From IMG/VR virus record IMGVR_UViG_2593339273_000007, positions 10,582-74,581 of that record: a stretch of 64,000 nucleotides of DNA; one strand, written 5' to 3'. The DNA comes from a virus (Duplodnaviria; Caudoviricetes). A model generated the notes under the pieces. The model saw only the letters and a program-made list of their open reading frames with translations, did no database searches and was not told the DNA's origin. A program made the translations under genes and the position numbers. This document shows positions 1-64,000 of this stretch, one piece after another. The number at the start of each line of letters is the position of its first letter. Within the stretch, counting starts at the first letter, position 1.

Positions 1-1245
1 ATATTTTATCCTTTCCCTTTCAATATCTAAAACGGGAATCCCCTTTTCTCCCCTACTTACATTTCTTCCGATACTCTTCCAATAGTCATATTCCGCACAG
101 GCTGTTGCCTTTTCATTTACTGTATATATGCTAAGTTGATTAAAATACGGATATTTATAGTTGTTTCCCACTACCTTAAGATAGGTTTCATACCTATCTA
201 TATCTTTTTTAAATTCTTCTTTTGCAAAATCAAGAATTTGTTTGACTTCATCAAATTCATATCTTGGCACTGTATCTCCCTCCTTTTTTCTTTTATTTTC
301 ATGTCTTTTTTCTTCTGCTTTATCCTTTAACAGTTCCTCTTTTCTCCAATCGTAAAATTGATTGATAGAGCTTATCGCCTTATCTGCAATATAGTGGATA
401 TAGTCGGTATTGCCTCGTCTTTTATACCATTTTTCTCTTTTCAGTCCGCTATTTTCCATAAGAGATATGGCTTTTTGTGTATCGGAGGTATAATAAATTA
501 GTCTCCCAAGCATAAAAAAATCAGCCTCTGATCTACTGTTAAAATATCTTTCATAATTCCCATAATATATCCTTCTTAGATCTTCTCCAGTATATGAAAA
601 ATATCCTCTGTCAAATAGCTTTTCTACTATATCCTGATCATCTTTTAAAAAAGTAGTAATCTGATTTCTTTTATTTTCATTGTTAATTACGTCTATCTTG
701 GGCATATATTTTTCATATAAGGGTTTTAACTCACTGTCAATATTTACTACTTTGTTTCTGTCTCTGTCTTTTATGATATTACCGGTAACTGTAAAAAATC
801 TATCCTTATCATAGATTTCAAGATTTTTGTATCTTTTTCTTATTCCCGGTACCTCTCCAATCCCTATAAAATGGAGTCCCGTTTTTGATGGAGATATTTC
901 GGCATAGGTGGAAATTCCTCTTAAAAAATCGGCTGTCATAGACTTTGCATGATAATCCATACTATATACAAAAATATCATCACTTACCTTATCGATATCT
1001 ATTCCGATATATCCGTCTCCTAAGAAAAAGCCAAGACCGTCACCAATATTTCGATTAAGTGCTGCTATGCAATCTTCATAAGAATTCCATGTTATTTTAT
1101 CATTGGATTTGGCAGGTTTTCCGTTTGGCATTAAGGGTAATTTGGTGTTCTTCCCGTCTCTTTGAATGATTTTATATAGACACCAGCGTTTCTCTTTTTT
1201 AAGATTATCAGGAATGTTTTCATAATTTTTTATGAGGTCATTCAT
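1..1245 (-). CDS. 5' part of a large protein: N-terminal primase-polymerase (NrS-1/AEP-like) domain followed by an ArdC-like ssDNA-binding region; probably the ICE's giant helicase/methylase
   Basis: Missing from the ORF track because it runs off the window. ATG at 1245 after GAGGT; frame open to base 1. Motifs YENIPDNLKKEKRWC, GIDID, YAEISPSKTGLH, EIYDKDRFFTVTG, then NYKYPYFNQLSIY..ATACAEYDYWKSIGRNVSRGEKGIPV. Confidence 0.8.
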   Translation of the reverse strand, partial: MNDLIKNYENIPDNLKKEKRWCLYKIIQRDGKNTKLPLMPNGKPAKSNDKITWNSYEDCIAALNRNIGDGLGFFLGDGYIGIDIDKVSDDIFVYSMDYHAKSMTADFLRGISTYAEISPSKTGLHFIGIGEVPGIRKRYKNLEIYDKDRFFTVTGNIIKDRDRNKVVNIDSELKPLYEKYMPKIDVINNENKRNQITTFLKDDQDIVEKLFDRGYFSYTGEDLRRIYYGNYERYFNSRSEADFFMLGRLIYYTSDTQKAISLMENSGLKREKWYKRRGNTDYIHYIADKAISSINQFYDWRKEELLKDKAEEKRHENKRKKEGDTVPRYEFDEVKQILDFAKEEFKKDIDRYETYLKVVGNNYKYPYFNQLSIYTVNEKATACAEYDYWKSIGRNVSRGEKGIPVLDIERERIKY

Positions 1246-1259
1246 AGCTGCTACCTCTA

Positions 1260-1370
1260 CTATATTTCCACTCCCTTATCTTTTTTAGGTACTTTTGCAT
1301 CCCTTACTTTTTCTTCCTTCTTGATTTTTTGTTGATTTTCCTGTGATTGTAATACTTCGTTCTTATCCAT
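1260..1370 (-). CDS. small hypothetical protein (36 aa)
   Basis: AGGAGG RBS then MDKNEVLQSQENQQKIKKEEKVRDAKVPKKDKGVEI*. Confidence 0.45.
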   Translation of the reverse strand: MDKNEVLQSQENQQKIKKEEKVRDAKVPKKDKGVEI

Positions 1371-1412
1371 ACTTATCCTCCTTCGTTTTTTCAATTGTTT
1401 TATTCCATCCTT

Positions 1413-1964
1413 TTATCGAATCCACCTTAACTCCGTAATACCTTTGTATCCCACCTCCCATATAAACCATGCAAAGGCAATGGCACTGCTTTTGTATTTC
1501 TCAAATTCTCCGTTTTTGGCACAATTTAATCTTTTGGAAAATACATATACTCTTTTTGGTGGATACTTTCTAAATAACTCATATCTTGATTGACCCTCTA
1601 AAAATGCCAATCGAAAGAGCATTGCTATTTTTACGCCCTCTCCTGATATTTCAAGTGCGTGTCGTAAAAACTCACTTGCACAAAAATATGGCGGATTGGT
1701 TACTATATCCATTTTATTTTCTTTAAGTGCAAAAAAATCAACTTCTCTTTCTTCTCCATATCCCCTATAACAAATATCTGTCGCTTTTACCGTATATCCG
1801 TATTCTTCTAAAATTTTTCCGATATGTCCCATCCCGCAAGCCGGCTCATAGACTAAAGATTTAAACTGTTCTCTTTTTAAAAGTTCATAGGTTGCCCTTT
1901 TATCGGTAGCATAAAAATCCAATTTTTCTCTGTTTTTACTGAATTTTATTAGCGTATCAAACAT
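1413..1964 (-). CDS. putative DNA adenine methyltransferase (minimal, phage/ICE type)
   Basis: DFYAT, EPACGMG (SAM-binding) and IVTNPPY catalytic motifs. Confidence 0.8.
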   Translation of the reverse strand: MFDTLIKFSKNREKLDFYATDKRATYELLKREQFKSLVYEPACGMGHIGKILEEYGYTVKATDICYRGYGEEREVDFFALKENKMDIVTNPPYFCASEFLRHALEISGEGVKIAMLFRLAFLEGQSRYELFRKYPPKRVYVFSKRLNCAKNGEFEKYKSSAIAFAWFIWEVGYKGITELRWIR

Positions 1965-1967
1965 AGG

Positions 1968-3680
1968 CTACTCCTTATTATACTGAGCAATAACATCTTT
2001 AATTTCCGTTTCAATTCCGGACAAAAATTCCTTTTTAGAAGACTTGCCATGTGCAATGTCTGTCAATTCCATTTCCCACTTTGCTGTCGTTTCTGCCGAT
2101 TTAAAGATATCTGCTACAATCGTTACAAGGCTGATTCCTTTATTAGTGGCAATCAAATTTTTCTTATCTCTTTCAATAAAACCTTTGAAAATTAAATTTT
2201 CTATAATCCCTGCACGAGTTGCCGGTGTGCCAAGTCCTTTTCGTTCGACCTCTACCCCTTTTTCAAGTGCTTCATTTCCTGCCAATTCCATGCTTTTTAA
2301 TAGGGTGTTTTCTGTAAAGTGTTTTGGAGGCTTAGTATATTTTTCTTTAATCTCTTTATTTTCAATGCTTAAAACATCTCCAATACTTACATCAGGAAGC
2401 TCCATATCCTCATTCTTCTTGGATTTGTATTCTTTAAGATATTTTGTAAAGCCTTCATATATAATGACTTTTCCTGAACTTGTAAATTCAAAGCCGTCAA
2501 AAATTGCTACAATCTTAGTAGTATTCTCGATTAAAGGATAACCTACACTTGCGTGTAGCTTATTAAAAATAAGTCCATACACTTTTGCTTCACTCTCCGG
2601 AATACTCGATAAATCTTCACTCATTGAACTTACTGTCGGTATAATAGCATGATGATCCGTTACCTTGCTTGAATTAAAAATGACCTTAATACGCTGTGTA
2701 TCAAAGTCATTTTGTCCCAATATGTTGTTTATCATACTTGTAATCATATCTGTTGTAAGGTATCTGCTGTCCGTTCTCGGATAAGTAATAAGTTTTTTCT
2801 CATACAAACTTTGTGCATAATCAAGGGTTTGCTTTGCACTATATCCAAAATACTTATTACACTCTCTTTGGAGCGTAGTTAAGTCATAGGGTAAGTCGGG
2901 CTTTGTGATTTTTTCTTTCTGAATGACATCGGTAATTTCAATCCTATCGCCTACTAAATTTAAGAGCTGCTCAGCTGCTATTTCATCATCAATTCTGTCT
3001 GTGGAAAGTATAAAACCGTCCATAGATAGCTCTACGGTATAGTATTTCTCTTTCTTGAAATTTGCTATCTCGTCATCTCGTTTTACAATCATGGCAAGAG
3101 TCGGTGTCTGCACTCTGCCAACAGAGTAATTCTGCTTGTAAAGGCAAGAATAAAGTCTACTAATATTCATTCCTACTAACCAATCTGCAATGGCTCTTGC
3201 CTGTGCCGATTCAAAGAGATTATCATAGTCCTTTCCTTCTTTTAGATTATCAAAGCCCTCTTTAACGGCACTGTCTTCCATAGATGAAATCCAAAGACGT
3301 TTCATTTTCTTTTTACAATGAGCCTCATTATATACCAGTCTAAAAATTGCTTCTCCTTCTCTTCCTGCATCACAAGCATTGATTACAAATTTCACGTCCT
3401 TATCATTCATCAGTTTTTTAAGGATAACAAACTGTTTTTTTGTAGGTTTCATTATTTCATATTTATATTCACTTGGAATAATCGGTAAATCTTCTATATT
3501 CCACTTTGCATACTTTTCATCATATCTTTCAGGATTGGACATCTGAATCAAATGTCCAATGCACCAAGAAACTATATATCCGTTCCCCCCATAATATCCA
3601 TCTTTCTTTTTTGTTGCTCCAAGCACCTTTGATATGCTTATTGCAACACTCGGTTTTTCACTTATCACCAGTGTTTGCAT
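1968..3680 (-). CDS. topB: DNA topoisomerase III
   Basis: ISEKPS TOPRIM start, ACDAGREGE, SVGRVQTPTL, ITYPRTDS active-site Tyr, GLGTPATRA. Confidence 0.95.
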   Translation of the reverse strand: MQTLVISEKPSVAISISKVLGATKKKDGYYGGNGYIVSWCIGHLIQMSNPERYDEKYAKWNIEDLPIIPSEYKYEIMKPTKKQFVILKKLMNDKDVKFVINACDAGREGEAIFRLVYNEAHCKKKMKRLWISSMEDSAVKEGFDNLKEGKDYDNLFESAQARAIADWLVGMNISRLYSCLYKQNYSVGRVQTPTLAMIVKRDDEIANFKKEKYYTVELSMDGFILSTDRIDDEIAAEQLLNLVGDRIEITDVIQKEKITKPDLPYDLTTLQRECNKYFGYSAKQTLDYAQSLYEKKLITYPRTDSRYLTTDMITSMINNILGQNDFDTQRIKVIFNSSKVTDHHAIIPTVSSMSEDLSSIPESEAKVYGLIFNKLHASVGYPLIENTTKIVAIFDGFEFTSSGKVIIYEGFTKYLKEYKSKKNEDMELPDVSIGDVLSIENKEIKEKYTKPPKHFTENTLLKSMELAGNEALEKGVEVERKGLGTPATRAGIIENLIFKGFIERDKKNLIATNKGISLVTIVADIFKSAETTAKWEMELTDIAHGKSSKKEFLSGIETEIKDVIAQYNKE

Positions 3681-3703
3681 AAATTCCTCCTTTTTTCTAC
3701 ATG

Positions 3704-3744
3704 AAAAAAGACAATCAGAGTTTGCATTTCTCCAATTGTCTTTT
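3704..3744 (-). terminator. intrinsic terminator-like hairpin between abiEii and topB
   Basis: aaaaaagacaat...attgtctttt inverted repeat with U-tract on the minus strand. Confidence 0.55.
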
Positions 3745-3851
3745 AAAGTTTTATATATTTCATTTTCTATTTTTTAATCCATTTTCCTGTTTGGGAACTA
3801 ACTTACAAAAAAATGTTTGACGCCTTCTTTTCATTGTAAAACCGTTATATG

Positions 3852-4694
3852 CTAATTTTCATTCTTTATTTTTTCCACCATTTTTATTCCGCTGTCCAAT
3901 ACTTCTTCAAAAGTTATATCTTTCGCATACAGATTTTTTCTCGAATAGGCTTGCCATCTTTTCAAAAAGGCTTCATTTATTTTCAATTTTTCCAGTAAGT
4001 CTATGATTTTACCTATGTCAAATTCTGTTTTTCTATAACTAAAAGTTTTTCTGCAAGCCTCTCTTAATATCTCTACATTTACATCTTTATCCTTTAATTT
4101 ATAAATAATATAAAGATCGTAATAATCCTTACTTCTACTATTTAAAAATCCTCTTGCATAAATAGTTTGTATTTTTTCTGCAAGCATAGTTTCTATCGGA
4201 TAAGCCTTGATTATTATTTCTTCTTCTCCAAAAGAACTCACATACTTATAATCTATCGGATGAGGTGTAATAACATCTCCTGTTGCAATGTCAAGTGGTA
4301 CAATCTGTCTTATATTTTCCATTTTACATAAGATATTTGCACGAAATCCTCCATATTGATCTTCTTCTTTGATTGGCACAATGTTTTGCAATTCATAAAA
4401 GATATCGTCGGATTCTTCCGGTTTTAAAGTTTCGTTCAGCATTTGAACAATATTTTCTTCTGATAGTTGCATATTTCTCAAAAGAAAGTCTATATCTACA
4501 GTACTTCTTGAATCAATTCCAACTACACTTGATAACAAAAAGCCGCCCTTAAAAATAAATCGTTCACTATATTCGCTTCCTGCTAATTTTTTTAAAATAC
4601 TTTCTAAAAAATAATATAACATAACAGCATTAAACGAAAGACCGACTTCTTTACTAACTTTATGGCAAAGAGCCGTTAATTTAGCTTTATTCAT
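3852..4694 (-). CDS. abiEii: AbiEii-family nucleotidyltransferase toxin (type IV TA / abortive infection)
   Basis: FIFKGG, RSTVDIDF, AEKIQT, SRSKDYYD motifs; overlaps upstream abiEi. Confidence 0.92.
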   Translation of the reverse strand: MNKAKLTALCHKVSKEVGLSFNAVMLYYFLESILKKLAGSEYSERFIFKGGFLLSSVVGIDSRSTVDIDFLLRNMQLSEENIVQMLNETLKPEESDDIFYELQNIVPIKEEDQYGGFRANILCKMENIRQIVPLDIATGDVITPHPIDYKYVSSFGEEEIIIKAYPIETMLAEKIQTIYARGFLNSRSKDYYDLYIIYKLKDKDVNVEILREACRKTFSYRKTEFDIGKIIDLLEKLKINEAFLKRWQAYSRKNLYAKDITFEEVLDSGIKMVEKIKNEN

Positions 4695-5280
4695 AAGCCA
4701 CCTCCATAACCTCTCTTACTTTATTTTCAATTCCCATTTTCATTGCAATGTCATAGAGGGAATGGATATCTCTTTCTTTATAAGAGGAATATGATTGAAT
4801 AAGTTTTACATAAACCTCTATATCCATTTCTTCTTTATGAGCAATAAAATCACAGAGTGTCCTCTCATATGAATATACCTTAACTTTATTGCCAAACATT
4901 GTAGGTTTTTGGGTTACCCCTAAGTCATAAATTGTTTTTTTTACATAATGAACATTGAAACCGTTCGGTTTTTCATTAAATTTATATCCGTTATAAACGG
5001 TTACATCGATACTCCAAGGAATTTTATCTGTTTGTCCAAGCAGGTAAAGTGCTGTTTCATAAGAAAATATCGCCTTTTTATACTGATGTTGAAAGAAATA
5101 ATACTCATCGTAATCCCCATCTTTCGTTATATAAATTCCTTTTCTTACTTTTGACAATCTCCCATCTTTCAATAGTCGACTGAGATATATCGTCGGTATA
5201 TTATTTTCCTTACAGTATGCTGTTGTAATAATTCCACCTGATTGCTTCAGATATTTTTCAATTTTATTTTCATAATTCAT
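4687..5280 (-). CDS. abiEi: AbiEi-family antitoxin / transcriptional regulator
   Basis: wHTH start with RKGIY, SYETALYL, YSYERTLCD; paired with abiEii. Confidence 0.92.
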   Translation of the reverse strand: MNYENKIEKYLKQSGGIITTAYCKENNIPTIYLSRLLKDGRLSKVRKGIYITKDGDYDEYYFFQHQYKKAIFSYETALYLLGQTDKIPWSIDVTVYNGYKFNEKPNGFNVHYVKKTIYDLGVTQKPTMFGNKVKVYSYERTLCDFIAHKEEMDIEVYVKLIQSYSSYKERDIHSLYDIAMKMGIENKVREVMEVAYE

Positions 5281-5295
5281 CCCATCCACCCCCTT

Positions 5296-5344
5296 TGTTG
5301 CGTTTACACTTGCATTATACCATTTTTTAAGTGTAAACGCAACA
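5296..5344. promoter_or_regulatory. abiE promoter/operator (AbiEi autoregulatory inverted repeat)
   Basis: Perfect 16-bp IR tgttgcgtttacactt / aagtgtaaacgcaaca bracketing a minus-strand TATAAT directly upstream of abiEi. Confidence 0.8.
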
Positions 5345-5373
5345 TCAGGGTTTACATTTCTCTTTTTATAACT

Positions 5374-6996
5374 TTATTCCTCATCTTCTTCATCATAAGA
5401 GTCGATTGCCATATCATCTATGTTATGCTGTTCTTCTACTGTTTCTTCCAAATCTTCTGTATCGTCCTCTTTTTCATACTCATCTTCAAATTCATCATAT
5501 TCTTCTTCATCTTCATCATAATCATCATCTTCCTGCTTTTTCTTGTAGATTTTAAAGTAATATCCTGCTCCAACTACTGCAAGAACGATGATTCCTAAAA
5601 AAATATATGAGCCGCTACCTTTGCTTTCTTCTTTTTTCGGCTCTTCTTTTTTTACTTCGCTTTTCGGTACCGTTTCTTCCATTTTTTTGATTTCTTCTTT
5701 CGGGTTTTCCTTCTTCTCTACCATATTCAGAAGATCATCTTCAGATACTTCAGTCAAAAGCATTACATTTTCACTTTGCTCATCGTGATTGATGATTAAA
5801 TGAAATGTCTTTCCGGATTTTGTCTGGAAAGTAATAAATTGTCTTGCATCTGCTGAATACTTATCTGCTTCTTTGTTATCGCTGCTATCCCCATGATGAA
5901 TTGGATAATCATTATTCGCATTATCTTTATTTTCTGTAACAGTTCCTCTTGCCTTTAACGGAGCTGAAGCCACACCCTTATTGGTATTTACATTGCTACT
6001 TGCACCGTCCATTGATGAATCCTGACTACTGTTATTAGCAGGAGCTTTCGGTGTCAGCTTATTGGGATAGCGAACTTCCTTTTCTTTCTCCTTTGATTCA
6101 GTTTTACCTGTATCTTTTGTAGTATTGCCGGAGCTTACTGCATCAGATGAACCTTTACCGGAACTCTGTGGTGTTTGAGAAGAAATACCTGAGCTTGTCT
6201 TAATCCCTGAAATAGGACTAATCGGTGTAACTGACTGTGATGTTACAGGAGCTTTGTTTGTTTCAGTTGCCTTTTTCTCAAGCTCTTTCACCTTTTCCGT
6301 CAGCTTATCTATTTCCTTTTTCATATCTTCTGATAAGTCTTTATTTCCCTTATCTTTCTTCATTTTTTCTTTCAGACTTTCAATCTCAGCTTCAAGGTCT
6401 TTGATTTTTTCTTTCTGTTTATCGCTTAGTTTGTCTTTATCCCTGATTTCACCATTTAACTTATCAAGTTTATCCTGAAGCTCTTTGGCCTCTTTTTCCA
6501 TTTTGAAAATATCGTCCTTAGAAAGATCTGTCTGTGTTCCCTTATCTTCTGTTTTTTTATCTTCCGTCTGAGTGCTTTCGTCCTGTTTTGGCTTTTCCTC
6601 TTCTGCCTGAGTTTCTTTATCCTTAACTGTAATTTTTTCTACTTTACGGATAATCTCATCTGTACCGTCTCCCTTTACTTTATAGAACAAAAATTCGTCA
6701 ATAAATTTCATATTATCCTCTAACATTGGTAAATCTCCACTGTCAAGAACTTGCCCGGTTTCTTCTTCAATTATTTCTTCCTTATATACACTCTCATCCT
6801 TAAATATATATTTTATCTTAACCTCCACTTTAGTTTGAGCTAAAACTTCTGTGGGACTAATCAGTGTCGGGATTAAACTACCTTGTGCAAAAACAATCTG
6901 GTGATTGAAAAGCATTGTTCCAAGTAAAGCAAATATCAAAAAGATTACTCCGGACAATGTTATCGCCATTTTTTTATTCTTCCATTTGATTTTCAT
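5374..6996 (-). CDS. CD1107-like / DUF4366 membrane-anchored ICE protein
   Basis: Signal peptide, coiled coil, RQFITFQTKSGKTFHLII..LLTEVSEDDLL motif, C-terminal TM plus acidic tail. Confidence 0.8.
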   Translation of the reverse strand: MKIKWKNKKMAITLSGVIFLIFALLGTMLFNHQIVFAQGSLIPTLISPTEVLAQTKVEVKIKYIFKDESVYKEEIIEEETGQVLDSGDLPMLEDNMKFIDEFLFYKVKGDGTDEIIRKVEKITVKDKETQAEEEKPKQDESTQTEDKKTEDKGTQTDLSKDDIFKMEKEAKELQDKLDKLNGEIRDKDKLSDKQKEKIKDLEAEIESLKEKMKKDKGNKDLSEDMKKEIDKLTEKVKELEKKATETNKAPVTSQSVTPISPISGIKTSSGISSQTPQSSGKGSSDAVSSGNTTKDTGKTESKEKEKEVRYPNKLTPKAPANNSSQDSSMDGASSNVNTNKGVASAPLKARGTVTENKDNANNDYPIHHGDSSDNKEADKYSADARQFITFQTKSGKTFHLIINHDEQSENVMLLTEVSEDDLLNMVEKKENPKEEIKKMEETVPKSEVKKEEPKKEESKGSGSYIFLGIIVLAVVGAGYYFKIYKKKQEDDDYDEDEEEYDEFEDEYEKEDDTEDLEETVEEQHNIDDMAIDSYDEEDEE

Positions 6997-7261
6997 GATT
7001 TTCCTCCATATTATTATGATTTTCTGTATTTCTCATTTCCTGTAACTTCATTTTTTCTTGTTTTTCCTCTTTTTTATAACGTCTCATCATTTCTAAAAAA
7101 TCGTCAATAGAAATGTCAATACTTCGGTATTCCTTTAAAACCTCAATATTTTCCATCTCTTCCTGTTCTTCTTTTAACATCTCCTGTTTTAACTGGAGTT
7201 CTTCTATTTTTTCCTGAATATCTTTTTGCTTTTCTATATTTTTTCTATATTTTTTATTCAA
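6974..7261 (-). CDS. conjugative element coiled-coil protein (DUF4315-like)
   Basis: Short coiled coil with EMENIEVL in its conserved position after the CHAP gene. Confidence 0.6.
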   Translation of the reverse strand: MNKKYRKNIEKQKDIQEKIEELQLKQEMLKEEQEEMENIEVLKEYRSIDISIDDFLEMMRRYKKEEKQEKMKLQEMRNTENHNNMEENHENQMEE

Positions 7262-7273
7262 AATATTCCCTCC

Positions 7274-9703
7274 TTATTTTTGTACTGATGGTGGAAATCC
7301 AAACCCCACAGGATGATGTTTACAAAATGTTGCAATCCAATTATCTATGGTAGTTACTCTTATACGTCCTATATTATCCATTACCTTTCCATCTCCGATA
7401 TAAACACCTACATGACCATAGGTAGCACCTAAACTTCCACCGCTACTGCTGCTTTCCACTGCAACAAGCATTCCCACTTTTAGCTTTGACTTATCTGATG
7501 TAAAGGTGTAATTTCGGTACATATCATTAGCGTTTCCTCCTATATATCCAAGTCCTGCATTTTGATATACCTGCGATACCCACATTGCACACCAACCCAT
7601 TCCCGGAGATGGGGTAACATAAGCGGCATTTACTATTTTCTTTTGCACTTCACTTGATGCCTCATATTCTTTTCCTCCGCCGATTCCACCATTTGAATTT
7701 ATAAGGTCAGTATTTCCAAATACTTGTCCCATATTCCCTTGTGCCAAAAACAAAGTTTCGTAGTGTGCCAAGTTATTAGTATAAGATTTAAATGTTTCTC
7801 TGATAATAGAATCCATCTCTCTTTTTTCTAAGGTTACGATGAGTTTTTTATACTCATACGGTTCTTCATGACTTTCAGTATGTTCATTGCCGTCAGCATC
7901 CATATAGCTTGATGTAACAGTTCTATATCTAATTTCGATCTCTTCCTTATAGGTTAAGGTATACATATTTTGAAACAGACTTTTAAGTTCACTTTCTACT
8001 TCAGAAATATTCTTTACGATTCCATAACGAGCTGTGATATAAGACAAGAGTTCATGGACATTATGGCCGATATTCTCTTTTCCATTTATAATATATTCAT
8101 CATATCCCGGATGATTTTCCTTTACACTGTCCATCTCTTCTTGCAAAGCCTGTTCTAAAGATGAAAACTTTTGATTGATTTCTTTGAGTACATCTTCTGA
8201 TGATAAGTAGGTTGTCCCTACGGTATTACTTACCATCCCCGTTCCCATATTCATCATCATACTTCCTGACTGAAAAAGCATAAAAAAGATTCCTACTAAT
8301 AAAAATAGTAGAAATCCTATCTTTTTCCCTCTACCCTTTACAAATTCAGCAAATCTTTTACTGCCCTCTATAAAAGATTTTTTTATTCTGTTTTTTACAC
8401 TGTCTTTATACTTATTTTGAATCTGTCTTTTATACTGCCTTCTTTTAAAAAATTGTCTGAGCCTTGAGGTATTTTGGTAATCCGCACTTTTTTTCAACTC
8501 TTCCATATTTTTTTGAAAGAAGAGTTTCTTTTCTTTTTTTTGAATACTCTTTTCAAGTTTATTTATCTTCTTTTGTCCCTTTAATGCCTTCTTTTTCCCA
8601 CGATGATAGGCATGTCTTGAAAGAGTTTCTATCTTTTCTACAGCCTTATGACTTCCCTCAACTGCTGCGTTATCTTCTTTTCCGCTTTCAAGATACCTCT
8701 TTAACATACCCGTTGCTATTACTGCACTTTTAGCACTTTGTGTTTTTTTGTCAATTCTCTTATTTTTTAATTTCTTCTCTTGTCTTTGCTTTTTTTGCTG
8801 TAACTTGGAGATTTTCTTTTCCTTACTTTCAAATTTATCTGCCTTTTTTTGTGATGTGTTTTTATCAGCAGTTTTTCTTTTATCCTTTGCATCCTGAAAT
8901 GAATTCTTTTTCGTATCCTTATTTCTGGTAAACTCCTTATCATCAAAGTTGCTCCTGGTATATTTATTCTGTTTTTCTACTTTTGGACTTTCATTGAAAA
9001 ATCTTTCTTTGGCATACTGTTTATATTTCTTATTCTTGGATTTTGGATTTTTTATATAGTCATTATAATTTTTTTCCTTATCATTTTGCCTATTATCATA
9101 CTTTTCATCATCTGCAAGAGGTCGATATGACACTTTACTATCCCTAAAATCCACATCGTACCTATCTATTACTCCATCATTATCCATATCCTTCGATAAT
9201 GGATCATAGACTTCCTGTTCTTTTTTAAATTTATCCATCTGTCTTCGCATATTTTTCTTATCTTTAGAAATGACCACACAAGATTCTTGTATATCTTTTT
9301 TCTCACCAAAATTGCGAAAAGAATTACCTTTATAGTTCTTTAAACTTTGCCTTTTAAGCTTATTTTTAAAATCATTGTCATGACTTATATCTAAAGGTAT
9401 CTTTTCATTTAAAAGATCTTGTTTTATATCATCTGAACCTTCATATTTTTTTAAGGAAATATCATCTGAAAAGTCTTCTTTCTTATATTGATTTAAAGTT
9501 TCTTGTTCTTTATAAATCTTCTTTTTTTCTCTCTTATTATCAAAAGACAAATTTTTATTTTCTTCATAATTTTCATTTAAGTTATAAGGATAATTTTCTA
9601 CGGTTTCTGATATGCCTTTTCTTTTTTCATCAATATGTTTTTGATTTTCTTGATTTAATCTATTCTCTTTACTCCTTTTGTACCTCTTGCTTTTGTTCTT
9701 CAT
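7274..9703 (-). CDS. CD1108-like conjugation peptidoglycan hydrolase with C-terminal CHAP domain
   Basis: Central TM, GHNVHELLSY motif, C-terminal WCAMWVSQVY..GNAND..YGHVGVYIG. Confidence 0.85.
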   Translation of the reverse strand: MKNKSKRYKRSKENRLNQENQKHIDEKRKGISETVENYPYNLNENYEENKNLSFDNKREKKKIYKEQETLNQYKKEDFSDDISLKKYEGSDDIKQDLLNEKIPLDISHDNDFKNKLKRQSLKNYKGNSFRNFGEKKDIQESCVVISKDKKNMRRQMDKFKKEQEVYDPLSKDMDNDGVIDRYDVDFRDSKVSYRPLADDEKYDNRQNDKEKNYNDYIKNPKSKNKKYKQYAKERFFNESPKVEKQNKYTRSNFDDKEFTRNKDTKKNSFQDAKDKRKTADKNTSQKKADKFESKEKKISKLQQKKQRQEKKLKNKRIDKKTQSAKSAVIATGMLKRYLESGKEDNAAVEGSHKAVEKIETLSRHAYHRGKKKALKGQKKINKLEKSIQKKEKKLFFQKNMEELKKSADYQNTSRLRQFFKRRQYKRQIQNKYKDSVKNRIKKSFIEGSKRFAEFVKGRGKKIGFLLFLLVGIFFMLFQSGSMMMNMGTGMVSNTVGTTYLSSEDVLKEINQKFSSLEQALQEEMDSVKENHPGYDEYIINGKENIGHNVHELLSYITARYGIVKNISEVESELKSLFQNMYTLTYKEEIEIRYRTVTSSYMDADGNEHTESHEEPYEYKKLIVTLEKREMDSIIRETFKSYTNNLAHYETLFLAQGNMGQVFGNTDLINSNGGIGGGKEYEASSEVQKKIVNAAYVTPSPGMGWCAMWVSQVYQNAGLGYIGGNANDMYRNYTFTSDKSKLKVGMLVAVESSSSGGSLGATYGHVGVYIGDGKVMDNIGRIRVTTIDNWIATFCKHHPVGFGFPPSVQK

Positions 9704-10694
9704 TAAATTGTTTCACCTCACTTTCAATTCTTTTCTTTGCAAGGCTTACGTATTCCTCATTTAATTCAATCCCGATATATTTTCTATCTTGCATAAGTGC
9801 TACAAATCCGACCGTTCCGCTTCCAATAAAAGGATCAAGGATTAATCCTCCTTTCGGTGAGCCTGCAATCATACAGATTTCAGCCAACTTAGGAGGAAAA
9901 GCAGCATAATGCTCCCCTCTAAAAGATATGGTATTGATGGTCCAAATATCTCGTTTATTACGAAACTGCGGAATATTATCTCCTTTATACTCTCCATATT
10001 TTCTTGCCTTATTTATCTTCTGCACGTTTATCCCTGCATCTTCATTTAAATATTTGTTATATTCACTTCTTCCTCTCATATATCTTTTCTTGCTGACTTC
10101 TTTCATCGGCTCTGCCATAGCATCAAAATCATAATAATATTTTGGTGATTTGGAAAGTAAAAAAATATGTTCATAAGAACGAGTAGGTCTATCCCTACAA
10201 GCCTCAGGCATGGCATTTTCTTTGTGCCAGATGATGTCCGAGCGAAGATACCATCCATCTTCTCTTAAAGCAAATGCCAATCTCCAAGGTATTCCCATTA
10301 AATCCTTTGACTTGTAACCTAACACTTTTTGTGTAATTGAAGGGTTTTGTCCATTTCTTCCTTTTGGATATTTAGGATCCATATACTCTCCCTTTCTACC
10401 ACCCGAACCGGCATAGGAATCGCCAATAACAATAAAGCAAGTACCATCTTTTCTAAGAACTCTCCTTACTTGTCTAAAAACTTGTACCAACCTGTCAAGA
10501 TATTCTTCAACCGTAGCTTCTCTTCCTATTTGACCATCGCTTTTATAATCTCTAAGTCCATAGTAGGGTGGAGAGGTAATGCAGCAGTTTATACTTTCAT
10601 CTGGAAAATTCTTTAATGTTTCAAGGGCATCTCTGCAAATAATTGTATTAATATGATTGTCTAAAAAACATATATCTTCTATTTTGTTTCTCAT
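9669..10694 (-). CDS. site-specific DNA methyltransferase (N4C/N6A, beta class)
   Basis: TSPPY catalytic motif, HYAAFP, LDPFIGSGT SAM-binding motif. Confidence 0.92.
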   Translation of the reverse strand: MRNKIEDICFLDNHINTIICRDALETLKNFPDESINCCITSPPYYGLRDYKSDGQIGREATVEEYLDRLVQVFRQVRRVLRKDGTCFIVIGDSYAGSGGRKGEYMDPKYPKGRNGQNPSITQKVLGYKSKDLMGIPWRLAFALREDGWYLRSDIIWHKENAMPEACRDRPTRSYEHIFLLSKSPKYYYDFDAMAEPMKEVSKKRYMRGRSEYNKYLNEDAGINVQKINKARKYGEYKGDNIPQFRNKRDIWTINTISFRGEHYAAFPPKLAEICMIAGSPKGGLILDPFIGSGTVGFVALMQDRKYIGIELNEEYVSLAKKRIESEVKQFNEEQKQEVQKE

Positions 10695-10707
10695 GCCATT
10701 TGCCCTC

Positions 10708-18664: not shown

Positions 18665-20479
18665 TTATCCCTCATCATAAATTTCCACTAAAGTTACTTG
18701 CATATTTTCTTTTAGATTAACTTTGTCTTTTCTCTTTAAATATTTTTCTATATCAAAGGTATTTTTCTTATTGTAATCGGAAAGCTGTTTGTAGTTCTTA
18801 TGCTTGGTTATATCAAACTTATCACTGAAAAAAGGTCTTGCTCCTCTTATTTCCAAGATACACTTTCCTCCGTCCATCACTTTCAGTTCATCTCTGCTCA
18901 TCAGTTCCTTTCCAAGCTTTTGATAGTTTAGTCCAAACGATTTTTGATTTGATCTTGTTTCCGATGTGTTGTAAAGGTCTATGGTTTCTTTTCCCAAGTT
19001 TTCGGACAGCTCCTTGATAGTCGTTCCTTCTTTTCCGCCTAAAAATAGCTCGCTATCACAATTGCCTAGAATCGTGTCGGCATGGTCTTTATAGATTGCT
19101 TTTAATTGACTTTTTGCTTGAAGGATAATACTTGCCGATATTTCTCTGGAACGAATGGTTGCAATGAGTTTTTCGAACTTCGGTATTTGTCCAATATTGC
19201 TAAATTCATCAAGTAGACATCTCACATGAACAGGTAATCTTCCACCATATACATCATCTGCCTTATCACATAAGAGATTAAATAGCTGAGTATACATCAT
19301 TGCCACTACAAAGTTAAAGGTGTCATCGGTATCGGATATGATAATAAAGAGGGCTGTCTTTTTATCCCCTATGGTGTCAAGTCCCATTTCATCATATTCC
19401 ATAAGGTTTCTAAGTTCCTCTATATCAAATGCCGCAAGTCTTGCCCCACATGATATAAGAATCGACTTGGCAGTTTTTCCGGCGGCCAATTTGTATTTTC
19501 TATATTGCTTGACAGCAAAATGATTCGGCTTTTCTTTTTCAAGTGCATCAAAGATATAATCTACTGCATTTTTAAAGTTTTCATCTTCTTCTCTCACTTC
19601 GCTGGCATCAATAAAGGCAAGTAGACTTTCAAAATTTTGTTCTTCCTCCGGTGCTTCATAGTATAGATAGCCTATTAAGGCTGTATAATACAAGCGTTCC
19701 GCTTTACACCAAAAATCTTCCGTAGATTTTTCTCCTTCGCCTTTTGTATTTGCCATAATCGTCTGTACAAGTTTTAGTATGTCCTTTTCACTCCTTAGAT
19801 AGGCAAAGGGATTATAGTGCATGGATTTTTTGAAATTTATGGTGTTTAGCACTTTAATATCATATCCGTTTTTCTCTAGCATCTTTCCGCACTCAACAAG
19901 AACGGTACCTTTAGGATCGGTTACAACATAGGATGAGTGCATTTGCATCAAATTGGGCTTTAAGAAAAATCGGGTCTTTCCACTCCCGGATCCTCCTACT
20001 ACAAGCACATTTTTATTACGAGCAAATTTAGGATTTTTAGGTCTTGAGTTCATTGTAAGGCTTTCCGTATTAGTTAAAAGTATGTTGTTTTCAAATTTTT
20101 CATCCAAATATGGCTCAATGTCTTTAGAACTTCCCCATCTTGCTGAGCCATATTCTACTCCTTGGCGAAATTTTTTTGCATTTTTCTTTTTTTGATAAAC
20201 AATAAGCCAAATAACTGCTGAAAAACAAATACCTGCAAATAAGTCATCTATATGAAATGATGGCAGATAAGACAGTGTTCCTATATCAGATAAAGCTACT
20301 ATCATCTTATCTACATAATCACCACCTACATAACTGTTTATATGCTTTGAAAATATATTCGCCAGATAAAAGAAAAAGAGATAAGGTAAGTTTTTAATTA
20401 CAAACTTTTTCTTATCTCTTATGTGAAATATATTTTTTATATCTTTTAGTATTTCTTTTACAATCTTCGTCTTTACCAC
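18665..20479 (-). CDS. virD4: VirD4/TraG-like type IV coupling protein
   Basis: EYGSARWG, VVGGSGSGKTRF, TDPKG, LLDEFSNIG, TIRSREIS. Confidence 0.95.
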   Translation of the reverse strand: MVKTKIVKEILKDIKNIFHIRDKKKFVIKNLPYLFFFYLANIFSKHINSYVGGDYVDKMIVALSDIGTLSYLPSFHIDDLFAGICFSAVIWLIVYQKKKNAKKFRQGVEYGSARWGSSKDIEPYLDEKFENNILLTNTESLTMNSRPKNPKFARNKNVLVVGGSGSGKTRFFLKPNLMQMHSSYVVTDPKGTVLVECGKMLEKNGYDIKVLNTINFKKSMHYNPFAYLRSEKDILKLVQTIMANTKGEGEKSTEDFWCKAERLYYTALIGYLYYEAPEEEQNFESLLAFIDASEVREEDENFKNAVDYIFDALEKEKPNHFAVKQYRKYKLAAGKTAKSILISCGARLAAFDIEELRNLMEYDEMGLDTIGDKKTALFIIISDTDDTFNFVVAMMYTQLFNLLCDKADDVYGGRLPVHVRCLLDEFSNIGQIPKFEKLIATIRSREISASIILQAKSQLKAIYKDHADTILGNCDSELFLGGKEGTTIKELSENLGKETIDLYNTSETRSNQKSFGLNYQKLGKELMSRDELKVMDGGKCILEIRGARPFFSDKFDITKHKNYKQLSDYNKKNTFDIEKYLKRKDKVNLKENMQVTLVEIYDEG

Positions 20480-20485
20480 TCCTTC

Positions 20486-20971
20486 CTACAAACTCTGCTC
20501 CTTATGTTTTTCTTTGATTTTATCTTTTTGATGTGTATTTTTAACTTTTTCTCTAAAATGATTTAACTTATCTATTACAGATTCTTTCTTTTTATCTTTC
20601 CCTGCAAATTTTGCAACCGCTTCTTTAAATGCCTGTTCCATTACCTTTTCATCTTTTGCCTGAAAGAAAATTATATTGTTTCCCGTAGTGAGATCTTTTT
20701 TGATACTGAATTTCACGCCATTTTTATTTAGTTCTCTTTTTAGGTTTTTTAAGTCCACATCATTTAATTCTAAGGTTTCCACTTTGCCTTTTTTTACTAA
20801 ATCTTTTACTGTAGTAGGCTTTTGTTTGCCGATGAAATCCTTTAATCCGTTTTTCTCTTTTTCTGCCTTGTTAAGTATCATTTTCATCAGTTTTACAACT
20901 TCTCTTGCCGTTAGATGAATTGCCCTTTTTTTTACCGCAATCACTTGTCTTGTTACTTCTTCATTGATCAA
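20486..20971 (-). CDS. pcfB: PcfB family protein (DUF3801)
   Basis: MINEEV start, KNGVKFSIKKD..FFQAKD, located upstream of virD4. Confidence 0.8.
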   Translation of the reverse strand: MINEEVTRQVIAVKKRAIHLTAREVVKLMKMILNKAEKEKNGLKDFIGKQKPTTVKDLVKKGKVETLELNDVDLKNLKRELNKNGVKFSIKKDLTTGNNIIFFQAKDEKVMEQAFKEAVAKFAGKDKKKESVIDKLNHFREKVKNTHQKDKIKEKHKEQSL

Positions 20972-20975
20972 TATA

Positions 20976-21830
20976 TCACCTACTTTCCATCAAAATTAAA
21001 TTAGCTGTCATTGCCTTTTCCCTCATGGTTTTTATTCTATGATTTTCCCCATTGAAGATAATAGGTGTTGCCATTTCGAGAAGTCTGGAATAGATTCTCT
21101 TTTCTTTTAAATCTGTTGTGTTCATCAGATGAGAGATTGATAAATTTGTTGTAACAATAATAGGCTTATTTGCCCTATATCTGCTGTCTATGATGTTAAA
21201 GATATGTTCTAGGGCAAAAGATGTATCTCTTTGTATTCCAAAATCATCTATAATCAAAAGTCTATTACTGTTTAGATTTTTGATATACATATTTTTATCT
21301 ATCTGTAGATTCATCATATCGTTTAATATCACTCCGAAGTTTGTCATTCTAACAGAGATTCCTTTTTCTATCAGGGCATTTGCAATAGAGGATGCCAAAT
21401 ATGTTTTTCCGGTTCCTACCGCCCCTGTCAATATAAGTCCTATATTTTCTTTTTCCATATCCTCAAAATGCTTTACATAATTTAAGCCTGCCTGTTTATG
21501 CTCCAAACTTCCATCTTCTTGTTCAAAAGTTTGTTTATACATAAGATCATCATCAAATGCCATACTTTTGAGTCTATTTATACGCATACTATGTTCAAAT
21601 TCTTCCATTTCTTTTCGTTCTTTTTCCATCTCTTTGCTTCTACAATCACAATTTTTAGGTATTTTTCTTAAGACACCACCGACATTTGCCATCTGTTGCT
21701 TGGCTGTATGGCATTTTCCACAATAGACAAGTCCATCTTCACTATTTACATAATCTCCATTTTCCTCATTTAGCATATTCTTTTCCATATTTTCAAATAC
21801 CTTATCGAAAAGTTCTCTTGTAGTTTCCAT
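20976..21830 (-). CDS. DnaC/IstB-like ATP-binding helicase loader
   Basis: YCGKC..CDC Zn motif, GAVGTGKT, LLIIDDFG, IVTTNL. Confidence 0.9.
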   Translation of the reverse strand: METTRELFDKVFENMEKNMLNEENGDYVNSEDGLVYCGKCHTAKQQMANVGGVLRKIPKNCDCRSKEMEKERKEMEEFEHSMRINRLKSMAFDDDLMYKQTFEQEDGSLEHKQAGLNYVKHFEDMEKENIGLILTGAVGTGKTYLASSIANALIEKGISVRMTNFGVILNDMMNLQIDKNMYIKNLNSNRLLIIDDFGIQRDTSFALEHIFNIIDSRYRANKPIIVTTNLSISHLMNTTDLKEKRIYSRLLEMATPIIFNGENHRIKTMREKAMTANLILMESR

Positions 21831-21875
21831 TCTCGATCCTCTCTTTCACTAAATTTTATTTTTTAAGCCTTTCAA

Positions 21876-22886
21876 TCATTTTCCCTTTAAAAAATCTTGC
21901 CATATTCTTTCATCATCAGCATAATTCTCCAGATTTCCTGTGTTTGTTGACTGTTTATTGTAATAAATAATGTTTATAGGAGCATTGTAGATAATAGATA
22001 GTAGATATGCTCTAAAATGTGTAATCTTAGATGTATTTTCTTTTAGAACTAACAATATATACTCTATATGCTCTTTTTTGATTTCTAATAACCTTCCCCT
22101 AATTTTTTCATAACTTATCCAAGTCTGATTTATTTTCAAATCTCTTTTACCTTCAACTGCATCCACCATAATTTCTACGACAAAATCTATATTTTCTTTT
22201 GTAGGGCTATCTCTATCCATAAAATCTAAATATGAAATATTTTGCTTGATTATTTTTTCTACTTGACCTCCTTCCTCTTTTTTCAATTTTCTCTTACATC
22301 CTGTTTTATCTATGGAGGTGGTCTTACTAATATCAGGTTCACTCTTTTTAGTTTTATTTATATTAGTCTTATTACAGTTTGTTTTTGAAACTTCTTGAGG
22401 TTTGTTTTCTAAATTTCTTGAAGTTTGTTTTTCAAACTTCTGTAAGTTTACTTTTGAAACTTCTTGAAATTTAACATTTAAACTTCTATCTTCACTAGTT
22501 TCTTCTTCTGCTGTCCTATTTTCTTCTTTTGTTTCTACAAGAAAACTTTTGACATAGATTATGTTCGGTTTTCCAAGCCCTCTTCTTTTCTTTTCTATCA
22601 GTCCGAAATCTTGTATTTCTTTCATAATATTGATTGCCTTGTTTCTGCCTATATTCATAGTTTCTTCTATTTCATCTATGGTAAATATGATGAATACTTT
22701 ATTTTCTTCATCTAACCACCCATTTTTCATAGATAAGCTCATTCTATCGAGCAAAATAGCATACAAAACTTTTGCATCGCTACTTAATGTTTTAAAAATG
22801 CTGTCTGTATATAAAATTTTAGGTATTTTAAAGAAGGAGTATTGATCTGCTTCTTTTCCGTAATAATAGCTAAATTTAATATTCAT
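21876..22886 (-). CDS. repA: replication initiator protein A (RepA_N)
   Basis: FFKIPKIL..AKVLYAILLDRMSLS..GWLDE..GLIEKKRRGLGKPNIIYVK. Confidence 0.92.
   Translation of the reverse strand: MNIKFSYYYGKEADQYSFFKIPKILYTDSIFKTLSSDAKVLYAILLDRMSLSMKNGWLDEENKVFIIFTIDEIEETMNIGRNKAINIMKEIQDFGLIEKKRRGLGKPNIIYVKSFLVETKEENRTAEEETSEDRSLNVKFQEVSKVNLQKFEKQTSRNLENKPQEVSKTNCNKTNINKTKKSEPDISKTTSIDKTGCKRKLKKEEGGQVEKIIKQNISYLDFMDRDSPTKENIDFVVEIMVDAVEGKRDLKINQTWISYEKIRGRLLEIKKEHIEYILLVLKENTSKITHFRAYLLSIIYNAPINIIYYNKQSTNTGNLENYADDERIWQDFLKGK
22388..22490. repeat. iteron array inside repA (putative ICE oriV)
   Basis: aaacttcttga-like units starting at 22388, 22411, 22434, 22457 and 22480 (exact 23-bp period). Confidence 0.8.
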
Positions 22887-22984
22887 AACTTCCTCCTTCC
22901 TGTATTTTTATTTGTTTTAGCAACAAAAAAAGAGATAACTTCTTTGCTATCTCTTTGAAAATATCTTAATTTTAGTTGTTATCT

Positions 22985-23854
22985 TTACTCTGTTTTATCT
23001 TCAGAATTTGTATTTTCTATTATAGGGTCTTTTACAACATCTTCTATAAGTTTTGACATATCTACTGCATTTTTAGAAGTGATAACTGGTTTTCCGGTTT
23101 CTTTCTCAATTTCCTTTCTTGCATTGCCCGCTATACTGCCTCCTCTTTTTGCAACTTTTCTATTTTCTTCTAATCCTTTAGGATTGGTCGTTTTGGTAAG
23201 TTCTGTTGTCGTGGCTTCTGCAAGCATATTGAGAACTACTTCAAGAGTAGTCATATTATCCCTTAAATTCTCCTTTTTCAGTCCTTTTAGATTTTTGTAT
23301 CCTCTTGTTGTCATTCCGGACCATGCTTTAGTGATTTCATCGGTAAGGATTGCATATTCAATTCCTTTTTCAATCCCATGATCCTCCCAAGCATCCGTAA
23401 GTTCCTTTCTTACTTGAATAGCTTGTAATCTTTGATTTATCCACTCTCTTGAATAGCCCTTCTTCAAATATGTTTCTAAGGCTCTGTCAATAGTAAGTTC
23501 CGGATCAACAATTTCATCAATTCGCTCTTTTCCTACTTCCGCAAGCCATAATTTGAAAGGCTCTGCCTTTGGGGATGGAATGGACTGAATAATACGGAAA
23601 ATATCTTTCATATTTCCCGCCAATATTTTTCTTTTTTTGCCACTTGATGATTTCATTTCTACCTGGGGACAATTTGTCCCTATGTAGAAAGCTAACTGTT
23701 CATCACGTTTTCTCATCTTCTTGAGATAATCTGTTGGATTTTTACTTTCTGACAAGACTCCAACTACATCGACTACTGAAAAATACCATTCTTCTTTTTC
23801 TTCATCCCAAAAAGAGCGTATTTCTTTATTTTCATATAGTTTTATTTCATCCAT
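22985..23854 (-). CDS. BRO-N domain protein (antirepressor-like)
   Basis: WYFSVVDVV..RIIQSIPSPKAEPFKLWLA, NLRDNMT. Confidence 0.85.
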   Translation of the reverse strand: MDEIKLYENKEIRSFWDEEKEEWYFSVVDVVGVLSESKNPTDYLKKMRKRDEQLAFYIGTNCPQVEMKSSSGKKRKILAGNMKDIFRIIQSIPSPKAEPFKLWLAEVGKERIDEIVDPELTIDRALETYLKKGYSREWINQRLQAIQVRKELTDAWEDHGIEKGIEYAILTDEITKAWSGMTTRGYKNLKGLKKENLRDNMTTLEVVLNMLAEATTTELTKTTNPKGLEENRKVAKRGGSIAGNARKEIEKETGKPVITSKNAVDMSKLIEDVVKDPIIENTNSEDKTE

Positions 23855-23953
23855 TACATCTACCTCTTTTATATATTATCCTGTTAAATAAGCTCTTTTT
23901 TTACCTCTTTAGCACCTTATATTATACCCTAAATTTGTAATCTTGTCTTTCTG

Positions 23954-24919
23954 CTAACGGAGATACTCTTTAAAGTAAATTTCCAGTGCTTTTTCTATAA
24001 TCCCTTCTGCTTCTTCTTTCGCTTTATCTTGAAAGAATTTTTGATAAATACTCTGAGATAACTTGATATTCTGATACTCTTTCATCTTCGGTTTTTTCAA
24101 GTTCAGCAAGTATGTTGTAATCATCTCCTTATTCAGTTCTTCTTGTCTGTTCATCAAATGAGGTGCTTTAGTATCGCTTGATTTTAAGGTTAATTCCAAT
24201 TCTTCATACTGCTGATACAGATAATCCTGTATCTCTTTTGGAAGATAGGATAAATCTACTGCCATTGTCAGTCCTATTTTTTCGTTATCAACATCTTGTT
24301 TCCAAGAATCAGACAATTCATTTAATCTTAAATATCTTGCAATAGATGCCCCCGAAAGATGATATTCTTTTCCGAGTGATTTTCTGCTGTCTGTTTTATC
24401 TTCCGCTTTGCTTTCCTTTTCTATAATACCCCTATCTAAATTGTTTATCTCTTTTTGTAAATCGTTCCTCTTGCCCTGACTTGCTATTTTTTCATATCGC
24501 ACTTTAAGGACAAGAGCTTTTTCGGTTGGTAGCAGGTCGGAAAAGGATCGTTGCATCAGATTGGTTTCTATCACATAGGTATAGGCTTCTTCTTCGGAAA
24601 GATGTTCTTTGACGATACAGGGAACGGTTTTTAGATTGGCAAGTCTGGCTGCATTCACTCTGTTATGTCCGGAGAGTATTTCATAAGCTCCATCTTCTTT
24701 TTTGAGTACGATAATTGGATTAAGTATTCCGTTTTCTCTTATACTATCTACCATATCCTCCAGTCTCTTGCCGGTGTATAGGGTAAATGGATGGTCGTGG
24801 TAAGCTTCCAACAAGTCAATTTCTATATCCTGTATATCCCCCTGTTCCAAGACACCTACATCATCCAGTAAAATATCGACCGCATCGGTTATTTCTCTTT
24901 TCACAAGTTTTTTACTCAT
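23954..24919 (-). CDS. parB: ParB/Spo0J family partition protein
   Basis: HPF, SIRENGILNPI, YEILSGHNR, ETNLMQR, QGKRNDL. Confidence 0.9.
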   Translation of the reverse strand: MSKKLVKREITDAVDILLDDVGVLEQGDIQDIEIDLLEAYHDHPFTLYTGKRLEDMVDSIRENGILNPIIVLKKEDGAYEILSGHNRVNAARLANLKTVPCIVKEHLSEEEAYTYVIETNLMQRSFSDLLPTEKALVLKVRYEKIASQGKRNDLQKEINNLDRGIIEKESKAEDKTDSRKSLGKEYHLSGASIARYLRLNELSDSWKQDVDNEKIGLTMAVDLSYLPKEIQDYLYQQYEELELTLKSSDTKAPHLMNRQEELNKEMITTYLLNLKKPKMKEYQNIKLSQSIYQKFFQDKAKEEAEGIIEKALEIYFKEYLR

Positions 24920-25688
24920 AGCAGATCTCCTTTGCCAAATTGTCATATGCAATATCTACGCTGCTGCCTTTTGCATATTTTTTTATACTTTGACCGCTGT
25001 ATATGGATTCACCCACTTTGACTGTTTTGGGGATTTTGGTTTGAAATACCTCTACCTTTCCCTGATACATTTCTTCCACCTGCTGAGTAAGGAGTTTTGA
25101 AAGATTTGTCCTGTTATCGCACATGGTAAGCAAGATGCCTTTTACCTTTAGACTTGCGTTGACCCTCTTTTTAATTTTTTGAATGGTTTTTAAAAGTTCA
25201 CTGATTCCGACGATTGCAAACAACTGTGTATCTGCTGTAATAAGCACACTATCCGATGCACAAAGTGCATTGATGGTCAAGATATTCAGCGATGGAGAAG
25301 TGTCTATCAGGATGTAGTCATACTGCTCTCGTATAGGTTCAAGGATGCTTGATAGGATTCGTTCACTTCCGGTTTCTGCTTTCATCTGCGTTTCTGTAAC
25401 GGATAGATAAATGCTTGATGGAATAAAGTCTATGCCATCATAGGATAGGATATATCCCTTCGCCAAGTAGTTTTCTTCCTCTAATTCTGCCATTAACAGA
25501 TGTCCTATGGTTTCTGTAAGTTCATTGGCATTTTCTATGCCAAAGCATCTTGTGAGATTAGCTTGCGGATCAAGGTCAATGACGAATACTTTTTTGCCGA
25601 GTTCTTTTAATGAATACGCAAGATTTAATGTTGTCGTTGTTTTTCCAACTCCACCTTTTCGATTGGCAACGGTGATAATTTCTGCCAT
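24912..25688 (-). CDS. parA: ParA/Soj family ATPase
   Basis: NRKGGVGKTTT, IDLDPQANLT, YDYILIDTSP. Confidence 0.93.
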   Translation of the reverse strand: MAEIITVANRKGGVGKTTTTLNLAYSLKELGKKVFVIDLDPQANLTRCFGIENANELTETIGHLLMAELEEENYLAKGYILSYDGIDFIPSSIYLSVTETQMKAETGSERILSSILEPIREQYDYILIDTSPSLNILTINALCASDSVLITADTQLFAIVGISELLKTIQKIKKRVNASLKVKGILLTMCDNRTNLSKLLTQQVEEMYQGKVEVFQTKIPKTVKVGESIYSGQSIKKYAKGSSVDIAYDNLAKEICYE

Positions 25689-26024
25689 AGTATGCCCCCT
25701 TCTTCTCTATACAGAGATTTCATTTTATGCTATACTTTTATACAAATTTTGAGTATAAAAAATGATGACAGTCTATCCATCATCAAAGTTTAAAAGTTTT
25801 GTGGAAGCCTTTAACCCTTGATTTTTCTTGGATTTATTGTACTGTCATCATTATAGCATTATCCCCACACCCACTTTCGCCACAAAGTACTACACATTGA
25901 CCTTTTGATATAGTTCCTTTTACATTATCTAATGTCTTTTCTTTTTTTCCTTCATAAGCAAAGTCTATTTTAAAATCCAAAATATCTTCACTTCTATCAG
26001 TTATACGACTCATAAATTCAACCC

Positions 26025-26645
26025 TTATTTTATAAATTCATTAAAAATCTTTTTCCAACCTGCTCCAATAAATTCCCCCAGCATTTTTACATATTCAATA
26101 GTTTCATCCTTGCTATATCCTTTTTTGATAATTAAGGCATAGATATTGAATTGTTGACTCATTAAAAGTTCCACTAAATCCAATTTCATCTCACTTATAT
26201 CTGAGTCAATGTTTTCCTTTATAAATGTCTTTGTTTGAAATATTTTATTTTTCATCATTTCATCAAACATAGCCTCAACGGAGCTTCCTTTGCTGCAACA
26301 TAGCAAAAGTTTACATTCCTCATAATATTCAAACAGAAGATCTATATACCTTGCAGTTTCTTTCTCTATATTCTTCAAAAAATCTTCAAAATTTTTATCT
26401 GTGCGATAATTCATATATGATGCTCTATTATCTTTCACCTCTCTATTCAAAGCTTCTAAAAAATCTTCAATCAGACTATAAAAAAGTTCATCCTTTCCTT
26501 TGTATCTCGTATATATAGCCCCGGTTGTAACTCCTGCTTTTTTAGCAATATTACTTATTGCGGTAGCTTGAAATCCATTTTTCAAAAATTCTATTTTAGC
26601 AGCTTCTATAATTGGTTTATCCAGTTCATGATTTTTATTAGCCAT
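26025..26645 (-). CDS. TetR/AcrR family regulator
   Basis: AAKIEFLKNGFQATAISNIAKKAGVTTGAIYTRYKGKDELF; start moved to the ATG after GAGGAGG. Confidence 0.9.
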   Translation of the reverse strand: MANKNHELDKPIIEAAKIEFLKNGFQATAISNIAKKAGVTTGAIYTRYKGKDELFYSLIEDFLEALNREVKDNRASYMNYRTDKNFEDFLKNIEKETARYIDLLFEYYEECKLLLCCSKGSSVEAMFDEMMKNKIFQTKTFIKENIDSDISEMKLDLVELLMSQQFNIYALIIKKGYSKDETIEYVKMLGEFIGAGWKKIFNEFIK

Positions 26646-26841
26646 GTTCATTCCTCCTCGTGTTAAAAATACCATGTTTTTATAATCAATAATATCATAA
26701 TCGATAATTATATTATTGATTATACAGCAGTTAGTGTAATCTAACAAGTCCTGAGTAAAGGTTTCGTATATTTTTCACGCTAACTTCACTGGTATTCCCT
26801 CTCTTTTTAAAACCTTTAATTTTTCCTGTTTTTCTATTCTC

Positions 26842-26913
26842 TCATTTGTAAACTTCTTCACTGACAGGTATAGCTTTCCCTTTGACATAGATGTAATATT
26901 CTTTTTTATCCAT
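26842..26913 (-). pseudogene. 5' remnant of an ICE sigma-70 region-4-like regulator gene
   Basis: Strong AGGAGG RBS, then MDKKEYYIYVKGKAIPVSEEVYK and a stop. This N-terminus is typical of the ICE sigma-like family. Confidence 0.5.
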
Positions 26914-27118
26914 TGTGCGTTCCTCCTTTTTCTGCTCTCTGATTTTGGTTTTTGAGAATAAAAAAGGAGGACTTCTACACTTTGGCGTAAAAAGTCCTCC
27001 GATTACAACAAGGAAATTGTCCTTTGTTGTATGGTCTTTATTCAGTTTTCGGTCTTGATTACTTAAAAATCTTTGTTATTGTTTTCACTTCTTTGTCTCC
27101 ATTCCCATAATACAAATT

Positions 27119-30100
27119 TTACTTTGCGTGTTTTCTTTTTCTAATACCTAACAGAATAAGTAAACTTCCTGAAGCGAACATCAACCAAGCATATAGGGAT
27201 AGGTTTGCTCCATCTCCTGTTTTAGGTAAGCTATTGTTTGTACTTGTGTTTGGTACTTTCGGTTTTTCAGTATTTGGTGGTGTTGGTGGAGTTTCTTTCT
27301 CATTAGTGATAGTAAGCCCATCTTTCATGCTTCCTCCATAGACTACCTTATACTGCTTGCCATCAAATTTAATGGCATTACCATCTTCTCCTACTTCTTT
27401 AACTGTGTATTTGTAGTAGTCTGTACTTCCAAGTCCATTTGCCACTGCAAGATTTTTGAATACTCCGCTCCAGTTATTACCTGCATTTAATTCAAGTGTT
27501 TTTCCTGTAGGATTACCATCTTTATATAGTTCTACGGTAATTTTTTCCGTTGGAGCTGTAATGGTGTTTCCTTTATGGTCTTTCCACAGCTTTGTTACCT
27601 TGACTTCCCTAATTGGAGGTTCCATAGGTGTCCATGGTTTTTCCTTTTGATTAGTGATGGTAAAGCCGTCTTTCATGCTTCCGCTATAACTTACCTTAAA
27701 CCACTTACCATCAAGTTTAATGGAACCTGTTGTTTCTCCGATTTCCTTTACTGTATATTGGTAATAATTGGTGCTTCCAAGTCCATCTGCTACTTCAAGG
27801 TTCTTAAACTCTCCTGTCCAGTTATTATCCTTTGTTAGTTCAAGTTTCTTTCCTGTGGCTACTCCATCTTTGTATAGTTCTACTTCAACTTTTTCAACAG
27901 GAGCAGTTAAAACATTTCCATTATCATTTTTCCATTCCTTAGTAACCTTGATAGTTCTTGTTGGTGGCTCCATTGGTGTCCATGGCGTCTTTTCTTTGTT
28001 GGTAATGGTAAAACCATCTGCCATAGTTCCGTCATAACTTACTCCGAACCACTTACCATCAAACTGAATAGCAGAACCAATTTCCCCTACTTCTTTGACA
28101 GTATATTTATAGTAGTTGGTACTTCCAAGTCCGTCTGCCACTTCAAGGTTCTTAAACTCTCCTGTCCAGTTATTATCTTTTGTCAGTTCAAGTTTCTTGC
28201 CTGTAGCGTCTCCGTCCTTATATAGTTCTACTTCTATCTTTGTATCAGGTATATTGTTTCCTGCAAGAAGGTCCCATGCCTTTGTTACCTTGATAGTTCT
28301 TGTTGGTGGTATCATCGGTGTCCATGGCGTCTTTTCTTTGTTGGTAATGGTAAAACCATCTGCCATAGTTCCGTCATAGCTTACTCCGAACCATTTATCA
28401 TTGAATTGAATAGCTGATCCAACTTCCCCTACTTCTTTAACGGTATACTTATGAATGGTAGGATTTTCTATTGACTCATAGACTTTCAGTTTTTCAAAAG
28501 TTACCGTCCAGTTATTATCCTTTGTAAGCTCTTTTATATCTCCTGTGGCAATTCCGTCTTTATATAGTTCTACTTTAATCTTATCAACAGGAGCTTCATT
28601 CAAATTACTTCCTGAAATGTCTTTCCACTCTTTAGTTACCTTAATATCTCTTGTAGGTGGTATCATCGGTGTCCAAGGGGAAAGTTTTTTGTTGGTAACT
28701 GTTAGTCCATCTTGTGTGTTGCCTCCGTAGCTAACCTTATACCAATCTCCATTAAGCTGAATGGAATTAGCTGTTTCTCCTACTTCTTTTACTGTGTAGT
28801 TATATTCATTTCCTTGTGCATCTGTTTTATCAAGGTCGGTCCAAGTATATGTGGTTGTTCCGTTTGTTAATTCAATCGGACTCCCCTCATTTTGTCCGTT
28901 CTTTAGAAGCTGTAATTTGATTGTCGGATGATTTCCTGTTACACCTTCCCATTCTTTGGTTACTTTTACCTCTGTTTTATCTTGTGTATTCTTAATAATC
29001 CATAAGTTGTCAGATTCCTGTTCATAGGTAGCTGCATAACCTTGCGGAACATTCTTCTCTACCACCTTATATTTAATAAGCGTACCGTCCGCTGTATACT
29101 TATCAAGTCCCGTAAAGGTGTGCTTCCAACCTTCACTTTTCTTGAGTTCATATTCTTTTATTACATCGTTGCTACCTTCAGCTCTAAGCTCTACAAGTAC
29201 AGAATCTCTTTCTGCTCCTATCCATTTCTTTTTTACAGAAACTTCTGTTTTTTCAACATTGGTATTGGTGATAACCCACTTGCCTGTTGGATCTTTTTCG
29301 TAAGAAACTTTATATCCATTTGGAACATTTTTCTCTACTACCTTGTATTTAATAAGCGTGCCGTCCGGTGCGTATTTATCAAGTCCTGTAAAGATATGTT
29401 CCCAATTTTCATTTGCCTTAAGCTCATATTCTGCTACTACATCATTACTACCTTCGGCTTTAACCTGTACGACTACAGAATCACCTGCTGGTCCTACCCA
29501 TTTCTTTTCTACAGGAATATCTACCTTTTCATTATTGGTATTTGTTATGATAAAGCCATCTCCTATTGAACCTGAAATAGATGGAGTATACCCCTGCAAG
29601 ACATCTTTTTCCTCTGCAATGTATTTAATTTCTTCACCTGTTTTAGCATTGTATTTTCTAAGGTTTGTAAAAGTATATTCCCAATCAGGAGCAGACAGTT
29701 TATGTTCAGCAACCGGTACTCCATCTGCTTTCAAAACAACTGTAACTTCAGAACCTACCGGTCCTATCCATTTCTTTTGGACTTTAATGTCTATTTTCTC
29801 CGGTTCGTTTGTGATTGTTTTTATCTCAAGATTATCAGATGTAACGACCACTGTATATTTCGTGTTGTCAACCAAATAATGATCCGGTGCGGCTATTTCT
29901 TCTATTTCATACTCTCCCGGAATCAATTGCATAGTAACAGCTTCTCCATTTGAATCGGTTATGACCTCAAATGTTGCTCCTGAGGCTTTTCTTGTGATTT
30001 TAAATTTAGCATTTTTTAATTTAATTTCTTCATTATCTTCAGCAACTTTAACGATTTTAATCTTGCTCGTTAAATTTCCTTGTCCGCCACCGCCACTTTC

Positions 30101-31081
30101 TGCATCTTGAAACTGACTTTGTACAATTTTCCCTGTTTCTGTGCTTGTAAGTTCAGCTGTATTTTTTAATTTAAGTCCTTGTCTATATGTTGAACGATAA
30201 TGCAGCATATAGGCTTTCCCATCAAGATTTCCCATGCTATAAGTGAAACTTCTTTTATCTGAAGATAATGTGACTTGATTACTTACATTTACAGGATTTT
30301 TTTCAACAGGTTTACCATCTTCAAAGACTATTTCATATAAAACAAACTCACCTGCCACATACTCAATGCCTTCTGGACTTCCCGGATCTTCCACTTCCAA
30401 TGTATCTTTGATAATAACATTGTTCAAATCACCTTGCTTTGCGTTTATTCGGATTCTCCATCTGACCAGACTGTCACTTGTTAATGTTTGCCCTGAAACT
30501 TTATAAAGAATCTCATTTCCATATTGTGGTGGCACATATGGTTTTAATGTAATATGCGGATTAAAAGAACCGACAGCAATTTCGTATTCACCCTCCTGCT
30601 CGACAGGATATGATGTTGTATTCCATCTTGCTGTTAAGTGCATATCTCCAGTTATATTGAACTTATCATTGACATAGCTTGTAAAGGTTACTTTAATTTT
30701 ACCGCCACCGGGTTCTTGCGGTGTAATAACAGCCCTTGCCATCAACTCCCCTGAAGGAGCATTTATATCAAAATTACAGTATGATGACTCTGGTGGAAAT
30801 TTAAACTGATCCGGTAAGTCTATTTCAAAGTAATCTCCTTCGTGTAGTTCATTTCCATGACTTGAAGCATCCCACTTATAGTTCAACTTAAATAATGAGT
30901 TGGAAAAATACCCATCAGGTGGTACAACACCTTCTGAATTTGTGATACTAAAATCTGTAATGTTAACTTGAACTTCCTTGTTCTCCGCAAATACAGTTTC
31001 AATTGGTATAAACATACCTAAAAGCATAACAAAAACTAAGAAGAATGAAGTTAGCTTTTGTATGTTACCTCTTTTTTTCAT
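27119..31081 (-). CDS. cell-wall-anchored collagen-adhesin-like protein (Ig-like A region, CnaB repeats, LPXTG)
   Basis: Signal peptide; repeated VxKxW...YxVxE...ITN CnaB units; LPKTG, TM and RKRKH tail. Confidence 0.92.
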   Translation of the reverse strand: MKKRGNIQKLTSFFLVFVMLLGMFIPIETVFAENKEVQVNITDFSITNSEGVVPPDGYFSNSLFKLNYKWDASSHGNELHEGDYFEIDLPDQFKFPPESSYCNFDINAPSGELMARAVITPQEPGGGKIKVTFTSYVNDKFNITGDMHLTARWNTTSYPVEQEGEYEIAVGSFNPHITLKPYVPPQYGNEILYKVSGQTLTSDSLVRWRIRINAKQGDLNNVIIKDTLEVEDPGSPEGIEYVAGEFVLYEIVFEDGKPVEKNPVNVSNQVTLSSDKRSFTYSMGNLDGKAYMLHYRSTYRQGLKLKNTAELTSTETGKIVQSQFQDAESGGGGQGNLTSKIKIVKVAEDNEEIKLKNAKFKITRKASGATFEVITDSNGEAVTMQLIPGEYEIEEIAAPDHYLVDNTKYTVVVTSDNLEIKTITNEPEKIDIKVQKKWIGPVGSEVTVVLKADGVPVAEHKLSAPDWEYTFTNLRKYNAKTGEEIKYIAEEKDVLQGYTPSISGSIGDGFIITNTNNEKVDIPVEKKWVGPAGDSVVVQVKAEGSNDVVAEYELKANENWEHIFTGLDKYAPDGTLIKYKVVEKNVPNGYKVSYEKDPTGKWVITNTNVEKTEVSVKKKWIGAERDSVLVELRAEGSNDVIKEYELKKSEGWKHTFTGLDKYTADGTLIKYKVVEKNVPQGYAATYEQESDNLWIIKNTQDKTEVKVTKEWEGVTGNHPTIKLQLLKNGQNEGSPIELTNGTTTYTWTDLDKTDAQGNEYNYTVKEVGETANSIQLNGDWYKVSYGGNTQDGLTVTNKKLSPWTPMIPPTRDIKVTKEWKDISGSNLNEAPVDKIKVELYKDGIATGDIKELTKDNNWTVTFEKLKVYESIENPTIHKYTVKEVGEVGSAIQFNDKWFGVSYDGTMADGFTITNKEKTPWTPMIPPTRTIKVTKAWDLLAGNNIPDTKIEVELYKDGDATGKKLELTKDNNWTGEFKNLEVADGLGSTNYYKYTVKEVGEIGSAIQFDGKWFGVSYDGTMADGFTITNKEKTPWTPMEPPTRTIKVTKEWKNDNGNVLTAPVEKVEVELYKDGVATGKKLELTKDNNWTGEFKNLEVADGLGSTNYYQYTVKEIGETTGSIKLDGKWFKVSYSGSMKDGFTITNQKEKPWTPMEPPIREVKVTKLWKDHKGNTITAPTEKITVELYKDGNPTGKTLELNAGNNWSGVFKNLAVANGLGSTDYYKYTVKEVGEDGNAIKFDGKQYKVVYGGSMKDGLTITNEKETPPTPPNTEKPKVPNTSTNNSLPKTGDGANLSLYAWLMFASGSLLILLGIRKRKHAK
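27300..29800. repeat. intragenic CnaB tandem repeats (two sub-families, ~345 bp and ~276 bp)
   Basis: Long near-identical DNA blocks, e.g. around 27770 vs 28118 and 29050 vs 29326; PWTPMxPPTR linkers. Confidence 0.85.
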
Positions 31082-31356
31082 CTGTTTTCTATCTCCTTCC
31101 TTTGTTTATTGCTTCAATCTCTGGAAATAAACTTAGACTTTAAATGTCAATAATGTTAGACTTTGCGTGCCATTTTCTGGTATAATGATTAAAATAGGTT
31201 TGTTGTGTGATTCACTATGGATTTGACGACTTTTGGTAGATGTTAGGCAGCACTTAATTTATAGGTTTTTGTCTGTAAATTAAAGTCTACTTTTTTTGAC
31301 GATTTACTACAATTATATTTTGATTACGACTTTTGAACCTTATCACAGGTTCTTTT

Positions 31357-31962
31357 TCATTTTTCTCTTGTATATCCTCTTTCCTTCAGCCAGTTGGAAA
31401 AGGTAGTATGGCTTACACCAAGTTCTTTGGCTCCGGCTCTTAAGCCTATTTCTTTTTTGCTCCATTTATTAGCCATATTCTCAAATTCTTTAGGAATATC
31501 TTTTTTACTTCTGCCGAATTTTACTCCTCTTTTCTTGGCTTCTCTTATCCCTTCCATCTGTCTTTGATGGGTATTTTCTCTTTCTATCTGAGCTACATAG
31601 GATAATATCTGTAAGACAATATCGGCTATAAACTTTCCGGTTATATCACTTACCTTTGTTCTTGTATCAAGAAGAGGAAAATCAAGTACGATGATTTCAG
31701 CATTTTTCTCTTTGGTAATTAGATTCCATTCCTTAATAATTTCATCATAGTTTCTTCCCAGTCTGTCTATGGATTTAATATATAGCTCATCTCCCGATTT
31801 TAGTTTTCTGATGAGCTTTTTATATTTCCTGCGGTTAAAGTCTTTCCCGCTTGCCTTGTCGATATAAATTTTATTCATTTCTACTCCCTCTTTCAAAATA
31901 GCAGTTAATTGCCTGTCTATATTTTGTTCCTTTGTCGATACTCTAATATATCCGTATTTCAT
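31357..31962 (-). CDS. small serine recombinase (resolvase/invertase)
   Basis: YGYIRVST, DKASG, SIDRLGR, GVKFGR, C-terminal HTH. Confidence 0.93.
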   Translation of the reverse strand: MKYGYIRVSTKEQNIDRQLTAILKEGVEMNKIYIDKASGKDFNRRKYKKLIRKLKSGDELYIKSIDRLGRNYDEIIKEWNLITKEKNAEIIVLDFPLLDTRTKVSDITGKFIADIVLQILSYVAQIERENTHQRQMEGIREAKKRGVKFGRSKKDIPKEFENMANKWSKKEIGLRAGAKELGVSHTTFSNWLKERGYTREK

Positions 31963-32144
31963 ATATATCCCTCCGTTTCTTTATTCATAAATTAGATATT
32001 ATACGGATACCTTAAGAAAGACCTTTTTATTTTTGAAAAAGAAAAAGAAGCCTTTTGGATTTTGTTATCCATTGAGCTTCTTTGATTCTTACTCTGTAAG
32101 TTTATGAGGGTTATTCTGCTTTAACAATCTTAATTTTTACTTCC

Positions 32145-32402
32145 TTGACAACAGTTCTATAGTCACACACCCTAAAAACACCTTAAAAACAATAGTCCTG
32201 TTGTTACACCAAGCAAAAAAAGTAGTTCTATTGCTACGACCTCTGATTTCCCAGTGGTCAGAACTATTGTCAAACGCTCTAAAATCATAGTATAAACTCG
32301 TTGTCCAAACTTCTGTATTTTTCTCTAAACCTTTTGATTTCAAGGCTTTTCTATGCTTTTTTTCCTTACTTTCTTGACAGAAGAACTATAGTCTCCACAT
32401 GA
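32145..32402. repeat. 258-bp element-end repeat, copy 1 (att end of the ICE)
   Basis: Aligns with 34313-34570 at a constant 2168-bp offset; minus strand 32401-32366 reads HVETIVLLSRK*. Confidence 0.92.
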
Positions 32403-32642
32403 GATTATTAGGCTATTTTGGAAAATTAAATATCTCTGCAAAACCCATTGATTTTATCATAACTATAACATTTCTATTGTTTCAATCATATAATTTTTGA
32501 TTAGGCTATTTTACATAATATAGAAATTATTAATCTTTTTCAGAGATTTATCGCTCGAAATATCTACCCAGCATCAACTGACATTTTTTAATTTGCATAT
32601 AGTCGCAACTTTAAAATAATAATATACTTATTTTCACTAAAC

Positions 32643-33263
32643 CTATTTTAATTTATCTGCAGCCGGATCCACTTCATACCAATGTTCTGAATTTCTTTTA
32701 CACTGTAATGCAGCCACTCTTTTTGTAACTTCACGCTTTATTTTTCCATCTGAATTTAATACATCTATCCACTCTACTGGTTTATTGAAGTATTTCATTT
32801 TTCCACCACATATAGGACATTTTTCAATATGAATTTTTTCTATTGTAATCTTCCTTCCAAGTCCACTTATCGCATAATTAAAGAATAAGGGGTGTCTAGT
32901 TTCTTTTTTTGTGATACTCCTTAACCAGAATATCAGCACCAAAACTAGCATTGTTACAGCAAAAATTACGGCATATATATTATTGTTTGTGTTAACTTGA
33001 TTACTCTTGTTGGTCAATAAATTAATTACAGGTTCAAATGTTTTATACATTGGAAAAACCCCTATCAATGAAATGAAAAATCCCATCCATGAAAGTAATG
33101 CCATTGTTATAGGACTTCTCCAAACAGGATCTGGTGTATATTTCGCAATCCTATCTTCTTCATGTTCACTAAATTTGTTATTTCCTGTCACGATATTAGT
33201 AGGTCCATTAAAAACATTTCCTGAAAAATTATTAATATTTGACTTAGAATATTTATCTCCCAT
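32643..33263 (-). CDS. hypothetical protein with two TM helices and a C-terminal CxxC..C..H Zn-ribbon
   Basis: AGGAGG RBS before ATG 33263; two hydrophobic segments; CPICGG...CKRNSEH. Confidence 0.75.
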   Translation of the reverse strand: MGDKYSKSNINNFSGNVFNGPTNIVTGNNKFSEHEEDRIAKYTPDPVWRSPITMALLSWMGFFISLIGVFPMYKTFEPVINLLTNKSNQVNTNNNIYAVIFAVTMLVLVLIFWLRSITKKETRHPLFFNYAISGLGRKITIEKIHIEKCPICGGKMKYFNKPVEWIDVLNSDGKIKREVTKRVAALQCKRNSEHWYEVDPAADKLK

Positions 33264-33276
33264 ATGTATCCTCCTA

Positions 33277-34221
33277 TTATTTTCCTCTCTTCGAGCTATA
33301 TTTTTTATTCTTTCTACGCACTGTTCCATCTTCTAAAACTTCCACATTGCTGCGGGACTCCATCTCAAGTTGAACTGCTTCAAATTGCTCTTTTGATATT
33401 ATTCCCTCATGGTGTTCCTTATTCAAATACTGATTCTCGGAGCCGCCGGAATCAGCAATTGCCACATCTCCTGTATACTTCTGCCTTGTTAATGTGGATT
33501 CAATTCCTTTTTTGCTCCAGCGTTCTTTTCCTTTTGGCGATTTAATACCGTTTGTTTCCAATCTCTTTATAATTCCACCTATGCTACACCCCTCCAGATA
33601 CCAATTAAAAATATCTCTGACGACTTTAGCTTGTTCGTCATCAATAACTAGCATTCCATATTTATCTTTTTTGTATCCATAGCAAGGACGATTATATAAT
33701 CCTGATGTACCGTTCTCTGCTTTCCTCTTCAGCCCCCAACGTATATTTTCACTTCTCCATTCATTCTCAGACTGTTCACAAGCTTCAATCACACTTATAA
33801 GCAATTCATCGCCTATTGCTTCTGTGTCAATCTTATCTCGTTCAAAAATAATTCTTTTGCCCGCTGCACGAATCTTTCGTATGGCTTCCAGACATTCCTG
33901 TGTGTCACGTCCAAAACGACTAATACTTTTTGTAAGTATAATATCGATATTTCCTTTTTCACATTCACTTATCATTCTATTGAATTCTATTCTTGATGTT
34001 CCTGTTTTAGCAGAAGCAACATCTAAAAAAATATCTGCTACAAACCAAGTCCTATGAGCTACCGCCAATCTAGTGAGTCCTGATACTTGTGTAGACAAAC
34101 TTTCCATTTGTTCCTTACGGTTTGTACTCACACGAGCGTAGATACCAACAGCATAATCCTTAATCACTCTACGAGGTTGTATCACTGTTATATTTTCATG
34201 AATTCTATTTAGTTCATCCAC
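33277..34221 (-). CDS. large-serine-recombinase family protein (resolvase + recombinase domains, no Zn-ribbon/coiled coil)
   Basis: GIYARVST, TKSISRFGR, SENIRWG, CYGY, YTGD, HEGIISKEQFEAVQ. Confidence 0.92.
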   Translation of the reverse strand: MDELNRIHENITVIQPRRVIKDYAVGIYARVSTNRKEQMESLSTQVSGLTRLAVAHRTWFVADIFLDVASAKTGTSRIEFNRMISECEKGNIDIILTKSISRFGRDTQECLEAIRKIRAAGKRIIFERDKIDTEAIGDELLISVIEACEQSENEWRSENIRWGLKRKAENGTSGLYNRPCYGYKKDKYGMLVIDDEQAKVVRDIFNWYLEGCSIGGIIKRLETNGIKSPKGKERWSKKGIESTLTRQKYTGDVAIADSGGSENQYLNKEHHEGIISKEQFEAVQLEMESRSNVEVLEDGTVRRKNKKYSSKRGK

Positions 34222-34312
34222 ACTCGAGTCCCCTTTCAAATTTAGTATAATTAAATTGCTAATTTAGCATAATGATTATTAGTCTATTATCGTAATTCTT
34301 AATCAAAAAAAT

Positions 34313-34570
34313 TTGACAACAGTTCTATAGTCACACACCCTAAAAACACCTCAAAAACAATAGTACCGTTGTTACACCAAGCAAAAAAAGCAGTTCTGTT
34401 GCCACACCCCTCTATTTTCCAGTGGTCAGAACTATTGTCAAATGCTCTAAAATCACAATGTAACCCCTCTGTCCAAACCTCTGCATTTTTCTCTAAACCT
34501 TTTGATTTCAAGGCTTTTATACAACTTTTCTTCTTACTTCCTTGACAGAAGAACTATGGTCTCCACATGA
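34313..34570. repeat. 258-bp element-end repeat, copy 2 (junction with the prophage)
   Basis: Direct repeat of 32145-32402; 34569-34534 encodes HVETIVLLSRK* in frame with the phage tail gene. Confidence 0.92.
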
Positions 34571-35526
34571 ACACTATATTTACCACCTGACCATGTATGT
34601 TTATCTTTATCAATATAGAACTCTCCAACTAATCCTGTAAAGCTATCCTTAACCTGTACCTTGTAGCCACATTTACAATCTATATTGCCAAATCCTGAAA
34701 TACTACAAGTTTTTTCAGGACCCTTTAATTCATTTTTAATTTCATCATCAGATAAAGCCTTATCCTTTCCTTGTTCAATAACCTTAGTTATATAATGATA
34801 TAATTTTTTTAGCTGTGGATCGATTTTTTCTTTTACCTTGTTTCCTTTTTCATCAACAACCAATACCCTACTTACCATATCATTCATCGATATTTTATAG
34901 CTAGCTGATTCTATATTGCTTGACTCCTCAAACATAAGCTTCAATTTAACTATACCTTTTTCAACGACGTTAAACTTATCCAAATCAACTTCAATCATGT
35001 ATTTTTTATGAGCTTTATCTTTCTTAGAATGCTCTGTATACGCACTCATTATAACATCATATCTAGTAGCACCAATAAACAGCTTTGTAATTTTAGTTTC
35101 AGCAGGTGCAAGCTTACCATAAGCTAAAGCATGTTGACCGTCTTTTCCCTTAAACACCGCTTTTGCAATATCACAAGCTGTTGTGTTTACAAAATTATAA
35201 CTTACTTGATCCTTACTCAATAAGAAGCCTATATCAAAAGCCGTCATAGATAGACGATTATCTGTATTTGATTTATCAATATCTATTATAGTTCCTCTGA
35301 ATATCTCTTTTCCACCTACATAAAAACAACAAGTAGAGCCTTCTACTATACCTATTTGTTGTATTTTTGAGTCATTTACTGCTTGGATAAATGAAAACTC
35401 CAAACACCTAGATGGGGATTTAATATCCCCACTCCAGGTAACAGATGATAGTACGCTAGATAGTTTATAAAATTTACCTTGTCTAATGTGAACTATTAGT
35501 TCTATGTCTTCATTTTTATACTTCAT
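34534..35526 (-). CDS. XkdQ/YqbQ-like tail/baseplate hub protein; last 11 residues supplied by the element att
   Basis: VTWSGD..RCLEF, AFDIGFLL, GYKVQVKD..GEFYIDKDKHTW; follows the LysM gene. Confidence 0.85.
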   Translation of the reverse strand: MKYKNEDIELIVHIRQGKFYKLSSVLSSVTWSGDIKSPSRCLEFSFIQAVNDSKIQQIGIVEGSTCCFYVGGKEIFRGTIIDIDKSNTDNRLSMTAFDIGFLLSKDQVSYNFVNTTACDIAKAVFKGKDGQHALAYGKLAPAETKITKLFIGATRYDVIMSAYTEHSKKDKAHKKYMIEVDLDKFNVVEKGIVKLKLMFEESSNIESASYKISMNDMVSRVLVVDEKGNKVKEKIDPQLKKLYHYITKVIEQGKDKALSDDEIKNELKGPEKTCSISGFGNIDCKCGYKVQVKDSFTGLVGEFYIDKDKHTWSGGKYSVHVETIVLLSRK

Positions 35527-36206
35527 TAAGGTATCACCAACTTCCAACCACTATATATTACATTAGATTTTTTTAATTGTGGGTACTTCTTTAAATTCTC
35601 TGCATTTGATGTTATCTTTTTATATTTAGAGCCATTACCGTAATATTTCTGTGCAATCATAAATAGATATTCACCATGCTTTACAGTATGTATTTTAGAG
35701 CTTTTACTTAACTCATTTTTTTCTAGGTTTCTCGAATACACTTTATTTGGAACTGTATTTGATGGATTTGAACTCTTTGAGGTGTTCGGAGGTGTCCATT
35801 CTGGAATAATGATATCTTCATCTTCCTTTAACTCTAATGTGAAATATACATCCCCACTTCCATCTTTTTCAAGAAACTCAAAATGGCTTATTCTTACAGG
35901 TATGTTAATAGGTGTCGATGTCACAATATATCTAAGTCTTTCCCCATCTCTACACCATTTTTCTAGCTTATTAACGTAACTATATGGGTCTGTTGTAGGT
36001 CCATCTATAAATTGATAATTAGCACCCTCATGTGGGAAAAAACTGGATAAACTAATCGAGGAAGGCTCATATCCATTAAAGATATTTACCTTCCCTTTTT
36101 TTACTATATTTTCCCCTGAGATATCAGCATTGATATTTTTCCCTATCTCTGACGGTATAACCGGAAATCTTAAATTTTCAGTATTTGAATTTAGATATAC
36201 TTCCAA
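35526..36206 (-). CDS. XkdP-like LysM-domain tail protein
   Basis: FPVIP, LSSFFP, GDVYFTLELKE; LysM HTVKHGEYLFMIAQKYYG..IYSGWKLVIP. Confidence 0.88.
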   Translation of the reverse strand: MEVYLNSNTENLRFPVIPSEIGKNINADISGENIVKKGKVNIFNGYEPSSISLSSFFPHEGANYQFIDGPTTDPYSYVNKLEKWCRDGERLRYIVTSTPINIPVRISHFEFLEKDGSGDVYFTLELKEDEDIIIPEWTPPNTSKSSNPSNTVPNKVYSRNLEKNELSKSSKIHTVKHGEYLFMIAQKYYGNGSKYKKITSNAENLKKYPQLKKSNVIYSGWKLVIP

Positions 36207-36209
36207 GTT

Positions 36210-38159
36210 TTATACACCCCCTGCTTTAGCCAATTTCATTCTTTTTACAAGTCTACTAACTAATAAATCAATATCGGCTTCTTCTCTTACTGTAATATCA
36301 TTTATATTTATCACAATACGTTCTTGATCTCTATTTTCATACTCATTTGCCTCTCGTTTTGTCAGTAATTTTTCCCCTTGATGAGCTCTAATTGGGTAGT
36401 TGTCATAGGGTATTCTTGACTGTCCCATAGCTCTTCTCGCATATGAGGGTACTCCACTGTTGTCTACACCTATGCCACCGCTACTACTGCCTGTTTGGAA
36501 ACCATCTAAGCCATTAAGCCCCTCAAAGTTGGTATTTCTCATATGATTGATAGTTTTATCCCACCATTGCATAACATCTTTTAATGCGCCAACGATACCG
36601 CTGATAGCATTATTAATCCCAGTTAATAGTGGTAATATTACTTTATCAGCAAGTTTAAGTTTCACCTGCATTAATTGCCATTTTTTCTCCCAATCAGATG
36701 CCAATAATTTTATTGCATTTTTTATAAAATCAGGATTTTCTTTCAAAAATTTAAACACATCTTCAGCTACACCTTTGAAAAATTGGAATACATCCCCCAT
36801 TCCTTCAAATGCACCATTTACCTGTTGACCAAACATATTTATGGCTTCTTGTGCTTCCGGAGAATTAGTAATAATATGATTATAAACATCATCCAGCATA
36901 TCCGTTATTGGCTTCGCTGCCGTTTTTAGCTTACTAAAATCGATACCCCCAAAATTAGTAATATCTAATAACTTCCATAGTCCGTCAATAGCTTTTTCTG
37001 CATCTGTAAACAAACCGCTAAAGAAATCCTTAACTATTTGACTGTCGAAAATCTTTTGCATTCTTTCATACATAGGTGTATATACTTTTGATTCTAGTAA
37101 GTTATTTGCTATTACCCAAGCATCTTTGAAGTTCATAGGTATATTTTGGAATTCTTTATTTACCTGTTCTGAATTTTTAAGAATTGCACGTTTAACTAAA
37201 TCAGCAGTAAGAAGACCCTCTTTCCCGGCTTCCTTAATGCCCATTCCAACTTCTTTTTCAATCATTTTCGCCATTAGTGGAGCTGACTCCCTTATCGTTC
37301 TAAGTTCATCACCTTGGAGTGTACCACTTGCCAAACCTTGATTTAACTGATACATTGCTGAACTTGCTTCTTCTCCTGATGAACCACCTTTTCTAAATGA
37401 TTGCATAGCAGTTTGGTAGAATTTAGCAGCTTCTTGAGGTTTACCGCCAAACACATCAGGTGACATCTGCATAAGCTTAGTCATACCATTTCTAACATCA
37501 GATAAATTTGATCGTGAATTTCTAGCTACACCCTGGACTAGACTATCATATCCACCAATACTCATACCACCTCTATCAAGTGAACTTGCCCTAGCTTTGT
37601 AATCCGAATAATTATTATATCCGTCAATTGTAACTTTTATGACCTTATCTTTAAGGCTATTAAGACCTTGCTGAATCTTCTGTATTCCCCATTGGGTCAT
37701 ATCGTTTAATTTCACTTTAATATCGTTATATGCACTTTTAGCAAGTTTCCCAATCCCAAGGCTTATCAATCCTATTCCAGCCAACACGGGATGTTTTCCT
37801 AAAAGTTTAAGTGGGATACTTCCAAGTGGTCCTAGCTTATTAAGCTTACCACCGATGGCATCCAACCCTTTAGATGCTAAATCTTTTACTTCAATAGGTA
37901 TCTTATTCGATTTTTTTATCATATCACCAAAAGATTTGTACTTCTTTGATACTTCATCAACTTGTTTTTTAGCATCCTTACCATCCACTTTTAATTTTTT
38001 ATTACCTTTCAAGCTCTTATCAAATTCCTTATTGGCTTTTTCAATTTCTTTCGTTTCCTTTTTAAATTTTCTAAGCTCCGCTTGCATCCGCTTTAATTCT
38101 TTAGTCATTAAATCTTCAGCTTTAAACCTAGCTTTCAATTCTGTTGTATTTGTTGCCAT
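36210..38159 (-). CDS. tape measure protein
   Basis: AMYQLNQGLASGTLQGDELRTIRE tape-measure motif; position after the chaperones. Confidence 0.9.
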   Translation of the reverse strand: MATNTTELKARFKAEDLMTKELKRMQAELRKFKKETKEIEKANKEFDKSLKGNKKLKVDGKDAKKQVDEVSKKYKSFGDMIKKSNKIPIEVKDLASKGLDAIGGKLNKLGPLGSIPLKLLGKHPVLAGIGLISLGIGKLAKSAYNDIKVKLNDMTQWGIQKIQQGLNSLKDKVIKVTIDGYNNYSDYKARASSLDRGGMSIGGYDSLVQGVARNSRSNLSDVRNGMTKLMQMSPDVFGGKPQEAAKFYQTAMQSFRKGGSSGEEASSAMYQLNQGLASGTLQGDELRTIRESAPLMAKMIEKEVGMGIKEAGKEGLLTADLVKRAILKNSEQVNKEFQNIPMNFKDAWVIANNLLESKVYTPMYERMQKIFDSQIVKDFFSGLFTDAEKAIDGLWKLLDITNFGGIDFSKLKTAAKPITDMLDDVYNHIITNSPEAQEAINMFGQQVNGAFEGMGDVFQFFKGVAEDVFKFLKENPDFIKNAIKLLASDWEKKWQLMQVKLKLADKVILPLLTGINNAISGIVGALKDVMQWWDKTINHMRNTNFEGLNGLDGFQTGSSSGGIGVDNSGVPSYARRAMGQSRIPYDNYPIRAHQGEKLLTKREANEYENRDQERIVININDITVREEADIDLLVSRLVKRMKLAKAGGV

Positions 38160-38162
38160 CTA

Positions 38163-38357
38163 CTACCCCCTTTCTCCCACCATAAAAGGGCAAAGTTGAT
38201 ATTTTTTCTCGTCTAATCTATCTTCTATTTCTTTGAATAGAAATGCCTTCATCATTCTATATTCACCAATATCTGATTTCTTTTTTTTATATAATTCAGA
38301 TGGAGTCAGTCTTGCGTACTTCCAGAAATAGTAAAAAGTACGCAATTCATCATCCAC
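38163..38357 (-). CDS. tail assembly chaperone C-terminal extension (gpT-like, reached by -1 frameshift)
   Basis: In the -1 frame behind slippery A AAA AAC at 38372-38366. Confidence 0.7.
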   Translation of the reverse strand: MDDELRTFYYFWKYARLTPSELYKKKKSDIGEYRMMKAFLFKEIEDRLDEKKYQLCPFMVGERG

Positions 38358-38362
38358 CTCAA

Positions 38363-38800
38363 TTAGTTTTTTATTTCATCTTCCTTTGGTATATTATTAA
38401 TTAAATTATCATATGCAGCATATAATAAATCTATTTCGTCTGGGGTAAGCAAAACTAATACGAGATCAGTTGGTGTCCCTACCTTAAACTTGCTTATAAG
38501 TTCTTTATTTTTAAATAGTGCTTCACCATTATAGAATACAGAATAAACTAAAGTCAGCAACTTTCTCATCCTATTATTTTCAGCCATTTCTAGCTTCCCT
38601 TTGTCTGCCATCTTAAGCTTGTAACCATACTCTTCAAGCTCTGCTTCTTGCTCCAAACTCATCCTACGCATTTCAATGATAAAAGGTTGATTAAACATTC
38701 TAGACAAGCTATCTATTTCTATTTCCTCTTTTTTAACTAAAAAATCATCTCTATCTTTACTAAGCAATAAATCAATCAAATTAACATTTTTTTCACTCAT
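38363..38800 (-). CDS. XkdN-like tail assembly chaperone
   Basis: NLIDLLL start, ends EIKN*; lies between tube and tape measure. Confidence 0.82.
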   Translation of the reverse strand: MSEKNVNLIDLLLSKDRDDFLVKKEEIEIDSLSRMFNQPFIIEMRRMSLEQEAELEEYGYKLKMADKGKLEMAENNRMRKLLTLVYSVFYNGEALFKNKELISKFKVGTPTDLVLVLLTPDEIDLLYAAYDNLINNIPKEDEIKN

Positions 38801-38811
38801 TTTTTATCTCC

Positions 38812-39258
38812 TTATATCAAATCTATTGGGTCAAAATCATCAAATGTAAATGGGGCTTCTATTTTTCCAACCTCTCCATTTTTAAAGTCAGCAAGGGTTA
38901 AGTCATCAAATTGCACTCCCATATATCTAATTCTTTCAGCTCCCACATTATCAGGGTCATCAAGCTTAGATATAATTTCAAAACTAATTGTTTTTTGCTC
39001 TTTCATTCTAACACCAATCAACTTTGTCATTCTTGATGAAACCTTAGTCATAGTGCAAGACCCTTTACCCTCTGCTCCTGTTGTTTTATGGGCGTCTATC
39101 ATTTGTCTTGGTCTTGGTATTGCCGTCTTTTTAAAATCTATTTTAGCTTGAAACCCTTCAAGTTCTGCAACATATTCCCCATCTAACCACAGCTCACCGA
39201 AAGTACCACTTATACCATCAGTACCTAGTATCTGTTTTACTTGTTCTTTATCTGCCAT
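38812..39258 (-). CDS. XkdM-like tail tube protein
   Basis: GTFGELWLDG, SKLDDPD..GAER, FDDLTLADF, EAPFTF. Confidence 0.9.
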   Translation of the reverse strand: MADKEQVKQILGTDGISGTFGELWLDGEYVAELEGFQAKIDFKKTAIPRPRQMIDAHKTTGAEGKGSCTMTKVSSRMTKLIGVRMKEQKTISFEIISKLDDPDNVGAERIRYMGVQFDDLTLADFKNGEVGKIEAPFTFDDFDPIDLI

Positions 39259-39271
39259 ATTTAAGCACCTC

Positions 39272-40372
39272 CTAAACATTTATATTTATATAAAAATCTT
39301 CCATAGCATCCACGCCCTTAAGCGTTATCACTATAAAAACTTTTGAACCAGTATTAAATTCTTTAAGCTCCTGTTCACTCAAAGATTTTACATCAACACC
39401 CTTTTCAATCAAATATTTTTTTTGTGCTTCCATATCAATATTTACAGAAAATCCATTTGCTATCATTTCACTTCTGTTCAAATCCTCTAAAAATCCTTTT
39501 ATTTCAGATATCAGCAAACATTTATTATCATAGCTATTAGATACCTTACCTACATAAAAATCGGTAATGGACTTTTTAACAGCGTTATTAATCATCTTAT
39601 ACGTTCGTACTAGCTTTATTTTCTTGAAAGTTTCTCCTTCATTTCCATCAACGCCAGTTAGAGATGTAACACCTCTGGCTATTCTTACTTTACCGCCTTT
39701 TTTTACGAGTACCAACTTACCAGCATTTATTAAAGAGTTCAATTCTTCATTAGTTTTTTTAGGTATATTAGTGATGAACGGCACATTGCAATATGTTATG
39801 GATTGTGTAAAAGGTGTACCTGCACACGCACCAACGATAAAAGGCAATAGTTTATTGGCAGTGTAGGTAACTGAACCTTCCTTTATATTATCTGTCGCAA
39901 ACTCAATCACACTACTTGAATTACTTGGATTATTTGTTGCTATTACAACATCCGCCCAATGTCCTATTTCCTTAAGTTTGTTAATGAATGCTATTAGCTT
40001 TGGATTTTCAACCTCGTCTGTAGCATCAGGCATACACATATAATTGAATTCAACATTTTCTAATACCTCAAGTGCGTTATCTAATGTATCATCACTACCT
40101 ATTGAATATACAATAACCTTTGATGGTGTGTACGCTCTTTCCTCAAGCACCCCACCTACTCTCACATCCTGAATATTACCTTTGAATGCGTGCTCTATAT
40201 ACATAAGATTATCAGATTTATACTTTTCAGTTACTTGATCAAATGACACGTATTCTTTCAAACCCTTAACAGTTGAGTCCTTTAATATCAAAAGAGCCAC
40301 ACTAGTACTAGCACCTTCTAATGCTCTTCTTTTTTCTTCTTTGAAACTAATTTTTAACTCAGTTAGCCCCAT
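39272..40372 (-). CDS. XkdK-like tail sheath protein
   Basis: RIARGVTSL, FKKIKLV, YVGKVSNSYDNK, DAMED. Confidence 0.9.
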   Translation of the reverse strand: MGLTELKISFKEEKRRALEGASTSVALLILKDSTVKGLKEYVSFDQVTEKYKSDNLMYIEHAFKGNIQDVRVGGVLEERAYTPSKVIVYSIGSDDTLDNALEVLENVEFNYMCMPDATDEVENPKLIAFINKLKEIGHWADVVIATNNPSNSSSVIEFATDNIKEGSVTYTANKLLPFIVGACAGTPFTQSITYCNVPFITNIPKKTNEELNSLINAGKLVLVKKGGKVRIARGVTSLTGVDGNEGETFKKIKLVRTYKMINNAVKKSITDFYVGKVSNSYDNKCLLISEIKGFLEDLNRSEMIANGFSVNIDMEAQKKYLIEKGVDVKSLSEQELKEFNTGSKVFIVITLKGVDAMEDFYININV

Positions 40373-40862
40373 TTTTTACCTCACTTTCTATTTTTAATAC
40401 GTCACTACTACGCATTCTTATAACTTCAATCACATTACTATCATTTTTATCAAAATATACCTGTTCATGATAACTTGTTTTAATGCTAAAATTCAAAGTA
40501 TACCCCACTTCATCTTTTAGTATCAAAGTGTCAATATCGGATATATGAATATATCTTCTACCAACCTTTATACTTCTTACAAATTGAGTTTCTAACAATT
40601 CTTTGATTTCATTTAAATCGGATTTTTTAACTCTACCGTGTGGGAAGTATCGTATGTCAATTACAAGTGATTTTTTATTAAAGTGTAAATTTACTGATTT
40701 TGAATTTTCTATATGAACATCAATAAAAAAACAGCTACCTTTATTTAAATATAATTGTAATTGGTCGTCATCATCTGTTATTTTACATTTATAGTCAGTA
40801 TCCTTTATGGTCTCATAAATCATAGATGATACTGATTTAATCAATTCATTTATCTTAATCAT
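40359..40862 (-). CDS. tail terminator-like protein
   Basis: Position before the sheath; CFFID..IDIRYFP motif. Confidence 0.65.
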   Translation of the reverse strand: MIKINELIKSVSSMIYETIKDTDYKCKITDDDDQLQLYLNKGSCFFIDVHIENSKSVNLHFNKKSLVIDIRYFPHGRVKKSDLNEIKELLETQFVRSIKVGRRYIHISDIDTLILKDEVGYTLNFSIKTSYHEQVYFDKNDSNVIEVIRMRSSDVLKIESEVKNGAN

Positions 40863-41323
40863 TATTTACCACCCGTAATCTCATCCAATATTCTTTTACC
40901 TTCTTTTTCTAATGTTTCTTTTCCTACCTTCATAGCATTTCTAAGCATAAATTTACCTGGAACAAATAGTATTTTTCCATCATCACCAACTACACTCTTA
41001 CGTCTACGCTTAGATGGTTTAAGTCCCATACCTGCCCTAGTCCTATGACCGTATTCAACATCCCAAGCATAGTATTCCCCCTTAGACTGTACATCGTTAT
41101 ATATTTCAACCGAATCTCCTAAATCTCTTATTTTCCATCCACGTCTTAGATTTCCTGCCGTTTTAGCTTTAGGATTTTTATTCACCGGAGTATTTTCAAC
41201 CACGTCTTCAAGTATTTCAGTAGCAACAGTCATTTTTAATTTATCAAATTCTTCAGGTATTTTCTTTTCAATATTTTCAAGTCGTTTTATTAACTCATCC
41301 ATTCCCTCAAATTCAAAACTCAT
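40862..41323 (-). CDS. HK97 gp10-family neck protein
   Basis: TPV..GNLRRGW, YAWDVEYGHR, FVPGKFML. Confidence 0.85.
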   Translation of the reverse strand: MSFEFEGMDELIKRLENIEKKIPEEFDKLKMTVATEILEDVVENTPVNKNPKAKTAGNLRRGWKIRDLGDSVEIYNDVQSKGEYYAWDVEYGHRTRAGMGLKPSKRRRKSVVGDDGKILFVPGKFMLRNAMKVGKETLEKEGKRILDEITGGK

Positions 41324-41655
41324 TATACTCTCTCCTTCAGCGTTACCGGAATCTCTAAATGTGACGCCCACTTAAAAGGTATACCTGCCACACAATCATA
41401 TACACGACCTAAATGAGTTATAACAAGTTTATCACCCTCTATAACATCTTCTTCAGGTCGTGTATACACTGTATAATCAATAACTATTTCATTATCGTGA
41501 TATCCTGTGGTCGCCTTATCTAGTTCACAAAGCACATTAGATTTAATAGTTTGTGGCTTCATTGTAGTTAAGTGTGAATCATCTTCTATTTCCATGTGTC
41601 TAATTATATCCATTCTATCATGGTAGGTACTTGCCAATATGTCTGATTCTCTCAC
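41323..41655 (-). CDS. head-tail adaptor/closure protein
   Basis: Position; EGDKLVIT..AGIP..SHLEI. Confidence 0.7.
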   Translation of the reverse strand: MRESDILASTYHDRMDIIRHMEIEDDSHLTTMKPQTIKSNVLCELDKATTGYHDNEIVIDYTVYTRPEEDVIEGDKLVITHLGRVYDCVAGIPFKWASHLEIPVTLKERV

Positions 41656-42027
41656 TTAGTTACCTCCATTCATTCTGATAGTTCCGACTTTCTTAAACCT
41701 TATTAAATGCGTTTTATATTTACTTATCAAATCATCCACACTTGTTATTTTAGTGTTAGTACTAACATTATATTCTATTTTCGTATTCCCTCTAGTTATG
41801 GATTTAATCCCACCTGTATTTTGAGTATCTTGACCACTAGAAGATAGTGATTTATTATACTCAGCCAGCATCTCCACAATAACAAGTTCTAATTCGGTTG
41901 GTATATCTTCCCTATTACAATAGTTTTTTATCTTTTGAATTAGGATATCGAGAACGAGAGATATAGTTATCTCGTTCTCGATAGTTCCTACTAATATCTT
42001 GAGTTTTTCAATTATTCTCTCGTTCAT
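41656..42027 (-). CDS. head-tail connector (SPP1 gp15-like)
   Basis: IKNYCNREDIP, IKSITRGNTKIEY. Confidence 0.82.
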   Translation of the reverse strand: MNERIIEKLKILVGTIENEITISLVLDILIQKIKNYCNREDIPTELELVIVEMLAEYNKSLSSSGQDTQNTGGIKSITRGNTKIEYNVSTNTKITSVDDLISKYKTHLIRFKKVGTIRMNGGN

Positions 42028-42038
42028 CTAAATCACCC

Positions 42039-42884
42039 CTAAACAGCTTTTATCTGACAAGTAAAATTAACCAATGCCTTTGGTTCAATAACTTTTGTAC
42101 CATAAACAAATAACCCTTTTACCGCATCAGCAAAAGTTTTTTCTGGTCTGTATGGCTCTATCTTTGTTATCTGACCTGCATAGCTAATTGCTTGGTCTGT
42201 TCCAGCCATTATTGAATACTTCTTAGTTGATACAGGCACGTTATTAGACATTCTAAGGTTAAACCCTGCTACATCAGCACCATCCACTACACCATTTTCT
42301 AGCACTTTGAAATCCTTAGTGAATCTTGGGTCTTTTGATAACATCCCTAAATACCAAGCTGGTATAATGGCAAATCTGCCGGCTCTTGTTACATTATTTT
42401 CATCTAGTTTAACAGCCAAATCAACTAACTGATCATAAGCGTTCGCTACTTCAATATCAACAGGTGCTGACGAAGTACCAACTTTTATTCCTGCATCTTT
42501 TACAAAACTCGCTATATGTTGATCTATTACATCACCAATCGCATATGATGCTCTATCCATAGCTTTATCAACTAACTTAATATTCGCTTGAGCTGCGTCG
42601 ATATCGTCAACTTTAAAGTTAAAATATTTCGCTTGGTCTATAACTAGTTCCTGTTGAGTTGAAGTTATTTCTTCTGGGTCTGCAAGCTTCTTTGCTGCAC
42701 CATCACCAGTTAAATAATCTTTTATTGAGATAGGTCCAATCTGATTAATTTTAACCTTATCACCCAAATTTTTGATTTCCCCTTCGTAGTCATGATTTAC
42801 CACATTAGCATACACTAATTTTTTATCTAAGTTTGCAAGTAGCCTAGCACTCCACAGTGTAGGTATAAAATTCTTTACTGTCAT
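42039..42884 (-). CDS. major capsid protein (P22 coat-like family)
   Basis: NFIPTLWSARLL, DYEGEI..GDKVKI, IDQAKYFNFKVDDID, FADAVKGLFVYG. Confidence 0.9.
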   Translation of the reverse strand: MTVKNFIPTLWSARLLANLDKKLVYANVVNHDYEGEIKNLGDKVKINQIGPISIKDYLTGDGAAKKLADPEEITSTQQELVIDQAKYFNFKVDDIDAAQANIKLVDKAMDRASYAIGDVIDQHIASFVKDAGIKVGTSSAPVDIEVANAYDQLVDLAVKLDENNVTRAGRFAIIPAWYLGMLSKDPRFTKDFKVLENGVVDGADVAGFNLRMSNNVPVSTKKYSIMAGTDQAISYAGQITKIEPYRPEKTFADAVKGLFVYGTKVIEPKALVNFTCQIKAV

Positions 42885-42905
42885 ATTAATTCACCATTAC
42901 CTTTC

Positions 42906-43535
42906 TTATAACTTCATGCCTTTGATTGAATCCCAATTTGCATTGATTTCATCAATAGACATACCCTTTAGCTTATCCACAGATATCGTAGTATTCTTGT
43001 CAGTAGTCTTGGGTGTTTTTCCTTTTAACCTCTCAGTAACAGCCTTTTCTACTGCACTATCAAACTTTTCTTTAAACAGCTTGATATTTTCATTTGTAGA
43101 TTCAGCATTTTCACCCATTAAAAAAGAACTAAATTCAACATCAAGCCCTTGTTTACCAAGTTCTTTTACTGTCTCTAGTTCCAATTGGTCTCTCTGAAAT
43201 TTTGCCCTCTCTGATTCAAACTTTTCCTTTTCTTTCTCAAACTGTGCCTTTGCTCTTTCATCTGCTGTCATCTTAGCAAGCTTCTCAGCTTCTGACTTTT
43301 CCTTTTCTAGTTTCTCCTGGTACTCTTTTTCCCATTTAGCTCTAGACGATTCCATCGCCTGTGTAACCCTTTTATCAGATTCAGATTGAATTAATTTCTG
43401 TAGTTCCTCATCTGTGTAAGTTTTACTCTCTGGCTTGTTTTCTTCTGGTGGATTCTCACCACCATTACCAGCTCCTGTATCTTCTGCCAGTAGCTGTAAA
43501 TTCATTCTTAATAGTCCCTGTAAGTTATTTTTCAT
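42906..43535 (-). CDS. capsid scaffolding protein (DUF4355)
   Basis: RMNLQLLAE (Prp-type cleavage motif), EAEKLAKMT, AVTERLKGKTP. Confidence 0.88.
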   Translation of the reverse strand: MKNNLQGLLRMNLQLLAEDTGAGNGGENPPEENKPESKTYTDEELQKLIQSESDKRVTQAMESSRAKWEKEYQEKLEKEKSEAEKLAKMTADERAKAQFEKEKEKFESERAKFQRDQLELETVKELGKQGLDVEFSSFLMGENAESTNENIKLFKEKFDSAVEKAVTERLKGKTPKTTDKNTTISVDKLKGMSIDEINANWDSIKGMKL

Positions 43536-43605
43536 CCCTTATAGTTACTCCTTTCATTGTAATAAAATAAGACCTTTTAACGTCGTGTCTAGGACGATTG
43601 TATTA

Positions 43606-43641
43606 AAAAAAGCACCTCAACATTTACTGTTAAAGTGCTTA
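43606..43641 (-). terminator. terminator after the YjcQ-like gene
   Basis: aagcac...gtgctt stem with U-tract on the minus strand. Confidence 0.55.
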
Positions 43642-43950
43642 TATAAATGGTGTGATGTCTTTAACATCTTTCAAACCATTCTTAATCTTTTGCATTGTAG
43701 AATTTTCTTGTAAAAACTCCATACCCTTGATTGTTAATCTAGGCTCTATTGCTTTAAATCCATATCCACCGCAATAATTAACTCTTGCAAAGCCATCAAT
43801 TAAATCATCATCAATCATTGACTGAAGTATTTTATTGCGTCTTTCTTCGCTTATTTTTAATGCTTCTAGAAATGTTCCATCAAATATATTGCTATCCATA
43901 GATTCTTCAATTCCTACAAGAATTTTATAAACTATTTTGAGATTGTCCAC
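43639..43950 (-). CDS. YjcQ family protein
   Basis: MDNLKIVYKIL, PRLTIKGMEFLQENSTMQK. Confidence 0.85.
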   Translation of the reverse strand: MDNLKIVYKILVGIEESMDSNIFDGTFLEALKISEERRNKILQSMIDDDLIDGFARVNYCGGYGFKAIEPRLTIKGMEFLQENSTMQKIKNGLKDVKDITPFI

Positions 43951-44114
43951 TATATCACCTCTTCAATATCATCTAGTTTTACATCTATATCTTCCCAAGT
44001 ATATTCATCATTACCAACAGTAACTAAAAAGACTTCATAATCTCCATATATCTCCATTACGTCACCTTCTCTACCGTCTTTTAATCTAACTCTATCATAC
44101 TGTTTTATTTTCAT
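43950..44114 (-). CDS. small acidic protein (54 aa), candidate immunity protein for the MuF toxin (DUF4926-like)
   Basis: Below the ORF-track cutoff; GAGGTG RBS; MKIKQYDRVRLKDGREGDVMEIYGDYEVFLVTVGNDEYTWEDIDVKLDDIEEVI*. Confidence 0.7.
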   Translation of the reverse strand: MKIKQYDRVRLKDGREGDVMEIYGDYEVFLVTVGNDEYTWEDIDVKLDDIEEVI

Positions 44115-44115
44115 A

Positions 44116-45678
44116 TTACTTCACCTCTTCAATTATCACAGTAGTTAAGTGTGTTTTATCCTTATCTACACCCCAACCTACTTTTACATTAGTTGGTATC
44201 CCGTCTTTATTGTACATGATAATTTTTTGTTCATACCTAGTTACATGACCATTGCTACCTTTATTTACAACTGGATTTTCTTTAGCCTTTTTAAGTATAT
44301 CTTTTTCGAACTCTTTATAATTATCTATGTTGTAGCCCAGCCTTTTTTCAATTAACTTTCCTTTATTCAAGCCACTTACGTTGTTGCCACCAAATAGATA
44401 TTTTTCAAATTTATTTTTGTCAATTGTTGCGGTGTCAACGTTAGGCAACTTCAGTTCAGGATTATTTTTAAGCTTCATTCTCCTAGTGTAATCAACACTT
44501 CTTAACCTTCTATCTCTTTCACTTTCATTATACTTTAAATCTTGGTAATTATCAAAACTTTTAGGAACTTGTACGCCTACATTTTTATACATTTCAAACT
44601 GTTTTTTATCACTATGTCTGTTCTTCCACTTCTTTTCTTCAATCAAATATTCAGGATTACTTTCAACATACTTCTTATACCACTCTTTATAATTTAAAGA
44701 CTTATCTACCTTTACCTCATTACCATCTTTATCCCTTGCTGTTCTAGTTCCTTCTAACTTTCCTGTATATGGTGCTGTTGCACTTCGGCATCTGGGGTGC
44801 ATTGGTGGATAGTTAACACCTGCTTGAGCTTCAGATACTAGATATATTTCGTGGTCTAATTCCCTACAAGTATCAGATGTTCTAAAGTCAAGAGTAGCTA
44901 TATAAATGTATTTTTGAACATTCATAGCTTCGTATGCTTTTTTAGTTCCGAGTCCACTGAAATATGCTTGTTCAGTGTGAATTAGTGTGGCTGCTGCTTT
45001 TTTACTAACATCTATTTTTTTAGTGATCTTATCTATTGCATCCTCAGTGTCTACACCTTGAATAGCTGACTGTATTATTATTTCCTCCAAAGTATCCTTT
45101 AACAAAGTTCTGTTTTTCCATATCCTCTCACTAAAATTTTTGCCACTCCAGGGTTTAGCAAACTCTTTTAATATTTCAGCTTTAGATAATACATTTAGAT
45201 TTTTAACAGTCACTTCACTGGCCACACTAACATCAAATAAAGTTTTAAAATAATTTGATTTAGTAGATTCATATAATAATCCCTCTACTTTTTCATCAGT
45301 AAATTTAAAAACACCATCTATATGCTTTTGTATCTCAAAGAATGATTGTTCAAGTCGTGAAATTCGGCTTCTAGCTGACAGCGTATTGAGTTCTAACAGA
45401 ATATTAGGGTTATCTATCATTTCCATATATTCAGCAAGCTCTCGTTTGAATTTAGTGTATTCTTTACCAGTTAAAAGTTTTATAGCTAAATCATAATCTA
45501 TCTCATTATTTTCAGAAAACCTATAAAATATCATTGCTATTTCTTTTTCTATCTTTTTCAAACAATTCTCAAATTGCTCATTAACCAACCTAATTACTTC
45601 ATCAGAATCCCTCAAATCTTCGAGTTGCCTTTCTTTAGCTCTTTTAATCCAGTAGTCCGATATTTTAACTTTCGGCAT
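44116..45678 (-). CDS. MuF/SPP1 gp7 minor head protein with a C-terminal toxin-like extension (DUF6883-like)
   Basis: ATLDFRTSDTC, NYPPMHPRCRS MuF motifs; extra ~110-aa tail IDKNKFEKYLF..KGKLIEKRLGY..VKVGW..HLTT. Confidence 0.85.
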   Translation of the reverse strand: MPKVKISDYWIKRAKERQLEDLRDSDEVIRLVNEQFENCLKKIEKEIAMIFYRFSENNEIDYDLAIKLLTGKEYTKFKRELAEYMEMIDNPNILLELNTLSARSRISRLEQSFFEIQKHIDGVFKFTDEKVEGLLYESTKSNYFKTLFDVSVASEVTVKNLNVLSKAEILKEFAKPWSGKNFSERIWKNRTLLKDTLEEIIIQSAIQGVDTEDAIDKITKKIDVSKKAAATLIHTEQAYFSGLGTKKAYEAMNVQKYIYIATLDFRTSDTCRELDHEIYLVSEAQAGVNYPPMHPRCRSATAPYTGKLEGTRTARDKDGNEVKVDKSLNYKEWYKKYVESNPEYLIEEKKWKNRHSDKKQFEMYKNVGVQVPKSFDNYQDLKYNESERDRRLRSVDYTRRMKLKNNPELKLPNVDTATIDKNKFEKYLFGGNNVSGLNKGKLIEKRLGYNIDNYKEFEKDILKKAKENPVVNKGSNGHVTRYEQKIIMYNKDGIPTNVKVGWGVDKDKTHLTTVIIEEVK

Positions 45679-46972
45679 TTACATCAACCCCTATATTGTA
45701 AGGTTCTTCAACTGTCAAATCCTCTTCCTTTTTCTTTTTCTCAATCTCTTCAACGGCATTTTCAACAAATGGCAACTGATTAATTAATGTCTCATTGCTG
45801 AGATAAGGAGATAAATTTTTGATTGTTTGAGACAGTTCATATACATTTTGTGGCAGCGTATTTGAAAACTTAATCTGAATATCAGTGAATAAATCTATAT
45901 CTTTTTCAAGGCTAAGGGTATTACAAATAAGCTCTATTCGTCTTTGTAGACCTTTTTTAAACTTACGTTCTTTATTCGACCTTATCTGTTCCATTGCAAG
46001 GATTTTATATCTTATAGATACACCACTAAGATTATTACCAAAGCTTTCATCTTGCATATCTGGAGTGTATGAAAATTTATGTATGTCTCGCCTTAATCTA
46101 TCCTTGTAGTTCTCAACCCAGCTATCATTTACATCTTTAATTAGCCATTTAGCATCTCCCTCACTATCAAGTAATAAAACCCTTTCTTTTCTTAATTCAT
46201 CAATATCATCTGAATTTGTACCATTCATATTTACCAAAACTAAAAACGCATCGGTAAACTGATCCATATCGTTTAATGTGTTTGACTGTGATTTATTATA
46301 TGCATCTATCAAGTGTATCGCCTGTTCAAAATCTCCCTGCTCTTCTTTGTTGTTAACATACTCTACAACTGGAACATCATTAAATGTATGCTCAGCTACA
46401 TCTTCAAGTTTTAAATCGGTATCTTTCCCTTTATAAATCCAACAGGCATCTTTATCATAAACTTCAACGAATGTGACTTTATCATTACCATCACCCACAT
46501 CATAATACCTAATTGCAAATTTAATACTTGGGGATATTGTCATATCATATATTACAAACATATTTGATGGGTCAATCTCATTAAATCTTATCTTGGCATT
46601 TTCATCACGATATAATAATTCATATGCTTTTCCTTTGATGCTACAAATTTTGGCAAGCTCTAAATTTTCTTCCTGTTCATCTGAATAATCAAATATACCC
46701 TGTAATTCATCAATTAACTTATTATTTCCTTTGCTTGAATAACTTATCGGTTGGCCTACAAAATAACCTACAAGCATATCAGTAATGTACTTAGGATATG
46801 GATTAACTATCTTATTATTAGGCAAACCATCATCACGTTTGACATTTAAAATATCGTGCTTACCCTCGTAATAATTTTGTAGCTTGAGATATCTAGCACA
46901 TTCAACTTTATGCTTTTTAATAAACTTTTGTATATCGTCTATACTCAATTCGTCTTTATCTGTTCTAAACAA
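45665..46972 (-). CDS. SPP1-type portal protein
   Basis: YYEGKHDIL, NNKIVNPYPKYI, LIDAYN, FGNNLSGVSIRYK. Confidence 0.92.
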   Translation of the reverse strand: MFRTDKDELSIDDIQKFIKKHKVECARYLKLQNYYEGKHDILNVKRDDGLPNNKIVNPYPKYITDMLVGYFVGQPISYSSKGNNKLIDELQGIFDYSDEQEENLELAKICSIKGKAYELLYRDENAKIRFNEIDPSNMFVIYDMTISPSIKFAIRYYDVGDGNDKVTFVEVYDKDACWIYKGKDTDLKLEDVAEHTFNDVPVVEYVNNKEEQGDFEQAIHLIDAYNKSQSNTLNDMDQFTDAFLVLVNMNGTNSDDIDELRKERVLLLDSEGDAKWLIKDVNDSWVENYKDRLRRDIHKFSYTPDMQDESFGNNLSGVSIRYKILAMEQIRSNKERKFKKGLQRRIELICNTLSLEKDIDLFTDIQIKFSNTLPQNVYELSQTIKNLSPYLSNETLINQLPFVENAVEEIEKKKKEEDLTVEEPYNIGVDVNAES

Positions 46973-46984
46973 TGTAACACCTCC

Positions 46985-48400
46985 TTACAATCCTAACTTA
47001 GATTTATTCATAGTCTTGAACTTCTTATTATTTTTAACTATTGATTCTGCAATACCTGTTAGGCAGTCTGCACAGTCATCGTGTTTATTCTTTCCTTCTC
47101 GCTGATATTTAATTACATCTTTTGCAAACTCAGGCCATTTATTCCTCCAAGTAGATGGAACGTAAATATGTTGATTTACCCATGAACTGTTTGACAATAT
47201 CCTAGCTTTCTTATTTTCTGATTGATGAAACCACTTAACAACTGTTTTATTAGTTGCTAGTTTATCTCTCATGATTCTTTCAACATTTCTTGCGTAACTT
47301 CTACCACCATTATTCGATTCAATAAAAGATACATTAATATTATCTCTTGCCATCATTTCAGCTTGTTTCACTTCTGTAGTTTCCATTGACTCTTTTGTGT
47401 ATAAAACATCTATAATATATGCTTCATCATCAAAAGTTATTCCAAAATCAATGCTACATAAATAATCATCTCCAGTGTCAGCTGTATCCGTATAATTACA
47501 TCGATATTTAAACTCTGGCAATTTGTCATATGTCTTGAGATTGTATAATTGACCTTTTAAATCTATTGGCTCCTGCTGGTAGTTTGCACTAGCTATATCT
47601 TCCCCCATTGCCTTAGTTTTTAGTTCATAGGTTTTTTTTGAAAGTATTTCATTACAAAGCATTGTTCCATCATCCTGCATGGCTTTCATGTTAATGTGTT
47701 TTATATTAAACCCTAAATCAGGCAGTTCAGCTAATGCCTTACCTGCTAAATCATCACTAGCCCATCTTGTCATTATAATTATGATTTTTCCATTTTCCTC
47801 AAGCCTAGATAACATCGTATTGGTAAACCAATCCCAATGTTTTTCTTTTACAGACTCATTATAGGCTTCCTCAGCGTTTTTAATGAGGTCATCAATAATT
47901 AATATGCTTGCACCAAACCCAGTGGCTGTACCGGTTGGTGATGTTGCCAGATAATTATTATATCCACCTTCAAGCGACCACAAATTCATGGATCCATCGC
48001 CCTTTTTTATTCGTCTATCCGGAAATATATCTGAATACACAACTTTAGTACTATCAGCCTTTTCTTCCTGTATTGAATTTCTGACATTCTTAGAAAATAC
48101 AGTAGACAATGTTTCGTTGTATGACCCTGTCATTATTTTCTCCTCTGGGTGCTCCCCAAGTATCCACTCGACAAAACAGCCAGCTGTTCTAGACTTACCA
48201 TGTCTAGGCGGCTCATTGATTATCAAAACATCATAATCATTTTGCTCATAAAAGTCTTGTAGTTCATTGCAGAGGTCAACTAGGAATTTTCTATTCGGTT
48301 TATAGAAATCCGGAGCTTTAAGATTACAATAAAAAAAGAACTCACGTCTTGCAAGTTCTATCTTTGCCCTTTGTCTTATTAAGTGCTTATCCATCATCAA
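46985..48400 (-). CDS. terL: terminase large subunit
   Basis: PPRHGKS, IIDDLIKN, IMTRW, YQQEP, HDDCAD. Confidence 0.93.
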   Translation of the reverse strand: MMMDKHLIRQRAKIELARREFFFYCNLKAPDFYKPNRKFLVDLCNELQDFYEQNDYDVLIINEPPRHGKSRTAGCFVEWILGEHPEEKIMTGSYNETLSTVFSKNVRNSIQEEKADSTKVVYSDIFPDRRIKKGDGSMNLWSLEGGYNNYLATSPTGTATGFGASILIIDDLIKNAEEAYNESVKEKHWDWFTNTMLSRLEENGKIIIIMTRWASDDLAGKALAELPDLGFNIKHINMKAMQDDGTMLCNEILSKKTYELKTKAMGEDIASANYQQEPIDLKGQLYNLKTYDKLPEFKYRCNYTDTADTGDDYLCSIDFGITFDDEAYIIDVLYTKESMETTEVKQAEMMARDNINVSFIESNNGGRSYARNVERIMRDKLATNKTVVKWFHQSENKKARILSNSSWVNQHIYVPSTWRNKWPEFAKDVIKYQREGKNKHDDCADCLTGIAESIVKNNKKFKTMNKSKLGL

Positions 48401-48857
48401 TACCAGCTATTTTTAATAGCTCTTCCTTAGTCATTTCTTTGAATTGGTCATTTTGATTCATATCCACTTTAGCCTCTAAGTCTTTTCTATCTCTCCAAAT
48501 ATCAGGTCTTCTATTCTTCAACCAGAAAATCTGAGCTGTAGTATCTGGCTGCACCTCTTTCACAACTTCTTTAGTAATAACCATCTTTGTTCCAACTAGT
48601 TCTCTTGTTGTTTCAGTATAACTATATCCTAATGCCCTTTTTAGTAAAGCATTCTCAACTTGCCTATCAACAACTTCTTTTCCCTTTTTTAGGGCCTCCG
48701 AAATCTCCGAATACTTCTTTTTCCAGTCATAAAGAGTAGATGTTCTAACCCCCATATTCTTTGCAATTTGTTCGTCTGTTAGACCATCTCTTGCCCAACC
48801 TTCAAGCTTTAGCAAGCCTTCAGGCTCTAGCCATTCTTGATATTTACCTTTAGCCAT
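48387..48857 (-). CDS. terS: terminase small subunit
   Basis: WARDGLTDEQIA, VENALLKRALGY, PDTTAQIFWLKNR. Confidence 0.88.
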   Translation of the reverse strand: MAKGKYQEWLEPEGLLKLEGWARDGLTDEQIAKNMGVRTSTLYDWKKKYSEISEALKKGKEVVDRQVENALLKRALGYSYTETTRELVGTKMVITKEVVKEVQPDTTAQIFWLKNRRPDIWRDRKDLEAKVDMNQNDQFKEMTKEELLKIAGIDDG

Positions 48858-48914
48858 CAGACTCACCACCTTTCTCAACTTTTGCACGTTTTAATCAATC
48901 TTTTTATTTGCACG

Positions 48915-48943
48915 AAAAAAGGACCTCTCTGGGTCCTTTTTTT
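48915..48943. terminator. bidirectional terminator downstream of the moron
   Basis: aaaaaaggacc-tctctg-ggtcctttttt. Confidence 0.75.
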
Positions 48944-48973
48944 CTTATAAGTTATTAGTCATCATTACTATAT

Positions 48974-49483
48974 CTAATGTAATTTTTCTATATCATCCTT
49001 CATATTTTCCAACTCGTCTTTAGTGAACGGACACCTATCATCATACACAATCTTTATTATACTCTTTATTTTACTTGATGACTTAATAAATAGGCTGACT
49101 CCTACTATGGTTAATACTATAAGTACATAGGTCGCAATTTTAAAAATCACAATATTTTTTAGAATGCCTAAAATCAATATCAAATATAGCGCCGAGGAAA
49201 GAGAGATTGATACTACTGAAAATTTAAAGTTAATAGATACTAACCTTTCTCTTTCGGCAATTATTCCGCTCCCTCTTAATTCTTGAATTATACTTTCAGA
49301 TGTAACACTCAGTATTTTACTTTCATTATTCGTACTAAACCCACATAATATTGAATTGATAGTTATAAAAAAAAGAAATATATTACCAAAATCATTAATC
49401 CTCACTATTGTATTTTTAATGAAAAGAAAGCACATACATACCAACACAATTAGCACAATTAGATACTTAAATATTTTTTTCAT
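48974..49483 (-). CDS. 4-TM membrane protein (moron gene 2)
   Basis: Four hydrophobic segments; starts 29 nt after the 316-aa gene; GGGGGAGG RBS. Confidence 0.75.
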   Translation of the reverse strand: MKKIFKYLIVLIVLVCMCFLFIKNTIVRINDFGNIFLFFITINSILCGFSTNNESKILSVTSESIIQELRGSGIIAERERLVSINFKFSVVSISLSSALYLILILGILKNIVIFKIATYVLIVLTIVGVSLFIKSSSKIKSIIKIVYDDRCPFTKDELENMKDDIEKLH

Positions 49484-49512
49484 TTTCAGCCCTCCCCCCA
49501 TCAAAGAGAATA

Positions 49513-50463
49513 CTATTTTTTCATTTTACTAAATATTTCCTTCTTTTCATTGTATGCTGTTTTCAAAGCTGATAGATATTCTGTTTTTAATTCTTCCAAA
49601 TCATGAGAATGTTTCCTTCCATTCTCATATCTGTATAGTTTTACATCAATCGTGTATTTATAATACAAGGACATTAAATCATATTCTTGTTTCTTTTCAT
49701 TTTTAGTGCTACCTTTTATTTTAGCTTTGTTTAGTTTTTTGGCTTTTACACCTTCCTTAAGAGAATCTATTGCATTCCTTACAACATCTTTATTATCTAA
49801 TATAAATTTATCTCTATCAGCTTTTAAATATATACCCACCTTATTTTTATTCTCTTGCATTTGAAGTAGCGTCTTATCATCTAAATTTAATATATGCTTC
49901 AAGAAAGAGCTATCTATATCAGCAGATTCAAACTCTATAGATTTTATTTTTGAATAGTCATTTTTATAAAACGCATTTAACCCATATTCATTAGGTATTG
50001 GAAATGAAGATACTACTCCTTCACCCTCAAAAATATTCACTATATCATTAAAACTAAAATGTTTCGCCCCTCCTTTAGTATTCGTAATGCATAAAATGTT
50101 ACTTGAATACACAAAATAAAAATAATTAACTAACTGAATTCCTCTCTTTATCTCCTCTTCTGCCGTCAAAACATCCTCAAGTGAACCACTTTCATAATCT
50201 CTTTTACCTATTGTTCCAGCTTTGCTCGGTCTGCCTAACCTTCCAAAGAAAAAAGTTTTATTGTGTTCCAAAACATCAAGAACAATTCTTTTTTCATCAT
50301 CTTCTTCGTTCTTATCGTACAAGTTTATGCTGATATACTCACTCTTTGATTTACCATGTTTCTTTCCATGTTTCTCTATAATGTTTTTATGTTTTAAATA
50401 AAGACTTTCTTTTTCATTTTCTCTAATTTTAACATCATAAAAATACACCGTCTTAACCGCCAT
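49513..50463 (-). CDS. soluble 316-aa hypothetical protein (moron gene 1)
   Basis: Long AT-rich ORF with its own promoter; KTVYFY, FFFGRLGR, YFYF motifs. Confidence 0.8.
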   Translation of the reverse strand: MAVKTVYFYDVKIRENEKESLYLKHKNIIEKHGKKHGKSKSEYISINLYDKNEEDDEKRIVLDVLEHNKTFFFGRLGRPSKAGTIGKRDYESGSLEDVLTAEEEIKRGIQLVNYFYFVYSSNILCITNTKGGAKHFSFNDIVNIFEGEGVVSSFPIPNEYGLNAFYKNDYSKIKSIEFESADIDSSFLKHILNLDDKTLLQMQENKNKVGIYLKADRDKFILDNKDVVRNAIDSLKEGVKAKKLNKAKIKGSTKNEKKQEYDLMSLYYKYTIDVKLYRYENGRKHSHDLEELKTEYLSALKTAYNEKKEIFSKMKK

Positions 50464-50500
50464 TAACTATTTTCCCCCTAATATAATCATTCTTACCCTA

Positions 50501-50529
50501 ACTATACCAGAGGAAAATATTTTCCACAA
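50501..50529 (-). promoter_or_regulatory. sigma-A promoter of the moron
   Basis: TTGTGG-17 bp-TATAGT with extended TGn. Confidence 0.6.
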
Positions 50530-50565
50530 TATATTATTGTCAAATTTTCTAGAAAAATTCAACGA

Positions 50566-50598
50566 AAAAAGAACATCCTGCCCAAGATGTCCTTTTTT
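50566..50598. terminator. terminator between the late promoter and the moron
   Basis: aaaaagaacatcct-gccc-aagatgtccttttttt. Confidence 0.65.
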
Positions 50599-50701
50599 TG
50601 AATAAATTATTTTAGGGAGGTCATGAAGCCCGTCTACTTAAGTCAAAGAAGGTGGTAATTAGTGATTCACAATGACTACCACCCTCAACTTCCACAATAC
50701 C

Positions 50702-50736
50702 ATAATATCACATTTCTATGGCTCATTGTGGCTCAT
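50702..50736 (-). promoter_or_regulatory. putative late promoter with tandem activator boxes
   Basis: atgagcca twice, 10 bp apart, at the activator stop codon, followed by TGnTATTAT. Confidence 0.55.
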
Positions 50737-51142
50737 CTTTTAATAATTCACCAAATTTTTGTAATGCCCTCCCATGAAATCTTTTCACTTGCGCATATGA
50801 ATACCCCATCTCATAAGCTATTTTAATCAAATTATACCCCTTAAGATATTTTCTGTCTAAAATTTCTATGTATCTATCATCCATCATCAAATCTAGTTTA
50901 GATACAATATTTCTCTTAATATCAATCTGCTTATCAATCAAAATATCCAACTCTTTCTCATAATCATAGATTTTTGCAATAATGCTAGATAAACTATCTC
51001 CACATATTGATGTCTGAACTCTTTCAGATAAGACAGCACTACACTTTTCAGCCTTAGAACGTTCCTCAATAATTTGGTCAATTTTTAATTTTATCTTATA
51101 CTCGTAAGCTTGAACTTGCATCAAATATTGTTTAGCTGTCAT
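50723..51142 (-). CDS. ArpU/RinA-like late transcriptional activator (DUF1492)
   Basis: MTAKQYL start, C-terminal IAYEMGYSYAQVKRFHGRAL HTH. Confidence 0.85.
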   Translation of the reverse strand: MTAKQYLMQVQAYEYKIKLKIDQIIEERSKAEKCSAVLSERVQTSICGDSLSSIIAKIYDYEKELDILIDKQIDIKRNIVSKLDLMMDDRYIEILDRKYLKGYNLIKIAYEMGYSYAQVKRFHGRALQKFGELLKDEPQ

Positions 51143-51368
51143 ATTCTACCTCTCCAAAATTGATTATTCTCACATGCTCATTATCTAAATTATGATCATA
51201 ATGATGCAGTATTATTGGCTTTAAAAAACTCAATTCAGAATCAACATAAATAACAACTTCTGTCTTACAAAATCGTTTCATATGAAATGTTATCGCCACA
51301 CCTTTTTTTGCTAGGTAACAGCTATCAATCATTTTTATCAATTTTTCTTTTTCGTTCAACCAAATCAC
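51132..51368 (-). CDS. hypothetical phage protein
   Basis: Overlaps both neighbours; GGAAGGTG RBS. Confidence 0.55.
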   Translation of the reverse strand: MIWLNEKEKLIKMIDSCYLAKKGVAITFHMKRFCKTEVVIYVDSELSFLKPIILHHYDHNLDNEHVRIINFGEVEYDS

Positions 51369-51769
51369 CTTCCTATTTTTTCAACTCTAATATAAATACC
51401 TGGAATATCAGCCCAAAACTTTTCGCATATTAAACTTGCAATTTGAGCATCATCGCACCAAAAACCAACGCTTGTCATACAATCCTGCAATAACTTCTGT
51501 GCGTTATCTAGATCAGGCTTAGTGTCTTTGTACTGACCATCTACCTTACTATTTCTCATAGGGTAACACCATTTTACATATAGCCTTAACGATCCTCTAA
51601 GCTTTCTAGACGGTTTAAATTTACCTAAGTGACCAATCAGCTTATTTCTTGCCTGCTTAAGTTCAGGCGGCTCGTAGAAGGTTTTATTTTTAAAATTAAC
51701 TTGCTTTTCTTGATGAGTAACTGTTGGTGGATTCATTGACATAAAAAACTCTATCATAACATTCTCCAT
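51365..51769 (-). CDS. rusA: RusA-family Holliday junction resolvase
   Basis: PPTVTHQ, TKPDLDNAQKLLQD..GFWCDDAQI..EK. Confidence 0.88.
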   Translation of the reverse strand: MENVMIEFFMSMNPPTVTHQEKQVNFKNKTFYEPPELKQARNKLIGHLGKFKPSRKLRGSLRLYVKWCYPMRNSKVDGQYKDTKPDLDNAQKLLQDCMTSVGFWCDDAQIASLICEKFWADIPGIYIRVEKIGR

Positions 51770-51914
51770 TCTTTTCTACCATCCTTTTATAAATGATATT
51801 GATTATCTATTAATATTTTTCATAACGGCATTTTTGCTTTAGTCATTAGGCGACCGTGAATAGTTATGTTGGGCGAATGCTTACGCCCAACTAATCTTTC
51901 ACAGTCTATGACAT

Positions 51915-52087
51915 TTTGTGTCACGCGACAGAAAAATATATATATTATATATATGTTTTTGCCGTCGCACTGCGACAATAACTGAAAATCAGTTTTTGTC
52001 ACGGGTTTTTGACGCACTGCGACAATAACTGAAATTTATGTTTTTGACGCACTGCGACACGCATGACAAAATCAGTTTTTGTCGCAC
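51915..52087. repeat. iteron-like repeats, putative phage replication origin
   Basis: cgcactgcgacaataactgaaa at 51966 and 52013, a third cgcactgcgaca near 52049, aaaatcagtttttgtc twice, adjacent (AT)n tract. Confidence 0.75.
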
Positions 52088-54330
52088 GTAGTATCTTCTG
52101 ATTTTCTATGAAGTATACTATGTTTACCTGGACCTTTTTCCTCAGAATCAAATCCACCATGTTCTTTTATTCTTCTCCAAGCAGTTCGCTCTGATACTCC
52201 CATTTCTTTAGCTAAATCCTGAATAGTTATATCTTTTCCATCCATCTCCAAGCTTGCGAATGCGATTTCTAATGTATTTTGCCTTTCTTCCTTCTTCTTC
52301 TCCTTAGGTTTTCTAGATTCTATTCCTTTCTGCCATGGAGCTTTTTCCGATTCAGGCATCACATCTTTCAAAACACCAGATTCATCAATCTTATGGATTG
52401 GATAGTCAAACCATACATTTACAGGATCAAATCCGGCAAACTCTCTAAGTGTACCTTCAATTCTCCATGCAGTCTTTTGCGCTGCCAATCTCATAACACC
52501 ATCCAATCTTCCCTCTAATTCTATAAACTTACTTTGAGATAATGATTTTCTAGCATGGGATAACATTTGTGCCTTGCTTAAGGTATCATCAATACCAACA
52601 TTTTCCTCAAAATAATCCTCATTTAGATTTTGAATAGCCAAAGCTAAATAATTTGCTGCAGCCTTTTCCTTTTCATGTTTAATAAGCTCATCAGATAAAG
52701 ATAGTTCTGTTAAATCTATAAGGGCGTCTGGATCCCTAGCAAATACACCCGATCCGCTAGCTCTGTCCATAGAACGCTTACCACCTTGATATCCTTTTGA
52801 ATGATGATGGCAGTATATAACAGCACTCCCTAAATCTGTACAAACCTTATCGAATTGATTACAAAAATGAGCCATTTGATCAGCACTATTTTCATCCCCA
52901 GTAATAACCTTATATATAGGATCTATTATTATAGCTATATAATCCTTTTTCTGTGCCCTTCTTATTAACTTTGGAGCCAACTTATCCATTGGCACAGACT
53001 TACCTCTTAGATTCCAAATATCGATGTTTTTAAGATTGTTTGGCATGATCTCCATTGCATTATACACATCTTTAAATCTATGAAAGCAACTTGCCCTATC
53101 AAGCTCCAAATTCACGTACATCACTTTCCCCTTAGCACACTGCCATCCTAGCCACTTATTGCCTTCTGCTATAGCAATACATAGTTCAATTAATGCATAA
53201 CTTTTACCAGCTTTTGACGGTCCTGCCATAAGCATTTTATGTCCCTGTCGAAGAACTCCATTGATCAAAGGTGGAGCCAAATCAGGTAAATCATTAAAGA
53301 ATGCATCTAAGCTTTCAGGGTCTGGCAAATCATCATTAACACCCTCTATCCACTCGAACCATTCATTCCAATCCTTTTTTCCAATATTGGTATCAATTAA
53401 GAATTGTTTTTTACCATTTCTAATAACTCCAGGCATTCTACTTAATCTTGAAGGGTTTTTATTTTGAATATCTATTTCTAACCCATTTTTCTTACAAACA
53501 TTATATAGATATTCAACTCTTTTTCTATACTCGTCATAACTTCCAGCATCTACTTTTACTATTGCATGAATTGATTTTTTCCCAGAGTGCACTAAACAAG
53601 CAACTGGCAATTCTAGCTCTCTAATGATTGCATTTTGTTTTTCTAGTTCCATTGAATCAGATTCAACAAGTGCATACCTAAAATCAATAACATTATCATT
53701 TTTACATCCCTTGCCATCTAGTGGATTAAACCTAATCCATGCACCCACCTCTGGCTTGTAGTCGCCTAATACTGCGCCTATATCATCATTACAGTTGCTA
53801 AGCTCTTGAATTAATTGCCCTGCTGTTCTATCCCAATGCCCCTTTTGTGGAATACTTTTGCCTTCAATTTCCCACACAGAAGTTACATATCCTACGTTTT
53901 CGTTTGCTTCAAATAATATTTCTAAATACTTTATCAACTCTTTTGAAGGGCTCCAGTTTTGAGGCTCCTCAATATCTTTCCCTTCAATCCAAGTTTTGTC
54001 TATTATAACAAGATCATCTTTTATTTCATCATCCCAATCAAGTGAATGACCTTCCCTTTTTAAAACTGGTGTATAACCATTCTCTACAGCCATCTGGTAG
54101 ATAGTTCCACCCGTTACAGGATTATTACTACCATGAAATCCCATCCATTTAGTAAAGCATTCGCCACTACGGTATCTTTTGCTATCTTTTTGACTCCATC
54201 TATCCCAATCCGCAGCAGTGAAACCTTCATGTTTTAATCCCATCCCTACGTTAATCCAATCTTGATAAGATAAACTCGATGGATCAATATATTCAATTAA
54301 CTCTAATAAATTAGAATGGTAATTCGACAT
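52072..54330 (-). CDS. primase/helicase (PriCT-2 + AEP + RepA-type AAA_25)
   Basis: YQDWINVGMGLK, SGKKSIH, NPSRLSRMPG, GPSKAGKS, IIDPIYK, HHHSKG. Confidence 0.88.
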   Translation of the reverse strand: MSNYHSNLLELIEYIDPSSLSYQDWINVGMGLKHEGFTAADWDRWSQKDSKRYRSGECFTKWMGFHGSNNPVTGGTIYQMAVENGYTPVLKREGHSLDWDDEIKDDLVIIDKTWIEGKDIEEPQNWSPSKELIKYLEILFEANENVGYVTSVWEIEGKSIPQKGHWDRTAGQLIQELSNCNDDIGAVLGDYKPEVGAWIRFNPLDGKGCKNDNVIDFRYALVESDSMELEKQNAIIRELELPVACLVHSGKKSIHAIVKVDAGSYDEYRKRVEYLYNVCKKNGLEIDIQNKNPSRLSRMPGVIRNGKKQFLIDTNIGKKDWNEWFEWIEGVNDDLPDPESLDAFFNDLPDLAPPLINGVLRQGHKMLMAGPSKAGKSYALIELCIAIAEGNKWLGWQCAKGKVMYVNLELDRASCFHRFKDVYNAMEIMPNNLKNIDIWNLRGKSVPMDKLAPKLIRRAQKKDYIAIIIDPIYKVITGDENSADQMAHFCNQFDKVCTDLGSAVIYCHHHSKGYQGGKRSMDRASGSGVFARDPDALIDLTELSLSDELIKHEKEKAAANYLALAIQNLNEDYFEENVGIDDTLSKAQMLSHARKSLSQSKFIELEGRLDGVMRLAAQKTAWRIEGTLREFAGFDPVNVWFDYPIHKIDESGVLKDVMPESEKAPWQKGIESRKPKEKKKEERQNTLEIAFASLEMDGKDITIQDLAKEMGVSERTAWRRIKEHGGFDSEEKGPGKHSILHRKSEDTTCDKN

Positions 54331-55927
54331 AAGCATCTCCTATACTAGCAGATGGTTTATAATTCTTTGGATTAATATCCTTTGGAATTTTCCAGCCATT
54401 GCCTGCTATTCTATCTATTAATTTTCTTGCTGAATTAAATTCCCATGTTCCAACATTCTTAAATCCTCTTTGCTCTAAAAACCTTATTTGTTTTGGAGTT
54501 GTAAGCCCTTCATTTCGTCTTACCTCTAATCTATCAAGCAACAATTTTGCTTTTCCAGCGTTCTCTACTTCATCTGGGAATATTCCCATTTTTTCAAGTG
54601 TCTTAATCTGTTTTTCAGAAGGAGGGCTCATTTCCCAACCGAATGAAGGAACATAATTCGCTAAATCTTCCGCCTGTATACTCATTTCAAATTGAAGTGG
54701 ATCAACAAGCTTTCTTTTTCGTTTTCTCATTTCTTCAAGCTTGGCAGCTAAAGCTTCTTCTCTTTGTAAGATAACTTCTTCTTCAGCTATCTTTTCAATT
54801 ATTTCTAAATCTTCAGGACAACCTGATTCCGTTATTTTATCAGTCATAATTTTGGCAACTTCTTCATTTTGAGCTATTAAATGTGCTGGATGGCAAAGCT
54901 CATGTTTTTCTGTATGCCATAAAAAATCTAACACTAATAAATCTTCTTTACCTGAATGAAGTCTTGTACCGCGACCAACCATCTGAGAATATAAAGATCT
55001 TACCTTTGTTGGTCTTAAGACTATTACACAATCCACAGATGGACAGTCCCAACCCTCTGTAAGGAGCATGGAATTACAAAGCACATTATATTTATTGCTA
55101 TCAAAATCTTCTAGCACTTGTGCTCTATTATCTGAATCGCCATTTACTTCCACTGCTTTAAATCCTTTTTCCTGTAGTATCCTGGTAAACTTCTGTGATG
55201 TCTTAATCAGTGGTAAAAATACTACTGTTTTTCTATCGCTGCAATATTTAACCATTTCATCGGCAATCTGTTCCAAATATGGGGCTAAGGCGGTACCAAT
55301 TTCACTAGCCTTAAAGTCACCTGCCTGTTGGCTAACGCCAGTAAGGTCTAACTTCAATGGTATAGTAAGAGCTTTTATAGGTGCTAAAAATCCCTCTTTT
55401 ATGGCCTTTGGCAGTGTATACTCATATGCCAAGCTATCAAAATATGATCCTAGATTTTTCATGTCACCTCTATCAGGAGTGGCAGTAACACCTAATACAT
55501 TTGCTTTGTCAAAATGATTTAAAACTCTTTGATATCCTTCAGATATACAGTGATGAGCCTCATCTATTACAATTGTATCAAAATAATCTCTATCAAATTT
55601 TTTCAATCTTTTTTCTCTCATTAATGATTGAACACTTCCTACAGTTATTCTAAACCAAGAGCCTAAACAACTACTTTCAGCCTTTTCTACCGAACACTTT
55701 AATCCGGTAGCTTTTTCTAATTTATCTGCAGCCTGTTCCAATAATTCTCCCCTGTGGGCAAGAACCAAAACTCTATCACCTTTCTTAACTCTTTCTTCTA
55801 TAATTTTACTAAAAACTATTGTTTTCCCACAACCAGTAGGTAAAACTAAGAGAGTTCTTAGAACTCCCTTATCCCATTCATTTAATACTGCATTTTTTGA
55901 TTCCTCTTGATATGGTCTTAATTTCAT
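54311..55927 (-). CDS. DEAD/DEAH-box superfamily II helicase
   Basis: LRPYQ, PTGCGKT, DEAHH, TATP, QMVGRGTR. Confidence 0.93.
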   Translation of the reverse strand: MKLRPYQEESKNAVLNEWDKGVLRTLLVLPTGCGKTIVFSKIIEERVKKGDRVLVLAHRGELLEQAADKLEKATGLKCSVEKAESSCLGSWFRITVGSVQSLMREKRLKKFDRDYFDTIVIDEAHHCISEGYQRVLNHFDKANVLGVTATPDRGDMKNLGSYFDSLAYEYTLPKAIKEGFLAPIKALTIPLKLDLTGVSQQAGDFKASEIGTALAPYLEQIADEMVKYCSDRKTVVFLPLIKTSQKFTRILQEKGFKAVEVNGDSDNRAQVLEDFDSNKYNVLCNSMLLTEGWDCPSVDCVIVLRPTKVRSLYSQMVGRGTRLHSGKEDLLVLDFLWHTEKHELCHPAHLIAQNEEVAKIMTDKITESGCPEDLEIIEKIAEEEVILQREEALAAKLEEMRKRKRKLVDPLQFEMSIQAEDLANYVPSFGWEMSPPSEKQIKTLEKMGIFPDEVENAGKAKLLLDRLEVRRNEGLTTPKQIRFLEQRGFKNVGTWEFNSARKLIDRIAGNGWKIPKDINPKNYKPSASIGDAYVELPF

Positions 55928-55929
55928 AG

Positions 55930-56391
55930 TTAAAAACTCCCTGGTGTAAACGTTGGAGCAGCACTTTCTTTAGGCTCATAAAATTTCTTAATTTCATTTG
56001 ATTGCATTGTATCTCCACTATTAGAAACCCAGTCTCTTATGCTTACCTTACACCTTCCTTTTGCTCCAATAACTAAATTCCAATTCATCTTTAACGGCTG
56101 TCCCTTTTTCTTTTGACCTATTGATGTGAAAAATTCAGACAAAAACCCCTCAGTTCTCTGGTGCAAAAGTAAGCTGTGTTGAATAATATTTACACCTTCA
56201 ACTGTCTCTATTTTTATTTTAAGAATTGCCTTATTGCATGGTGGCATTTTCTCGCTGCCATTATGTCTAGCTCTTTCAAAAGATATTACCTCAAAATCAT
56301 AATCTCCTGCAGGCAGAAGTATAAACTCTGGACCTTCTTTGTTTATCTCGTCATCCCATCCTAATTCTCTTTCATTCATTAAATTTGTCAT
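55930..56391 (-). CDS. phage SSB-like protein (DUF669)
   Basis: LLPAGDYDFEV, position after the Sak4-like ATPase. Confidence 0.7.
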   Translation of the reverse strand: MTNLMNERELGWDDEINKEGPEFILLPAGDYDFEVISFERARHNGSEKMPPCNKAILKIKIETVEGVNIIQHSLLLHQRTEGFLSEFFTSIGQKKKGQPLKMNWNLVIGAKGRCKVSIRDWVSNSGDTMQSNEIKKFYEPKESAAPTFTPGSF

Positions 56392-56393
56392 AA

Positions 56394-57527
56394 TTACATT
56401 CCTCCTTTAATCATTGCGTAAACTTGTTCCCATGCTCCAACTAATACACCAGAAACGAATCCTGGATCATAATTTTCAATTGGTGTCCCTGAAGGATAAT
56501 ACCCTTTCAGAGATACCACATTTTGTATTTGCTCTACAGTTACATTGTTTTGTATCATCAAATCGTTTAATGCTTTGTTTCCAACTAATTGTTTAGATTT
56601 ATCATTATCAAATGGTGTGCTAATATCCACTGACTCAAATTTTGCGACATCATTACTTGAATCTGATTTATCGTTACTATCAATCTTATTTATGTTATCA
56701 ACTTGATCAACTGATTTATTATCATCCTTTATATTCTCATTTTTTTCAATTTTGCTTTCTTTGTGATTATTTTGAATTTCTTTCAATTCTTTATCTCTTA
56801 AATCTTTCAAGAAAAATCTTTCTATTTCTTTATAATCAAAGTCTAATTTATCAGCCAATCCTTTTCTATTTTTGGCATCCCAGCTTGGTGTATGAGTCGT
56901 ATACATAACCCTCTTTCCACCTTGAGCTTTATTTTTACCTTTTACTGCACCTTGATTATCCACATTAATAACATGAGTTTCATAGTTAGCAAATAAAACC
57001 ATATCTGCCCACTCTTTTAGTAATGGTGCCGTTTTTTTCTGCAACTTTAACTCCCACCTGTCATATGCTCCTAATTCGTCAGGTTGTTCGAATTTTGTTA
57101 TTTTAGCATGTGCGCATATTACAACATTTATTCCCATATCTACAATGTCCTGCAAAGAATTTAGAAACCTACCAAACTCTTCTTCTAGATAAGTGTATCC
57201 TTTTCCATAACCTATTCCCTCTATTCCATTTATTTGAAATTTATTGCAGATTTCTTCAATTATTAACCTTTCAGTCCAGTCAGCTGTATCAATAACTAGT
57301 GTTCTGAATTCAGTGTATCCACATTTCAACATTGATATTTGTTGCTTTAAAATAGCATAACTTGAAGGAGTTGGCGTTCTGATTATATCAAGCTCTGAAC
57401 TGCCTGATTCAACATCTATGAATACAGGTTCTGGGAATTTGGATGCAAATGTTGATTTCCCTATCCCTTCTGGTCCATAAATAACCACCTTTTGGGCTTT
57501 TTCCTGCTTTCCTTTAATAAGATCCAT
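56394..57527 (-). CDS. Sak4-like AAA_24 recombination ATPase
   Basis: YGPEGIGKSTFA, LVIDTAD, GYGKGY, KEWADMVLF, WDAKNR. Confidence 0.88.
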   Translation of the reverse strand: MDLIKGKQEKAQKVVIYGPEGIGKSTFASKFPEPVFIDVESGSSELDIIRTPTPSSYAILKQQISMLKCGYTEFRTLVIDTADWTERLIIEEICNKFQINGIEGIGYGKGYTYLEEEFGRFLNSLQDIVDMGINVVICAHAKITKFEQPDELGAYDRWELKLQKKTAPLLKEWADMVLFANYETHVINVDNQGAVKGKNKAQGGKRVMYTTHTPSWDAKNRKGLADKLDFDYKEIERFFLKDLRDKELKEIQNNHKESKIEKNENIKDDNKSVDQVDNINKIDSNDKSDSSNDVAKFESVDISTPFDNDKSKQLVGNKALNDLMIQNNVTVEQIQNVVSLKGYYPSGTPIENYDPGFVSGVLVGAWEQVYAMIKGGM

Positions 57528-58843
57528 TAAAATTCACCTGCCTTCCATTTAGGCTCTTCTATCACATTGTTACTATCTTTATCTAACACATAACCATCTT
57601 CTATAATAATGCTGCATTCATCACCCTTTGATACCCTAGTAGCTATTACTTGAAGACCTTCAGACTCTAGCCAAGCACCAAAATCCTTTAAGGTATCAAG
57701 ATCCATTTGCTCTAACTTATCCATCAATACAAATCCACACGATGGATTTAACTTTCTTACTATCGCAGTAGATACTTTCAACTGGTCGGCTCCACTCATA
57801 TTATCCCACTTAAAGCCACTGTATAAAAGTTCTCCATCCTCAACCATAAGCCCTGAAAGTGGTAAATTAGCGCTAGCAAGCAATTCTGTTTTTTTCTTCC
57901 TTACATCACTTAATTCGCTTGTCAATGAATCATATTGTTCTTTATATTCCTTAGCATCTTCTTCTGCTTTTTCTTTGTATAGATTTGCTCTTACCTTTTC
58001 ATTGATTTTTTCTATATTTTCAATGCTTGCCTCAAGTTCAGCAGTAGATTCATCATTCAACTCTTCAACTGTTTTTTTCGCATTCAATATTTTTTCTGCT
58101 CTGTCATTTAATCTTGACATTACTTCTTTTTTCTTAGCTTCTAATTCGTATATTTTTTCTTCAATATTCTTAAAGGCTTCTTGGTCTGATTCTTGCTCAA
58201 TTACAAGCGTTCTTAAATTGTCTCTTTGCCTTTGATTCTCACCATTTTTAGCAAGTATATTCTGCTGCTTTTTAATTAAATCAGATGCAGATATTAGAGT
58301 TTGAGGGGCATCAGGATAATAAGTCTGTTCCTTCGCAAACTTCTCCTTTTGATCTTTAATCTGACCTATTGCATGCCTCTTATTGTATATTTCAGTTTCC
58401 TTTTGCTCTAACTCAAATAACTTATCTCCAACGCCTATTATTTGAAGCAATGTATTTGCCTTTTCTTTATTAGTTTGATTCATAAACTTAGGTAGGTTTA
58501 AAGCCAACTCTTCAACAAAACTATCTAATAACTGCTGTCCTGCTTTCTCACCTTTGGGATCTATTACCTTAAGGTCTGAATTTTTACCCTTACGCTCTAC
58601 AATTAACCCATTATTCATAGTAATCTTTAGATTCGGTGGTATTACTGAACCTTCACGCTGTGCATTAGACGGCTTATACCTATTTCCACCTAGTACCCAA
58701 GCTATTGAATCAAGAACAGATGTTTTTCCTTGATTATTATTGCCACCAATTATCGTAAGACCATTTTCTGATGGCTTAAGCTGTACAGCCTTTACTCTTT
58801 TTACGTTTTCTATTTCCAATTTATTTATCTTTATCTGTTCCAT
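57527..58843 (-). CDS. SMC/AAA_23-like coiled-coil ATPase
   Basis: GGNNNQGKTS, long coiled coil, MSGADQ signature, MDKLE. Confidence 0.85.
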   Translation of the reverse strand: MEQIKINKLEIENVKRVKAVQLKPSENGLTIIGGNNNQGKTSVLDSIAWVLGGNRYKPSNAQREGSVIPPNLKITMNNGLIVERKGKNSDLKVIDPKGEKAGQQLLDSFVEELALNLPKFMNQTNKEKANTLLQIIGVGDKLFELEQKETEIYNKRHAIGQIKDQKEKFAKEQTYYPDAPQTLISASDLIKKQQNILAKNGENQRQRDNLRTLVIEQESDQEAFKNIEEKIYELEAKKKEVMSRLNDRAEKILNAKKTVEELNDESTAELEASIENIEKINEKVRANLYKEKAEEDAKEYKEQYDSLTSELSDVRKKKTELLASANLPLSGLMVEDGELLYSGFKWDNMSGADQLKVSTAIVRKLNPSCGFVLMDKLEQMDLDTLKDFGAWLESEGLQVIATRVSKGDECSIIIEDGYVLDKDSNNVIEEPKWKAGEF

Positions 58844-58853
58844 AAAGCCTCCA

Positions 58854-59036
58854 TTATTCTATTATTTCAGAATGTTCATATGCAAATGCTATCATTTTGT
58901 TTAATATTGTATGTTTTTGCAAATCCGTTTTTTCTACAATTTCTTCAATAATGTCCATTGATTCATTGCTAACTCTTACAGTTCTAGCCCATCCATCTTT
59001 TGTTTTTCTCTTTGACTTAAAAATTAACTTTTCCAT
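58854..59036 (-). CDS. small DNA-binding-like phage protein
   Basis: GGAGG RBS; ribbon-helix-helix-like TVRVS.. Confidence 0.55.
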   Translation of the reverse strand: MEKLIFKSKRKTKDGWARTVRVSNESMDIIEEIVEKTDLQKHTILNKMIAFAYEHSEIIE

Positions 59037-59474
59037 AAAACCTCCAAATATGTTATAATTTAATTAATGTTATTTTTTTGAGCGATTGACTGATATATTT
59101 AGTCGTCGCTCTCTTCATTTTCCTCATATAACCATCCCTTATAATCATCTGATTCTAGAAATATTAAATAATCTTGATATTCTTGATTAATCATTTTTTC
59201 ATCACTCTCTTTAAATATTATCTTGAATAATACTTACTACATCATCAAAAGTTAATCCATATTTATCCATCAACTCTATTAATCTTTCATATGCATCTTT
59301 CGTTTTATTATCCATGCTGCACTCCTATTCATTTTATTCCTCAACTTTTATTCATTCACCCATTTTAAATAAGCTGTTATGTATTGAGCGAAAAACTCAA
59401 TCACAATCAACGCAGCGTATTTTATCGCCCCTAACCAGTCCCTTATTTGCTTATCTTCCATATTCTCCTCCCAC

Positions 59475-59678
59475 TTAAAGCTCTTTTACATTAAATGGAT
59501 CAGTTACATCTCTACCAACACACCACTCTTTAAATGCTTCTAGGTCTTGTTCTCTCACTTTCCATCTACCTAACTTCATAAATTTCAAAAGACCCGCTTT
59601 TTTGTAGTTGTACACAGTGCTTTTATTCACTCCTAAATGTTCTGCTACCTTTTCAACTGTTAGTAATTCTTTCATCAC
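59475..59678 (-). CDS. excisionase-like HTH_17 protein
   Basis: LLTVEKVAEHLGVNKSTVYNY..GLL..KLGRWKV. Confidence 0.8.
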   Translation of the reverse strand: MMKELLTVEKVAEHLGVNKSTVYNYKKAGLLKFMKLGRWKVREQDLEAFKEWCVGRDVTDPFNVKEL

Positions 59679-59859
59679 ATCTCACCTCACTTTCTAATCT
59701 TGGTTTGTTCAATTAGTATATTAGTTCCTACTACTTAAGTCGTTGATTGTGTTTTTAATGCCATAAATCAACGGCTTTCTTCATTAGTCGCCTTAGCTCA
59801 TCATCTTCTTTTTTTCTAAAAAAACTGATATAATATAAGTAAGAACAGGAGGTACTCAC

Positions 59860-60309
59860 ATGAACTTACAAATAATATCACAACAATATATGCTACCAAT
59901 TTTAATTGGTGTGTGTTCTTCTTTAGCAACTACATACTTAAAAGAATACTTAAATCGTAAAGTCTTCAAACTAAAAAGACTAGAGGAAAAATATCAAAAT
60001 TTCTACTTGCCCTTTGTTGACCTGTACAACACAAATGTTTTTGGAGCAACTAACTTTACAGACTTCACACCAGAACTACAAAAAGAATTCTATGACATGG
60101 TCACTCGGTATGAATATCGTTATAAAGACTCTGTAACTTACGATTTAATTTATTGCTTCAAATCAGCATTCAACATGAAATTCGCACCAGACTTCGACCA
60201 AATCATGACTTATGATGATTACGTAAAAAGTCTAAACGATAACTTCAATAATCTTGTTACTCGAATGCTTGACCTACAAGAAAACGCAAGAGAAGAACTC
60301 AAGTATTAA
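59860..60309 (+). CDS. hypothetical protein with N-terminal TM (counter-oriented moron)
   Basis: TGnTATAAT at 59826-59834 and GGAGG RBS. Confidence 0.75.
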   Translation: MNLQIISQQYMLPILIGVCSSLATTYLKEYLNRKVFKLKRLEEKYQNFYLPFVDLYNTNVFGATNFTDFTPELQKEFYDMVTRYEYRYKDSVTYDLIYCFKSAFNMKFAPDFDQIMTYDDYVKSLNDNFNNLVTRMLDLQENAREELKY

Positions 60310-60311
60310 AT

Positions 60312-60506
60312 TTACTTTATACCTTTTTTCTCTCTTAACTCCCTGTAGTATCGTTCATATCGGTCTCCGGGGAGTTCTATTTTCTTTTTTTTCTTGAATA
60401 TTCTAAAAATCTTAAATGAGTATTCCCCTTTAAATCCTTGAATTATAAACCATACTAGGTTGAACAATAAGCAACCAAGCATACCAAGTGCAAATTGTAT
60501 TAACAT
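60312..60506 (-). CDS. small membrane protein
   Basis: N-terminal TM, basic tail, GGAGAG RBS. Confidence 0.55.
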   Translation of the reverse strand: MLIQFALGMLGCLLFNLVWFIIQGFKGEYSFKIFRIFKKKKKIELPGDRYERYYRELREKKGIK

Positions 60507-60647
60507 CTCTCATCACTCTCCTATCGTTGATTGTGTTCCCTTGTGCTATAATCTAGTTATCAGCATTATTTAATATTAATTTCACCCATGCTATAATGTA
60601 ATTGGGTATTGCCGTACCCAGTACATATAGAAAGGTGGTGAATTATC

Positions 60648-60860
60648 ATGTATACAAAGAAATTTGAATTTTACTCTGGTTACTGTCCTGAATTTTATGA
60701 AAATCAAACCCTAGAGATAACATATGTTGAAGCTAGTGTATTAGGCACTTACAAAAAGCAAAGAAAAGTTTTGAGTGCTAATTGCCCAAATAGCAATCTC
60801 TGTAATTTAGGGAATGATTGCCCTATTTTAAAAAAAGCAATCACAGTCATTCAAAAGTAA
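60648..60860 (+). CDS. small Cys-rich hypothetical protein (counter-oriented moron)
   Basis: TGnTATAAT at 60589-60597, AAGGTGG RBS; GYCP...CPNSNLC..DCPI. Confidence 0.7.
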   Translation: MYTKKFEFYSGYCPEFYENQTLEITYVEASVLGTYKKQRKVLSANCPNSNLCNLGNDCPILKKAITVIQK

Positions 60861-60871
60861 ATATATCTTTC

Positions 60872-61123
60872 TTAAAGCCCTACCCAACAGTAGGGCTTTT
60901 CCTTTGTATCCATGACCCTTCTATCTGCCCAATCTACAATCCCCTCTATTACTTCTTCCGGCACTCTGTCATCATTTAAAAAGCCATTAACAATAGCTAT
61001 AAGTAACTCCCTTTCAGTTATGATTTTAGTCAAAAACCCTTGGTTTACTGCTACAGACTCGTCTGTAATTACTGCTTGTGTAAAAGTAAGCATTCCCGGA
61101 AATTGTCTAACGTATTTTCTCAT
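60872..61123 (-). CDS. hypothetical phage protein
   Basis: GAGGTG RBS; downstream of cro. Confidence 0.65.
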   Translation of the reverse strand: MRKYVRQFPGMLTFTQAVITDESVAVNQGFLTKIITERELLIAIVNGFLNDDRVPEEVIEGIVDWADRRVMDTKEKPYCWVGL

Positions 61124-61190
61124 TCATCTCACCTCACTTTCTTATTTTCTTTTAAAATACTATTAAATAGTAGTTTATTATTAAAAAAAA

Positions 61191-61406
61191 TTAAACTTCA
61201 AACACGCCATCATTAACTGATGGAACTTTAACATTATCTTGCGATATTTGGCATATATTACAAAATTCATTAAATTTATTCATGGGTATAGCAGTGTTTC
61301 CACTCTCCCAATTAGATATTGTCTTTGCAGTTGTATTCATTTTCTTAGCTAAAACAGTTTGAGTTAAACCTGCATTAACTCTAGCCGCCTTTAAGGTTAT
61401 TCCCAT
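61191..61406 (-). CDS. Cro-like HTH repressor
   Basis: TLKAARVNAGLTQ..ISNWESG; divergent from cI. Confidence 0.88.
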   Translation of the reverse strand: MGITLKAARVNAGLTQTVLAKKMNTTAKTISNWESGNTAIPMNKFNEFCNICQISQDNVKVPSVNDGVFEV

Positions 61407-61549
61407 TTTTACACCTCCTTTACATATTAAAAATAAATTTTACTTTCATTGAAATTTCAATAATAGTAAGGATACAAATAAGTATCAAAATCCAAAATAT
61501 TGCTTTTTTGTAGTTTTTCATATATAATATGAGTAAGTTACTAGGGGGA

Positions 61550-61678
61550 TTATCTCCCCCAATTCTTAATTATTAAGATGATTATATCTAGCATTTTTTC
61601 AATCAAACTTATAATGGCGGTTATTAGTAGGATTTTTGCTAGTTTGTAATCATCTTTTTTATTGCGTTTCTTACTCAC
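61550..61678 (-). CDS. 42-aa basic/hydrophobic peptide
   Basis: AGGAGGTG RBS, GTG start; MSKKRNKKDDYKLAKILLITAIISLIEKMLDIIILIIKNWGR*. Confidence 0.6.
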   Translation of the reverse strand: MSKKRNKKDDYKLAKILLITAIISLIEKMLDIIILIIKNWGR

Positions 61679-61698
61679 TTATCTCACCTCCTGACTAT

Positions 61699-61796
61699 AG
61701 TATACTACCATTTAATGGTAGTGTCAACTATTTTTTAGTAGTTTTTTTCTTTTTTTTGAAATTTTATATTGATTTTTTACCTTTAAATGGTATAAT
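61699..61796. promoter_or_regulatory. lysis/lysogeny switch: divergent promoters and operators
   Basis: Leftward TTGACA(61727-22)-17-TATACT with the palindrome actaccat-tta-atggtagt in its spacer. Rightward TTGATT-16-TATAAT with the related tacctttaaatggta. Confidence 0.82.
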
Positions 61797-61816
61797 ATGA
61801 TTAACGGGAGGTAGAT

Positions 61817-62266
61817 ATGAATAATAAAGAAGTATTTTCAAAAAATTTGTATATTCAGTTAGAATTACATAATATGACAAGAGCGGATTTAGCAAGAACA
61901 CTAGGATATCCTGAAACTACAGTTTCAAATTGGGCAAATGCAGTTAGTTATCCCCGTATCGACAAAATACAAGAAATGGCTGATTTTTTTGGTGTTCTAA
62001 AATCTGATTTAACAGAAGATAAATCAACACCAAACTTATCAAATACAAAAAAATTGACAGAAAAAGAGGAACTACTGTTAGACAAATACAATAAATTAAA
62101 CGATTTTGGTCAAACTGAAGCAATTAAAAGAGTTTCAGAACTTACAGAAATAGAAAAATACACTACAAAAACAGTAATCCATGTTATGGCTGCACACAAT
62201 GATGATAATAGTCCTGAACAGATAGAATTAATGAGAAAAGATTTAGAGGAGATGGATAAATGGTAA
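61817..62266 (+). CDS. CI/ImmR-like HTH repressor
   Basis: HTH_3 (TVSNW..YPRIDKIQEMADFFGVLKSDL), C-terminal AAH motif, followed by an ImmA-like domain. Confidence 0.9.
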   Translation: MNNKEVFSKNLYIQLELHNMTRADLARTLGYPETTVSNWANAVSYPRIDKIQEMADFFGVLKSDLTEDKSTPNLSNTKKLTEKEELLLDKYNKLNDFGQTEAIKRVSELTEIEKYTTKTVIHVMAAHNDDNSPEQIELMRKDLEEMDKW

Positions 62267-63690
62267 ATGCCTCACTATCTGTATACGAGGAAATGCTAGA
62301 AGAGGCTTATAAAAATGGACTTATCGTTAAAGAAGTAGAATTGCAAAGTAGCGCTTTAGGGTTAATAAGAGATAATAAAATTGCAATTAATAAAATGATC
62401 GATTCTCAACGTGAGAAAAATTGTGTTCTTGCCGAAGAACTAGGACATTATTACACTTCCGTTGGCGATATACTAGACCTAAACAATATTTCCAATAACC
62501 AGCAAGAAATTAAAGCTAGGGGAGTGGCTTACAACAAATTAATCCCGTTGAAGAAAATTGGAATTTTTAAAATCATCAAATATGGATTATTATTTTTCTT
62601 TGCAATATTTCTTGCGCCTTTGGCAATAGTATTGGCTGGAATATACGGTATATATTATGCGAAGAAAAATAAATTTAAAATACAAGAAAAATTCAACCTA
62701 CCCAAAAACAAATGGTACTCAAATCCCGTTTTATATTCACTAATAGCTTTTGTTTTATCTTTTTTCGTTGCGGGCAAAGTCGGAGATGCTATATATTTAA
62801 ACTCATCTCAACAAACAGTAACTCAGCAAACTAAAAAACAGGAAAAAGTTGGTAATGAACATTCTAATAATAATTCTAAAAAAGTTATTGTAGCCGATAA
62901 AGAGATTGAAAATAACGATAAAGCTAAGAAAGAAACGGAAACTAAAGAGTCTGTAGATAACTCAATTAATAAAAACACTAACTCTTTCGCTGAGGCAAAA
63001 GTAACAAAAGTCGTTGATGGGGATACAATATACGTTAATTTAGATAATAAAGAGTACAAAATTAGAATGATAGGCGTAGATACTCCTGAGACTGTTCACC
63101 CTAGTAACCCAGTTCAATTTTATGGAAAAGAAGCTAGTGATTTTACAAAAAACTCACTAAACTCTAAAACTGTGTATCTCCAAAAAGATGTTTCTGAAAC
63201 TGATAAATATGGCAGACTTTTGAGATATGTGTGGTTGGCACGACCAAATACGAACGAACCAACAGAAGATGAAATTATCGATAAAATGTTTAATGCAAAA
63301 CTTATAAAAGATGGGTACGGTCAAGCTTATACATATCAACCCGATAGTAAATATAGCGAATTTTTTAATAAATTGCAAAAGGAAGCTAGAAATAACGGAA
63401 TTGGATTGTGGAATGAAGCTAAATCACAAGAATTTAATCAAACTGCTGATTCAAATTCTACTAACTCAAAATCCGTCAATCCAAATTCAGAAAGCACTGA
63501 TTCGAGCAATAGCTTTGGAAAGGATTATAGCGCTGACACAACATATGGAAAAATTAAGGGTAATAGCAAGAGTATGATATATCATGTTCCTGGTGGTGCT
63601 TCATACAATAAAATTAGTAAAAACAATGTTGTTTATTTTAATTCAGAGGAAGAAGCCCAGGCGGCAGGATACAGAAGAGCGAAAAGATAA
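62260..63690 (+). CDS. fusion: ImmA/IrrE-like metallopeptidase fragment + TM + thermonuclease (SNase) + Ada-like C-terminal domain
   Basis: CVLAEELGHYYTSVGDI..QEIKAR; two hydrophobic segments; VVDGDT, RMIGVDTPE, DKYGRLLRYV; IKGN..IYHVPG..FNSEEEAQAAGYR. Confidence 0.85.
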   Translation: MVNASLSVYEEMLEEAYKNGLIVKEVELQSSALGLIRDNKIAINKMIDSQREKNCVLAEELGHYYTSVGDILDLNNISNNQQEIKARGVAYNKLIPLKKIGIFKIIKYGLLFFFAIFLAPLAIVLAGIYGIYYAKKNKFKIQEKFNLPKNKWYSNPVLYSLIAFVLSFFVAGKVGDAIYLNSSQQTVTQQTKKQEKVGNEHSNNNSKKVIVADKEIENNDKAKKETETKESVDNSINKNTNSFAEAKVTKVVDGDTIYVNLDNKEYKIRMIGVDTPETVHPSNPVQFYGKEASDFTKNSLNSKTVYLQKDVSETDKYGRLLRYVWLARPNTNEPTEDEIIDKMFNAKLIKDGYGQAYTYQPDSKYSEFFNKLQKEARNNGIGLWNEAKSQEFNQTADSNSTNSKSVNPNSESTDSSNSFGKDYSADTTYGKIKGNSKSMIYHVPGGASYNKISKNNVVYFNSEEEAQAAGYRRAKR

Positions 63691-63850
63691 ATTTTTATAA
63701 TAAGGAATTATAATTGTACCTTGAAAATTAAATAGTTACAGACACTTAAACATAATTGCATTATTCATGATACTGTAATATAATAGTAATATAACTTGTT
63801 GATAAATATGTAGATAAAATGTGGAAAAATAATAAGGAGGTGTAGTAGAC

Positions 63851-64000
63851 ATGACTACTCTATTTGAAGTTGCAAAAAACTTTCTTGACAGAGAGCCTAG
63901 TATGTCTCTTAAGAAACTACAAAAATTGTGTTGGTATGCATACAGCTGGTTTATTGCTCTAAATAATGAACCAGATGAAGAAAATTTAGCTTTATTGTTC
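63851..64000 (+). CDS. Panacea/DUF4065 (SocA/GepA-like) antitoxin-domain protein, 5' part
   Basis: AAGGAGG RBS; MTTLFEVAKNFL..MSLKKLQKLCWYAYSW; runs off the window. Confidence 0.8.
   Translation, partial: MTTLFEVAKNFLDREPSMSLKKLQKLCWYAYSWFIALNNEPDEENLALLF

Follow-up and report, generated by a model that had tools for sequence, protein, structure and literature searches.

Mobile elements that insert at the 3′ end of rumA have been described in streptococci. The vanG elements and ICE-r are serine-recombinase insertions within the last 11 codons of this gene (Srinivasan et al. 2014, PMC4120198). As described there, they are 45-kb ICE-like units that occur in tandem (vanG plus ICE-r), have homologous left ends and translationally replace the C-terminus of RumA. 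The crossover target reported for rumA elements is the GA in GAG (PMC4120198). In streptococcal ICEs, attR lies inside the integrase gene and the 3′ ends are reciprocally exchanged (PMC4701971, PMC4120198). Single serine integrases target rumA; serine-integrase triplets target other genes, disrupting them with 2–8-bp repeats (PMC5704250; Ambroset et al. 2016, PMC4701971). The rum 3′ end is also occupied by a temperate prophage, Phi-m46.1, with an 18-bp core over the H-V-E codons (Giovanetti et al. 2015, PMC4288039). Finally, site-specific accretion produces tandem ICE/IME/CIME arrays, whose members can be prophages or decayed elements as well as ICEs and IMEs (Guedon et al. 2017, PMC5704250).

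The DNA studied here is a stretch of 64,000 nucleotides, referred to as the window. The locus is an ordinary pile-up of mobile elements and not an ICE inserted in a phage. The 3′ end of the host type-1 rumA, which encodes a 23S rRNA m5U methyltransferase, is best read as an integration hotspot with stacked elements. One of these is a prophage, and it is probable, with some reserve, that it sits in the hotspot by means of the tyrosine integrase on contig C7 and that a deletion onto attR, through a short homology, later removed its right arm. This would distinguish the locus from the accretion arrays described in PMC5704250 and PMC4701971, since a deletion with one end in an att site appears to have removed the distal half of the prophage here.

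The prophage remnant spans 34570..64000 on the minus strand, as defined by Pfam matches, and the contig stops at 64000 in a repeat shared with contig C32. The minus-strand order is replication genes, terminase, head, sheath and tube, tape measure, a LysM protein and a tail gene, while the lysogeny module lies on the plus strand at 59.8–64.0 kb (Pfam). Baseplate, fiber and lysis genes are absent from the remnant, and the right-arm genes of its relatives have no close homolog in genome G000. Apart from two distinct prophages, the assembly contains no homolog of the lost tail-gene half or of the baseplate module, and neither a reciprocal junction nor a phage right arm was found in the genome, which is scored 100% complete. 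As the rest of the prophage is missing from the genome, excision of an element is unable to restore the tail operon, and the prophage is a dead, defective remnant. In contrast, Phi-m46.1 is an intact, inducible siphovirus (PMC4288039); the window phage is truncated and myovirus-like (sheath and tube), comes from another host genus and has an integrase that was assigned indirectly.

The remnant ends in a 337-residue fusion ORF (34534..35547, minus strand): 326 codons of a YqbQ/XkdQ-like tail protein followed by 11 rumA-type codons, HVETIVLLSRK*. The ORF matches the Pfam family YQBQ (PF24032; E 8.8e-40) over residues 36–329 and profile positions 1–292 of 294. The tail gene is broken mid-gene and not at its 3′ end, as relatives encode 658–678 residues, comprising the YqbQ domain and cell-wall hydrolase domains, and read ...HTWSGGKYTVDLELNFDNIMDEK... 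The fusion ORF is without the C-terminal ~330–350 residues that carry the hydrolase domains. Thus, the initial annotation was correct that a rumA-type end is fused in frame to a baseplate-type tail gene; the cut would have been made mid-gene by a deletion, and the end was not grafted on by an ICE.

HVETIVLLSRK* occurs twice on the minus strand, at 34569–34534 and 32401–32366, with mismatches at 2 of 36 positions; both coordinates and both translations given in the initial annotation were confirmed. Its assignment of HVE(T/C)... to the RumA C-terminus also holds: the two host RumA-family genes end in ...HSVHVECVALLTRNCNDFKY (C7) and ...STPHVETIALIQRAKL (C13), and HVE lies ~10–17 residues before the C-terminus in 18/18 RumA sequences of the genus. 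The 36-nt motifs are the opening of a longer direct repeat of 258 bp: copy A at 34570..34313 and copy B at 32401..32144. These are 88.8% identical over 260 nt by BLAST and ~89% identical over the 258-bp repeat, for which the alignment was made with MAFFT. According to BLAST, the 2.28-Mb genome contains just these two copies.

At the phage/rumA-type joint lies a 17-nt sequence, ATAGTGTTCATGTGGAG (34561..34577, minus strand), that is identical to the 3′ end of type-1 rumA on C7; nowhere else in the genome is the C7 att region matched as well. The first 8 of the 17 nt (ATAGTGTT, 34570–34577) are also native tail-gene sequence; this 8-mer has a per-position frequency of 2.7e-5 in the genome and probably served as a short homology at the joint. 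The native phage sequence here is ...GTT|GATTTAGAA..., and the window has CATGTG where the intact phage reads GATTTA. Phage and element are therefore separated by 6 or more nt of rumA-side arm (CATGTG), and the tail gene is joined to this short arm and not to the end of an element. The putative duplicated attL/attR core consists of the 17 nt common to the C7 attL and window positions 34577–34561, of which the left 8 nt are equally attributable to the tail gene. The C7 attL also has 14 nt (CATGTGGAGTGTGT) identical to the S. agalactiae attB given in the Phi-m46.1 study (PMC4288039).

Next to the joint is a mini integrative element, E (32374..34569, minus strand), which consists of a leader, a short serine recombinase, a gene for a protein called p206 and a right arm ending ...AAAATAGCCTAATAATCT. 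The element is 2,168 bp (2.17 kb) between equivalent points of its left site, S1, and of site S3. A 3884-bp contig from two bovine-gut metagenome runs of one study contains exactly 32374–34569, with 7 differences in 2,196 nt and other flanks, an indirect sign that E may excise and integrate. The surroundings of E were surveyed in 10 informative related loci, window counted. In six of them (L087, L088, L089, L091, L092 and L096), E is preceded on its left by a complete rumA reading frame (...DMFPxTxHVE...); in three (L090, L093 and L094), by the right arm of another element; and in the window only, by phage. The family thus inserts within the last ~11 codons of genuine rumA in 6/10 loci and brings a replacement 3′ end; the window copy is flanked on the left by a phage gene plus a rumA-type arm of 6–36 nt. 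Judged by these flanks, E is a discrete, rumA-specific element. This bears out the proposal in the initial annotation that rumA-type att ends from mobile elements are stacked here in tandem with involvement of a serine recombinase.

Site S1 is a 28-nt rumA-type block, CATGTGGAGACCATAGTTCTTCTGTCAA (34542..34569, minus strand), that holds the serine-recombinase crossover; its first 6–8 nt are the left, rumA-side arm. Following the right arms of elements, the first 6 nt are CATGTG in 6/7 cases and CATGTT at L090:9340; following rumA, they are CATGTC, CACGTC or AATGTG in 3/6. These 6 nt thus travel with the left flank, which places the crossover to their right, in agreement with the GA-in-GAG target of rumA elements (PMC4120198). 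Since the window reads CATGTG and the phage GATTTA at these positions, the joint is not the crossover. Copy-to-copy comparisons place the crossover within the block partly at GA and partly at TGTCAA.

The short serine recombinase, rec320, has 314 residues (33277..34221, minus strand; GTG start at 34221), and the listed ORF begins at a TTG at 34239. It contains a Resolvase domain (PF00239, E 1e-27) and a Recombinase domain (PF07508, E 1.8e-22), and its PDB matches include 3g13, 3bvp and 9dxh. The zinc-ribbon domain (PF13408) is not matched even at E<=1, whereas it is matched by SR524, a recombinase of the large ICE explained below, and by the neighboring rumA-type 567-residue recombinase of L036, to which rec320 is 34% identical over 279 residues. 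A coiled-coil domain is also absent, as the protein ends straight after the recombinase domain. Thus, rec320 shares the catalytic and recombinase domains of the large serine recombinases (TP901-1 and the SPbeta YokA type) but has neither a zinc-ribbon nor a coiled-coil domain. Its close copies have stop-to-stop frames of 324–340 residues (7 readable: six loci and the window), while 23/23 of the distant relatives checked (32–39% identity) have 424–686 residues and CxxC.

The second protein, p206, has 206 residues (32643..33263, minus strand), two predicted membrane helices and a C-terminal CxxC zinc-ribbon-like motif, and could be assigned to no family. A motif scan found it in 3/9 related loci, and in two related copies of E, the DNA between recombinase and right arm is too short for it. 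Hence, p206 is optional cargo of E.

When compared to the streptococcal elements, E is far shorter: its family measures 1.5–2.2 kb, against 45 kb for vanG and ICE-r (PMC4120198). The latter have a recombinase gene of 547–549 codons that spans the right end and is fused to 11 rumA codons, and a replacement end that is a 115-codon fusion (PMC4120198); E has a 314-residue recombinase without zinc ribbon, an internal gene and a replacement end of 11 codons plus stop. Ten streptococcal integrases are also described as being without the zinc-ribbon domain (PMC4701971). Neither an attR within the integrase gene nor a reciprocal exchange of 3′ ends was found in E, whose right end lies ~240 nt downstream of p206. 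In contrast, the gene for the neighboring 567-residue recombinase in L016 and L036 has attR inside it, with reciprocally exchanged 3′ ends.

The leader of E, copy A (34313..34570, minus strand), is made up of the rumA-type end, a repeat region of ~220 bp and a relic second rumA-like end (..CVTIELLS). A motif of ~16 nt (TTGACAAYAGTTCT-like) recurs in both orientations in the ~220-bp part, and the leader has no match in Rfam. The zinc-ribbon/coiled-coil domain of large serine recombinases normally reads the att sites and sets directionality, and the att right-half-site motif is densely repeated, in either orientation, in the 258-bp leader. We tentatively suggest that the E family may be a group of minimal, "integrase-only" integrative elements (1.5–2.2 kb) for the rumA 3′ end, in which the recombinase shed its zinc-ribbon/coiled-coil part, the leader compensates for the loss, and spread among Firmicutes genera took place in tandem with rumA ICEs.

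Leader copy B (32144..32401, minus strand) begins with the second HVETIVLLSRK*, which is site S3, and finishes with CVTIELLSRK*, a relic site designated S4. S3 comes directly after the right arm of E, and leader B forms the left end of the resident DNA that follows. This DNA, called M (26025..31962, minus strand), lies behind leader B and is a candidate member of an element. By Pfam, it encodes a 201-residue resolvase (31357–31962), a 1320-residue Cna_B/collagen-binding surface protein (27119–31081) and a TetR regulator (26025–26747), all on the minus strand. A paralogous cassette of a resolvase and a giant adhesin is found on contig C17.

Positions 1..25864 (minus strand) are the left part of an ICE of ~108 kb with a serine-integrase triplet, which extends past the window. 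Its genes in the window include ParA/ParB, RepA_N, TraG/VirD4, TrbL, PrgI, VirB4-like, a methylase, a CHAP hydrolase, AbiE, a topoisomerase and the start of an ORF of ~3,900 residues. The triplet is at C21:96.9–132.2 kb and consists of SR576, an interrupted second gene (with a 505-residue frame) and SR524. One CDS separates it from the target gene, an arrangement described in PMC4701971. A further ICE is nested in an integrase gene of the 108-kb ICE. The target is an ABC/ECF-type ATPase gene, whose 59-codon 5′ fragment (25834..26013, minus strand) is cut in the Walker-A codons (..GESGCG|DNAIMMTVQ*). The attL is at ~25,863–25,866 (about 25,864), and the same junction is present in G071; the attR is at about C21:95,560, where the ATPase frame picks up again (GKSTLLRCLNHL..) at ~C21:95,559. 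GG is common to both att sites, and the target gene is disrupted. Judged by these junctions, the large ICE targets Walker-A codons and not, as the initial annotation had supposed, rumA. Triplet targets named in PMC5704250 and PMC4701971 include mutT, traG and hsdM; the ATPase gene is not among these three.

To which integrase does the prophage belong? On C7, a tyrosine integrase gene (384–1634, plus strand) faces rumA on the opposite strand, which ends ...HVECVALLTRNCNDFKY*. Integrases of the C7 type convergent to rumA are also found in G066, G062, L161 and L166, and one of this family adjoins a type-2 rumA in G030. In the metagenome contigs L161 and L166, small lysogeny genes on the phage side match the window at 59.5 and 61.8 kb, a weak similarity of 78% and 44–45% at the amino acid level. 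A repeat (96%) is common to C21 and C32 at their right ends, and a different one (99%) to C1 and C7 at their left ends. The tail of C1 carries the last codons of guaA and abuts the guaA end of C33, while the outer end of C32 has a displaced guaA end and a 13-mer common to the C1 tail. Further, C32:1–155 is 92% identical to a site ~30.6 kb from the guaA-prophage integrase of G060, which is itself 97.7% identical to the C1 integrase. Thus, the C32 prophage goes with the C1 integrase at guaA, which by elimination would leave C7 and rumA for the phage of the window. No k-mer overlap joining C21 and C7 was found. The far end of the array, which should hold the displaced native rumA end, was likewise not found; the genome has four HVE-type ends only.

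The evidence from G060 points the other way, as a 98%-identical counterpart of the M78-SNase lysogeny gene of the window phage stands directly beside a C1-type (guaA) integrase there and not beside one of the C7 type. Taken alone, this arrangement opposes the C7 link, which would then require module exchange between the two prophages. It also leads to the best of the alternatives: that the prophage was located elsewhere, for example at guaA as in G060, and that a larger rearrangement (inversion, translocation or large deletion) made the joint through the same 8-nt homology, which it could use equally well. We regard this as unlikely. Both rumA paralogs are intact except for their replaced ends, and the assembly contains no rumA-5′::phage-right inversion product. 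In G060, guaA and the two rumA genes are ~260 and 345 kb apart on one contig, and a deletion would cost much chromosome. In addition, the guaA att system is tied to C32 and not to C21.

Less likely still is the off-target event put forward in the initial annotation. Here, a rumA-targeting element (E, or E plus the DNA and ICE behind it) would have been placed by its serine recombinase into a secondary site in the tail gene, with later loss of the distal junction and the phage right half. Secondary-site integration by rumA-type elements is on record, as two streptococcal elements are found in sstT (PMC4701971). Through the GA dinucleotide, the native phage site and the rumA site agree at 13/16 positions (ATAGTGTTgATtTaGA versus ATAGTGTTcATgTgGA), and in three metagenome runs of one study, phage and element are separate, with breaks exactly at 34569|34570. 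However, a crossover at GA should leave ...GTTGATTTAGA|G..., whereas the window reads ...GTTCATGTGGA|G..., so that the left arm is of rumA type and not phage: rumA-side CATGTG stands between the phage and the crossover. The right end of E runs into a rumA-type end instead of phage, the large ICE has an unrelated target of its own, and a second, unrecorded deletion is required. The annotation had named a lack of phage sequence beyond the far ICE end as a refutation of its model, and the assembly indeed contains no continuation, reciprocal junction or phage remainder, be it at that end, at the far end of any other element or at another place. Since the remainder of the phage is gone from the genome, its viability is not tied to ICE excision.

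That the joint is an assembly chimera of a complete prophage and a rumA array is barely credible. The assembly is indeed fragmented, with 37 contigs and breaks at prophage repeats. However, the likely source run, X1, has also been assembled independently from k-mers, and that assembly bridges the joint with even depth; the 8 nt common to both partners are too few to mislead an assembler, and no contig carries the right arm that a complete phage would have. The bridging Logan contig (8463 bp) spans 34489–37500 with 0 differences and reaches 81 nt past the joint. The word depth is ~450 on either side, and no alternative loose end at 34569/34570 exists in the Logan contigs of this run. As far as contigs, as distinct from raw reads, can show, the joint is not an assembly artefact, and the misassembly at 34570 that the initial annotation allowed for was not seen.

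For the favored history, that is, entry at rumA followed by a local deletion, we infer the following array along the direction of rumA transcription (the minus strand of the contig). It would start with rumA and the convergent tyrosine integrase (C7), followed by an unassembled repeat, the window prophage, the remnant of a rumA-side att arm, E (2.17 kb), and leader B with the resident DNA, split by the 108-kb ICE in the ATPase gene. HVETIVLLSRK* is present twice because one rumA-type replacement end comes with E and another with the DNA behind it. The prophage would have entered the hotspot upstream of E and its neighbors by its own tyrosine integrase, with a core overlapping the HVE codons, and the predicted attR is (phage right arm)-ATAGTGTTCATGTGGAG-(old rumA-type end and E). 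Subsequently, the two copies of ATAGTGTT, one in the tail gene (codons Y-S-V) and one in attR (rumA codons H-S-V), may have been joined by a deletion of ~10 kb, due either to illegitimate recombination at this short homology or to integrase action at a secondary site. Lost with it would be the half of the tail gene with the hydrolase domains, together with the baseplate, fiber and lysis genes and the right arm of the phage. As the two 8-mers share a reading frame, the tail ORF now runs into 11 rumA-type codons and ends with them. A local deletion also predicts that there is no reciprocal junction and no phage right arm, exactly as seen.

The idea of an ICE inside a phage gene, with the phage dependent on ICE excision, fails and should not be carried into the annotation. 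At such loci, the att pair belonging to every element should be found before a target is named, and it should be established which arm owns the bases adjoining a joint. For integrase research, modest leads come from the triplet ICE that targets Walker-A codons and from the family of short serine recombinases. The locus itself is a worked example of hotspot growth: one stretch of 210 kb contains a prophage, the mini element E, an adhesin/transporter island and two ICEs, the 108-kb one and another nested in its integrase gene. In such a setting, 8 bp of homology between a tail gene and an att core would be sufficient to kill a prophage, leaving behind an in-frame chimeric ORF that resembles a designed graft.

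The sequence HVETIVLLSRK* is encoded twice on the minus strand, at 34569-34534 and at 32401-32366, and each motif opens one copy of a 258-bp direct repeat (copy A, 34570..34313; copy B, 32401..32144). The copies are 88.8% identical over 260 nt, and there is no third copy in the 2.28-Mb, 37-contig host genome. The first motif is in frame with a YqbQ/XkdQ-like tail protein gene (PF24032, E 8.8e-40), giving a fusion ORF at 34534..35547 on the minus strand. The initial annotation had described both motifs and the in-frame fusion; these are borne out, and a contig of X1, the probable source run of this genome, bridges the joint. HVE lies near the end in 18/18 RumA C-termini read from the genus. The tails beyond HVE are very different and some are common to paralogues, which is the signature of replaced ends. 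The host's own RumA-family proteins end in ...HSVHVECVALLTRNCNDFKY on contig C7 and ...STPHVETIALIQRAKL on contig C13, and the whole genome holds only four HVE-type ends.

Between the two motifs lies a mini integrative element of 2,168 bp, here called E, with two genes: rec320, for a short serine recombinase, followed by p206. The rec320 product has 314 aa with Resolvase and Recombinase domains and is without a zinc ribbon. The 206-aa p206 protein has two hydrophobic helices and a CxxC motif without a family assignment, and a protein-atlas search with it returned unnamed zinc-ribbon clusters only. In G072, a genome of the same genus, the pair is found at 80% identity between two rumA-type ends of a different sequence type, HVECVVLMS(R/K)VAPTK*. 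Here, it lies 40 kb downstream of rumA and directly behind a 567-aa serine recombinase, the gene of which overlaps the first rumA-type end with its 3' end.

A scan for rec320 using one genome per species gave 40 loci, of which 12 reached 66% identity or more, and left junctions were compared at 10 informative loci, the window included. To the left of E, six of the ten (L087, L088, L089, L091, L092 and L096) have a complete rumA frame that continues into the motif, three (L090, L093 and L094) have the right arm of another element, and one, the window, has a phage gene. The right end of E always reads ...AATAG(C/T)CTAA(T/A)AAT(C/T)T and is followed by a further rumA-type end and leader-like sequence. 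In addition, a 3884-bp contig from two bovine-gut metagenome runs of one study contains 32374-34569 with 7 differences and has other flanks on both sides. Given the rumA left flanks of related loci and this near-identical copy in other surroundings, E is, on sequence comparison, a discrete, recently mobile and rumA-specific mini element. Another copy, with a recombinase identity of 96%, is located in rumA of a Peptostreptococcaceae genome; in this copy, the recombinase gene and p206 are separated by an insertion of ~1.56 kb (L089:6960-8520).

The idea that p206 is an obligatory zinc-ribbon partner of rec320 was rejected: a motif scan found p206 in only 3/9 related loci, and in two copies (L088 and L090) the stretch from the recombinase gene to the right arm is too short for it, so that p206 is cargo. 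The stop-to-stop frame is 324–340 aa in seven close recombinase copies (six loci and the window), three further close loci having no readable frame and being left out of this length comparison. The distant relatives (32–39% identity) are all 424–686 aa long with CxxC (23/23), and rec320 aligns to residues 8–281 of the neighbouring full-length recombinase with 34% identity. A rumA element of 1.5–2.2 kb with a zinc-ribbon-less recombinase has no mention in the available portions of the related literature compared, and unpublished status is not claimed.

Each leader, that is, the 258-bp sequence opened by a rumA-type site, contains a second rumA-like end (..CTGTTGTCAA). These second ends were considered as true junctions bounding a 220-bp mini-unit and rejected, as homology among seven aligned leaders fades past TGTCAA; they are thus relic rumA-like ends in a conserved leader. 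The leader (window 34313-34561 and copy B) also has at least four copies of a motif of ~16 nt (TTGACAAYAGTTCT-like) in both orientations. One copy falls within the HVETIVLLS codons and one within the relic end (CVTIELLSRK* in copy B), and the motif is kept in leaders of five other genomes. An Rfam search of 31900-34700 gave no match.

The initial annotation assigned these ends to a rumA-targeting ICE. There is indeed a large ICE, which occupies window positions 1-25,864 and extends for a further 82 kb along contig C21. It encodes ParA/ParB, RepA_N, TraG, TrbL, PrgI, a VirB4-like protein, a CHAP hydrolase, AbiE, a topoisomerase, an ORF of ~3,900 aa, a relaxase with NikA, a DtxR-like repressor, an NRPS cluster and ABC transporters, as well as three serine integrases, the middle gene of which is split by a high-GC ICE. 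Its backbone is also present in G071 (left end, 98%; SR524, 94%). At the left junction an ATPase gene is cut in its Walker-A codons, reading ..GESGCG|DNAIMMTVQ* here and ..GTSGSG|DNAIMMTVQ* in G071, and the host ATPase frame resumes (GKSTLLRCLNHL...) at C21:~95,559, behind ...ACATTGTAGG. No rumA-type end exists at the far end of the ICE. Both junctions thus lie in Walker-A codons and the ICE does not target rumA. Triplet-integrase ICEs are described as disrupting genes, with 2-8-bp repeats and sometimes a CDS between triplet and target (PMC4701971). This ICE fits them in behaviour as far as the accessible part of that source describes it; its Walker-A target is not among the targets in that part, and unpublished status is again not claimed. 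As the ICE has its own target, the resolvase, Cna_B adhesin and TetR genes (26.0–32.0 kb) and the transporter genes on the far side of the ICE are other resident DNA, which starts with leader B.

Several features of the ICE and its surroundings were observed in passing. The interrupted gene is an ABC/ECF ATPase gene (GESGCG|...|GKSTLL, window ~25,834-26,013 and C21:~95,560) holding 108 kb of ICE, and in G071 the 98%-identical end interrupts a different ATPase gene at its Walker-A codons (G071:C1:~96,940). The high-GC conjugative element (C21:~100,000-130,190; L010, L013) has its own 587-aa serine recombinase and lies within the middle triplet gene, the N-terminal ~85 codons of which are left at C21:130,190-130,445. 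The NRPS-type cluster (L001:1-4950 and L002; C21:137-162 kb) is located between the relaxase and the integrase triplet and comprises condensation and AMP-binding enzymes, a thioesterase, a PPTase and the DtxR-like repressor; its thioesterase/PPTase stretch is 83% identical in the G071 ICE. An AbiEii/AbiEi toxin-antitoxin pair is found within the ICE at window 3852-5289. Beside the relaxase gene, at L001:5113-5162, is a sequence of ~50 nt with an inverted repeat (GTAAGTGCATATGCACTTAC), copies of which (84–88% identity) are found beside elements with a relaxase in numerous genomes of the genus; it is probably an oriT. In the resident DNA, a 201-aa resolvase is followed by a giant surface adhesin (window 27119-31962, 1320 aa, Cna_B), as at G000:C17:45,020-52,017 (1978 aa). 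The two resolvases are 86% identical, and the pair may be a mobile or invertible cassette.

On the other side of the joint, a prophage occupies the sequence from 34,570 up to the end of the contig. The prophage has its lysogeny module and replication genes, together with genes for terminase, head, sheath and tube, tape measure and a LysM protein. Its tail gene is cut: relatives are 658–678 aa long and read ...HTWSGGKYTVDLELNFDNIMDEK..., followed by hydrolase domains. A 10.8-kb contig from a bovine-gut metagenome run is 96% identical over 34570-35947 and runs past 34570 with DLELNFDNIM. When the genome was searched with the right arms of three relatives, the C-terminal half of the tail gene, the XkdR/S/T/U-like genes, the fibres and the lysin of this phage were missing. 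The best matches were distinct prophages on contigs C32 and C36 at 26–57% amino acid identity, except for a lysin-like gene on C36 (74%), and each of these prophages has its own complete tail module. The C36 prophage was rejected as the missing half, being separate and complete. The phage had been expected to resume at the far end of the ICE; no continuation was found, the outcome named beforehand as speaking against that claim. Close relatives were also sought in the G059 prophage, the viral contigs L077/L078, G062, G030 and G066, which offer the tail-gene region or integrase plus rumA only.

The window joint reads ...GGTAAAT ATAGTGTT CATGTGGAG ACCATAG.... The native phage at this position reads ...ATAGTGTT GATTTAGAA... 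(native form ...GTT|GATTTAGAA...) and the host type-1 rumA on C7 reads ...CCAC ATAGTGTT CATGTGGAG TGTGTTGCC.... The 17-nt identity between window and C7 rumA is the best genome-wide match to that C7 region, and ATAGTGTT has a per-position frequency of 2.7e-5. Read from these alignments, the tail gene (Y-S-V) and rumA (H-S-V) were fused at the joint through short homology, which accounts for the fusion being in frame.

The rumA gene on C7 has a convergent tyrosine integrase ~60 nt past its stop. Homologues occupy the equivalent rumA position in G066, G062 and two metagenome contigs, and one lies beside type-2 rumA in G030. Relatives in viral contigs reach 36% only, and those in metagenomes at best 72% and 55%. 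Phage Phi-m46.1 is described as inserting at the rum 3' end with an 18-bp core that covers the HVE codons, rum being termed a hotspot used by various elements (PMC4288039, available part). The window spans C21:177446-241445, and its position 64000 is where the contig stops. Contig C21 ends because of a 300-bp repeat common to two prophages: the right ends of C21 and C32 both stop in it (96%). The repeat (window 63,699-64,000 and G000:C32:30,191-30,491) corresponds to the start of a gene that opens with MTTLFEVAKNFLDREPS... and, in both prophages, lies a little upstream of the expected integrase position. The starts of C1 and C7 have 124 nt in common (99%), upstream of integrases that differ between the two contigs. 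The last guaA codons are found in the C1 tail, which abuts the guaA end of C33; at the outer end of C32 are a displaced guaA end and a 13-mer that recurs in this C1 tail. In addition, C32:1-155 is 92% identical to a site ~30.6 kb from a 97.7%-identical integrase of a guaA prophage in G060. The guaA codons, the 13-mer and the G060 match tie C32 to C1. This second, myovirus-like prophage at the guaA 3' end is apparently complete (G000:C32 with C1, C33 at its right end, and C11), with its replacement guaA end (..EWE*) located on C1 and the displaced one, located on C11, adjoining a type III CRISPR-Cas locus and an IS200-like gene.

By elimination, with C32 tied to C1, the phage of the window probably belongs with C7 and rumA, its right arm having been lost by a local deletion onto attR. 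The 17-mer would then be a remnant of the phage attR. One local deletion between two ATAGTGTT copies would explain why the two genes are fused, why the right arm is missing and why no reciprocal product exists. Two findings count against C7: a C21–C7 link was not assembled, and in G060 a 98%-identical lysogeny gene of this phage lies beside a C1-type integrase. The native flank downstream of rumA was sought by synteny in G061, which is too rearranged to define it. The C7 assignment predicts a phage attP core with ATAGTGTTCATGTGGAG, or at least TTCATGTGGAG, beside a C7-type integrase.

A larger rearrangement through the same ATAGTGTT homology is an unlikely source of the joint. Less likely still is off-target integration by an element, as the initial annotation proposed, followed by loss of the phage remainder, even though secondary sites of rumA elements, like gene-disrupting triplet-integrase ICEs, are already described in the accessible part of PMC4701971. 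At other loci, the first six motif bases vary with the left flank (CATGTC, CACGTC or AATGTG in 3/6 cases after rumA; CATGTG after 6/7 element right arms), which places the serine-recombinase crossover to the right of these bases. For rumA elements, the target is given as the GA of the GAG codon (PMC4120198, in part), and comparisons within the 28-nt block favour GA in some cases and TCAA in others. With either crossover, the phage is joined to a rumA-side arm and not to an element end, and a crossover in the phage site would have given GATTTAGA. A crossover exactly at the phage joint (CT|CATG) was rejected, as CAYGTN variants follow the left flank. The stacked rumA-type ends of the initial annotation stand; rumA as the ICE target and the phage at an element end do not.

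An assembly chimera is highly improbable, as a mere 8 nt are common to both partners; an 8463-bp contig from Logan's contigs of X1 (an independent assembly, though of non-independent data, and contigs rather than raw reads) spans 34489-37500 with 0 differences and extends 81 nt beyond the joint, and in X1 word depth is ~450 on either side with no loose end at 34569/34570. For the runs X2–X4, stretches without cover do not count as absence.

Tandem insertion at rumA is known from vanG with ICE-r (PMC4120198), and ICEs, IMEs, prophages and decayed elements have already been described as accreting at a single target (PMC5704250), in the available parts of both sources. The locus is most plausibly an accretion array at the rumA hotspot, containing a prophage that would have been killed by a short-homology deletion.
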